Origin: a virus
Taxonomy: Duplodnaviria; Heunggongvirae; Uroviricota; Caudoviricetes
IMG/VR virus record: IMGVR_UViG_3300047548_000621
Location: 72,200 to 111,253 of that record
Length of the DNA stretch: 39,054 nucleotides
Reading direction: 5' to 3' (one strand)
A program made the position numbers and the translations under genes. The notes beneath the pieces are model-generated. The model saw only the letters and a program-made list of their open reading frames with translations. It searched no databases and had not been told where the DNA came from. Below, in pieces: positions 1-39,054 of this stretch. The number at the start of each line of letters is the position of its first letter. Position 1 is the stretch's first letter.

Positions 1-78
1 GTAATGATCCCTTACTACGTTTAACGAATCTCGTTTGAGATATCGTATTAGTTTTTCATCTGAGGTCTCTTTAGCCAT
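1..78 (-). CDS. Hypothetical protein, N-terminal fragment (runs off window start)
   Basis: ATG at 78-76 overlaps the previous stop (TAATG); open to position 1: MAKETSDEKLIRYLKRDSLNVVRDHY. Confidence 0.5.
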   Translation of the reverse strand, partial: MAKETSDEKLIRYLKRDSLNVVRDHY

Positions 79-263
79 TAATCCTCCGTATACTCAAAAC
101 CGCTAGGAACAACCACTATACTACCGTCAATAAGTGTAACTTCATATTCGGTTCTATCTGCACTTAAGCACACACTAGTATATTCACCCTCGTTGATTCC
201 TGCATTACCAAGAGTAGCCTTATAAATCTCAGTCATCATCTTTTCATATTGTCTACTATTCAT
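78..263 (-). CDS. Small hypothetical protein (61 aa)
   Basis: ORF track 78..290; likely start is ATG at 263 (MNSRQYEK), overlapping the HNH stop as ATGA. Confidence 0.6.
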   Translation of the reverse strand: MNSRQYEKMMTEIYKATLGNAGINEGEYTSVCLSADRTEYEVTLIDGSIVVVPSGFEYTED

Positions 264-1015
264 TTTCTTTTCCTTCCACCTATACACCATCCTTCACTCA
301 ACCATTGATCAAGTGTATCACGTTTAACTTTCTTTTCAATACCGTCTTTGTTGATAGATACATTACCTAGGACAGCGTTTCTTACGTTATCGGAGTGACC
401 GGGTTTCTTAGCAACGCCCTTCTGTTTCAATGAACGCTTTAGCTTTTCTTCTTCGCTCATCGGGCCTTTGAGCTTGCCTTTATGCGCCTGTGACATTTTG
501 GCGCGGGTTTCATCAGTTCTCTTTTGACCAATGACTTTAGCAATCCTTTTTTGTTGTGATTCTGCGGATAGTTTTGGTCTGTTTAGTGCTGCTTTTCTCA
601 AATTCTCTCGGTGTTTATCTGTTATGGGAACTCCTCCTTTATTCCACGGAGTAAGGTTTTTATTCTTCATCGTTTCAGAATGTATACGAGCCTGTTCAAC
701 TCTATTTCTTTCATACGCTCGGGATATGATGGGAGAATAATAGCGGTCTTGTAGTTCATTGGTTGCGTTCATCCCATTAAACGCATAAACCATTTTACTA
801 TACGCTTCGCCCACTGTCATTTTAACTAAAAGCCAATGACAAATTGCGTGTTCTCTACAAGAAAGATATACTAAATTATCTTTGTCGTTAGAACCACCTA
901 ACGATTGAGGAATTATGTGATGACGTTCTCTACCTCGTTGTTTCTTCCATTGCCTTGAAACGGCATTAGTAATAATGTTATTATAAATTTTAGTGTATTT
1001 GTTATTTTTGAACAT
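260..1015 (-). CDS. Free-standing HNH homing endonuclease with NUMOD3-type repeats
   Basis: ERHHIIPQSLGGSNDKDNLVYLSCREHAICHWLL HNH core; basic repeats RTDETRAKMSQAHKGK and MSEEEKLKRSLKQKG. Confidence 0.9.
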   Translation of the reverse strand: MFKNNKYTKIYNNIITNAVSRQWKKQRGRERHHIIPQSLGGSNDKDNLVYLSCREHAICHWLLVKMTVGEAYSKMVYAFNGMNATNELQDRYYSPIISRAYERNRVEQARIHSETMKNKNLTPWNKGGVPITDKHRENLRKAALNRPKLSAESQQKRIAKVIGQKRTDETRAKMSQAHKGKLKGPMSEEEKLKRSLKQKGVAKKPGHSDNVRNAVLGNVSINKDGIEKKVKRDTLDQWLSEGWCIGGRKRK

Positions 1016-1020
1016 AATAG

Positions 1021-1027
1021 TATTTAT
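1021..1027 (-). promoter_or_regulatory. T4-type late promoter (ATAAATA) for the HNH gene
   Basis: Reverse complement ATAAATA ends 5 nt before the ATG at 1015. Confidence 0.6.
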
Positions 1028-1080
1028 TCCAGAATCTCTCGTTCTAGTAAATAATACTATGTTTTTGATAATTTTACAAT

Positions 1081-1106
1081 AGAAAAGGGGACCGAAGTCC
1101 CCTTTT
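1081..1106 (-). terminator. Rho-independent terminator after the capsid gene
   Basis: Minus strand AAAAGGGGAC-TTCG-GTCCCCTTTT: perfect stem, UUCG loop, U-tract, ~30 nt after the gp23 stop. Confidence 0.9.
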
Positions 1107-1138
1107 CCATTTGACTCACTCTGTAAGTGATTGAAAAC

Positions 1139-2335
1139 TCACTGAAAAGTTAAGTTCTGTACAGAAATTTCCCCAACGTAATCGGCGGCATTACCAAAAC
1201 TGCTTGCGGTGTTAGTTAGTTCGATGTAACCGTAACGAGTCATAAAGCTTACGACTGGTTCGAAGGTTGACGGATCGAGGACAACGCCTGAAGACATTAG
1301 CGGAATATATGGGCAGTAGAACGCAGCAGCGTCAGTCTCACTTGAACCCTTGTAGCCAACAAGTACTGGCTGGGTGTCAGGAGCATAGCTGTTTACGAAT
1401 ACGCGCATTGCACCGTTAAGAGTACCAACAAACTTAGTGTTAGTTGGAGCTTCAAATGTTCCTTCTGTAGTTCTTGCGAATGCAGAAGTGGTAGCTGACT
1501 GAAGAACAGTCAATGAAGCAGGTGAAACAACTGCCCAGTTACCTGCACCACGACGAGTGCGCTGAGCAATCAAGTTTGCAACACGGTTGATAAGAACAGC
1601 AAGAGCAGCGTGTTCGTCACCAACGTAAGTAGCAGTACCTGATACAGTTGCCTGATTGTAAGTGTATTCAGTTGAAGCAAGAGTTGCCAAGCTGAGCAAG
1701 ATTTCCTGGTCAATTTCAGCAGTGATTTCTTGTGCAAGAGCAGCCATAATTTCTGCTTCTACGTCGATACCGTGCTGTGACTGAGCATCCTGAGCAGCTT
1801 CGAAAGTCCAGCGAGCTTGTAGCTTACGTGACTTGGCTTCAACAGCCTGACGAAGGATCTGAACAGAAATCTGCTTACCACCATTACCTTCAAGTGATGC
1901 AGTGTTAGCACCAGTATAGAAGTCAGTTTCAGTTGCGTCAAGAGGAACACGGGAATATGCCTGTGCAATCTTGAATGGTGATAGAGCTTCTTCACCAGCA
2001 GTTACAGAAGTTGCTGCTGCTGAGTTGTCAGTTAAGCTATTTGCATAGCGAACACGAAGCGTGTGAATCTGGCCAACTGGACCAGTCATTGGCTGAACAC
2101 CAACGAGTTCATTTGCGATAACAGTTGGCATAACACGACGAATTACCGGAAGGATAACGCGATTAAGTGTTGCAATGTTACCAGCAGTGGTTGTGCCGGC
2201 AGTAGATTCTGCGAGCAACTGCTTGCGGGTATTTTCAAGCAATACGCCCATTGTTGAGCGACGATTGCCCTTTAAGCCTTCAAGCAGGGCGCCCTTAGTT
2301 TCGTCCCAACGGCTTTCTAAAAGTACTTTTGACAT
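1139..2335 (-). CDS. gp23: Major capsid protein (T4 gp23-like)
   Basis: Motifs VGVQPMTGPVGQIHTLR, AKSRKLQARWTFEAAQDA, AEIDQEIL, FYCPYIPL, MTRYG; AGGAG RBS. Confidence 0.97.
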   Translation of the reverse strand: MSKVLLESRWDETKGALLEGLKGNRRSTMGVLLENTRKQLLAESTAGTTTAGNIATLNRVILPVIRRVMPTVIANELVGVQPMTGPVGQIHTLRVRYANSLTDNSAAATSVTAGEEALSPFKIAQAYSRVPLDATETDFYTGANTASLEGNGGKQISVQILRQAVEAKSRKLQARWTFEAAQDAQSQHGIDVEAEIMAALAQEITAEIDQEILLSLATLASTEYTYNQATVSGTATYVGDEHAALAVLINRVANLIAQRTRRGAGNWAVVSPASLTVLQSATTSAFARTTEGTFEAPTNTKFVGTLNGAMRVFVNSYAPDTQPVLVGYKGSSETDAAAFYCPYIPLMSSGVVLDPSTFEPVVSFMTRYGYIELTNTASSFGNAADYVGEISVQNLTFQ

Positions 2336-2365
2336 TTATAATTCTCCTAAACTATGTCGTTTTTA

Positions 2366-3475
2366 TTAAAGCCCTGCCAGACGCTTAATGTCGATTACAT
2401 TGTCAGTAAACTCTGGATCGACTTCTTCAATCTTATTGGCAGTTTTATCTCCGGTTGCTTCTACAATAACTGATTCAGTTAAGGTCTTCTTATTTGCCTT
2501 AACTTCTGTTGAACCGTTATTGAGAACAGCTGGTAGATACTTATCGAATGCGTGTTGTAGACGGTCTGTCTGCACGCTTTCAAGTAAAGTCTTCATTACT
2601 TCTTTCTTCTCCTCATTGAGTGGGGACAACAAGTTATTCATTGTCTTCTCTCTTTGAGTAGTTTCTTTAATAATTCTAACTTCACGTTCTTTGCTTTCTG
2701 CGAGACGCTTCATATTGTTGAGTCTTGCAGTAGCTTCTTGTAATTGCTCGTCCTTCTGTGCGAGAGCTTTCATTACCTTACGAGTTTCAGCTTTATCATT
2801 TAGATAAGTTACGCTGAATTCGCTTGCAAAAGCCTCGAACAACTTACGACCAAAACTATTCTCTCTTGCGATTTGAATATCTTCTTTAAGTTGTGATAGT
2901 TCACCCTTAAGATGATTTCCGACCATACCACTAACTTTCTTGGCACTCTCAGCAACAAACTTGCTCTTAAGTGCTTCCAATTGCTTGCGGCCTTCAGCAA
3001 CGAGTTTAACCTTAGCTTCAACTACAGCCTGTCTATCCTGTGAGAATTCTTTGATTTCTCTGGCTAGAGCGTGTACGATGAACTTCTCAAGCTTTTCTTG
3101 ATTTTCCATCTGTGCCTTGCGATCAGTACGAAGTTCTCTAATTTCTTCAGCCAACTTAGTGACCATAAAATCGTTGAACTTAGTTGCGTTTTCGCGAAGC
3201 TTAAGCTGTGATCTTACTCTTTCTTCATTCATTGCTTCTCTTTCAGAACGGAATTCTGCAATTTCGTCTGAGAGATTGTCTGTCATCATCTTATCAAGAG
3301 CTTCTACCATAACATTACGGTCATGTTCGTAACGTTGTGCAAATTCCTCACGGAGTTCTGCACGTACCTGTTCACGAGCTTCATTCAACTTAACTTCCCA
3401 GGCTTCGTTTAACTGCTGCCCGATATCTTCATTGATGAGACCGCTTTCAAGTAATGGCTTAATAGCATCTAACAT
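2366..3475 (-). CDS. gp22: Prohead core scaffold protein (T4 gp22-like)
   Basis: Coiled-coil E/K-rich; MLDAIKPLLESG...AWE N-terminus; located between protease and capsid genes. Confidence 0.88.
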   Translation of the reverse strand: MLDAIKPLLESGLINEDIGQQLNEAWEVKLNEAREQVRAELREEFAQRYEHDRNVMVEALDKMMTDNLSDEIAEFRSEREAMNEERVRSQLKLRENATKFNDFMVTKLAEEIRELRTDRKAQMENQEKLEKFIVHALAREIKEFSQDRQAVVEAKVKLVAEGRKQLEALKSKFVAESAKKVSGMVGNHLKGELSQLKEDIQIARENSFGRKLFEAFASEFSVTYLNDKAETRKVMKALAQKDEQLQEATARLNNMKRLAESKEREVRIIKETTQREKTMNNLLSPLNEEKKEVMKTLLESVQTDRLQHAFDKYLPAVLNNGSTEVKANKKTLTESVIVEATGDKTANKIEEVDPEFTDNVIDIKRLAGL

Positions 3476-3490
3476 CTGATTGATTCCTTT

Positions 3491-4129
3491 TTATATTTTG
3501 AGTTCTCGGATGAGACGCTTTACTTCCTCACCCAGGAATCTTTGTACTTGCTTGTCGCCCTGTGCTTCCTTAGCAATCTCAAGCATTTTATGTCCGTGCT
3601 TCATATTCATAAGACTTTCATAAATTGCTTTGGGATATGCATTTGGTGCGCTAGGCTGGGCGACGATATCGACGGTGATTATTTCAAAATCACTGACTTT
3701 ACCATCCATATCGTTTACATTACCTGATCCACGACTAGATACGCCTAGTTTTACACCGGACTCCAACATTGTTCTTACGAGTTGACCCATTGGAGTAGGA
3801 AGAATTTTTAGTTTACCGAAACCATTAGCACCATCCATCCACATACTAGTAATCATATGGGATACACGATCTAAATTGATTTTAAGATCATCAGGGTGAT
3901 CAACTTCCCCGAGTACACTGTAGCCTTCTGAGATTTGCTTGTTTAAAGTATCTACGGCATTTTCAATTTCATTGACGGGGTAAATACGCTCGTTTGCGTT
4001 CTTTACCCCGCCCTGAATGAAAATCCCCTTCATATAGAGGGTCTTAAAATCAGCGCCCTCTTCTTTGACAGATTCGACAATCAAGCCTGCTCTGTCGAAG
4101 GTTAGATTCTCTCTGAGATACAAAGCCAT
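3491..4129 (-). CDS. gp21: Prohead protease (T4 gp21-like)
   Basis: GIFIQGGVKNANERIYP, LGEVDHP, VSHMI, GVSSRGSG, DIVAQPSAPNA. Confidence 0.96.
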   Translation of the reverse strand: MALYLRENLTFDRAGLIVESVKEEGADFKTLYMKGIFIQGGVKNANERIYPVNEIENAVDTLNKQISEGYSVLGEVDHPDDLKINLDRVSHMITSMWMDGANGFGKLKILPTPMGQLVRTMLESGVKLGVSSRGSGNVNDMDGKVSDFEIITVDIVAQPSAPNAYPKAIYESLMNMKHGHKMLEIAKEAQGDKQVQRFLGEEVKRLIRELKI

Positions 4130-4146
4130 TCTCTCAGTTTTCCTTC

Positions 4147-5004
4147 TTAGCGAATTCTACGCTTAGCAGAACGACGAGATTCTGCTACTGGGCTTCTAGC
4201 ATTTGAACCGTCATCACCGTGCTTTGGCTTAGGAGCTGCTTCACCCTTCTCCTTAAAATTGCCTTTACCTGGGCTATTCTTGAAGTTACCTGCACCCTTT
4301 ACTTGAGTTTCGCCCTTTGAATAGAAGTTACTTGGGCCCTTAGGAGCAGTCGGAACTGATTCACTTGCACCGCTAAAGTTTACTGGATGACTATCCATTC
4401 CTGCCTGGCCTGAACCCTGAAGTCCTGGGCTCTTAGTATATGCGCCGTTGTCACCGTGAGTTACTGAAACCTTCTGAAGCTGCACGTTTTCCATAACGTC
4501 TTCAGAATCTTCATCACCCATATCGAAATCTGCGTCGCCTTCTTCATCACCCATATCGAAATCTGCGTCGCCTTCTTCGTCACCGAATTCGTCACCTAAA
4601 TCTTCGTCGCCTTCTTCGCCGCCCATAATTTCTTCAAACTCAGCCATCAACTGGTCGAGCTTGTCTTCGATACGGATTAAAGTTTCTTCTTCCTCATCTT
4701 CTGAGTCTATGTCAAATTCTTCGTCATCGCCGCCGAGTTCGATATCGCCTTCTTCGTCACCGAATTCGTCACCGAATTCATCTTCATCAAGACCTTCTTC
4801 TTCGCTTGAAATTTCGTCCATGAGGTCGCCGACTTCACCGACCATACCTTCGTCAAGTTCTTCGTCATCCATTTCTTCGGCCATAATTGACTCAAAGATT
4901 TCTCTTGACTTCTCTACAACGATTTCGTGAAATAATTCGCGTGCTTGTGCTTCATCTTCGTTGATCACGAGGTTGATCAACTGTTCGTATTTTCTAATGT
5001 CCAT
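4147..5004 (-). CDS. Highly acidic putative prohead core/internal protein (T4 gp68 position)
   Basis: Central D/E/G-rich tract and basic Gly/Pro-rich C-terminus; synteny between portal and protease; AGGAG RBS. Confidence 0.6.
   Translation of the reverse strand: MDIRKYEQLINLVINEDEAQARELFHEIVVEKSREIFESIMAEEMDDEELDEGMVGEVGDLMDEISSEEEGLDEDEFGDEFGDEEGDIELGGDDEEFDIDSEDEEEETLIRIEDKLDQLMAEFEEIMGGEEGDEDLGDEFGDEEGDADFDMGDEEGDADFDMGDEDSEDVMENVQLQKVSVTHGDNGAYTKSPGLQGSGQAGMDSHPVNFSGASESVPTAPKGPSNFYSKGETQVKGAGNFKNSPGKGNFKEKGEAAPKPKHGDDGSNARSPVAESRRSAKRRIR
4508..4578. repeat. Perfect 33-bp tandem duplication (EEGDADFDMGD x2)
   Basis: tcttcatcacccatatcgaaatctgcgtcgcct at 4508-4540 and 4541-4573; a second repeat tcgccttcttcgtcaccgaattcgtcacc occurs at ~4568 and ~4745. 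Confidence 0.95.
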
Positions 5005-5040
5005 TGAATTGTTCTCCTGATAGAAATGGCTTTGTAAAGT

Positions 5041-5048
5041 TACTTATG
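5041..5048 (-). promoter_or_regulatory. Late promoter variant (CATAAGTA)
   Basis: Upstream of the RBS/ATG at 5004 within an intergenic gap. Confidence 0.5.
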
Positions 5049-5111
5049 CCGTAGTCAGGAAAACACCGTATTAAGTGCGTATTTTTTACATTTTTAGTAT
5101 ATATAATAGAA

Positions 5112-5345
5112 TTATACTGAAGGGGCGCCGGCACCCTCTTCAGGCTTAGCACCGTACTGTTTACGAACCTTACCTAAATAAAGTTTCTTTTCATAATTTC
5201 TAACGTCAATCATTCTACGTAATTTACGTATTTGCTTTAGCGTGAGTTTAGTTTTGCGGCTGGTTCGATACACAGGCTTACTATTATCTTGATTAGTATC
5301 CTGAAAACCCTGTACGGGCGGATCAAACATTTCGAATAGCTGCAT
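5112..5345 (-). CDS. Small basic head-module protein (T4 gp67 position)
   Basis: 77 aa, RKTKLTLKQIRKLRRM; GGAG RBS and upstream late promoter. Confidence 0.7.
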   Translation of the reverse strand: MQLFEMFDPPVQGFQDTNQDNSKPVYRTSRKTKLTLKQIRKLRRMIDVRNYEKKLYLGKVRKQYGAKPEEGAGAPSV

Positions 5346-5366
5346 TTAAAATATCTCCGTATTAGA

Positions 5367-5374
5367 TATTTATC
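5367..5374 (-). promoter_or_regulatory. Late promoter GATAAATA
   Basis: tatttatc on plus strand, 21 nt upstream of the ATG at 5345. Confidence 0.65.
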
Positions 5375-5376
5375 TT

Positions 5377-7161
5377 TTAGATTTGCATTGGGCCGCCTGG
5401 TGGCGCACCTGCTGCTGCTGCGCCACCAGCTGCTGGGGCGCCTGCTACTGGACCTGCAGTTTCAGGTCCCATTCCTGCTTCTTCTTCACCTGCCTCAATT
5501 TCATCTGCCGTTTCTAAGTCGGTGTCAAAGTCACCAGTAGATACACCAATGTTACGTAGATCACTACCTGTAGGTTCTTCAACCTTCTCCTCAGTATTTT
5601 CTTCTTCCCAAAGCTTTTCGTTCTTTTTGATTTCTTCTTCGGTTAAACCTAAGAATCGTTCAAGTGCAAATCTCTTTGAGATATAAGGCAATGCTTCCAT
5701 TGCAGTAAATGTAGCTGAACGTGCAGTATCCAATTCACTTTGACGATATGCAGCAAAGTTTTGAGGAGGGTTGAATACTAGATTGAATAGTCCAGTGTCA
5801 ATATTGAATCCTCTCCAACGCAAGAATAATTTAAATTCTTCGTCTAGTTTTAGAGCGATATAATTCTGTAGTCTCTCACAATACTGATTAAATCTGAATT
5901 CTTGAATCATAGCAGTACCAACACGACCGTCACTCAACGGAGTCTGACTGTCATCTGGTCCTGTAGGAAGATAGCTTGATGGAACACGAAGACCGCGAGC
6001 AAGTCTATTATTGAAATAACGCAAGTCATCAATTTCGCCCAAGTTCTGGCCGCCGGGAAGAACTTCAACGCTTGATCCACGACCTTCTGCTGTTACAGGG
6101 AAGAAGTAGTCTTCATTCATTGAGAGTGGGTTATATGTAGCATCTACGATTGATTGTCCACCATATAATGAGGGAATTCTACGCTGGTGAATTTCGTTCT
6201 TGACTCGTTCAACGAATGCCATAGCCATATGACTTGGCATATTGCCAACGTCAATCTTGAACATTCTACGTTCAGGAGCACGTTGCACACGATAGATTAG
6301 AACAGCGTCTTCTAATAGTTCTTTCTGCTTGTAGACCTTAAATATGTTTTCTAGAATGCTCTGTCCGAATGGCCAGAATCTATCAAGCCCTTCTGTCAAA
6401 CTCAAGTGAACAATATGCTTACCGTCTACCGCAGACTCACTCTGTCCTAGCGTGAAACGTGATCCCGTAGTGTTGTATGGCATTGCGGGAACAGTGTAAG
6501 GAGTGTTGGTGCCACCGCCACTGCCCCCTAATCCAGTTGCTGGATTAGCTGCAAAGTCAGTATTCGTCTTTTGTGCAACACTCAAATTCTGTAGGTTAAT
6601 GTTCAAATCCTTGAGAACATACTGTTCGGGCTTCTTACCTTCACTTTCGTTAACAATAACTTTTATGACTTTAACCATATCTACCCAGTATAACTTAAAG
6701 TTTTCTGGATCGCGAACAAATACTTGATCTCCATACTTTACGACATTTCTAAAAATCTTAAAGATACGAACATCAAATTCATTTAATTTGCACCACTGTT
6801 GTAATTGTTTACCTAACAATTCAACTTCGTGTGGTGTCGGTTCTTCTTTGAATTCAAAAGAGAACGGAGTTTTGTTATGCTCATTGCGCTGAGTACTAAA
6901 TTCTGCAATAATATCCAAACAAGCATTGATTTCAGCATCAACATCCATCATTTCATATTGATTATAACGTTCAATTCTATTAGGGTGACCCGTGTAGACT
7001 TCTGGGAGTCTACTCATATAGTTCTTATAGCCGAATTCGGTATTATTCCAACCACCTGTAGGTGAGTCATTCATCCCATTCCAAGTGCCGCTGTTACTAT
7101 TGGCACCTGAAATCGGGCTCGACACACCTGACTTGTTTAAGAATTTCTTTTTATATGGCAT
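5377..7161 (-). CDS. gp20: Portal vertex protein (T4 gp20-like)
   Basis: LLEDAVLIYRVQRAPERRMFKIDVGNMP, EDYFFP, GGQNLGEIDDLRYF, VPSSYL. Confidence 0.96.
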   Translation of the reverse strand: MPYKKKFLNKSGVSSPISGANSNSGTWNGMNDSPTGGWNNTEFGYKNYMSRLPEVYTGHPNRIERYNQYEMMDVDAEINACLDIIAEFSTQRNEHNKTPFSFEFKEEPTPHEVELLGKQLQQWCKLNEFDVRIFKIFRNVVKYGDQVFVRDPENFKLYWVDMVKVIKVIVNESEGKKPEQYVLKDLNINLQNLSVAQKTNTDFAANPATGLGGSGGGTNTPYTVPAMPYNTTGSRFTLGQSESAVDGKHIVHLSLTEGLDRFWPFGQSILENIFKVYKQKELLEDAVLIYRVQRAPERRMFKIDVGNMPSHMAMAFVERVKNEIHQRRIPSLYGGQSIVDATYNPLSMNEDYFFPVTAEGRGSSVEVLPGGQNLGEIDDLRYFNNRLARGLRVPSSYLPTGPDDSQTPLSDGRVGTAMIQEFRFNQYCERLQNYIALKLDEEFKLFLRWRGFNIDTGLFNLVFNPPQNFAAYRQSELDTARSATFTAMEALPYISKRFALERFLGLTEEEIKKNEKLWEEENTEEKVEEPTGSDLRNIGVSTGDFDTDLETADEIEAGEEEAGMGPETAGPVAGAPAAGGAAAAGAPPGGPMQI

Positions 7162-7179
7162 ACTATTTCACTTTTATTG

Positions 7180-7187
7180 TATTTATT
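7180..7187 (-). promoter_or_regulatory. Late promoter AATAAATA for the portal gene
   Basis: tatttatt directly after the upstream stop codon, 18 nt before the ATG. Confidence 0.6.
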
Positions 7188-10100
7188 TTAAGTTCGTGAA
7201 TGTTGTAATATCTTATGGTTAGTATCGTGCGTGTCGTTCATTACATCAATCAACTCATCTAATTTCTGTCCTAGTTGTTCAGTGAGTTGCATATTTCTCA
7301 TATATACATTTTCCGTTTCAGCAGTTTTCGCGGTCATCTTACTTGTAGTATTGATTTCTGAAATATTGTCTGCTGGTTTCTTTCCTAATTTAGCTATGAT
7401 AGATTGAGGATTTAAAGAACCTATTTTGGAATCAAAATCCCCTTCCCCTTCACCGAAAATGCCGCCGTCTCTTGCTTTACTAATTTTAGTAGCCGGATCA
7501 ATTGTATTAGACGAATTAGGTACAGCTAGTCCGGCCTTTTGAATAATATAGTGTAGGTGCGGCCCGGTCGATATCCCTGTACTACCCATATCACCGATAT
7601 ATTGTCCTTGACTTACACGGTCGCCCTCATTAACTCCATATTTTGAAGTGTGTGTGTATACTGACTGATATCCATCATCCTGTTGAATTATGATTGCGTT
7701 TCCGAATCCAGTATAAGGGCGCCCATTATTAGTTAACTTAGTAACTATGCCTCCCTTAGCAGCACGTAAAGGTGCGCCCATTCCTTTACCGATATCTAAG
7801 CCAGTATGAAACTTCCTCGTACCAAACTTAGGATGTATTCTCATTCCATATGGGCTAGTTAATACTCCGCCCGCGACAGGGTGAATGTACCCGGCCTTTT
7901 CTTCTGCTATTGCATTTTGAGCAGCACTGGACGATGCTGCGGCATATTGTCCGGCAGCGTCAGCATAGGATTTAGAGTCCGCAGTATTTCCAGCTGCTGC
8001 TGATGCTCTTGCTTTATCTCTAGCTTCTTTAGCAAGAGTTTCATAAAATCTCGCTTTATCCTCTGATCCTAATTTATTTGCGTAATCTATAATCGCTGTT
8101 CTTCCCGATTGCATTGTAGGAGGCGGGCCTGCAGGGACTGAGGCGTTTGGACCGCTACCGGCATTTCCAGAACCGCCATCCGTACTTGCCGGGCCGCTTC
8201 CCGGAGGGGCACTGGCAGCAGCAACATTTCCTGCCAGTGCGCCCACTGTTTGAGCGTACTGTGCAAATGCCGCAGTATTTTTTTCCATATTGGGACCAAA
8301 CGTCATTCTTGTAAATTTATCGAATGCGTCAATAGGACCATCTTGTTTGGTCATAAATGAAACAATATTACCCGCAAAACTACTAAATGCATCCCACGCG
8401 CCGGGACCTCCTTTATATTCAGCCAATGCATTGGCAAAATCTTTAAAAGCAATTGCATTATTTTTTGTTTTTATTGGATCAATAGGTAACAATGAAAAAT
8501 ATAAAAATTTATCTAGTGGGGGCCGCTCACCAAAAAGCTTGACTACTGCATTTGACAATGCAGATGCAACAGATCCTAATACCCCTAGTTGACCTTCGCC
8601 ACGATAAGAAGACAATGCTTCTGCAAATAATTTGAATGCTGTTGCGTTTTCTTTAGCTCGCTTAGGATCTATCGGTAATTCTGAAAAATCTACAAACTTT
8701 TTGAATGGAGGTTCTTTACTAAAGAAGTTACTAACTGAATCAGAAATCGCTATTGCGATTGATCCAACCCCTTGCATAGGTCCTGCCACTGCCATTGCCT
8801 TTGCGAAAGCTACAAAAGCGCCGGCATTATTTTCTACTTTCTGCTTATTAATATCATATGCTTGGAATTTTACAAGATTTAATCCTAACGTTTTAATAGG
8901 ATCTTTATCTTCACCAAATGTAAACCATTCACCGATATTACCCAATGCATCTAATATACCCCCGGCACCCATTGCGAGTATGCCGGCTCCCAATCCCGCC
9001 ATTCCTATACCAGCTGATTTTAAGTTTTCTCCATTTACGCCATCAAACGATTTCAAACCTTCAGCTAATGAAGGCATAGATTTACCGAGTATCCAAGTCG
9101 CGCCGGCAAGGCCTGCACCAATTGCAGCAATTGCTATTCCTATCGCGCCGGCTCCAAGCGCAACGTATGCTGGGGTAGGAGGCTTACCTATGAAGGCTAA
9201 ACCTTTTCCTACCCCTTCTAAAAATCCAGCTACTAGTGAGCCTCCTCCTGTAGCAGAGCCGGCTTTTGATAATCCAGAAACACCTTTACCCAAACCAGAA
9301 GGAACAGCTCCTCCTAATTTTCTAGCTCTAGAAGCTCTTGCTGCTCCACTTAGTGGTTTACCGTTTTTGTCAAGCATATCTGCTTCTGGAATTGCGGCGG
9401 GACCGGATTCACTTCCGAAAAATCTTGAAAAAATTCCTCGTTTATTAGGAGAACTGGTGCCCATTCCCTCAATTTCAGCGATAGCCGGATTGTCCGCAGT
9501 ACCTAATTTTCCTTTACCCATTCCCAAAACAGACTTAATAACGCTACCCACTGACGCAACTGTTTGGATAACCTTACCTACTGCTGCAATTCCAGCAAGT
9601 CCTGCCAAAGCAATAGCCAATCCCTTCAAAACTTTGCCAATTGTATCTAAATTAGTAACCAAATATTCAGCAGCTTGATTTATCCGTGGCATAATCTTTA
9701 GTGCAAGTTGCACAAGATAATCAGAAACAGTTTTTAATACGGTATCAAATTGCAGTCTTGCTGCACGTTCAGCCGCTTCTTGTTTACCGCGCTGGTCTGT
9801 TGCCCCGCCCTCTTGGTTCTTTTTCTGCTCATATGCGTCTCGCGCATCGTCTGCAATTTTTCTTAGTGTCGCTTCATCTGCATCTGCTGTCGCCGCGCGC
9901 AATTTAATTCTGCCTGCGTCAATTGCATTCTGCGCCATAAAATCTCTTGAATACTGCCCCAGACCCGTAGCTGCTTCTTTATAATTTTGATTATAATTGT
10001 CCAGTCCCTTATTTGAAGCTGCAATAAATTCTAGACGCTGATCCATTCCCTGAGATGTTTTAGATACTATATCTAGCAAGCCCGGAATGTTTCTAACCAA

Positions 10101-11228
10101 CGGTGCTGAACTTTCAGTTACTACTGCTTCGCCGGTGGTTGATAATAATTCTAGCAACCCTTTTGCATTTTCTGGACTCATTTGTGCTGCCAATGCAGCA
10201 AGACCATCCTTTGACTTAATAATATTTTCAAGTCTTAGTTTTTCGTTTTCGTCTGTTGTCGCAGCGGCTTTTGCTTTTAAACTAGCTATATATGCATTGT
10301 AATTTTCATTGGCATACGCAGCCTCGAGATTGTCTTGTTGTTGTTTAGCACTAACTCCTGTAATATTTGCCAATACATTCAAACTATCCAAATATTGCAA
10401 TGATGCTTTTTGTAGTTGCTGAGGACTTTTGGTCATATCAACACCGGTCTTAGATTGGATTTCCATATACCGAGTTTGCGATTCAATCAAATCTTCCTGA
10501 GTATAACCTAACCTACGATATTGAATTAAAGTTCTATCACCTACTGCAATAAATTGTCCGAACTTAGTGACCCCTTCTGAAGTAGTAGTACCTAATGCCT
10601 TGAGTCCAGGTCCTAATCTAGCAGCATTTTTTGTAAATATTTCTAGATTTTGTGACGACAGTCCTGCTTTATGCGCTAATTCCAATATACCTTCTGCACT
10701 GGACCCTATTGCTCCCCCTAATTTAGCAACATCGTCATATCCTTTTACAACAGCATCATTGTATTTGAACGCTGCTGTCACTAAACTAGAAATAGCGCCC
10801 AATAATACAGAAGCAACTTTGCCCAAAGGACCAAAAACTTCTGCAAGGCCGCCGGCAGCTTCAGTTGCTCCTTTTACACTAGTCGCATATTTGGCCATAC
10901 CAGGAGTAGTATCTATCATTGCGCCGGCAAAGCCTAACAACGCTTTTTTACCCTCGTAAAACGATGCACTAAGTTTTCTATTTGCATCTGCTATCATTTC
11001 ATTTGCAGCAGCAGCAGCTTCAGTTTTTTTATTGTTTCCAGTTATTAGGTCATTTGCGGCCTTTTCACTTTTTACTGTGTTATCAACGTTTGTACTCTGA
11101 GTTTTTAATGAGGAGTTTAAACTAGATAAATTTTTATTTTGGGCGCCCAACATATCTGCCTGTTGAGCAAGCAATTCGCTCATCACTCGGAGTTGTTCGT
11201 TTAATTGTTCTTCAAGCGCAGTGTCCAT
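7188..11228 (-). CDS. Tape-measure-like tail protein B with C-terminal M23 metallopeptidase
   Basis: 1346 aa, Ala/Gly-rich helical with hydrophobic segments; M23 motifs FHTGLDIG (HxxxD) and TGPHLHY (HxH) at ~7490-7890. Confidence 0.8.
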   Translation of the reverse strand: MDTALEEQLNEQLRVMSELLAQQADMLGAQNKNLSSLNSSLKTQSTNVDNTVKSEKAANDLITGNNKKTEAAAAANEMIADANRKLSASFYEGKKALLGFAGAMIDTTPGMAKYATSVKGATEAAGGLAEVFGPLGKVASVLLGAISSLVTAAFKYNDAVVKGYDDVAKLGGAIGSSAEGILELAHKAGLSSQNLEIFTKNAARLGPGLKALGTTTSEGVTKFGQFIAVGDRTLIQYRRLGYTQEDLIESQTRYMEIQSKTGVDMTKSPQQLQKASLQYLDSLNVLANITGVSAKQQQDNLEAAYANENYNAYIASLKAKAAATTDENEKLRLENIIKSKDGLAALAAQMSPENAKGLLELLSTTGEAVVTESSAPLVRNIPGLLDIVSKTSQGMDQRLEFIAASNKGLDNYNQNYKEAATGLGQYSRDFMAQNAIDAGRIKLRAATADADEATLRKIADDARDAYEQKKNQEGGATDQRGKQEAAERAARLQFDTVLKTVSDYLVQLALKIMPRINQAAEYLVTNLDTIGKVLKGLAIALAGLAGIAAVGKVIQTVASVGSVIKSVLGMGKGKLGTADNPAIAEIEGMGTSSPNKRGIFSRFFGSESGPAAIPEADMLDKNGKPLSGAARASRARKLGGAVPSGLGKGVSGLSKAGSATGGGSLVAGFLEGVGKGLAFIGKPPTPAYVALGAGAIGIAIAAIGAGLAGATWILGKSMPSLAEGLKSFDGVNGENLKSAGIGMAGLGAGILAMGAGGILDALGNIGEWFTFGEDKDPIKTLGLNLVKFQAYDINKQKVENNAGAFVAFAKAMAVAGPMQGVGSIAIAISDSVSNFFSKEPPFKKFVDFSELPIDPKRAKENATAFKLFAEALSSYRGEGQLGVLGSVASALSNAVVKLFGERPPLDKFLYFSLLPIDPIKTKNNAIAFKDFANALAEYKGGPGAWDAFSSFAGNIVSFMTKQDGPIDAFDKFTRMTFGPNMEKNTAAFAQYAQTVGALAGNVAAASAPPGSGPASTDGGSGNAGSGPNASVPAGPPPTMQSGRTAIIDYANKLGSEDKARFYETLAKEARDKARASAAAGNTADSKSYADAAGQYAAASSSAAQNAIAEEKAGYIHPVAGGVLTSPYGMRIHPKFGTRKFHTGLDIGKGMGAPLRAAKGGIVTKLTNNGRPYTGFGNAIIIQQDDGYQSVYTHTSKYGVNEGDRVSQGQYIGDMGSTGISTGPHLHYIIQKAGLAVPNSSNTIDPATKISKARDGGIFGEGEGDFDSKIGSLNPQSIIAKLGKKPADNISEINTTSKMTAKTAETENVYMRNMQLTEQLGQKLDELIDVMNDTHDTNHKILQHSRT

Positions 11229-11234
11229 CTTTTA

Positions 11235-14200
11235 TCAAACCCTCATTGCTCTTAATGTTTTTTGTTTAGTGTATTTGTTTTTCTTAGCAATCTCTAATAC
11301 CTGATCAATCTTTGCTAACACCATGTATCTCATATCATTGTCATTTTCTATTATTTTTTCTATAGTCAATCCCAGATTTCCTATTATAGGCATCACTGGT
11401 TTATCAGATGATGAAATAATGTCTGCTAAGATTTCTTCAGTATTTTCATCTGCATTCTGTGCTAATCTACTTAATATAGAATTTTTTAATGCCGGGATAA
11501 TAATTTCAGTGCCGTGCAACTCAATGGGATAACCGCCGGTAGGGCCTGAATAAAGCCCTCCTGTCCTTGCTATTCCATATCTTTTAGCCATTGTTGCAAC
11601 TCTATGATCTAAGTCAGCCGTTGTAATTTTACCATCGTGCGGATTTACATCTAACCCTTTATTTGAGTTATAATATTTTTCCGGTGCTTGTGTTAATACA
11701 AAATTATTGTTCCTAGCCGGTAAAAAGATATACCCATATAATTTACCAGGCGAAGCTCCTTGCAAATGACTGCGATGAGGAGCCAAGAAAGAATCTACAT
11801 ATTTCATTTGCTGTGCCCTAGGCATTCCCCTCAAGGCACCGGTTGATGTTCCCATTGCTGCGGCTGTGCTAGGCATAAACTGAATTAGGCCGGTTGCTCC
11901 TCCTTTTGGATTTGTAGCAGCAGGATTCAATCCGCTTTCAGAAGCCATCATTCCCAAAAGATTACCAGGGGCAAAACCATATTTTTGGGAAACTCTGTTA
12001 ACCTCTGAGAGAAACTCTTTATCTTCTTTCCATGGTCCTCTAGCTTTTGAAATATCCAGAACATTACCTACGGAGGAAATAGCAGCGCCGGCCATTGAAC
12101 CTATTGTGCTGGCCGCGGAACTAATAGCATTTCCTGCGGCAGTTGCTAATCCAACAACTGCCGAAGATATGCCGTTCCCCACTATTTTACCTAAATTCGC
12201 AGAGCCTTGTCCGGACAAAATTGACATAGCCACTGCAAAATCAAAAAACGCTAAAGCATTTTTAGTGGCGTTGGGACCAAAATTGTATTTCGAAGGGTCA
12301 CTAAATTTTTGAAAAGCTTCTATAGGACCATCCTGGCTAAATAGGTGATTTATAGCAGTTCCTACCATAGAACTAATTTGACTAACTAAATTTCCGGTTC
12401 CCTTATAAGATGCCAACGCTTCACTAAACAATCTAAATGCTGTTGCATTTTCTTGAGTTCGCTTAATATTAATTGGCAAAAATGAGAAGTACAAAAACTG
12501 ATCAACCGGAGGACGTTGTCCAAAAAATTTCACGGTTGAGTCAGATATTAATGTAGCTATTTGACCTAGAGTGCTGCCATTTCCCTTAAATGAGAACATG
12601 GCACTTGCGTAGTCACTAAATGCCATAGCATTATCTCTTACTTTATTAACATTGATATCAAGTGCCTCAAACAATAATAGTTTGTCAAACGGCGGATTCT
12701 TTTCGAAGAAATTGCTTACTGCTCGTGCTGCGGCTGATAATCCACTTATGCCTTTTAGTAAAGCCATTGCACCCATTGCTTTAGCAAAGGCAATTGCCGC
12801 TTCTCCACTTTGCTTAATTTTATCTGGATTTACTCCTGTCGTCATTGCTTGGAAATTAACTAATTGATCTGCCGCCTTCTCAAGAGAAGATTTTCCACCA
12901 AACAGTGTTCCTAGATTGGTAATTGCTTCTAACACGTTTCCTACACCTAGAGCAATGATTCCAAATCCTATGCCGGCCATCCCTATACCAACGCCTTTAA
13001 GATTTTGTCCATCCACTTTGTTAAATGCAGATAGACCTTCAGCAAATGTAGGTAAAGTCTTTCCTACCATCCAAGTTGCGCCGGCAATGCCGGCTCCTAT
13101 TTCAGCGATTGCTGCACCTAATGCAGCGGCGCCTAGGGCAATTTGACCTGCTGAAGCTGCTGCATTCTTAAATGCTTGCAGTATACCACTTTCATCATTA
13201 GTTACATCTTCAGCAATATCGCCACCAATGCCCAATTTAGCTAGTCGCGAATCTAAAGCTGCGCCGCCCAGGATGTTACCGTGCTTGTCTAATAAATCTT
13301 CTTTCCTAAATTTAGGTATAGTAGCGCCTGATACTTTTCCAAACAGACTAGATCCGGCGGCTAGCCTTATATGTAATTTATTTCTCCGTGAAGATCCAGG
13401 TTCTCCGCCGCGTCCTATTAAAGACAAGCCTGCATCTTTAATAGACTTAAAAGTGTTTACTACCTTCCCAGCGATTGCAACACCAGACATTATACCTAAT
13501 ATAATACCTAATCCTTTTAGACCGATCTCAATTTCTGGCATATGAGTTTTGACAAAAAGTATCGCTTGCGTAACAAGCGGAATCATTTGGTTAATTAATT
13601 CGTTTACTTTAGGGGATATAGATTGCATAACTGTATCCCAATTCTTACGAATATCACGTTCATAACTTTCTATCTGAGAACGTTCTGCAATCGCGGTATC
13701 TTCCTGTCTCTTAGCCTCTTCTAGTTTCGCCTTTTGATCCGCAGCCATTCTTCTAAAATCAGCAACATTACCTCTACCAAATCTCGCTGCATTTTCTCTG
13801 GAGTTATTCCCTATCATATAATAATCTTGAAAGTTTCTAGATGCAGCACCCACACTAAAGACTAAACCCTCTGTCTCAGTTTCTGACCTTCTAACCAAAT
13901 CTCTATTCATTTCAAGTAAATCACCAGTTACATTTTCTCCTTTACTAAGTCGCGTCATTATACTTAAAAAATTAGGTGCCACTTGTGCTAATTGCGCACT
14001 TGAGGCTGTTAACACCGGCGGACCTTTTGTAGATGCAGTTTCTAATATAGCAGTAGCCATCTTAGGATCAAGTGCTTCAGCAAAGGTTGCCGCTTCTCTT
14101 TTAGCATCAATTAATGCTTGAATTTGATCACGTTCTACCCCTGTTGTAGCGTTCGCTTTATCTCGCTCTAATTCTGCAATATGGGCCCTAAAATTTTCTT

Positions 14201-15119
14201 GTTGCATTGCTAGGGCTAATAGATCCTGTTGTTTTTTTGCACTTACACCGGTTATCTCCGCCAAAATGTTTAATTTATCAATGTACGCTAGTGAGGCTTT
14301 TTGCAATTGTCTAGGACTTTGAGTCATCATTGCCCCGCCTTCGGCTTGAAGCTTAGCATAATTTGCCATTGTATCTATTAATTCTTCTTGGGTATAACCC
14401 ATTTTCCTATAATATTGTAAATTCTTGTCACCTACGGCAATCATTTGCCCAAATACTTGAACACCTTGCCCTGTTGTTATTCCTAAATTTTTGATGGCAG
14501 GGCCCATATCTTCAACTGCTTTGGTCAAATATGTTAATGTTCCCGAAGACAGATTGGCTTTATGTCCTAAGTCAAGTATGCCTTCAGCACTATTTCCAAT
14601 TCCGCCGCCCGCTCTAGCAACTTTATCATAACTATCTACTATATTATCTTGGAATTTTAAAGAACTTGTTGCCACTTCGCCTATTATACCCACCAGCGAC
14701 CCGGCTACTTTACCTAATGGGCCAAATATAGATAGTATGCCGCCGGCAGCTTGAGATAATCCGGTTATCCCGCCGGCATATTTACTCATTCCCGGAGTGC
14801 TATCAACTACTGAACTAGCAAAGTTTAAAATGGCATCCTTACCTGTTCTCAGTGAGGTAGAAAATTGAGAAGACGCTTCTTCTACTAATCTAGTAGCTTC
14901 CTGTGCAGCTTGACTTTTCTTGATATTTCCGGACACTGCAACATCGTTTGCGAGCCTTGCTTTTTGTGTATTACTAGTAGCGTTTAATTTATTTTTATTA
15001 GAAATATTTACAGAATTCAAAGCGGCGACCTGGCTAGCCATAATATTATTTTGTTTGGCAATTAAGTCATTAATTGTAGCAATTTGATCATTCAATTGTG
15101 TTAGTAGCTCAGGATCCAT
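11235..15119 (-). CDS. Tape-measure-like tail protein A with lytic transglycosylase (SLT-like) domain
   Basis: Paralogue of the downstream gene; MMASESGLNPAATNPKGGATGLIQFMPSTA (catalytic ES, GLxQ) at ~11595-12025; ATG at 15119 preferred over the track's TTG at 15125. Confidence 0.8.
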   Translation of the reverse strand: MDPELLTQLNDQIATINDLIAKQNNIMASQVAALNSVNISNKNKLNATSNTQKARLANDVAVSGNIKKSQAAQEATRLVEEASSQFSTSLRTGKDAILNFASSVVDSTPGMSKYAGGITGLSQAAGGILSIFGPLGKVAGSLVGIIGEVATSSLKFQDNIVDSYDKVARAGGGIGNSAEGILDLGHKANLSSGTLTYLTKAVEDMGPAIKNLGITTGQGVQVFGQMIAVGDKNLQYYRKMGYTQEELIDTMANYAKLQAEGGAMMTQSPRQLQKASLAYIDKLNILAEITGVSAKKQQDLLALAMQQENFRAHIAELERDKANATTGVERDQIQALIDAKREAATFAEALDPKMATAILETASTKGPPVLTASSAQLAQVAPNFLSIMTRLSKGENVTGDLLEMNRDLVRRSETETEGLVFSVGAASRNFQDYYMIGNNSRENAARFGRGNVADFRRMAADQKAKLEEAKRQEDTAIAERSQIESYERDIRKNWDTVMQSISPKVNELINQMIPLVTQAILFVKTHMPEIEIGLKGLGIILGIMSGVAIAGKVVNTFKSIKDAGLSLIGRGGEPGSSRRNKLHIRLAAGSSLFGKVSGATIPKFRKEDLLDKHGNILGGAALDSRLAKLGIGGDIAEDVTNDESGILQAFKNAAASAGQIALGAAALGAAIAEIGAGIAGATWMVGKTLPTFAEGLSAFNKVDGQNLKGVGIGMAGIGFGIIALGVGNVLEAITNLGTLFGGKSSLEKAADQLVNFQAMTTGVNPDKIKQSGEAAIAFAKAMGAMALLKGISGLSAAARAVSNFFEKNPPFDKLLLFEALDINVNKVRDNAMAFSDYASAMFSFKGNGSTLGQIATLISDSTVKFFGQRPPVDQFLYFSFLPINIKRTQENATAFRLFSEALASYKGTGNLVSQISSMVGTAINHLFSQDGPIEAFQKFSDPSKYNFGPNATKNALAFFDFAVAMSILSGQGSANLGKIVGNGISSAVVGLATAAGNAISSAASTIGSMAGAAISSVGNVLDISKARGPWKEDKEFLSEVNRVSQKYGFAPGNLLGMMASESGLNPAATNPKGGATGLIQFMPSTAAAMGTSTGALRGMPRAQQMKYVDSFLAPHRSHLQGASPGKLYGYIFLPARNNNFVLTQAPEKYYNSNKGLDVNPHDGKITTADLDHRVATMAKRYGIARTGGLYSGPTGGYPIELHGTEIIIPALKNSILSRLAQNADENTEEILADIISSSDKPVMPIIGNLGLTIEKIIENDNDMRYMVLAKIDQVLEIAKKNKYTKQKTLRAMRV

Positions 15120-15154
15120 TAGCAACCTTATTTTTTTAAGTGTAGTTTTTGCCC

Positions 15155-15182
15155 ACTAAATATATGTTATAATCTATTTAGT
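15155..15182. promoter_or_regulatory. Face-to-face late promoter pair (ACTAAATA on + at 15155-62, on - at 15175-82)
   Basis: Exact inverted 8-mers in the divergent gap between the tape-measure and gp26-like genes. Confidence 0.7.
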
Positions 15183-15207
15183 ACCGTCAAAACCAAGAGG
15201 AAATGTA

Positions 15208-16032
15208 ATGAATAATAACCCACTTAGACAATATTTTAGGAGACCGGCAGTTTACCTAAGGCTCCCTTCAGGAGGAAAAGACTATGCTGAGGGTATAATT
15301 GATTTACCAGAAAACGGAGAAATTCCGGTATACCCAATGACCGCAATTGATGAAATTACTACGAGAACACCAGACGCATTATTCAATGGAACGGCATTAG
15401 CAGAACTCATTAAAAGCTGTATTCCAAATATCAAAGATCCATGGGCAGTAAGCAGTAATGATATGGATGCTATATTAATATCAATCAAAGCAGCATCAGG
15501 CGGCGACACATTGGATATCGATACGGTTTGTCCTGCTTGCGAAGAATCAAATATTTACGGTATAAATTTATTGTCGATGCTTGCCAGTCTTAAACCTAGT
15601 GACTATGAAAAAGAATTAGAATCCGGTGAACTATTCATTAAATTTAAACCACTCAAGTATAAAGATATGAATGATGCTGCGATCGGTCAATTTGAACTGC
15701 AAAGAACTTTAGTCACCTTAGACAATATTGAATCAGAAGAAGAAAGAAATGCAGCAGGAAAACAAGCACTAGAGAATATCACAAATCTTACAATGGAAAT
15801 ACTCAGCAAGACTATCGATTATATCAAGACTCCTACTATTATAGTCCGAGAACAGGAGTATATTCTTGATTTCTTAAGAAACTGTGATAAGAATATTTTC
15901 ACTGCAATAAAAGATTTTAATACGGAACTCAAAGCTGCTAGTGAAATTAAACCAATACATATCACTTGCGCAAGCTGCGGTCACGAATACGATCAACAAT
16001 TTACATTAAGTCCCGTAGATTTTTTCGAATAA
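15208..16032 (+). CDS. gp26: T4 gp26-like baseplate hub / tail assembly chaperone
   Basis: NPLRQYFRRPAVYLRLPSGG, PVYPMTAIDE, TPDALFNG; two CxxC motifs (CPAC, CASC); GAGG RBS. Confidence 0.8.
   Translation: MNNNPLRQYFRRPAVYLRLPSGGKDYAEGIIDLPENGEIPVYPMTAIDEITTRTPDALFNGTALAELIKSCIPNIKDPWAVSSNDMDAILISIKAASGGDTLDIDTVCPACEESNIYGINLLSMLASLKPSDYEKELESGELFIKFKPLKYKDMNDAAIGQFELQRTLVTLDNIESEEERNAAGKQALENITNLTMEILSKTIDYIKTPTIIVREQEYILDFLRNCDKNIFTAIKDFNTELKAASEIKPIHITCASCGHEYDQQFTLSPVDFFE
16020..16026 (+). other. Candidate -1 ribosomal frameshift slippery heptamer T-TTT-TTC
   Basis: X-XXY-YYZ heptamer in the correct phase two codons before the gp26 stop; the -1 frame stays open to 16256. Confidence 0.7.
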
Positions 16033-16256
16033 GGCTTCTTAATTCTAGCCCCGAAGATATCCAGAAGCTATTAGAACAATACGAAAAAGAAATTGAGGGG
16101 ATTAAGAAGGGCGCATTAACCATGGCTTGGTATATGCGCGGCGGGGCATCATATGAGGATATCCTCAACATGTCCGACAGCGAGAGAAAGACTATTAACC
16201 AAATCATAGAAGATAATTTAGAGATAACTAAAAAGTCTCAAATGCCCTTCTTTTAA
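16026..16256 (+). CDS. gp51/GT-like C-terminal extension reached by -1 frameshift (or a 44-aa protein from ATG 16122)
   Basis: RIRLLNSSPEDIQKLLEQYEKEIEGIKKGALTMAWYMRGGASYEDILNMSDSERK; resembles small T4-like gp51 and P2 E'/lambda T segments. Confidence 0.7.
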   Translation, partial: RIRLLNSSPEDIQKLLEQYEKEIEGIKKGALTMAWYMRGGASYEDILNMSDSERKTINQIIEDNLEITKKSQMPFF

Positions 16257-16258
16257 CA

Positions 16259-16306
16259 GTTGATCTTCGATCAACTAGACTCTCACTACGTTCGGTCTAC
16301 TTTTTT
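16259..16306 (+). terminator. Double hairpin plus T6; terminator for the gp26 transcript
   Basis: GTTGATC-TTC-GATCAAC, then TAGAC...GTCTA, then TTTTTT at 16301-16306. Confidence 0.65.
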
Positions 16307-16309
16307 AAT

Positions 16310-16700
16310 TCTGTAAGACAATAACACTGAAGGGATATACATTGCCGGTTTAGAAGCCATGGTAGTGCTCCTCAGAGGCACTACCAAAGTTAGGACTTGC
16401 CATGGCCCGTCATCCTTTGCCGTCTATCCCCCGTTAAACTAGCCCTTAATGCTGTTTAACGTCACCGGTTGCCCTGTAAGATTTGATGGGGCTGTAGTGA
16501 AGCTATAAAGTGGAACTCACTTTACTCTTCGGCAACGCATGTCCTATAGCATCAAGACAGAATAGCTATAGACTCATTCAAGGTTCGCCTACCTAGCGAG
16601 AGCCTTGTCGGTGTTCCCTAGGATCACTCCTAGGCATACTCCAGAATCCGACCGCATTCATTCGTGGTGCAGTCTCAAGGAGGATCAAAAGATCAATATC
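16310..16700 (-). ncRNA. Candidate large structured non-coding RNA (class not recognised)
   Basis: No ORF >=60 aa; dense helices including CCTAGGA-GUGA-UCCUAGG (GNRA loop), GGUAGUGC/GCACUACC, GUUAAAC/GUUUAAC and an 11-bp long-range helix with two G-U pairs on the minus strand. Confidence 0.65.
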
Positions 16701-16719
16701 GATGTAAAAGGGTTCTGTA

Positions 16720-17268
16720 TTAGGTTTCTAAAGTAATAATATTTGTAGTGATATCTTTAGGTGAGCCTGAGTATGCTTTAAGAAGGTCTTTGTTGAGCCT
16801 GAAAAAATGTTCGAATTCCATAATAATCCATTCGCCTGACTTCTCAGAACGATAATGAATAAAGTTGTCAGCAACCCAAGTCATCTTGGATTCAACTGCT
16901 ACAAACTTACCCTTACGATTAAACTTCATAAACAATATGTTACAATCATTATCTTCTGCAACATCCATTAATTGTTTTAACCAAGTGTCTATGACCTTAC
17001 ATTCACCTGTTGGTAATAGATGAAAGGGGAAATCTGCATAACTTTTGCATTCTGCGTTGAACAGTTTAAATGTTTCACCGGGCACTATATCTCCCTTGAA
17101 ACTTCTTACTTGTCCTTCGTGTAAATACTGTTTTCTTGATTGATTCTTGCCACCAACATATGCCCCAGAACCCGGGGCACGAATAAAACTCTCATTATAA
17201 GTTTTGGTTAAAAACTGAGCAATCTCACGCTCAAAGCTTGAACCTTTATTTTTACTCGGTGATGGCAT
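16720..17268 (-). CDS. Holliday junction resolvase-like PD-(D/E)XK nuclease
   Basis: KNKGSSFEREIA...RAPGSGA...GDI...ECKSY (Hjc-type motifs); adjacent to gp46. Confidence 0.8.
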   Translation of the reverse strand: MPSPSKNKGSSFEREIAQFLTKTYNESFIRAPGSGAYVGGKNQSRKQYLHEGQVRSFKGDIVPGETFKLFNAECKSYADFPFHLLPTGECKVIDTWLKQLMDVAEDNDCNILFMKFNRKGKFVAVESKMTWVADNFIHYRSEKSGEWIIMEFEHFFRLNKDLLKAYSGSPKDITTNIITLET

Positions 17269-17306
17269 ATACTATTTTATCTTTCTAAACTGTGTATGTA
17301 ATTTTT

Positions 17307-19073
17307 TTATTCTATGTCTGCTGCTGTGTTGTATGTGGTAAAACCGTTTTCTTTGACAACCTTAAGAACACTAGGAACACGACCTGCAAGTTCTTCTCTA
17401 TGACTGACAAGCCAAATGCTCTTGTTACGCCTGCGCGACATATCTTTGAGAATAGCCATACTATTCTCAACGCCTATACTATCCATACCTGAGTCGATCA
17501 ACTCGTCAATAAACAGTGTGTTGATCGGGAAATATAGATTTTCCCAAACATCTCTAAATGCGAAACTAAGCCCAAGAATCAATCGGTTCCGCTCACCGCG
17601 TGATAAGTTGTCAAAGTCAAGTTCACGCCCGAGTTCAGTAATTTCAACCGACAAATCGTTCTTGAATACGACCGTATGTGGCAATCCTATCTTGTCTAAG
17701 TAATGTGTTAATCTTGCATTCAAATAACTCAAGTTCTGATCAATGATCTTCTTACGAACAAAACTATCCTTACTAGTTAATATGTCCAAAAGAAACTTCA
17801 AGTGATCACCATATTTAGTTAGTTCATTGATTTTATCAAAAGTAACTTCCTGCAATGCTTGATTTTCCATATCAACAATCTGTTCTTGATATGGGTCAGT
17901 CTCATCTGTCTTATTCTCAATCTGCTGTAACAGATTAGCAACTGTAGTCTTATGCTCAATTGCTTCGGCTTCAGTTTCATAATGTGTAGTTGGTTTCTCG
18001 CCCAAAATAAACAATGAATTTTTATTTTTTTCTAATTCATTTTGGGTTTGGACAAGATCATCAACTGCTGTAGCAAGAAGTTCACGCTTACTGTTTATAA
18101 CAGCAGAGTGATTTTCATCGTGAAAGTCTTGACCACAAGCATAACACTTGTTATCTTCAAGTGTCTTAATTTCAGCTTCAAGTTTACTAACAATAGCCGT
18201 TTCTTTTTTCAATGTTGTTTCAAGGCGATTGATAGTAGAGTTGATGTTATTTAATTCTACTTTGTTTGCTTCGTAAATCTTGAGGTCATAATGAGATTGC
18301 AACTCATTAGTAATATCAATTTTCGATAGTTCATCGTATCGAAGTGCTAATAATTCAAGGTCTTCTTTATGTTTAGCTTCCCAAAGCCTTTGTCTACGCT
18401 TCAAGCTATCAATTTGCTCTTGAACACGTTTGTTGGCTTCTTCAACGGCTTTGTTTCTAAACTCTTCCTGCTGAATATTATCCTTGTTCAGCCTAATCTT
18501 TTCTTTGATTAAATCTGCTTTCTCAGAAAGCAAGGTGATGCCCAACAATTGTTCGATAACATTTCTTTGATCGTTTGCCTTCATTGACAAGAATGGCTCG
18601 CTGTATGTATTCAATGCAACAATATGCTTGAACATATCAGGAGTCATCCCTATAGCGTGTTCAATTGCTAACTGAGTTTCCTTGTTCTCGCCCTGCGCTT
18701 CATTCTTATCTTCTTTATTGTTTTGCAAATTGTTGTTTACATAGAACCTAAGAATATGCGGCTTTCTTCCGCGCTCAATCTTATAATCAATGCCGTTACT
18801 AGAAAACTCTAAAGTAACCATCATATTTTTGGCATTGGTTCGATTGATAAGGTTATCTTTACGAATCTGATTGATAGGGGAGCCGAACAATACATAGCTC
18901 AACCCTTGAATCAATGTAGTTTTGCCAGTACCATTTCTAGCACCGTCACCGCCCAAATCTATGTTCTCGCCTAAAATAAGCGTGAGTTCACTAGTATCAA
19001 AGTTTACTGCTTGGCAAACCGCCCCGATTGAAAGAAAATTACGCAGTGTTATGTTTTTAAATGTAATACTCAT
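17307..19073 (-). CDS. gp46: Recombination endonuclease ATPase subunit (gp46/SbcC/Rad50-like)
   Basis: Walker A GARNGTGKTT, zinc hook CYAC, signature LSRGE, Walker B LFIDE. Confidence 0.95.
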   Translation of the reverse strand: MSITFKNITLRNFLSIGAVCQAVNFDTSELTLILGENIDLGGDGARNGTGKTTLIQGLSYVLFGSPINQIRKDNLINRTNAKNMMVTLEFSSNGIDYKIERGRKPHILRFYVNNNLQNNKEDKNEAQGENKETQLAIEHAIGMTPDMFKHIVALNTYSEPFLSMKANDQRNVIEQLLGITLLSEKADLIKEKIRLNKDNIQQEEFRNKAVEEANKRVQEQIDSLKRRQRLWEAKHKEDLELLALRYDELSKIDITNELQSHYDLKIYEANKVELNNINSTINRLETTLKKETAIVSKLEAEIKTLEDNKCYACGQDFHDENHSAVINSKRELLATAVDDLVQTQNELEKNKNSLFILGEKPTTHYETEAEAIEHKTTVANLLQQIENKTDETDPYQEQIVDMENQALQEVTFDKINELTKYGDHLKFLLDILTSKDSFVRKKIIDQNLSYLNARLTHYLDKIGLPHTVVFKNDLSVEITELGRELDFDNLSRGERNRLILGLSFAFRDVWENLYFPINTLFIDELIDSGMDSIGVENSMAILKDMSRRRNKSIWLVSHREELAGRVPSVLKVVKENGFTTYNTAADIE

Positions 19074-19264
19074 TTGTTATCTTTGTCTGTTCTGTTATGT
19101 GCATCCATAAGAACTTGCAATTCGTTGTTAAGCTTTTGTAAATATGGCTTACCAAATTTTTCTAATCTTTCAATAGGATAGTTCTTAATTGCTTGTGTAT
19201 AGTTATCAATCTCAATTTTCTTTAATTGAATTTGATGTTCTAAGTTATATGCATTCCTCTTCAT
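19070..19264 (-). CDS. Small hypothetical protein between gp47 and gp46
   Basis: 64 aa, overlaps both neighbours by 4 nt (translational coupling). Confidence 0.65.
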   Translation of the reverse strand: MKRNAYNLEHQIQLKKIEIDNYTQAIKNYPIERLEKFGKPYLQKLNNELQVLMDAHNRTDKDNK

Positions 19265-20277
19265 AGGCTACGATAAATCTCTAACAATAGTTTAGGATCA
19301 AAAAACTCACTTTCAATAGCAGTGATTTGATCAATAACAATTTGGTCAACGGTTTCAAACTTGATTTCGCCGGGTGCAAGATCAATACTATGCTGCTCTA
19401 ACTTTATTGGAATCAATGACATTTCTCTAATACTGTGTTTTGGAATCAATGTTTCACGAATAAAGTTGGCTTCTTCATATGAAATATCAATATCAAGATG
19501 CACTCTAACACTACTTTTAGGAAGTAGCAAGCCTTCTGGGTTATCTAATACTTCACTTAACTTGTATACACGATATAATGGTTGCCCAGGCCAAGAATGA
19601 AATATTGGTTCTTCGCCCCATTCTAATATCATCATACCGCGTTGATCATCGCCTGCGTCAGCATAGTTGTGCGGGAAAGCATTACCGATATACCAGATGT
19701 TATTTCTAGCTTGTCGTTTATGAAAGTGACCACTGAATACTTTTTCAAATCCAGTGACATCATCATCTTTGAGTTCGCCGTGGTCGGGCATCTGAACCAT
19801 TGCGTTCATATAGAAGTTAGGTAGCTCTAAATGACTGAACAAATATTTGCCACTCATCTTAGCTAACTTTTTGTAGTCATCGCCCACTAACCAGGGAGCG
19901 ACAACTACATCACCTTCTTTGAACCAATCGTTAACAATTATAACATTTGATAAATGTCTGGCCCACTCGATACTATGTATGTCACGCTTATCTCTATAAT
20001 AGAGATCGTGATTGCCGGGAATAAAGAAAACTTTATCAAAATTTTGATTCAGTTTTTCTAATGCTCGTAAGCCATACTGTAATGTATGGATATTAATACT
20101 GGCTCTATGATGATTATAATCACCTAAAAAGAAACAAGTATCACAATTTTCTTCTTTTGCCTTACTAATAAACCAATCTACAAACTCAGTGCAGTCAGTA
20201 TTATGTTGTATACTATTGGACTTTAATCCAAAATGAATATCGGTGAAGACAGCAGCCTTCTTAAACAAATTCGCCAT
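19261..20277 (-). CDS. gp47: Recombination endonuclease nuclease subunit (gp47/SbcD/Mre11-like)
   Basis: Metallophosphoesterase motifs DIHFG, GDYNH, GNHD, SGHFH. Confidence 0.95.
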   Translation of the reverse strand: MANLFKKAAVFTDIHFGLKSNSIQHNTDCTEFVDWFISKAKEENCDTCFFLGDYNHHRASINIHTLQYGLRALEKLNQNFDKVFFIPGNHDLYYRDKRDIHSIEWARHLSNVIIVNDWFKEGDVVVAPWLVGDDYKKLAKMSGKYLFSHLELPNFYMNAMVQMPDHGELKDDDVTGFEKVFSGHFHKRQARNNIWYIGNAFPHNYADAGDDQRGMMILEWGEEPIFHSWPGQPLYRVYKLSEVLDNPEGLLLPKSSVRVHLDIDISYEEANFIRETLIPKHSIREMSLIPIKLEQHSIDLAPGEIKFETVDQIVIDQITAIESEFFDPKLLLEIYRSL

Positions 20278-20283
20278 AGTTAC

Positions 20284-20312
20284 ACTATACTTCCACTAAT
20301 CGTAAAAATCAA
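20284..20312 (-). promoter_or_regulatory. Sigma70-type promoter TTGATT-17-TATAGT for gp47
   Basis: -35 at 20312-07, -10 at 20289-84, 6 nt before the ATG. Confidence 0.6.
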
Positions 20313-20326
20313 TAAAACTGGATACC

Positions 20327-21220
20327 TTAATCAGGTAATTGCATCTTCATACCCTTCATTTGTCTATTGAAGGATGGATTCATTCCATTCATTTCAAGAA
20401 TGTCATCACGAATATTTTGATTACGCTTTTCAGTATTCAATACACGGCAGAAACTGTTAGTAATAGCAGCAGTGTAATATGCGAATGGGTTAGCACTCTT
20501 TGCTTCATTGAATCGAAGCCCGACATACGTTAACTGCAACACAGCACTAGCCTTCATTTCATCGTTATATGTATAACCACGCCAGTTGAACTTCATAGCA
20601 TATTTCTCACAGAGCATCATATACATCCTAGCTAATTTGTTAGTAATGTTGCCGTGATCTTTATTGAAGTGTCCGTTTTCCATTCCGCCTTCCCAATGAC
20701 TCTTTCCAACACAATGAAAAGTGTTGTTTTCGTCTAATTTAAAATGCTGAAAGGGAGGGAAGTTAACTTTAACGTGCACCATATCGTCAACTTCTTTCTT
20801 AGTTGACTTGTCTTCTAAATCACTAAAGTCTTCACTATCGATATCATCGAATAAGAAAATATCTTTAGCAGATTTCTTTTTTACAGTTTTTCTGGGTTGC
20901 TTTTGTGCTACCGGAACGTGATCCCAAGTCATTACGCGAAAGATTAAATCAGTAGTCGGTATATTTTCTGCTAATACCTTCTCGCCTGTTTCTTGTGTTA
21001 GTCTATATGCTCTGTTTTCTTTTGCTTGTTGAATTTGAGTTGGCTTTAATGCATATTCTAAGCTTGTAGGAATATCACTATCTGGCATATCAATAATGAT
21101 ATCATATCTGTGATATTCTGGTTCTATGAAAGAACAATATGAATTTTTACTTGTATGTATTTCTTTTAAGATATCTTTATTGTTTAGGTAGTTTACTGTT
21201 TTCTTTGCTTTGATAGCCAT
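20327..21220 (-). CDS. gp55: Late-transcription sigma factor (T4 gp55-like) with a large insertion
   Basis: NYLNNKDIL...NWRGYTYNDEM...FNEAKSANPFAYYT; start placed at ATG 21220 after an AGGA RBS (297 aa), not the track's 21292. Confidence 0.88.
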   Translation of the reverse strand: MAIKAKKTVNYLNNKDILKEIHTSKNSYCSFIEPEYHRYDIIIDMPDSDIPTSLEYALKPTQIQQAKENRAYRLTQETGEKVLAENIPTTDLIFRVMTWDHVPVAQKQPRKTVKKKSAKDIFLFDDIDSEDFSDLEDKSTKKEVDDMVHVKVNFPPFQHFKLDENNTFHCVGKSHWEGGMENGHFNKDHGNITNKLARMYMMLCEKYAMKFNWRGYTYNDEMKASAVLQLTYVGLRFNEAKSANPFAYYTAAITNSFCRVLNTEKRNQNIRDDILEMNGMNPSFNRQMKGMKMQLPD

Positions 21221-21242
21221 ATTTCTTCCTATTATTATGGTA

Positions 21243-21276
21243 AGTATACTATTAGTGTTGCAAATGTGCAACACTA
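21243..21276 (-). promoter_or_regulatory. Sigma70-type promoter TTGCAC-17-TATACT overlapped by a 10-bp inverted repeat
   Basis: -35 at 21271-66, -10 at 21248-43; TAGTGTTGCA-AATG-TGCAACACTA at 21253-21276. Confidence 0.65.
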
Positions 21277-21304
21277 TTGGGTAAAAATACACAGTTTTTA
21301 TTGC

Positions 21305-21335
21305 GATAAATAGTAATTAAGATAGTTTATTTATC
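21305..21335. promoter_or_regulatory. Face-to-face late promoter pair (GATAAATA on + at 21305-12, on - at 21328-35)
   Basis: Exact inverted 8-mers in the divergent gap between gp55 and the baseplate operon. Confidence 0.65.
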
Positions 21336-21346
21336 AGAGGAAAAAT

Positions 21347-22948
21347 ATGTCCAATACTGTTTCTTTACAAGGTCCGATCGGTTCTAGTATAACGCTTTCG
21401 TATGGTTCAACAGGTTTACCCATCGTAAGTGCAACTGATCCGCAGTTCCCCTCTGGAGGATATGGTGGACCATTAGAATCGGGACAAATAAGTAGCTCAA
21501 TAAATCAACTTCAATCAAATATAAATCAAAACAACAATAGAATATTAGAGTTAAACTTAAAAATTGCATCTACTCGTGATAGTCAAGTAATCCCGGCCTC
21601 TGAAAAGCAGGCATTGATACAATCATACCAAAACGAGGTGAACGGATATAAAAATCAAAATGCTAATTTTACTAATTCAATAACTATTGCGAGTTATCTA
21701 GCAAGTAATATAAGTTCACTTACTGCGAAATTAAAAGCTGCACAAGCATCCACCACTACTAACACAGCAGCAAGTAATACTGGTAGTAATCAAACTGCAC
21801 CAAAAGTATCACCTAATGACCCTACTGCTATTGTTGTGAATACTAAACCTGTTGGTAATACTAAAACAGCATCCACTACTAACACAGGGATAGTAGTAAA
21901 CCAGTCTGCTATCCCGAGTGGTAACATTAAGTCTACCCCGCTCCCAACCTCGGACCCGTCTGTAATAAACACTAACATACAACCGGTAGGTAACGTAGCA
22001 GTAAATAAACCGATCCCAACAACTGATCCCAACAAGATTGTTGTTAATGACGAAGCTAATCAACAGGCGGCAGCTAACGCGCAAGCCAATGCATCTCAAG
22101 CAGCTTCGGCGGCCGATCTTACAAATACTGATGCAACACCCAAAGTCATATCAATAGCTGCACAACAAGATTCAACTAAATTTCAAGCAAGGAAAGACTG
22201 GCGCGTAAGATTAGCACTGTCAGATGATGCAAGTGTTAATTATCTGTATAAAGCACCGGATCCGGGAATTCTAAAACCACTAGTTGCAACAAATGGTATT
22301 GTCTTTCCATATACACCAACCATTAATATTAACTATAGTGCTAATTATACCCCTATAGACTTAACACATAGTAACTATAAAGTAAATCAGTATTCAAACA
22401 GCAGTGTCGATAACGTTTCAATAACGTGTGATTTTACAGCCCAGGATACGTATGAAGCTAATTACCTACTTGCAGTAATACACTTTATTAGAAGTGCTAT
22501 GAAAATGTTTTACGGGCAAGATGAAAATCCAAAGAGAGGTACCCCTCCTCCATTAGTCTATCTATTTGGGTTAGGTACTTTTCAGTTTTCTGCTCATCCA
22601 TTAGCTATTTCCGGATTCACTTACAACTTACCTAACGATTGCGATTACATTAAGACTGTAGCACCTTCTGACCCGGGAACGCAACAACCGACTGGAAATA
22701 CGGGAAGTAGTCAAGGTAGATTACCACAAGAAGTCGCTCCTGGCGGGACTGCACAACCGCCCAAATGGTCAGGTCCTGCACCGGGATCAACCGGAGAAGT
22801 TACCTGGGTCCCAACAAAAATTCAGTTAAGCATTTCTTGTGTAGTCATACAAAGTAGAAATCAAGTATCTAATAAGTTTAGCTTTAGAGATTACGCGACT
22901 GGCGATCTATTGAACGGTATTAAAAATCCTGGAGGAGCATTCTGGTAA
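21347..22948 (+). CDS. Baseplate/tail-tube initiator-like protein with a long low-complexity N-terminus
   Basis: C-terminal globular region (DWRVRL...GIVFPYTPTI...PPPLVYLFGLGTFQF...WVPTKIQLSI); first gene of the baseplate cluster; product inferred from synteny. Confidence 0.55.
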   Translation: MSNTVSLQGPIGSSITLSYGSTGLPIVSATDPQFPSGGYGGPLESGQISSSINQLQSNINQNNNRILELNLKIASTRDSQVIPASEKQALIQSYQNEVNGYKNQNANFTNSITIASYLASNISSLTAKLKAAQASTTTNTAASNTGSNQTAPKVSPNDPTAIVVNTKPVGNTKTASTTNTGIVVNQSAIPSGNIKSTPLPTSDPSVINTNIQPVGNVAVNKPIPTTDPNKIVVNDEANQQAAANAQANASQAASAADLTNTDATPKVISIAAQQDSTKFQARKDWRVRLALSDDASVNYLYKAPDPGILKPLVATNGIVFPYTPTININYSANYTPIDLTHSNYKVNQYSNSSVDNVSITCDFTAQDTYEANYLLAVIHFIRSAMKMFYGQDENPKRGTPPPLVYLFGLGTFQFSAHPLAISGFTYNLPNDCDYIKTVAPSDPGTQQPTGNTGSSQGRLPQEVAPGGTAQPPKWSGPAPGSTGEVTWVPTKIQLSISCVVIQSRNQVSNKFSFRDYATGDLLNGIKNPGGAFW

Positions 22949-23265
22949 TGGCTTACAATCAATCTTCATATCCAAAATCAAGTCCGTATTTTCTAACTCA
23001 AATAGTAGATAACAAGTATTTGGGTGTATTAAATTATAGAACAATACCACAAAATCCTAGTGATGTATATATGGTATTAACAGCAGTGTACGAATATAGG
23101 CCCGATTTACTAGCGTTTGACTTATATAATGACCCCACACTTTGGTGGGTATTTGCGGCTAGAAATCCAAATCGTTTGGGATCAGATCCTTATTTTAATT
23201 TTAAAACAGGGCTAGGAATATATATACCTACGCTAAACAACTTAAGGGCATACTTGGGATTATAA
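22948..23265 (+). CDS. Baseplate wedge protein, gp53/P2 gpX (LysM-like) type
   Basis: YEYRPDLLAFDLYNDPTLWWVFAARNP...GIYIP. Confidence 0.75.
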   Translation: MAYNQSSYPKSSPYFLTQIVDNKYLGVLNYRTIPQNPSDVYMVLTAVYEYRPDLLAFDLYNDPTLWWVFAARNPNRLGSDPYFNFKTGLGIYIPTLNNLRAYLGL

Positions 23266-23266
23266 T

Positions 23267-26092
23267 ATGGCAACCCTCTCACAGGTAACTGCGGCAGCAG
23301 AACAAGTAAATAACATATACAATCAATATATTCCTAAATTAGAGTCTATCATTTCGCAGATGAAGGCTATCAATCCCAATGAAACCGGGGCAAGCGCCAA
23401 ACTAGAACAATTAGAACAACAATATCAATCTACTAAAAATGAAGCTAATGCGGCTAGAAGCACAGCAAATTCTAACTTCAGTTCTTTGTATCAAACATTA
23501 AATCAGAGCGACAAAACTGCATTTGAAAACAGCAGTATTAAAAAAACAATTGATCAAAACAGTACTAAAGTAAATTCTTTGGGAAGTGAACACACTTCAG
23601 TATATAATAGTCAAAAAGACGCAATAGCAAAGAATAATGCAACAACCGCTAATGCCAGCTCTGGTACGAATACTACGGGAACAGATCAAGCTAAAACTGA
23701 TGCCAATAATATAACTGGAGCTGCTGACGGTGATAATGCCGGCGATAAGACCGATCAGAAAAAAAATACTACCTCTTCGGATTCCGGTGGATCGAACACA
23801 ACTGCAAAAAAGGAAGGCGGTTCCGGAATAACCCCATATCCCAATGAATTTTTTAACCCCTCGTTGAATGCAAGTCTACGCCCAGGTAGAAGACCAAATA
23901 ATCCTTTATCAAATCTTGCAAGCTATAATTACCAAATAAGTTTATACATGATTACAAAAGATGCATATACTGCATTTGTAGAAGGAGGAATGAGAGATAT
24001 TAACGCATTTGTGAATGCAGGTGCACCATTAAGTCAAAATCCTGCTTCCTCTTCAATTAAAGGCGGGGCATATTTAATTGCGCAAAGCGGAGGGATGAAA
24101 CCAAATGAACGTGTCCCGGGACTAGAATATGATTTTTACATAGACGACTTAAAATTTGACCACCAAACGTTGCCAGAAACTGCTTCAAGTGTTTGTAATT
24201 TGAACATAGACCTTAAAATTATAGAGCCGTACGGATTTTCATTCTTATCTAAATTGAAAAAAGCAAAGGATGAATTGCGTAAATATGATCCAAACATGCC
24301 TGATAAAATCGAAGCCACTTTTTATGTTTTAGGTATTCGTTTTTATGGGTGGGATCAAGGAGGAAGACAAGTTAAAGGTTCGGACATTTATGACGGTGTC
24401 CCAATTGATCCAAATTCAACTAGTACCTCGTTATTTGAAAGTTTTTATGCAGTAAGTATGACCGAACTTAAATTTAAACTTGATGGAAGACCGACTACTT
24501 ATGAAATAAAAATGCAGGAACAGGCGATCACAGCGTTTACTGTAAGAAAGGGTATTGTACCACAAAATATGTCTGGGTCAGGGGTCACAGTTCGTGATGT
24601 ACTTTTAGGAGACGACGGAATTCTAACCAAATTAAATAAAGACTTAGTTAATTTTGTTAAGGATACTAATCCCAAAGTAAATCCTATGAAATATCAAATC
24701 GAGTGGTTAGGTGATGCCGATCTTATTGCTAATGCAACTTTTAGAGGTGATGCAGACACGCAAAAAAATTCAACGCCAGGTAGTACTGCAACTAAAACTA
24801 GCGAATCCAATGATGCAACAGCTATAAAATCACAGCCGCAAGTTAAATCAAAAACACACACTGCCGCAGCAAATGATCCAATAGTTAAGGTCATAGAAGA
24901 TGTGGTTTTAAGAAGTAGTTATGTCGAAGATGCACTAAATGTTAATTATACTGATGCAGCAGAAAATGACCCTAAGAGTAAAAGTGCCCCGAATGTTACT
25001 CCGTCGTACAATAAAGCAATTATGTGGTTTAGTATAAGTCCTAAACTTTCTAATATAGAATGGGTTGAAAAAATTCACGATTGGACGTATACAATAACTT
25101 ATGTGATTCAAACTTATTTAATTCCGGTTATAGATAATCCATATGTTAATAAAACAACAAAATATTATGGACCGCATAAAAGATATGAATACTGGTATAC
25201 TGGAAATAATAAAGAAGTGTTGTCTTATGAAACTAGGTTGGACAATCTTTGGTATACCCTAGGACTAGGAGTTGTGCCAGGAAAAACGGACCAAGCGCAA
25301 GGGAATCAAACTAACAATTCTGAAGGTGCCGGACATGTGGCCCCAGGAACTCAATCTCCGGCAGTTACGGCCGGCGATGGTCATAGATCAGCCGCGGCTT
25401 CAAGTTTTAAAACTAGTCTTTTTGATCAAACTGCGTGGGCCAAAGCAGATATAAACATTGTGGGAGACCCTGACTTCTTAATGCAACCGACTATAACCGG
25501 CGTCAACCAAGTTTATAGTAAACATTATGGAGCAGATGGTTATACTGTTAATCCAACGGGTGGACAAGTTTTTATTGAAATAGACTTCAAAGAAGCAATA
25601 GATTATAGCTCAAGCTCAGTTACTGGGTTGGGTGAGGGATATGGAGTTGGTGGTACACTTTCATTGAATGAAAGTATAGCATTTACTAAAACTCCAAATG
25701 ACTTGCAAACTCCTGATCCTGTGACAGGAAAACCGCTGGTTCAAGGAGTTAGCTACCAGCTTATAAATTTAAGTAGCTCTTTTTCAGGCGGAACATTTAA
25801 ACAAACACTACACTGTAACATAAATTCATTTGGTAAAACACCAACTGAAGCAACCAAAAACAATGTAGATGGATCAGTGGCCACTGATCCATCTACAGCG
25901 CCAGCAGCCAATAATACAAATACTACTGTCAGCGCCAGCCCGCCACCGGATAAATCAGTTGAGACTAAACAAACTTGGTATGGAACTGTGCCGGTAAAAG
26001 CACAATCTAATGTAACCACAACTCAAATCACTTCAGCCACCGGAAATGCAGCTAACCCAGAAACTGCCGATGATGACGCCACTTCAAATTAA
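23267..26092 (+). CDS. Putative baseplate hub protein (gp27/P2 gpD position)
   Basis: NPLSNLASYNYQISLY, IIEPYGFSF, INIVGDPDFL; lies between the LysM and spike genes. Confidence 0.6.
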   Translation: MATLSQVTAAAEQVNNIYNQYIPKLESIISQMKAINPNETGASAKLEQLEQQYQSTKNEANAARSTANSNFSSLYQTLNQSDKTAFENSSIKKTIDQNSTKVNSLGSEHTSVYNSQKDAIAKNNATTANASSGTNTTGTDQAKTDANNITGAADGDNAGDKTDQKKNTTSSDSGGSNTTAKKEGGSGITPYPNEFFNPSLNASLRPGRRPNNPLSNLASYNYQISLYMITKDAYTAFVEGGMRDINAFVNAGAPLSQNPASSSIKGGAYLIAQSGGMKPNERVPGLEYDFYIDDLKFDHQTLPETASSVCNLNIDLKIIEPYGFSFLSKLKKAKDELRKYDPNMPDKIEATFYVLGIRFYGWDQGGRQVKGSDIYDGVPIDPNSTSTSLFESFYAVSMTELKFKLDGRPTTYEIKMQEQAITAFTVRKGIVPQNMSGSGVTVRDVLLGDDGILTKLNKDLVNFVKDTNPKVNPMKYQIEWLGDADLIANATFRGDADTQKNSTPGSTATKTSESNDATAIKSQPQVKSKTHTAAANDPIVKVIEDVVLRSSYVEDALNVNYTDAAENDPKSKSAPNVTPSYNKAIMWFSISPKLSNIEWVEKIHDWTYTITYVIQTYLIPVIDNPYVNKTTKYYGPHKRYEYWYTGNNKEVLSYETRLDNLWYTLGLGVVPGKTDQAQGNQTNNSEGAGHVAPGTQSPAVTAGDGHRSAAASSFKTSLFDQTAWAKADINIVGDPDFLMQPTITGVNQVYSKHYGADGYTVNPTGGQVFIEIDFKEAIDYSSSSVTGLGEGYGVGGTLSLNESIAFTKTPNDLQTPDPVTGKPLVQGVSYQLINLSSSFSGGTFKQTLHCNINSFGKTPTEATKNNVDGSVATDPSTAPAANNTNTTVSASPPPDKSVETKQTWYGTVPVKAQSNVTTTQITSATGNAANPETADDDATSN

Positions 26093-26101
26093 GGATAATG
26101 T

Positions 26102-29100
26102 ATGCCAACAGATGTAAATTTTCCCATTACTAAACCACCCAAAATTCTATCTCCTCAAGGTGCCGGCGGAAATAGCAACACAACACCCTTGATCGGTGTT
26201 GTAAAGGACAATATTGATCCTACTAGATCGGGTAGAATTAGAGTAGCACTGCAAAGAGGAAAAGGCGCACAAGATCCTAATAGCAGCGAGGGATGGGTAA
26301 CTGTCCAAAAACTCAGCAACTTTTTTGGATCGGTAGGGGGAGATGCGGGCACCGACGTTGAAGATCACGGAACTTATAAAACAAACCCAAGCTCATATGG
26401 AATGTGGCACGCTCCGCCGGATATAGGCACGCAAGTTGTTTGCATCTTTATTAACGGGGATCCTAATTATGGATTTTATATCGGTTGTATTCCTGAACCT
26501 GAAAAATTACAAATGGTTCCTGCTATAGGTGCAGTTGATAACGTTACATTAAACGAAAGCGAAGCTAATAGTTATGGTGGTGCAACTAGATTGCCGACTA
26601 CTAATATGAACGTAAACAACAAGAGTAAATCTGATAGCGCACAATTTTTAGAGACAGCAAGACCTGTACATAGTTACACTGCAAGTATTATGATGCAGCA
26701 GGGTATATTGCGTGACGCGGTAAGAGGTCCCATATCATCTAGTGCAAGCCGAGAAACTGCAAGCCGAGTTGGCTTTGGCGTAAGCACTCCGGGCCGACCT
26801 ATATACACCGGTGGCTTCGATGATACTAATTTACCTAAAAACTTAGAAACCAGTAATAACGAGAAACTTCAAGTGGTGGCTCGTAGAGGCGGACATAGTA
26901 TCGTTATGGATGACGGTGATGTTATTGGCCGCGATCAGTTAATCAGAATAAGAACTAGTCTTGGTCATCAAATAATGATGAGTGATGATGGTCAAACATT
27001 AATGATATTACATAGCAATGGTCAAAGTTATGTTGAGTTAGGCAAAGAAGGTACAGTTGATATCTATAGTACTAACAGCTTTAATGTAAGAACACAAGGG
27101 GATATTAATTTTCACGCCGACCAAGATATTAATATTCACGCAATGGAAAATCTAAACATACAAGCTAAAAATATTCATTGTAACAGTGAAGAAATGACTA
27201 AGTTCAGGGCCGGCAAAGATTTTAATGTCAATGCCTTAAGCAATTTTACTGCCAAGTCTGGGTCTGCTGCTGCAATATCAGCTGGTGGCGAAGCAAGTCT
27301 AGTAGGAGGTGGAGCTACTTTTGTTAATGGTGCTAAAGTTAATATCAATAGTGGTGCACCCGGACTTAATCCGCCCGAAGTACCTATTATCACATTAAAC
27401 GCCCAACCAGATACACTGTTCGATGAAGAAAAGGGCTGGGCAGCAGCGCCTGGTAAATTATTGACTGTAACGAGCAGAGCGCCGGCACACGCCCCGTGGG
27501 CATCGGCAGGACAAGGAATAAGTATCAAGACTTCTGCTAGCGCGTCAGACAGCTTACCACCTACACCCTCAAATGCAGTGCAACAAGCTAATCAAGCAGG
27601 ACAGAATGCAAATTCAACCCCTCCTTCTACTGCAACCGTTGCTAGTGTTCCACAAACCAAACCAGTTAGCCCTTCAGTCGATACGGGAACTACCGGATCA
27701 ACATTAGCAGCGGTAGGCAAAGCAGCAGCCAACGGAGCGACTGCCCCGGCTGTTCAAAAAGGTGCTGCTATTATTTCTAGCGGACAAAACCCAGCAGAAG
27801 GCGGGTCCACTGCAACTGTTGCCGCCGGAGCATTTGGTCAAACTGCAAAACAACTTGCTGATTCAGGTGTAATTAAACCCGGAGCTGATAAACTGATTAA
27901 TGGTCTTGCAAGTGTTGCTCAAACTGCTGGCAAAGTAATTGGTGTAACTAAAATACTTAGTAACACGTTGTTTACTGGCCAACAAGGCGCGGAAACAATT
28001 GGTAAGTTCGCAACTAATGTTGAAGCTCAAGCCAAGTCAGTGATCAACACATTGCAAAAAGGACAAACGTTATTGACACAAGCCGGAGTAATTTCCGGTA
28101 AAGAAACTCCTACGCAAACAGCCGGGCTTGTCGTTGCGGCTGCGACTACAGGAGCGAACAATACAATTAATGCCGTTAAAGAGTCTGCTAACAAGCTTGC
28201 TGCAATTGGAAATGAAGTAACTGATTTCGGTGATGCTGTAGGAAATACTATTACTAAAGTTGGAGGGTCGATAGGTGGAGAAGTTGGCGCTACACTTAAT
28301 AAGGTAAGCGACACTATTAACCAATTCTCAAGTAAAGCAGCATCAGTTACTAACGCATTAGGTAAAGCATCAAGTGCATTAAATGCAATAGGATCAGGAT
28401 CTTCTGCTGCTGGACAAGCAGCGTCATTAGGAGGATTAGCAGGTATTGCTAATGCAGTAGGAGCATTGACAGGAGGCAGTGGTCCTAGTTTATCATCATT
28501 GATTAACTCAGTTAATGGTATTGCAGCAGGAGCATATGATGCTATCAAGAATGGTTTCCCCAAACTAAAAGCCAATGTACCACAGAAACTATCTGCTATT
28601 GCTAAAGAAGCAGCCGCTAAAAGTGCTGCTACTGCACAAACTACTACGAATGCAGCCAAGTCAGGTGGGCTAAGCAGTTTAGCTGGAGGTGTTGGAAAAG
28701 TATTATCTGGCGCAACTAGTGTCGTTAATACTATTACTGAGGGTACTAAAACTATTGAAAATACTATAGGCGGGGTCTCCGGCGCTATTAATAATGCAAC
28801 CGCAACAAGTGGAAATAATAATAATGCGATTAGTGGTGTAACTGGCGCAATCGAAACGGGACTGAATAAGCTTACAACCGGCGCACAACAGGTCTCGGGC
28901 GTATTATCCGATGCAGGAAATGTAGCTACGTCTCTATCGAATATCACGTCCGGCGGAACTGGTAGTAATAGTGTGGGAGGGACATTATCTAATTTGGCTG
29001 GAGCAGCAAGTGATGTTACCGGATTCATTAATAAAGCAACTGGCGCATTAGGCGATGTTACAGGCGGAGTTAACAAAGCGATCAACACAGTCAACGGTCT

Positions 29101-30076
29101 GGCTGGCGCAGGAGCTGCATTGAAGGGCGGACTAAGCGATCTTGCAAACGCTGCCAAGAATGTACAAGCCGGGGGCAATGCTGCCAAGGCAGTGCTTCAA
29201 GCGGCCGGCATTAATAATTTACCCGGCGGACTTAATGCTATCGCATCCGTAGCAGATAAAAAGAATGCTCCCGTACACATTCCGGGCGCAAAAGAATTGA
29301 CTAACTTAGCAAATACTGTAGGGTCTGGATTAAATGCAGCTAAAGATGCATTGGGTAAAGTGGGCGACATTGCTGGTAAGGCTAGCGGAGTACTCAATCA
29401 AGTTTCAGGAGTAGCAAGTGACGTTTCTGGTGCAGTCGGTACCGTTTCTGGTGTCGCCGGCCAAATTGGAGGAGCAGTAGGAGCGGCACAGGGAGCATTA
29501 GGAAATGCAACCGGCGATATCGGTAATTTAGCTAACAAAGTAACTAGTGTTGCTGATAAGTTAGGTGGAGTCGCTAGTGCATTAGGTGATGCAGGAAAGA
29601 AATTAAATGGAATTACATCATCAATAACCGGTGCATTGAATTCCGGTGAAGCGTCCAGTCTGTTATCAAGTTTGTCTGCATTGGGCGCGGGCGGACCAAG
29701 TCCAATCAAATTACCAGAAGTGGGCTTTAATACATTTAACAGAGATGGAATCACAAGTCAAGTTAATTCGTTGTTAGGAGATCCCGGTATTCCTAAGCCA
29801 AACTTGGTAGGGGAAGTCAGCGATGACACAGTAAACTCTCTAAATCAAAAAGTTGAAACATCAAGAGAAGCGATTAAGAAAGCAAATGATGAATTGAATC
29901 AAGCCATAGCTGATACGCAGATGGCAAAACAAATGGCAATTAAGGCAATAGATCAATCTGCTTCACCAGAAAGTGATCCTAATGTTCAGAATTTGAAGAA
30001 AGCTTGGCAAGAAAAAGTTAAAATTATGAAGGAAAAAGCAGACAAGCTTGCAGCGTTAGAGTCGGCAGCAGCTTAG
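26102..30076 (+). CDS. Central spike (gp5/VgrG-like OB fold plus beta-helix) with ~850-aa C-terminal extension
   Basis: GVVKDNIDPTRSGRIRV and PPDIGTQVVCIF (OB fold); RRGGHSIVMDD...GHQIMMSDD beta-helix repeats ending near FVNGAKVNINSG. Confidence 0.8.
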   Translation: MPTDVNFPITKPPKILSPQGAGGNSNTTPLIGVVKDNIDPTRSGRIRVALQRGKGAQDPNSSEGWVTVQKLSNFFGSVGGDAGTDVEDHGTYKTNPSSYGMWHAPPDIGTQVVCIFINGDPNYGFYIGCIPEPEKLQMVPAIGAVDNVTLNESEANSYGGATRLPTTNMNVNNKSKSDSAQFLETARPVHSYTASIMMQQGILRDAVRGPISSSASRETASRVGFGVSTPGRPIYTGGFDDTNLPKNLETSNNEKLQVVARRGGHSIVMDDGDVIGRDQLIRIRTSLGHQIMMSDDGQTLMILHSNGQSYVELGKEGTVDIYSTNSFNVRTQGDINFHADQDINIHAMENLNIQAKNIHCNSEEMTKFRAGKDFNVNALSNFTAKSGSAAAISAGGEASLVGGGATFVNGAKVNINSGAPGLNPPEVPIITLNAQPDTLFDEEKGWAAAPGKLLTVTSRAPAHAPWASAGQGISIKTSASASDSLPPTPSNAVQQANQAGQNANSTPPSTATVASVPQTKPVSPSVDTGTTGSTLAAVGKAAANGATAPAVQKGAAIISSGQNPAEGGSTATVAAGAFGQTAKQLADSGVIKPGADKLINGLASVAQTAGKVIGVTKILSNTLFTGQQGAETIGKFATNVEAQAKSVINTLQKGQTLLTQAGVISGKETPTQTAGLVVAAATTGANNTINAVKESANKLAAIGNEVTDFGDAVGNTITKVGGSIGGEVGATLNKVSDTINQFSSKAASVTNALGKASSALNAIGSGSSAAGQAASLGGLAGIANAVGALTGGSGPSLSSLINSVNGIAAGAYDAIKNGFPKLKANVPQKLSAIAKEAAAKSAATAQTTTNAAKSGGLSSLAGGVGKVLSGATSVVNTITEGTKTIENTIGGVSGAINNATATSGNNNNAISGVTGAIETGLNKLTTGAQQVSGVLSDAGNVATSLSNITSGGTGSNSVGGTLSNLAGAASDVTGFINKATGALGDVTGGVNKAINTVNGLAGAGAALKGGLSDLANAAKNVQAGGNAAKAVLQAAGINNLPGGLNAIASVADKKNAPVHIPGAKELTNLANTVGSGLNAAKDALGKVGDIAGKASGVLNQVSGVASDVSGAVGTVSGVAGQIGGAVGAAQGALGNATGDIGNLANKVTSVADKLGGVASALGDAGKKLNGITSSITGALNSGEASSLLSSLSALGAGGPSPIKLPEVGFNTFNRDGITSQVNSLLGDPGIPKPNLVGEVSDDTVNSLNQKVETSREAIKKANDELNQAIADTQMAKQMAIKAIDQSASPESDPNVQNLKKAWQEKVKIMKEKADKLAALESAAA

Positions 30077-30093
30077 CCCGCGTTTGGTTAAAC

Positions 30094-30101
30094 AATAAAT
30101 A
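30094..30101 (+). promoter_or_regulatory. Late promoter AATAAATA
   Basis: Upstream of the gp25 RBS AGGAG. Confidence 0.6.
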
Positions 30102-30144
30102 GTTAAACGTTTGTCAAGCAATTTCTTAAAGTTAGGAGTATAAT

Positions 30145-30648
30145 ATGGCTCAATACGTCGGTTACAGTTCAATAAATGCTTGCAGGCCCAAAACAACTAA
30201 TGCCATACCAGGGTCAGCCGGCGGCACTGGTGGAACAGTGGGTCCTGGTGGCAATGGAGGCACCGGCGGGGTAGGAGGCCCGGGCGGAGGTCAGATAGGT
30301 ATAAGCTCAGGAAACAAATATACTATCACTGACAATCCATTAGTGTTACAAGACTTTATTAATTCGATGAATATTAGAAAAGGTTCCAAAGTAGGAAGAC
30401 CTGACTATGGATCAGATATTTGGAATTATATTTTTGAATACAATACGAGCGATACTCAATTTAGAATCGAGAACGAAGTACGTAGACTAGCAAGCCAAGA
30501 TCCTAGAATTATATTGAACTACGTTAAGTCATATCCATATGAAAATGGAATACTAGTAGAAGTTGAGATAGCTGTCAATCCATTCAACCAACCACAGACA
30601 GTTAACATTGGATTTAATACTACATTAAATGTTGCTACCTTGCTATAA
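30145..30648 (+). CDS. gp25: Baseplate wedge subunit gp25 / P2 gpW-like
   Basis: DFINSMNIRKGSKVGRPDYGSDIWNYIFE...DPRI; directly upstream of gp6. Confidence 0.88.
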   Translation: MAQYVGYSSINACRPKTTNAIPGSAGGTGGTVGPGGNGGTGGVGGPGGGQIGISSGNKYTITDNPLVLQDFINSMNIRKGSKVGRPDYGSDIWNYIFEYNTSDTQFRIENEVRRLASQDPRIILNYVKSYPYENGILVEVEIAVNPFNQPQTVNIGFNTTLNVATLL

Positions 30649-30664
30649 CCGTCTTTTTAGATAA

Positions 30665-30672
30665 GATAAATA
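30665..30672 (+). promoter_or_regulatory. Late promoter GATAAATA
   Basis: ATAAGATAAATAT context, identical to that at 34071-34083. Confidence 0.65.
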
Positions 30673-30693
30673 TATTATCAAAAGAGTAAAACT

Positions 30694-33600
30694 ATGGCAA
30701 CAAGTTCAAGACAATCAGCATTGTTCGGTCTCAATGACTGGAAGACTATTTACCAAACCTTCAACCAAGCAGATTTTCGCAGCTATGACTACGAAACATT
30801 ACGTAAGTCATTCATTGATTACCTACAAACTTATTATCCTGAAACGTTTAACGATTATGTAGAATCTAGCGAATTCATTGCACTACTTGATGTTATTGCC
30901 TTTATGGGTCAAGGTCTTGCATTTCGCGATGACTTAAATGCTCGTGAAAATTTCATTGATACTGCTGAGCGTAGAGATAGTGTTATCAAGCTTGCTAATC
31001 TTGTTAGCTATACTCCAAAAAGAAACAATGCTGGTCAAGGTTATTTAAAAATCACCAGCATTCAAACATCACAAAACATCAATGACATTAATGGGTTGAA
31101 TTTAAGTAATGTTCCTGTATTATGGAATGACCCTGCAAATCCAAACTGGCTTGAACAGTTTAATACTATTTTAAATGCAGCAATGGTTAATACTCAAAAG
31201 ATAGGTAGGCCGGGCAACGTAGCAGACATTGGCGGTGTCACTACAAGCGAATATTCAATACAAATTCTCGACGGTGCGGTCCCAATCATACCGTTTACTT
31301 CTACTGTCAATAATCAAAATATGAATTTTGAATTGGTTAGTGTTTCAAGTGTAGACGAAGATTATGTATACGAAATTCCACCTGCTCCAAGTGGCAAGTT
31401 TAATTTACTATATAGAAATGACAAGCTAGGATTTGGAAGTCCCAACACAGGCTTCTTTGTTTACTTCAAGCAGGGAAGTTTGCAAACAAGCGACTTTACA
31501 CAACAGCAACAAATTAGTAATCTAAATGTTGATATTAATATTCAAGGTATTAATGAAACTGATACTTGGTTATATAAAATTAATAGTGATGGTACCAGAA
31601 CTCAATGGAAGCAAGTAGAAAACGTTTATGCTGATGCTTACTTGCAAAATGAAACGAGCTTAAAGCCAATATTCAGCGTCACATCAAGATTTAATGACCA
31701 AGTTACATATGTATTTGGTGACGGTGTATTCAGTGAAATGCCAGTAGGCAACTTTAGAGCTTATGTAAGAGCCGGTAATGCACTGACTTATACTATATAT
31801 CCAACTGATATGAATGGACTCAGTGTTGCATTCAGCTATGTTTCACGATTGGGTAGAGTAGAAACACTTACCCTAGGACTAGCACTAACTGAAGTAGTCA
31901 ATACTGCTCAGGCACGTGAACCAATTAGTGAGATTAAACAACGCGCACCAACACGTTATTATACACAGAATCGTATGGTAAATGGTGAAGACTACAATAA
32001 TTTCCCATATACACTATACAATTCAATTATTAAAAGTAAAGCTATCAATAGATCAAGTATTGGTGTTAGTAAAAATCTAGATTTACTCGATCCTACTGGA
32101 AAATATTCTAGCACTAACAGTTTTGGTAATGACGGAGCACTATATCAAAATGAAGATGATGGTTTCTTATCATTAACAATTAACAATACCAGCGATATTA
32201 TTTCATTCTTTACTGGACAATTAACTAGTGTGTTAGGACTTAATAGAGCCAACCAATATTACATTCAGCATTATCCCAGGTATACTATTACTGCACCACT
32301 ACCCAGTGACGACAATAAAGTATATTGGAACACTAGCACTGTAGATACTGGAGTAGAGTCTGGTTATCTATATACCAAATCGGGAAGTTTAACTATACCG
32401 CAAAGCGTAGGAACATTCAGCACTGTCAATTTAAAGTATATTACGCCAGGCGCTATTTGCAAGTTTGTTGCTCCTGATGGATTTTACTTTACTCCTGACA
32501 ATAGATTGAAAGCAGGGATTGCACCTAGCTCAGAATATACATATATTTGGTCCACCGTATTAAATGTTGTAGGGGATGGATCAAATAATGGCAATGGTAA
32601 TTTTGCTAATGGTTCTGGACCTATTAAAATGAATGGCTATATTCCAAACAACGTAGAATTAACAACAGTGATTCCTGCATTTGGAAACAACATCCCAACT
32701 GTGGTAATTCAAGAAGCAATATTGCGAATGGAGTTGAACGAGAACTTTACCTTAGTATTTGACAATAGTTTGTTAATCAATCAGCAACGTTGGTCTATTA
32801 GTACTATAGAAGATACAAATTATTTTGTTAGGTTCACTAGTTTAGGAAACAATAGATATAGTGTGACGTATAGATCACTTATTTACTATTTCGCAAGTGT
32901 TGCAGACACTAGATTTACATTCGCCAAAGATGAATTAGTATATGATCCTTTCTCAGGAAAAATCATTCAAGACTTTATTGACTTGTTGCCTATTAATACG
33001 CAACCAAACTCTAGCACGGCATTTGGTAGAAACTTAAAAGTTAATATCTTGGGCCAGACAACCGAAAGCGATGGATATGTCAATGACTTTGAAGTAGAAG
33101 TTGCTGCCACTGATGTGAGTAATAGACAACTTATACTGAACCCTGATTTCTTTACTGCCGTGACGGGATATGATTATTCTACAAATGCTCAGAATGTAGG
33201 AGTATATGTATTCTTCGAAACAGTACAAGATGCAATTAGTTTAACTAGGCAGTTTGTTATACCTAGTTCTGATGTAATTTATTCATATCAGACTATTACA
33301 CAGATTGAAGTTAATAAGTATGATTATCCACTTGGTCAATTGTTCTATGCGTACGGAGATAATAAGTTTTATAAGACTGTGCAAGACCAGACAGTAGTAA
33401 CTCCTTACTATATTTTAGTTGAGCAGCCTCAGTATTCAGTACAGTCAGGTAGGCAGGGATTAAGTTATCAGTATAAGCATAATGCTAATAATACTAATAG
33501 AATTGATCCGGCCACGACCAACATTATTGATTTATACGTAGTACCATATAGTTATTACACTCAATATGAAAACTACATTAATGATAGCACTAATACTGTT

Positions 33601-34074
33601 CCTGAACCCAATAAACCTACTCTTTCTGAACTAAGTCAGGCATATGGAAAAGTTCAAGATTATAAAATGTTGAGCGATGCTGTAGTCTTAAATAGTGTAG
33701 TATTCAAGCCCTTATTTGGTCCTAAAGCAGATACCGCATTACAGGCTACAATAAAGGTTATTAAGGATAGTAAAACTAATGCAAGTGATAGCGAGATTCG
33801 TAGTGCAGTATTGGCCGCAATGAACAATTATTTCAATATTAATAATTGGAACTTCGGTGATACTTTCTACTTTAGTGAGCTTGCCGCATATCTACACGCT
33901 GAGTGCGGAGACTTAATTAGCAGTGCTGTACTCGTACCAAACGACCCCAATAAACGATTCGGAGATTTGTATGAAATCAAATGTATGCCTTATGAAATAT
34001 TTGTAAACGCAGCAACGGCTAACGATGTTTTAGTTGTACCCGCATTAACCCCAGCAGAACTACAAATTGCATAA
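30694..34074 (+). CDS. gp6: Baseplate wedge subunit gp6-like
   Basis: DFRSYDYETLR...FNDYVESSEFIALLD...NARENFIDTAERRDSV; QNRMVNGEDY. Confidence 0.9.
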   Translation: MATSSRQSALFGLNDWKTIYQTFNQADFRSYDYETLRKSFIDYLQTYYPETFNDYVESSEFIALLDVIAFMGQGLAFRDDLNARENFIDTAERRDSVIKLANLVSYTPKRNNAGQGYLKITSIQTSQNINDINGLNLSNVPVLWNDPANPNWLEQFNTILNAAMVNTQKIGRPGNVADIGGVTTSEYSIQILDGAVPIIPFTSTVNNQNMNFELVSVSSVDEDYVYEIPPAPSGKFNLLYRNDKLGFGSPNTGFFVYFKQGSLQTSDFTQQQQISNLNVDINIQGINETDTWLYKINSDGTRTQWKQVENVYADAYLQNETSLKPIFSVTSRFNDQVTYVFGDGVFSEMPVGNFRAYVRAGNALTYTIYPTDMNGLSVAFSYVSRLGRVETLTLGLALTEVVNTAQAREPISEIKQRAPTRYYTQNRMVNGEDYNNFPYTLYNSIIKSKAINRSSIGVSKNLDLLDPTGKYSSTNSFGNDGALYQNEDDGFLSLTINNTSDIISFFTGQLTSVLGLNRANQYYIQHYPRYTITAPLPSDDNKVYWNTSTVDTGVESGYLYTKSGSLTIPQSVGTFSTVNLKYITPGAICKFVAPDGFYFTPDNRLKAGIAPSSEYTYIWSTVLNVVGDGSNNGNGNFANGSGPIKMNGYIPNNVELTTVIPAFGNNIPTVVIQEAILRMELNENFTLVFDNSLLINQQRWSISTIEDTNYFVRFTSLGNNRYSVTYRSLIYYFASVADTRFTFAKDELVYDPFSGKIIQDFIDLLPINTQPNSSTAFGRNLKVNILGQTTESDGYVNDFEVEVAATDVSNRQLILNPDFFTAVTGYDYSTNAQNVGVYVFFETVQDAISLTRQFVIPSSDVIYSYQTITQIEVNKYDYPLGQLFYAYGDNKFYKTVQDQTVVTPYYILVEQPQYSVQSGRQGLSYQYKHNANNTNRIDPATTNIIDLYVVPYSYYTQYENYINDSTNTVPEPNKPTLSELSQAYGKVQDYKMLSDAVVLNSVVFKPLFGPKADTALQATIKVIKDSKTNASDSEIRSAVLAAMNNYFNINNWNFGDTFYFSELAAYLHAECGDLISSAVLVPNDPNKRFGDLYEIKCMPYEIFVNAATANDVLVVPALTPAELQIA

Positions 34075-34082
34075 GATAAATA
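34075..34082 (+). promoter_or_regulatory. Late promoter GATAAATA
   Basis: Immediately after the gp6 stop, 6 nt before the ATG at 34089. Confidence 0.65.
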
Positions 34083-34088
34083 TGATAT

Positions 34089-37000
34089 ATGGCTAGAATC
34101 AGAACACTAAACTTTTTACCTGAAGTTTTTCAAACCCCAACCAACAGCCAATTTTTGGCAGCTACACTTGATCAGATAGTAAGTGAGCCTAATACTGTTA
34201 AGCAACAAGGCTATATCGGCAGTAAGTTAGGTTATGGAGTGAATGCTCTCGACTACTATGTTACTGAACCAACTAAAACCCGAGTTGACTATCAGTTAGA
34301 TCCAAGCGTTGTTTTCACAAAGCCCAATGAAACTATTGCACAAGATTTTATCACATATCCCGGTATACTTGACGCATTAAAATTGCAGGGAAGCATCACT
34401 GATGATAACAGTGAGCTTTTCCAAAGTCAATTTTATTCTTGGGACAGCTTTGTTGATCTGGACAAGTTGGTTAACTATCAAGAATATTATTGGTTGCCAG
34501 AAGGTCCACCTAGTGTTTCTGTTTCTCCCGGATTAGTATATTCAGTTGAAGAATACATCGTAACAGATTATGACAATCAATATGGAATTAACGAGAAGAC
34601 AGCACAGAATAGTGGTCCGTTAAATCCAACATTAACGTTATTGCGCGGCGGATCATATACCTTTTCTGTTAATCAAAACAGTCAGTTCTTTATTCAAACT
34701 TTGCCGGGCACTAGCGGATATAGCCCCATTCAGCCTAACATCCCTACACGAGAAGTATATGGAGTAGAAAACAATGGCGCGTCAACAGGATTTGTAACAT
34801 TTGATGTTCCCTTAAAAGATGCACAAGACGAATATGATTTCCCGGGTAATAATATAGTAGATTTAATTTGCACTACTCCGTTTAGTCAGGTCAATGGTCA
34901 AATACTAGGCACGTTTACTGATCCAGCGACCGGTGTAACATATAATGGATTGAGCGACATTGACGGCATTACCGGTATCGATGGTTTACGAATTATGTTC
35001 TATAACACCGGTATCTCAAATGAAGTAGGATATATCAATTCATATTACGGTGAGACTTCATATGACGTAAATGATGATTATTTTACTTCTCCATTGACAG
35101 TAGAAATAAGTTCTACCACTAATAGTGGTTCATATCTAACTCTTGGAACAGGGTATACCACTGATCAGTTAATCGTTAATCAAACTATTACTTTTGATAC
35201 TCCTACACTCGGCGGGCTATCACAAAATGTAGTTTATTTTGTAAAAGAAATATTAAATTCCACAGACTTTACAATCAGTGAATATATTGAAGGCCCTGCT
35301 CTCAGCGTAAATGATGATGCTGGAACAATGATTGCTAACATTAATCAAGGACAATATCAACAGGGATTTTATAGCACAGTAAATGATAACTTCTATCGCG
35401 TACAATTAGTAGGAACTGGCCCGAATCCTACAATTCGTTTATTACCAGATGGCACTATCCCCACTAATCAAAAGATAACACCACAATTCGGTGTTACTTA
35501 TATTAATCGTCCTTTCTATCGCAATGTAAACGGTGTAATTGGGTTAATTCCTATTATTACTGCACCATTAGATGTGTTATACTATCAAGATGGCACTAAC
35601 CCAAATAAAGTTGGGGAAATTCGTTTAGTTGACACTAACGCAGACAATTATATTAATGTCGATACTCAGATTATCGGCAAAGTAAATTATACTAGTCCAA
35701 ACGGTGTTGCATTTACAAACGGATTAAAGATAATATTTCAAGGTAATATTTTCCCTAGTAGATATTTAAATCAAGAATATTATGTCGAGGGAGTTGGAAC
35801 TAGTATTGAATTGGTTCCTGTATTAAGTCTAGAGTGCCCTGAGAAGTTTACAATTGGAGAATATATTCCCTGGGATATGTTTGGATTTGACGCAGGCCCC
35901 TGGGACATTAGTTTAAATATTCCTGTTTTACCTGACTATATTACTATTGCAAGAAACAGCATTAACAAAAATGCCTGGTCGCGCAGCAATCGTTGGTTCC
36001 ATACTGATATCATCACTCAGACGGCAAACTACAATAATAATCCAGACATTTTAACTAGGTATGCAACACTAGAGAACAAGGCGAAAAGGCCAATCATAGA
36101 GTTCTACCCTAACATCAAATTGTTTGATAGCGGATCTGTTGGTAAAAACGCAGTTGATTTCTTCGACACACGAACAACAGATGCTTTTAGTGAGGTTGCG
36201 GGATTATATAATTATTATCCTGACGTAGAAGTTTATACAAAAAATACAGCAGTAATTGACAGCACAATAACTAGCCCTGTATCATCAAGCAGTTTGATTG
36301 TTGGTAAGACATATGTTATTACCAGTAAGGGCACGACAAACTGGAATACGGCTGCCGGGACAACAGGCTTTTATTATGTAGAAGGGCAAATATTTGTTTG
36401 TGAGTCTACTAGTGTTGGAACAGGAACAGCTACTGAACTAGCATATGGGACAACTATTACCATACCCACAGCAGATATTAATGGTACATTCCAAGAAGGA
36501 ATGTATGTTGCAGATTATAATAATGTACTTCCTGTTAACACACAACTCGATAACATACAAATTGTAGGGTCAGATACTATATTAACCGTTTCCTGGGATC
36601 AACCTCAAAATGTTGATACTACTACTACGGTTATTGTAGGATCAGATAGCACAGTAAATGCATACGCAGTATATCCGGGAGCAAGAATTGTTTTTGCTAA
36701 TGATAGTGATCTACAAGTAAGAAATAAAATCTATGTTGTAGATTATGCAACAATTGGAACAAGTTCACAGCCTATTATTGTATTAAGTCCTGCTGAAGAT
36801 AGTATGCCATTACCTGATGAAATGATTGCAGTTAATAGAGGGTATAATTATCAAGGTAAAAGTTTTTACTATAATGGTATTATGTGGGATGAAGCGCAAT
36901 TAAAAATTGATGTTAATCAACCTCCCAAGTTTGATGTGTTTGATAACAATAATATAAGTTTCGGTGACACTGATGTTTATAATAGCAGCACCTTCAAGGG

Positions 37001-39054
37001 ATCAACATTATTTGCCTATCAGATAGGTGATGGTCCTGATGATAGTATTCTTGGTTTCCCTATCAAGTATAGCTCAGTTGCTACAATCGGTGATATTGAG
37101 TTTGACGTTACACTAAACAGTCAAACATTTAATTATGTCAGAGAATTCAATTCAATTAATCAGCGCATTAATACTGGTTATGTACACGATTATAATAATG
37201 ACCTAACTTACGATAGATTGATTGGTTGGGAAACTGCTATTGCGCCAAGCACTCAATATCAAGTATTTAATTTTGACTATAAGATCACTACACCCAACAA
37301 TATCTTAAAGATCGATATTCCAATGATTGATCCTATCCCATATGGGCAAGTGGGTTGGCCAACTATTCAAGTATATTACAATAACAAATACGTTGATAGT
37401 ATTAATGGTTCATATACCGTTACAGTCGAGGATAATGTAACATTTGTTCAGTTGAACACACCTCCAATTGTAGACACGGTAGTGCAAGTATTATTGTTAA
37501 GTAATGAAACTAGCGCAAATAGTTATTATACTATTCCTATCAATTTGTCTAACAATCCACTAAACAACGATATCACCGACGTAAAGTTGGGTGATATTCG
37601 TATGCAATATATGGATATGTTTATCAACGCTCCTAATACTACAGGAGATGTATTCGGTAAGAATAACTATAGAGATTGTGGCGATCTTGTTCCATATGGC
37701 ACAAAAATAATTCAGAATAGCGCAAGTCTAGTATTACCCGGCTTATTTTTACGTAAGCAGAATAATAATTTGTTCAATGCATTATTGTACAATAGCAGAG
37801 AATATATCAATTATAAGCAATTGTTAGTCGACACCGTTCAAAATACTGATTATGATAGACGTTATAGTCCCGCGCAAATACTAGATGATGCTGTCGATCA
37901 AATCTCAGCAGCAAGAAGCGAGATTAATTCGTTCTTCTGGTCAGATATGTTACCTAGCAAGACGCCGTTTAGAAGTAACACATATATCTTTAATAGCAAC
38001 TTAGATACTACTCGTTATCCACTGAGCCACGTGTATAATTTTGAAAGTGCTAACTATGATGGTGTATTAGTATACATTACTAGAGAAGTAAACAACAATT
38101 ATGTAACAAAACAGTTGATTCGTAATGTTGATTATACTATAGATCAAGAAAGCCCAACAGTTGTAGTAACACTCGACTTAGTGCCGGGAGACTATATTAC
38201 GGTTAATGAATATAATCAGACATATGGATCATATGTTCCCAATACTCCAAGTAAATTAGGATTGTACCCATTATACATTCCTGAGGTAATATTGGACAGT
38301 GATTATATTACTCCGACTTATTTCATTCTAGGTCACGATGGCAGCTATACCAAACTCTATGGCGATTATATTCCAGAGTTCGATATACTGACTGATTTTA
38401 GAGATCAGGTATTATTAGAATTTGAACAACGAATTTATAATAATTGCAAGTTAAGCACCGAAGTACCTATTAGAATCTATGAAGTATTGCCTGGCTTCTT
38501 TAGAGAAAGCACTTACACCTATAACGAATATCTAGAGATGTACTCAAGTAGTTTCTTAAATTGGGTAGGACAAAATAGATTAGATTACAAGACACAATAT
38601 TTCAATAGAAATAATGAATTCACATATAACTATACGAATTCAAGCAACAAGTTGAATCGTATGCCAATTCAGCAGGGCAATTTCAGAGGTGTCTACGAGT
38701 ATTTCTATGATACATCTACTCCTAATTTAACACCTTGGCAAATGCTTGGCTTTAGTAATATGCCAACTTGGTGGGTTGATAGATATGGTCCCGCTCCATA
38801 TACTAGTGGCAATGAAATACTTTGGAATGATTTAGAGCAGGGTTATATCTATAATAACGGCGATGGATATATTGATAGTTTGTTTGCTCGTCCTGGATTA
38901 TCGAATATAATTCCAGTAGACCAAGATGGTAATTTATTAAGCCCGTTGTATAGTATTGTTGCTGACTACAACCCAAGTACGTTCCAAAAGGATTGGAAGG
39001 TAGGAGATGATGGTCCTGTAGAATTCAGCTATCGTCGTAGCTCAAGTTATCCAT
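34089..39054 (+). CDS. Giant virion/baseplate protein (gp7 / P2 gpI position), partial, >1655 aa
   Basis: Hand-translated with no in-frame stop from MARIRTLNFLPEVFQT to ...GDDGPVEFSYRRSSSYP at the window end; absent from the ORF track because it has no stop. Confidence 0.85.
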   Translation, partial: MARIRTLNFLPEVFQTPTNSQFLAATLDQIVSEPNTVKQQGYIGSKLGYGVNALDYYVTEPTKTRVDYQLDPSVVFTKPNETIAQDFITYPGILDALKLQGSITDDNSELFQSQFYSWDSFVDLDKLVNYQEYYWLPEGPPSVSVSPGLVYSVEEYIVTDYDNQYGINEKTAQNSGPLNPTLTLLRGGSYTFSVNQNSQFFIQTLPGTSGYSPIQPNIPTREVYGVENNGASTGFVTFDVPLKDAQDEYDFPGNNIVDLICTTPFSQVNGQILGTFTDPATGVTYNGLSDIDGITGIDGLRIMFYNTGISNEVGYINSYYGETSYDVNDDYFTSPLTVEISSTTNSGSYLTLGTGYTTDQLIVNQTITFDTPTLGGLSQNVVYFVKEILNSTDFTISEYIEGPALSVNDDAGTMIANINQGQYQQGFYSTVNDNFYRVQLVGTGPNPTIRLLPDGTIPTNQKITPQFGVTYINRPFYRNVNGVIGLIPIITAPLDVLYYQDGTNPNKVGEIRLVDTNADNYINVDTQIIGKVNYTSPNGVAFTNGLKIIFQGNIFPSRYLNQEYYVEGVGTSIELVPVLSLECPEKFTIGEYIPWDMFGFDAGPWDISLNIPVLPDYITIARNSINKNAWSRSNRWFHTDIITQTANYNNNPDILTRYATLENKAKRPIIEFYPNIKLFDSGSVGKNAVDFFDTRTTDAFSEVAGLYNYYPDVEVYTKNTAVIDSTITSPVSSSSLIVGKTYVITSKGTTNWNTAAGTTGFYYVEGQIFVCESTSVGTGTATELAYGTTITIPTADINGTFQEGMYVADYNNVLPVNTQLDNIQIVGSDTILTVSWDQPQNVDTTTTVIVGSDSTVNAYAVYPGARIVFANDSDLQVRNKIYVVDYATIGTSSQPIIVLSPAEDSMPLPDEMIAVNRGYNYQGKSFYYNGIMWDEAQLKIDVNQPPKFDVFDNNNISFGDTDVYNSSTFKGSTLFAYQIGDGPDDSILGFPIKYSSVATIGDIEFDVTLNSQTFNYVREFNSINQRINTGYVHDYNNDLTYDRLIGWETAIAPSTQYQVFNFDYKITTPNNILKIDIPMIDPIPYGQVGWPTIQVYYNNKYVDSINGSYTVTVEDNVTFVQLNTPPIVDTVVQVLLLSNETSANSYYTIPINLSNNPLNNDITDVKLGDIRMQYMDMFINAPNTTGDVFGKNNYRDCGDLVPYGTKIIQNSASLVLPGLFLRKQNNNLFNALLYNSREYINYKQLLVDTVQNTDYDRRYSPAQILDDAVDQISAARSEINSFFWSDMLPSKTPFRSNTYIFNSNLDTTRYPLSHVYNFESANYDGVLVYITREVNNNYVTKQLIRNVDYTIDQESPTVVVTLDLVPGDYITVNEYNQTYGSYVPNTPSKLGLYPLYIPEVILDSDYITPTYFILGHDGSYTKLYGDYIPEFDILTDFRDQVLLEFEQRIYNNCKLSTEVPIRIYEVLPGFFRESTYTYNEYLEMYSSSFLNWVGQNRLDYKTQYFNRNNEFTYNYTNSSNKLNRMPIQQGNFRGVYEYFYDTSTPNLTPWQMLGFSNMPTWWVDRYGPAPYTSGNEILWNDLEQGYIYNNGDGYIDSLFARPGLSNIIPVDQDGNLLSPLYSIVADYNPSTFQKDWKVGDDGPVEFSYRRSSSYP

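Follow-up and report, generated by a model that had tools for sequence, protein, structure and literature searches.

A putative programmed -1 ribosomal frameshift in a gp26/gp51-family gene of T4-related giant phages

Whether a relative of phage T4 makes a short and a long hub-assembly protein from a single gene by ribosomal frameshifting is the question raised by a locus of an uncultured T4-related giant phage, known from a 244-kb virus record that is 71% complete. The -1 frameshift of lambda gpG/gpGT is conserved in the chaperone genes of long-tailed phages (Xu, Hendrix and Duda 2004; reviewed in Atkins et al. 2016, PMC5009743). Tail-chaperone frameshifting is viewed as nearly universal in these phages with T4 as the named exception, the G-T frameshift being described as conserved in long-tailed phages 'except T4' (Atkins et al. 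2016, PMC5009743). The window analysed here, a stretch of 39,054 nucleotides from the giant phage record, contains a gp26-family gene that has GAGG 7 nt 5' of its ATG and ends in GAT TTT TTC GAA TAA. A preliminary description of this DNA had proposed that a programmed -1 frameshift at this 3' end fuses a gp26-like protein to a gp51-like tail. Its coordinates, the phase of the heptamer at 16020-16026, the 76 open codons of the -1 frame and the two predicted products, 274 aa without a slip and 349 aa with a -1 slip, were all correct. The features of the locus are as follows.

15208-16032, plus strand: 0-frame gene of the gp26/gp51 family of hub assembly proteins, encoding the short product of 274 aa (PF12322, phrog_150, AF2 model).
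16020-16026, plus strand: slippery heptamer T TTT TTC, phased as X XXY YYZ, which places a Phe codon in each of the P and A sites.
16030-16032, plus strand: 0-frame stop codon TAA, one codon past the heptamer.
16026-16256, plus strand: -1 frame extension, the gp51-like tail of the predicted 349-aa product, with 76 codons (CGA ... TTT) followed by TAA at 16254-16256.
16033-16039 and 16063-16069, plus strand: arms of a putative frameshift-stimulating stem-loop with a 23-nt loop (covariation).

The 0-frame product belongs to the gp26/gp51 family PF12322 (T4_baseplate), which it matches with an E-value of 6e-19 and 69 bits (cut-off 24.5). This match covers profile positions 15-218 of 219, so that the whole family domain is encoded ahead of the slip site. 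The ORF also matches phrog_150 'baseplate hub' (E 9e-19). An AF2 model of the 274-aa product was confident (pLDDT 88), and its top matches in BFVD were annotated 'baseplate hub assembly protein, T4-like' (TM 0.85-0.89, E down to 5e-23). The gene lies in a T4-like structural and replication module with a major head protein, prohead protease, portal, gp46/47-like nuclease and late sigma factor, as well as gp5-, gp25- and gp6-like baseplate genes; an endonuclease gene and the gp46/47-like genes follow it on the 3' side. The 244-kb record yielded a single PF12322 gene and a single copy of the extension, and since the record is incomplete a second paralogue cannot be excluded. No DNA-level relatives of the locus were found by blastn against a phage collection, Rfam gave neither a known frameshift element nor any other RNA family over 15000-17000, and a promoter and terminator scan returned nothing exceeding shuffles. 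A phage-encoded tRNA-Phe called by ARAGORN at 34086-34167 was discarded, as it had no backing from the Rfam tRNA model.

The preliminary description had suggested asking whether homologues keep the heptamer together with an open -1 frame. The heptamer is kept in 47 of 47 distinct clade ORFs and 63 of 63 cyanophage loci, and in the clade the -1 peptide is conserved as well. The clade ORFs, with protein identities down to 33%, were drawn from 48 IMG/VR relatives (33-63% identity) and from cultured jumbo phages, and every one carries TTTTTTC in phase. Eight cultured jumbo phages have the heptamer, namely Atu_ph07, Phosso, PA5oct, PBECO4, RaK2, XaC1, CBB and a Vibrio jumbo phage. Agrobacterium phage Atu_ph07 and Sinorhizobium phage Phosso, both recovered by tblastn with the 76-aa extension, end their 0 frames in CAT TTT TTC GNA TGA. 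The codon 5' of the heptamer varies among GAT, AAT, CAT, AGT, ACT, CGT and TAT (D, N, H, S, T, R or Y), while its third base is invariably T. Likewise, the second Phe codon at the site is TTC in every clade ORF, whereas TTT makes up 66% of the Phe codons elsewhere in the same genes. Given an x-Phe-Phe sequence and the codon usage of these genes, the heptamer would be expected by chance with a probability of 0.156 per lineage, and its conservation exceeds this chance expectation.

Constraint on the -1 frame begins inside the heptamer. The base 3' of the heptamer is G in 46 of the 47 clade ORFs, and this G and the last C of the heptamer form the first two bases of a conserved -1 frame Arg codon (CGN). 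Because this codon spans the last base of the heptamer, it can be read only by a ribosome that enters the -1 frame from inside the heptamer. In the window, the reading across the junction after a slip would be ...V D F F R I R L L... (...VDFF-RIRLLNSSPEDIQ...). The extension peptide is conserved in the alignment from the slip site onwards (FFR.(R/K)LL..PE.I ... WYMRGG ... NMS..ER ... PFF). At most clade loci the 0-frame stop lies one codon past the heptamer; in PA5oct, CBB, RaK2, XaC1 and the loci L011 and L039 it lies 3-11 codons further on. At these later-stop loci the -1 peptide is conserved (FFRSQLLQLEATEI, FFRGQLLSEDYEEV and similar), but the 0-frame tails are not.

The putative stem-loop starts 6-7 nt past the heptamer. 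GCTTCT at 16034-39 is complementary to AGAAGC at 16063-68, and G16033 and T16069 can lengthen the stem. Across 38 aligned loci, cognate arms paired with a mean of -9.6 kcal/mol, compared to -6.7 kcal/mol for non-cognate arms taken from other loci. None of 5000 permutations paired as well, and the result held for 30 representatives below 70% identity; sequence relatedness inflates permutation statistics of this kind. Compensatory arm variants include GGCUUCU/AGAAGCU, GAGACUCUUAA/UUAAGAGUCUU, GGCUCUUG/CGAGGGCC and AUCCUAGUAU/AUAUUAGGA, some of them shifted in register, and several loci show only weak arm pairing. In the window itself, the downstream 84 nt folded no better than shuffles (z = -1.1). 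The preliminary description had placed this stem within a possible pseudoknot whose second stem would be formed by TTCTA and TAGAA. The first stem is present and covaries, but the pseudoknot found no support, as cognate arms of stem 2 show no pairing advantage over non-cognate ones (549 of 5000 permutations).

The same 349-aa protein would arise by ordinary translation if RNA polymerase added one U in the six-U run. Transcriptional slippage of this kind predicts an identical junction (D-F-F-R...) and is not excludable from sequence alone, and the invariant element is indeed a homopolymer, T6 in general and T7 in Melnitz, where the site reads T TTT TTT. Nevertheless, the run is fixed at six T followed by C in 110 distinct sequences with no drift towards greater length, and four other in-phase T6 runs in clade ORFs show no sign of use. 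Bacterial transcriptional slippage sites usually require longer A or T runs. The covarying hairpin, whose distance falls within the 5-9 nt typical for ribosomal stimulators, also speaks against slippage by the polymerase, which we regard as improbable.

Translation of the downstream frame as a separate gene, with initiation at ATG 16122 (possible Shine-Dalgarno AAGAAGGG) or with termination-reinitiation where the frame overlaps the stop, is how several database records present it: short separate CDSs are annotated in S-PM2 (gp51, 57 aa), PBECO4, CBB, XaC1, Phosso and Atu_ph07. However, from the heptamer onwards the -1 frame of the window offers no start codon before ATG 16122, which lies at codon 34, well into the conserved peptide, in line with the earlier statement that there is no start codon near the gp26 stop; relatives have L, Y, F or S in place of its Met. 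Among the loci, the earliest ATG, GTG or TTG past the heptamer has no fixed position and may lie anywhere between codons 3 and 38, with none at all in one locus, and in 18 of 45 distinct loci a stop shuts the -1 frame directly 5' of the heptamer. An ATG overlapping the stop (ATGA) occurs in 7 of 42 clade sequences (Atu_ph07, Phosso and five IMG/VR loci), but the window has ATA at this position. In S-PM2-like cyanophages, the Met annotated as the start of gp51, five codons into the -1 frame, is kept in 35 of 63 loci. On the sequences compared, there is no conserved start codon for the downstream frame, and two separate genes would leave the invariant heptamer, the fixed T at the wobble position of the preceding codon and the Arg codon spanning the heptamer unexplained. 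As a general account we therefore find the two-gene arrangement very hard to sustain. The stop-overlapping ATG and the ATG five codons in do mean that independent initiation could contribute in some lineages, and Pseudomonas phage Cygsa01, which lacks the heptamer and has a TAATG overlap, indicates that a separate small gene also occurs in the family.

That the heptamer merely mirrors a Phe-Phe pair conserved family-wide, T4 gp26 and the vicinity of the gp51 junction included, beside an unexpressed open frame, can be given almost no credence, as it is contradicted by the conservation data, the -1 peptide being conserved with a confident AF2 fold, and as the pair is encoded otherwise elsewhere (GAG TTC TTT, without a heptamer, at the homologous position of T4 gp26; TTT TTT in 7 and TTC TTT or TTC TTC in 5 of the 12 other Phe-Phe pairs in clade ORFs).

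Collectively, the invariant synonymous sites, the coding constraint that sets in on the -1 frame within the heptamer, the want of any conserved start codon and the covarying hairpin support the frameshift proposed in the preliminary description. Programmed -1 ribosomal frameshifting in this gp26-family gene, giving proteins of 274 and 349 aa, is in our judgement very likely; it is predicted from sequence comparison, with no junction peptide, reporter or ribosome profile in hand. The majority of ribosomes would read GAT TTT TTC GAA and stop at TAA, producing the 274-aa counterpart of T4 gp26. A minority would slip by -1 on U UUU UUC while UUU in the P site and UUC in the A site are both occupied by tRNA-Phe, probably helped by the hairpin at 16033-16069 and possibly also by the nearby 0-frame stop. 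The slipped ribosomes would continue on CGA AUA AGG for 76 codons to yield the 349-aa product, whose helical tail would be the counterpart of the C-terminal tail of T4 gp51. Two decodings of one gene would thus supply short and long hub-assembly chaperones in a fixed ratio, where T4 has the paralogous genes 26 and 51. The ribosomal nature of the slip, its efficiency and a G/GT-like action on the tape-measure-like neighbours in hub and tail-tube initiation are inferred.

According to Leiman et al. (2010, PMC3004832), gp26 and gp51 of T4 count among the hub assembly chaperones, and assembly requires gp51 although the particle does not contain it. T4 gp26 (208 aa) and gp51 (249 aa) both match PF12322 end to end, and gp51 has ~48 further residues, so that the gp51-type long form consists of PF12322 plus a C-terminal tail (PF28602 in precomputed lists). 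The coverage of PHROG 150 differs in the same way, with gp51 reaching position 280 of 282 and the 0-frame product of the window only position 226. When a profile of the extension was compared with the end of a 17-member gp51 alignment, hhalign gave a probability of 80.6% (E 1.3e-5) with the ends aligned. An alignment of 43 fused products matched gp51 in one colinear stretch (47-338 against 31-248; probability 85%, E 6e-6), which places FFR.RLL..PEEI over (V/I)FKLLLNPDEIF and SYED.LNMS..ER over Y..SIM.M.P.ER. PF12322 being common to both T4 proteins and the fused product colinear with gp51, the description of the locus as a gp26-like protein joined to a gp51-like tail held up. The evidence for homology of the extension to the gp51 tail (80-85%) rests on these profile comparisons and is moderate, not decisive. 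The link emerged only with the gp51 alignment: against the single gp51 sequence hhalign gave 8%, BLASTP of the extension against T4 gp51 was insignificant, and the extension as a single sequence had no Pfam or PHROG match. An AF2 model of the extension (pLDDT 89) is all helical, with helices beginning at the junction, and a BFVD search with this model returned uninformative matches.

The short product of the window resembles T4 gp26 in ending just past the conserved Phe-Phe (gp26 ...EFFELL*), and the long product resembles gp51 along its length, C-terminal tail included. T4 gene 26 is divergent from 51-27-28-29, and the window gene is likewise divergent from hub and tape-measure-like genes. 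The two systems differ in that T4 has two full-length paralogous genes without a slippery heptamer, whereas the window has a single gene with a predicted -1 slip. T4, with separate genes 26 and 51 and no heptamer, is a natural control. A tblastn comparison between the window gene and T4 gave nothing, the sequence identity being too low. An IMG/VR scan with T4 gp26 as a broad control returned near-identical T4 relatives only, and controls were therefore taken from individual records.

The preliminary description further held that the pair is the tape-measure chaperone, transcribed divergently from its two substrates. Two giant genes do lie divergent from the gp26-family gene.

11235-15125, minus strand: divergent neighbour of 1296 aa that carries a lytic transglycosylase domain and is a candidate tape-measure-like protein (Pfam SLT, PHROG).
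7188-11228, minus strand: the other giant gene, 1346 aa, which has a metallopeptidase domain at the C-terminus and is likewise a tape-measure-like candidate (PHROG).

The 1296-aa protein matches Pfam SLT at residues 1043-1094 (E 3e-8) as well as phrog_13530, phrog_196 and phrog_2013. A divergent neighbour of this type is also present in RaK2, PBECO4, PA5oct, XaC1 and CBB; the RaK2 record notes similarity to tape measure proteins, and the CBB counterpart, CBB_251, was found in virions by mass spectrometry in a proteome paper that makes no mention of a frameshift (PMC5259590). PHROG matches of the 1346-aa protein to endolysin, metallo-endopeptidase and tape-measure families are confined to residues 1066-1268. 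Neither giant neighbour has been shown to be the tape measure. A tape-measure-chaperone role for the gp26/gp51-type pair is likewise only inferred, by analogy and from the gene neighbourhood: T4 gp26 and gp51 are hub chaperones and gp51 is missing from virions, short and long products would follow a G/GT-like logic, the divergent neighbour is tape-measure-like and its CBB counterpart is in virions. There is no homology or fold evidence for such a role, and for a G/GT-like behaviour, in which the tape measure protein is bound, the long form recruits tube protein and neither form stays in the virion, the sole indirect pointer is T4 gp51, needed for assembly yet not in the particle. Searches of Pfam and PHROG for tail assembly chaperone families gave the gp26/gp51 families only, a profile search against solved structures in the PDB gave nothing below E 0.35, and Foldseek with VIA-align against the PDB gave generic helical-hairpin matches only (Z <8).

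The predicted arrangement is like lambda G/GT in having a heptamer near the end of a chaperone gene, a short major and a C-terminally extended minor product, a second frame without its own start, a signal kept despite divergence, and tape-measure-like genes adjoining. It differs in that these searches gave the window gene no match to known tail assembly chaperone families, whether by sequence or by fold, and in that its T4 homologues work in baseplate-hub assembly. Nor does the locus have the lambda-type layout, in which tube, chaperone and tape measure genes are co-oriented with the chaperone directly upstream of the tape measure; the window gene is divergent from both giants. The E/E+E' pair of the myovirus P2 similarly consists of tail chaperones that arise through a -1 slip at a run of T, T TTT TTG, but it belongs to an unrelated family and its genes lie directly upstream of the tape measure gene. 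New here would be a tail-chaperone-style frameshift in a protein family unrelated to the known tail chaperones, as judged from sequence. The preliminary description knew of no frameshift described for gp26/gp51, and we too found none in database records or papers; subscription journals were mostly outside this coverage, and the absence of a prior report is unproven. If the frameshift is real, the strict conservation of its site in gp26/gp51 genes among T4 relatives would close the 'except T4' gap (PMC5009743) and would account for T4 having two paralogous hub 'chaperones', with gp51 needed only catalytically. The ratio of short to long product would then offer a manipulable handle on baseplate hub and tape measure assembly.

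The slip site extends beyond the clade. Cyanophage S-PM2 has one PF12322 gene, ending TCT TTT TTC GCA TAA, and its annotated 57-aa 'gp51' (S-PM2p208) is the -1 frame. This 'gp51, baseplate hub assembly catalyst' of S-PM2-like phages is positioned directly after gp26, as is the extension in the window, but unlike our reading of the extension it is annotated as an independent small gene with its own Met. At all 63 distinct S-PM2-like loci the heptamer is in the same phase and the stop follows one codon later. The cyanophage extension matched the T4 gp51 tail with an hhalign probability of 95.9%; its direct profile match to the window extension was weak (30%) and fell on the same motif. Aeromonas phage Ah1, a member of the Straboviridae, has GAT TTT TTC GAC TGA with an open -1 frame. 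The site occurs in jumbo phages of the Rak2-like, PA5oct-like and Atu_ph07-like groups as well as in cyanophages and at least one of the Straboviridae, and this spread is the basis for a broader proposal, in which the gp26/gp51 frameshift is the missing G/GT equivalent and ancestral in the T4 superfamily. T4 and its close kin would have swapped it for gene duplication with one copy fixed per frame, and the helical tail of the long form would couple the tape measure or hub to the next assembly partner, like the T domain of lambda in the case of the tube protein. We consider the chances of this proposal to be about even. The joined CDS was annotated in none of 12 database records inspected, where the downstream frame was either absent or called as a truncated orphan ORF, and many jumbo-phage and cyanophage genomes probably need the annotation of this frame corrected.

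The annotation of the -1 frame was compared in the GenBank records of the relatives (L001, L051-L056, L065 and L070) and was found to differ among them. The frame is not annotated in the records of PA5oct and RaK2; in those of the other relatives it appears as a truncated 'hypothetical protein' or 'gp51' of 40-70 aa, with a start that varies by record. A joined CDS for the frameshift product was present in none of these inspected records.

A different arrangement was observed in Pseudomonas phage Cygsa01 (L067, phiW-14-like; 2290-2482). Here the gp26 gene ends in ATT TTC ACC TAA TG, from which the slippery heptamer is absent, and the gp51-like ORF has its own start, an ATG that overlaps the gp26 stop. 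This arrangement is a third evolutionary state, besides the frameshift and the two paralogues of T4.

Directly after the stop of the extension lie ~460 nt without a credible ORF (16257-16719), in which neither an Rfam match nor a terminator-like site was found. The equivalent gap, before the endonuclease gene, is ~800 nt in PBECO4 and CBB and ~365 nt in RaK2.

A phage-encoded tRNA-Phe, if real, would be relevant to the Phe-Phe slip site. ARAGORN called an 82-nt tRNA-Phe (GAA) at 34086-34167 (-), overlapping the start of an opposite-strand 1655-aa ORF. The call is probably false, because a search with the Rfam tRNA model is negative both at this site and across the rest of the 244-kb record.

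Two giant genes adjoin one another:

7188-11228, minus strand, giant gene (1346 aa); cell-wall hydrolase domain of metallopeptidase-like type, close to the C-terminal end
11235-15125, minus strand, giant gene (1296 aa); cell-wall hydrolase domain of SLT transglycosylase type, close to the C-terminal end

Such a pair, each member with a hydrolase domain in its C-terminal region, is unusual, and tape-measure identity is not settled for either. Two long antisense ORFs inside giant genes are probably compositional artefacts:

8632-9678, plus strand, antisense ORF (348 aa)
28027-29187, minus strand, antisense ORF (386 aa)

The major head protein gene directly adjoins a further gene:

260-1015, minus strand, homing-endonuclease-like gene (phrog_655, E 3e-40)

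What the first reader, a model, noticed from the sequence alone, without database searches (positions are those of the whole stretch)
16310..16700. Unrecognised ~400-nt ornate structured RNA downstream of the resolvase-gp46-gp47-gp55 operon
This is the only long non-coding stretch in an otherwise densely packed window, and it is visibly more GC-rich than its flanks. Minus-strand elements include: GUCGG/CCGAC (16652-48/16611-07) enclosing a 7-bp GNRA hairpin (16634-17); UAAAGUG/CACUUUA (16524-06); GUUAAAC/GUUUAAC (16460-33); a three-way junction GCCAU/AUGGC with an 8-bp GGUAGUGC/GCACUACC arm (16406-16356); and an 11-bp long-range helix AUGCGUUGCCG(16540-30)/CGGCAAUGUAU(16347-37). The two G-U pairs in that helix and the GNRA loop fix the strand and favour RNA over DNA. 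GGGAU(16430-26)/AUCCC(16336-32) would cross that helix as a pseudoknot. I see no tRNA, tmRNA, RNase P or group I/II core motifs in the correct order. It may be a new large phage ncRNA, comparable in kind to GOLLD/ROOL, or an R-loop-forming origin RNA.
Basis: partly seen in the sequence, partly recalled or inferred. Interest (0 to 1): 0.85.

Follow-up and report, generated by a model that had tools for sequence, protein, structure and literature searches.

The report
New knotted RNA of jumbo phages
The gene-free gap behind the phage's small resolvase-like nuclease gene encodes a real, roughly 355-base, doubly knotted non-coding RNA; over 150 uncultured T4-like jumbo phages keep it, it matches no catalogued RNA family, and its job is unknown.

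Summary
Observation confirmed. Window 16341-16694, minus strand, is a conserved structured RNA. It is the only long ORF-free gap and has 46-47% GC against 33-41% in the flanks. I collected 152 distinct homologues from IMG/VR, 57-86% identical to the window. All lie directly 3' of the PDDEXK resolvase gene and convergent with gp26/gp51.

Covariation supports 13 helices, including a four-way junction and two pseudoknots. In the central domain 96.6% of cells pair, against 77.8% in shuffles, and 38 of 46 pairs show compensatory changes. G-U outnumbers A-C 273 to 31, which fixes the minus strand.

The real partner of GUUGCC is 16473-16468.

There is no Rfam 15 hit, even at E<=10, no ARAGORN call here, and the genome has its own tmRNA elsewhere. 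There is no copy in bacterial species genomes, PA5oct or SCTP-2, and I found no paper describing it.

Two short boxes stay identical to each other through about ten independent changes. This is unexplained.

Function is unknown. My best guess is a trans-acting, compactly folded RNA made from the 3' end of the gp55-gp47-gp46-nuclease operon. This scan had already flagged the same family on other genomes.

The parts
16683..16694 (-). H0: small 5' hairpin, 25 nt after the nuclease stop codon in the window (GAUC/GAUC, UUUU loop). In most relatives it is a 7-bp GGUCGAG/CUCGACC hairpin.
   Evidence: Sequence; alignments; distance from stop codon to the CCUCCUUGA anchor is 9-47 nt. Covariation is weak because the alignment is fuzzy here.
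16639..16682 (-). P1: CUCC (16682-79) pairs with GGAG (16642-39). It encloses the invariant UUGAG, hairpin H2 (16670-68/16656-54) and the invariant GAU(U)CUGGAGU.
   Evidence: 100% canonical in 120 sequences, with 4 inferred double changes. H2: C-G/U-G alternation and 19 double changes.
16617..16634 (-). H3 hairpin (7 bp, GUGA loop in the window; 4 basal pairs conserved).
   Evidence: 91-94% canonical, 58 inferred double-change events.
16463..16613 (-). H4 long-range helix, 16613-09 with 16467-63. It closes a four-way junction with H5, H6 and H7. A possible base triple joins 16480 to the terminal pair 16613-16463.
   Evidence: 95-100% canonical; the terminal pair shows UA 57, CG 32, UG 13, AU 12. 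Helix 1. Columns 16613 and 16480 both track 16463.
16579..16607 (-). H5 hairpin, 16607-03 with 16583-79, with the conserved internal GC..UCG...GCGAAC.
   Evidence: 100% canonical, 40 double-change events; helix 2.
16540..16576 (-). H6 hairpin, 16576-75/16541-40 and 16572-65/16550-43. Its loop 16560-55 forms pseudoknot PK1.
   Evidence: 98-100% canonical, 104 double-change events; helix 3.
16420..16425 (-). 3' strand of PK1, pairing with the H6 loop 16560-55 (CUGUCU/AGACGG in the window).
   Evidence: 97-99% canonical; UA 68/CG 48 and AU 59/GC 57 at two pairs; 45 double-change events. Helix 4.
16468..16536 (-). H7, GUUGCC (16536-31) with GGCAAC (16473-68), stacked on H4.
   Evidence: For example, GUUAUA co-occurs with UAUAAC while the 3' box stays GCGGCAAU. 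19 double-change events; helix 5.
16428..16491 (-). H9 = pseudoknot PK2, 16491-88 (CCCC) with 16431-28 (GGGG). It crosses H7 and H4.
   Evidence: 86-100% canonical; the first pair shows UA 71, CG 19, AU 7; 19 double-change events. Helix 7.
16432..16461 (-). H10 hairpin, 16461-54/16439-32 plus 16452/16442.
   Evidence: 94-99% canonical, 136+16 double-change events, many G-U pairs. Helix 8.
16356..16406 (-). 3' domain: H12 (16404-02/16360-58) encloses a variable hairpin and the near-invariant H11 (GGUAGUGC 16385-78 / GCACUACC 16368-61), followed by the invariant AUGG. Box A, xC(AU)GGCAA, lies at 16406-16397.
   Evidence: H11 is invariant in 30 of 31 protein-anchored, RNA-unbiased homologues and is rebuilt with compensations in L263. 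In H12, A-U becomes G-U in 31 sequences.
16341..16349 (-). Box B, xCGGCAAU, the last conserved element and the likely 3' boundary. Its variable base x (16348) is always the same base as x of box A (16405/06).
   Evidence: GG 65, UU 22, CC 19, and 4 exceptions among 110 sequences. Parsimony infers 12 joint changes, about 10 of them simultaneous in both boxes. No complementary third column was found.
16720..17268 (-). Upstream gene on the same strand: a 182-aa PD-(D/E)XK nuclease (Pfam PDDEXK_15; PHROG 'RusA-like Holliday junction resolvase'). It is the last gene of the gp55-gp47-gp46 operon.
   Evidence: It is adjacent in all 115 loci with enough upstream sequence but one (L084) and in 79 of 80 protein-anchored loci.
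16257..16310 (+). Not part of the RNA. These are two plus-strand hairpins (the first with a UUCG loop) followed by a U-run. They look like the terminator of the convergent gp26/gp51 operon and bound the gap on its far side.
   Evidence: Sequence; conserved in relatives. The simple terminator scan did not call them.

Best explanation
Window 16341-16694, minus strand, encodes a stand-alone functional RNA of about 355 nt. It belongs to a family that is not catalogued.

Shown: the RNA folds into a compact core of 13 helices. The 5' module is H0, P1, H2 and H3. H4 closes a four-way junction with H5, H6 and H7. Two pseudoknots tie this junction to the segment that follows (the H6 loop with 16425-20, and 16491-88 with 16431-28). 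The 3' module has a near-invariant 8-11-bp hairpin (H11) and two 'twin' boxes.

Inferred: there is no room and no recognisable promoter between the nuclease stop codon and the first hairpin. The RNA is therefore most likely made as the 3'-terminal part of the gp55-gp47-gp46-nuclease transcript, and then either kept or trimmed as a stable species.

Inferred: it acts in trans through its tertiary fold. Possible modes are binding a protein or small ligand, self-assembly or catalysis. It does not act by antisense pairing, as a guide for the neighbouring nuclease, or as a DNA element. The reasoning is that peripheral hairpins (H2, H3, H8 and the arm at 16396-87) vary freely in length and sequence, while junction strands and H11 are invariant. 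This is the pattern seen in ribozymes, riboswitch aptamers and RNP scaffolds.
For: - Conservation with compensatory change: fold_alignment on 15 sequences gave 31 of 81 pairs with double changes. The top APC-corrected mutual-information pairs among 97 sequences are almost all canonical stacked pairs.
- The count of structure pairs on 32 diverse sequences: 96.6% of cells paired against 77.8 +/- 0.6 in shuffles and 34-42% when slid; 38 of 46 pairs have double changes; score 0.600 against 0.225; 0 of 500 shuffles reach it.
- Events counted on a tree: 40-136 double changes per major helix, 45 for PK1 and 19 for PK2.
- Strand: 273 G-U against 31 A-C.
- Non-coding: indel lengths are not multiples of three (596/247/247 by length mod 3), and no open frame is shared.
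- Distribution: 152 distinct sequences. 79 of 80 loci chosen only by the nuclease protein carry the RNA on the same strand, and the 80th ends at a contig edge.
- It is a single copy in its own 244-kb genome.
- No TATAAATA and no consistently placed sigma-70-like motif lies upstream. The gap from the stop codon to the CCUCCUUGA anchor at the start of P1, which includes the H0 hairpin, is 9-47 nt.
- Not a known family: no Rfam match at gathering or at E<=10 on the window, or at E<=5 on 12 homologues. ARAGORN calls nothing here, and the genome has a separate permuted tmRNA.
Against: - There is no expression data for this window.
- No minus-strand intrinsic terminator follows box B, so the 3' end is defined only by where conservation stops.
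- Nothing identifies a partner, a ligand or a reaction.
- All homologues come from one clade with fixed synteny, so the gene context carries little independent information.
- Most sequences were fished with two conserved RNA patterns. This inflates the apparent invariance of H11 and of the ACUACAG...AACCGGU core. The 31 protein-anchored sequences correct this only in part.
Confidence: 0.6

Rival explanations
1. It is a cis-acting 3'-UTR element. On this reading the fold protects the gp55-gp47-gp46-nuclease mRNA from 3' exonucleases, or it blocks or insulates transcription running into the convergent late baseplate operon (gp26/gp51). That would limit antisense RNA or polymerase collisions.
For: It sits exactly between two convergent operons and starts 9-47 nt after a stop codon, with no promoter of its own. 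No canonical minus-strand terminator is present, so some other 3'-end device is plausible.
Against: Stabilisers and roadblocks need stable hairpins. They do not need about 355 nt with invariant junction strands, a four-way junction, two covarying pseudoknots and identity-linked boxes. Relatives with the same operon genes do without it: PA5oct, SCTP-2 and the L020/L021 loci.
Confidence: 0.13
2. It is the RNA partner of the adjacent PD-(D/E)XK nuclease, acting as a scaffold, regulator or guide. The layout would be analogous to TnpB/IscB with their omega RNAs.
For: The nuclease gene and the RNA are contiguous on one strand in all 115 loci with enough upstream sequence but one and in 79 of 80 protein-anchored loci. 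Sequence beyond box B is variable. RNA-linked nucleases carry a short C-terminal tail that the L020/L021 homologues lack.
Against: - Homologous nucleases of 57-59% (L020, L021) and 39-46% identity (PA5oct, SCTP-2, Phosso) have no such RNA beside them. A covariance model finds none anywhere in the PA5oct or SCTP-2 genomes.
- In L084 the RNA is intact, but the upstream genes are a radical-SAM/SPASM pair and a SegE-type GIY-YIG endonuclease, not the PD-(D/E)XK gene.
- The protein is a single 182-aa domain and the tail is not basic.
- The adjacency is shared by descent within one clade.
Confidence: 0.08
3. It is a conformational switch (riboswitch-like or co-transcriptional), in which repeated boxes compete for the same partners. 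Candidates are GUUGCC pairing with 16473-68 or with the 3' box CGGCAAU; GGUAGUG pairing with its H11 partner or with the central CACUAC; and 16463 pairing with 16613 or 16480.
For: The 3' box keeps 66-98% complementarity to the 5' box without compensation. CACUAC occurs twice. Column 16463 tracks two partners. There are four GCAA-type boxes, three of which changed C to U together in one clade.
Against: When GUUGCC changes, only 16473-68 follows. When H11 changes (GGUAGGGC, GGUAGAGC), the central CACUAC does not. There is no downstream gene on the same strand to regulate. The 16480 signal fits a U.A-U / C.G-C type base triple equally well.
Confidence: 0.1
4. It is a DNA-level element, such as a replication origin with an R-loop, a packaging site or a recombination site. 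The twin boxes would then be direct repeats.
For: In T4, oriF lies in uvsY next to genes 25/26 (my own knowledge, not checked here). The twin boxes are direct repeats about 55 nt apart.
Against: Strand-specific G-U pairs (273 against 31 A-C) and pseudoknot covariation are RNA signatures. The GC-skew minimum lies about 4.5 kb from the RNA, beside the operon divergence point. Target-site duplications would decay rather than co-vary through about 10 switches.
Confidence: 0.03
5. It is a very divergent member of a known class (RNase P RNA, tmRNA, group I intron, Polynucleobacter-1, GOLLD/ROOL) that covariance models fail to recognise.
For: Its size (about 355 nt) and its two pseudoknots recall RNase P RNA and tmRNA. 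The order H9-5', H7/H4-3', H10 hairpin, H9-3' resembles group I P7-P3-P8-P7. Earlier notes of this scan name Polynucleobacter-1 as the closest family.
Against: - There is no Rfam hit for any of these at E<=10 on the window or E<=5 on 12 homologues.
- No helix joins the 5' and 3' ends, and there is no P4-type conserved strand, no tRNA-like domain and no tag frame.
- The genome has its own tmRNA.
- The element interrupts no gene.
- There is no J8/7-like strand between H10 and H9-3', where the spacing is 0-1 nt.
Confidence: 0.05

Closest known systems
GOLLD (RF01998) and ROOL (RF03087): large 'ornate' RNAs, often phage- or prophage-borne, shown by cryo-EM to form RNA-only multimers (10.1101/2024.12.08.627333)
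   Same: It is a large, multi-helix, pseudoknotted, non-coding RNA carried by phages. It was found by conservation and covariation and has no known function. Its invariant palindromic CCAUGG and its repeated boxes would be compatible with self-assembly, but this is untested.
   Different: There is no sequence or structure homology: no Rfam hit at E<=10. It is smaller, about 355 nt against about 580-800. The host range differs (uncultured T4-like jumbo phages). It has a fixed position at the end of a recombination operon. Multimerisation is not shown.
Bacterial RNase P RNA and tmRNA
   Same: They are similar in length, have several pseudoknots, and are sometimes phage-encoded. This genome encodes a permuted tmRNA.
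   Different: There is no terminal helix joining the two ends, no tRNA-like domain or tag frame, no P4 consensus, and no Rfam or ARAGORN match.
Group I intron core (P3-P7 pseudoknot)
   Same: The order of strands around PK2 (H9-5', H7/H4-3', H10 hairpin, H9-3') has the same topology as P7-P3-P8-P7.
   Different: It is not inserted in a gene. There is no J8/7 strand, no P1/P10 guide context, and no Rfam Intron_gpI hit.
Omega/reRNA of TnpB and IscB (a structured RNA encoded next to its nuclease)
   Same: A large structured RNA lies immediately beside a small nuclease gene on the same strand.
   Different: The nuclease is PD-(D/E)XK, not RuvC/HNH. Homologous nucleases lack the RNA. One member (L084) has the RNA without the nuclease gene beside it. 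There are no transposon ends and no demonstrated guide.
Polynucleobacter-1 motif (RF01718; Weinberg et al. 2010, PMC2864571), named as closest by earlier notes of this scan
   Same: Both come from fresh-water habitats (paper table).
   Different: No RF01718 match appeared on the window at E<=10 or on 12 homologues at E<=5. The paper lists it as a candidate cis-regulatory motif of Burkholderiales.

Membership tests
Any Rfam 15 family (4227 models) | Covariance-model score at or above the family's gathering threshold | tested here: not met
   0 matches on the whole window. At E<=10 on 16100-16900 there were only four chance-level hits of 13-16 bits, none covering the element. On 12 homologous loci at E<=5 nothing fell on the RNA.
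tmRNA | A tRNA-like domain formed by the 5' and 3' ends, plus a tag-peptide reading frame | tested here: not met
   ARAGORN finds only tRNA-Phe in the window. It finds a separate permuted tmRNA at genome 93064-93499. There is no Rfam tmRNA hit.
RNase P RNA | A P1-P4 framework closing the molecule, with universally conserved P4 strands | tested here: not met
   No covarying helix joins the ends. The proposed 16540-30/16347-37 helix fails. There is no Rfam RNase P hit. Catalysis is not testable here.
Group I intron | Insertion in a host gene with P1/P10 exon pairing; a P3-P7 pseudoknot with J8/7 and a G-binding site | tested here: not met
   It lies between two complete convergent genes. It has a P7-P3-P8-like topology only, with 0-1 nt between H10 and H9-3'. 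There is no Rfam hit.
GOLLD / ROOL | Homology to RF01998 or RF03087 | tested here: not met
   No hit.
GOLLD / ROOL | Assembly into RNA-only multimers | not testable with these tools
   This needs cryo-EM, SEC-MALS or native gels.
Polynucleobacter-1 (RF01718) | Match to the RF01718 model | tested here: not met
   Absent from the cmscan output at E<=10 (window) and E<=5 (12 homologues).
Nuclease-associated guide RNA (OMEGA-like) | Obligate co-occurrence of the RNA and its nuclease | tested here: not met
   Nuclease homologues occur without the RNA (L020, L021, PA5oct, SCTP-2). The RNA occurs without the adjacent nuclease gene in L084.
Nuclease-associated guide RNA (OMEGA-like) | A variable guide segment matching a target | not tested
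   The tail after box B is variable, but no target search across genomes was possible.
T4-type R-loop origin (oriF/oriG) | A promoter plus a DNA-unwinding element that forms a persistent R-loop; the structure is not conserved at RNA level | tested here: inconclusive
   RNA-level covariation argues for a folded RNA. Origin activity itself cannot be tested here.

The most novel reading that the evidence does not exclude
This is a new class of large functional RNA: a ribozyme, an RNA-only assembly or a high-affinity RNP core. Its two 'twin' boxes (xC(AU)GGCAA at 16406-16397 and xCGGCAA at 16348-42) are held identical by a mechanism not known from other RNAs. One possibility is that both boxes dock on one symmetric or shared partner, in trans or in a homodimer. 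Another is that they form a like-with-like contact.
Probability: 0.25. Interest if true: 0.9.

Novelty: categorically new. Interest (0 to 1): 0.78.

Why it matters
Few RNAs longer than 300 nt with intricate conserved tertiary architecture are known, and nearly all that have been solved turned out to be ribozymes, riboswitch-like sensors, RNP cores or self-assembling cages. This one is kept as tightly as the neighbouring core genes in a large clade of uncultured T4-like jumbo phages. It sits at the end of the operon that encodes the late sigma factor and the Mre11/Rad50-like recombination nuclease. It also carries identity covariation between two boxes, which ordinary base pairing does not explain. 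Working out its job could reveal a new RNA-based step in jumbo-phage infection. It is also a well-defined target, with about 150 sequences and a well-supported structure for the central domain, for cryo-EM and biochemical screening.

Tried and rejected
- Rfam at gathering and at permissive E-values, on the window, on PA5oct and on 12 homologues: nothing.
- blastn of the gap against 50,697 cultured phage records: no match.
- Pattern scan of 185,579 bacterial and archaeal species genomes for the H11 signature: two matches, in a Chlorobiaceae MAG and a Methylovirgula MAG. Neither is recognised by the family HMM, so both are chance.
- Covariance model R1 (central domain, 201 positions) against the complete PA5oct and SCTP-2 genomes and the two partial (11% and 25% complete) records behind L020 and L021: only a 17-bit hit inside an SCTP-2 CDS that lacks H4-H6. 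Rejected.
- PA5oct's 2-kb stretch of tiny ORFs between its baseplate-hub and resolvase genes: not homologous. The four ncRNAs reported from PA5oct RNA-seq lie at other loci.
- A search for a third column complementary to the twin-box variable base: none found.
- A search for a T4 late promoter (TATAAATA) or a consistently placed -35/-10 upstream: none found.
- The alternative pairing of GUUGCC with the 3' box, which RNAalifold on 15 sequences predicted: rejected on 121-152 sequences.
- mafft-qinsi was unavailable, so alignments are sequence-based L-INS-i. The variable hairpins H0, H8 and the 16396-87 arm are poorly aligned, and their pair statistics are unreliable.
- Literature searches found no description of this RNA. 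The library does not cover all journals.
Full report
WHAT IS THERE

The window is bases 861-39914 of a 244-kb IMG/VR virus record. Its genes mark it as a distant T4-like jumbo phage. On the minus strand lie gp55 late sigma factor (20327-21292), gp47 (19261-20277), gp46 (17307-19073) and a 182-aa PD-(D/E)XK 'resolvase' (16720-17268). On the plus strand, converging on them, lie a gp26-like baseplate hub (15208-16032) and a 96-aa ORF (15966-16256).

The 463-nt gap between the two stop codons is the only long ORF-free stretch. The other apparent gap, 5005-5376, holds 52- and 77-aa ORFs. GC in the gap is 0.46-0.475 against 0.33-0.41 beside it. The single-sequence fold energy is only modestly better than shuffles on either strand (z -2.7 and -2.3), so the case rests on comparison.

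HOMOLOGUES

Loci fetched with the nuclease protein showed that 18 of 20 relatives have the same gap, 70-80% identical in nucleotides. They show blocks of invariant sequence separated by hairpins of changing sequence. One used the H11 signature and the other the ACUACAG...AACCGGU core. Every stretch matched by either pattern also matched the family HMM.

A protein-anchored fetch, which is unbiased with respect to the RNA, returned 80 loci with nucleases 66-83% identical. Of these, 79 carry the RNA on the same strand just downstream, and the 80th ends 59 nt after the gene. In total I aligned 152 distinct sequences, 57-86% identical to the window.

The synteny nuclease > RNA < gp51/gp26 holds in every locus with room, except L084.

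STRUCTURE

RNAalifold on 15 sequences already gave 31 pairs with double changes. On 97-121 sequences, APC-corrected mutual information puts canonical, stacked pairs at the top of about 88,000 column pairs. Per-pair counts and parsimony counts of events on a FastTree tree support the following helices, in window coordinates with 5'>3' descending:
- P1, 16682-79/16642-39
- H2, 16670-68/16656-54
- H3, 16634-31/16620-17
- H4, 16613-09/16467-63
- H5, 16607-03/16583-79
- H6, 16576-65/16550-40
- PK1, the H6 loop 16560-55 with 16425-20
- H7, 16536-31/16473-68
- H8, a variable hairpin at about 16529-16500
- H9 = PK2, 16491-88/16431-28
- H10, 16461-52/16442-32
- H12, 16404-02/16360-58
- H11, 16385-78/16368-61

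H4, H5, H6 and H7 form a four-way junction, and H7 stacks on H4. PK1 and PK2 both cross H4, so the core is doubly knotted.

The tool count on an independent 32-sequence alignment of the central domain gives 96.6% of cells paired. Shuffles give 77.8 +/- 0.6 and slid partners give 34-42%. Of 46 pairs, 38 have double changes, and the covariation score is 0.600 against 0.225, reached by 0 of 500 shuffles. Both pseudoknots are supported.

Column 16480 also tracks the terminal H4 pair 16613-16463, with the combinations U/A/U, C/G/C and A/U/A. This fits a base triple as well as an alternative pair.

H11 is invariant in 30 of 31 unbiased sequences. In the most divergent one, L263, it is rebuilt with compensating changes.

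STRAND AND CODING

At the 65 supported pairs there are 273 G-U against 31 A-C cells. The RNA is therefore read from the window's minus strand, the same strand as the nuclease gene. Indel lengths are not multiples of three, and no frame is open in common.

Right:
- the element, its extent, its strand and its GC richness
- the hairpins at 16634-17, 16524-06 and 16460-33
- the GGUAGUGC/GCACUACC arm, and roughly the three-way junction around it
- the absence of known-class motifs

Wrong:
- The 11-bp closing helix 16540-30/16347-37. GUUGCC covaries with GGCAAC at 16473-68. For example, GUUAUA goes with UAUAAC while the 3' box stays GCGGCAAU.
- GUCGG/CCGAC, which is canonical in only 23-24% of sequences at two pairs.
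- The GGGAU/AUCCC pseudoknot, 33-70% canonical.

The GNRA loop of 16634-17 is not conserved. The two real pseudoknots were missed.

TWIN BOXES (UNEXPLAINED)

Box A, xC(AU)GGCAA (16406-16397), and box B, xCGGCAA(U) (16348-41), flank the H12/H11 module. Their variable base x is the same in both boxes in 106 of 110 sequences (G/G 65, U/U 22, C/C 19). Parsimony infers 12 joint changes, about 10 of them simultaneous in both boxes. In one clade the C of GGCAA also became U in both boxes and in the AGCAA of the H10 loop.

No column of the RNA is complementary to x. Ordinary pairing inside the molecule therefore does not explain the link. Candidate explanations are a shared partner in trans, a symmetric dimer, or a like-with-like contact. 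Earlier notes of this scan had drawn attention to 'two boxes that mutate together', and I verified the effect independently here.

WHAT IT IS NOT

- There are no Rfam 15 matches at gathering score on the window, or at E<=10 on 16100-16900, or at E<=5 on 12 homologous loci. That includes RF01718 (Polynucleobacter-1), which earlier notes called the closest family.
- ARAGORN finds nothing here, and the genome has its own permuted tmRNA elsewhere.
- blastn finds nothing in cultured phages.
- The H11 pattern has only two chance matches in 185,579 prokaryote species genomes.
- A covariance model of the central domain (R1, 201 positions, 199 bits on the window) finds no copy in the complete genomes of the nearest cultured relatives, Pseudomonas phage PA5oct and Salicola phage SCTP-2. 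It also finds none in the two partial records behind L020 and L021, nor a second copy in the window's own genome.
- PA5oct's published ncRNAs lie at other loci (PMC7318152).
- Full-text searches found no description of this RNA.

HOW IT LIKELY WORKS

Shown: this is a strongly constrained RNA fold. Its junction strands and H11 are invariant, while its peripheral hairpins are free to vary. It has a fixed position after the last gene of the gp55-gp47-gp46-nuclease operon.

Inferred: the RNA is co-transcribed with that operon. The stop codon lies only 9-47 nt upstream of the CCUCCUUGA anchor at the start of P1, a distance that includes the H0 hairpin. There is no TATAAATA and no consistently placed sigma-70-like motif.

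Inferred: it acts in trans through its three-dimensional fold. I put about 60% on this general reading. Within it I cannot choose between protein or ligand binding, self-assembly and catalysis.

Rivals:
- A cis 3'-UTR stabiliser or insulator between the convergent operons, about 13%. The complexity is excessive for that job, and relatives do without it.
- A conformational switch using the repeated boxes, about 10%. Covariation backs only one partner for each strand.
- A cofactor of the neighbouring nuclease, about 8%. Nuclease homologues of 39-59% identity lack the RNA. In L084 the RNA is intact behind a radical-SAM/SPASM pair and a SegE-type GIY-YIG endonuclease instead.
- A divergent member of a known class, about 5%.
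- A DNA-level site such as an origin, about 3%.

NOVELTY AND LIMITS

By every test available here this is an uncatalogued RNA family with its own architecture. The general phenomenon of large ornate phage RNAs of unknown function (GOLLD, ROOL) is known, but there is no homology to them.

The same family was already flagged by this scan on other genomes.

Other limits:
- All members come from one uncultured clade.
- Most sequences were fished with RNA patterns.
- The alignments are sequence-based.
- The ends of the RNA are inferred from conservation only.

Noticed in passing
Own genome G000:C1:93064-93499 (outside the window): ARAGORN calls a permuted (two-piece) tmRNA with tag peptide ANDNDFAFELALAA. 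This jumbo phage therefore carries its own tmRNA in addition to the RNA studied here.
   Followed up: no
window 34086-34167 (-): A tRNA-Phe (GAA) lies on the minus strand, wedged between two very large plus-strand ORFs (30694-34074 and 34089-39053). It overlaps the start of the second ORF as listed.
   Followed up: no
window 15966-16256 (+) overlapping 15208-16032 (+): The 96-aa ORF after the gp26-like gene overlaps it by 67 nt in another frame. Another first-stage note (e1-5430258) proposes a programmed -1 frameshift at GAT-TTT-TTC. The same two-ORF overlap recurs in relatives.
   Followed up: no
window 16259-16307 (+): There is a conserved pair of plus-strand hairpins (the first with a UUCG loop) followed by a U-run. 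They look like the terminator of the gp26/gp51 operon. They are conserved in relatives, but the simple terminator scan missed them.
   Followed up: partly
L084:5786-7161 (+): In one relative, a radical-SAM gene, a SPASM-domain ORF and a SegE-like GIY-YIG homing endonuclease replace the PD-(D/E)XK nuclease gene between gp46 and the RNA. This looks like a mobile-element insertion or replacement.
   Followed up: partly
L182 (PA5oct NC_071039.1 75.7-77.2 kb): The 1.5 kb between the baseplate-hub and resolvase genes of PA5oct holds only 38-50-aa 'hypothetical' ORFs and is more GC-rich (0.35-0.41) than the locus as a whole (0.31). It might hold an unrelated ncRNA. It is not homologous to this family.
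   Followed up: partly
L002/L003/L005 relative to window about 16638: Some relatives carry an extra 20-nt hairpin inserted right after CUGGAG. L002-L004 also have about 100 nt of direct-repeat-like sequence before H0.
   Followed up: no
window 16720-17268 (-) and homologues (alignment A2): Nucleases that are followed by the RNA end in a 15-25-aa Ser/Thr-rich tail. The two homologues without the RNA (L020, L021) lack this tail.
   Followed up: no
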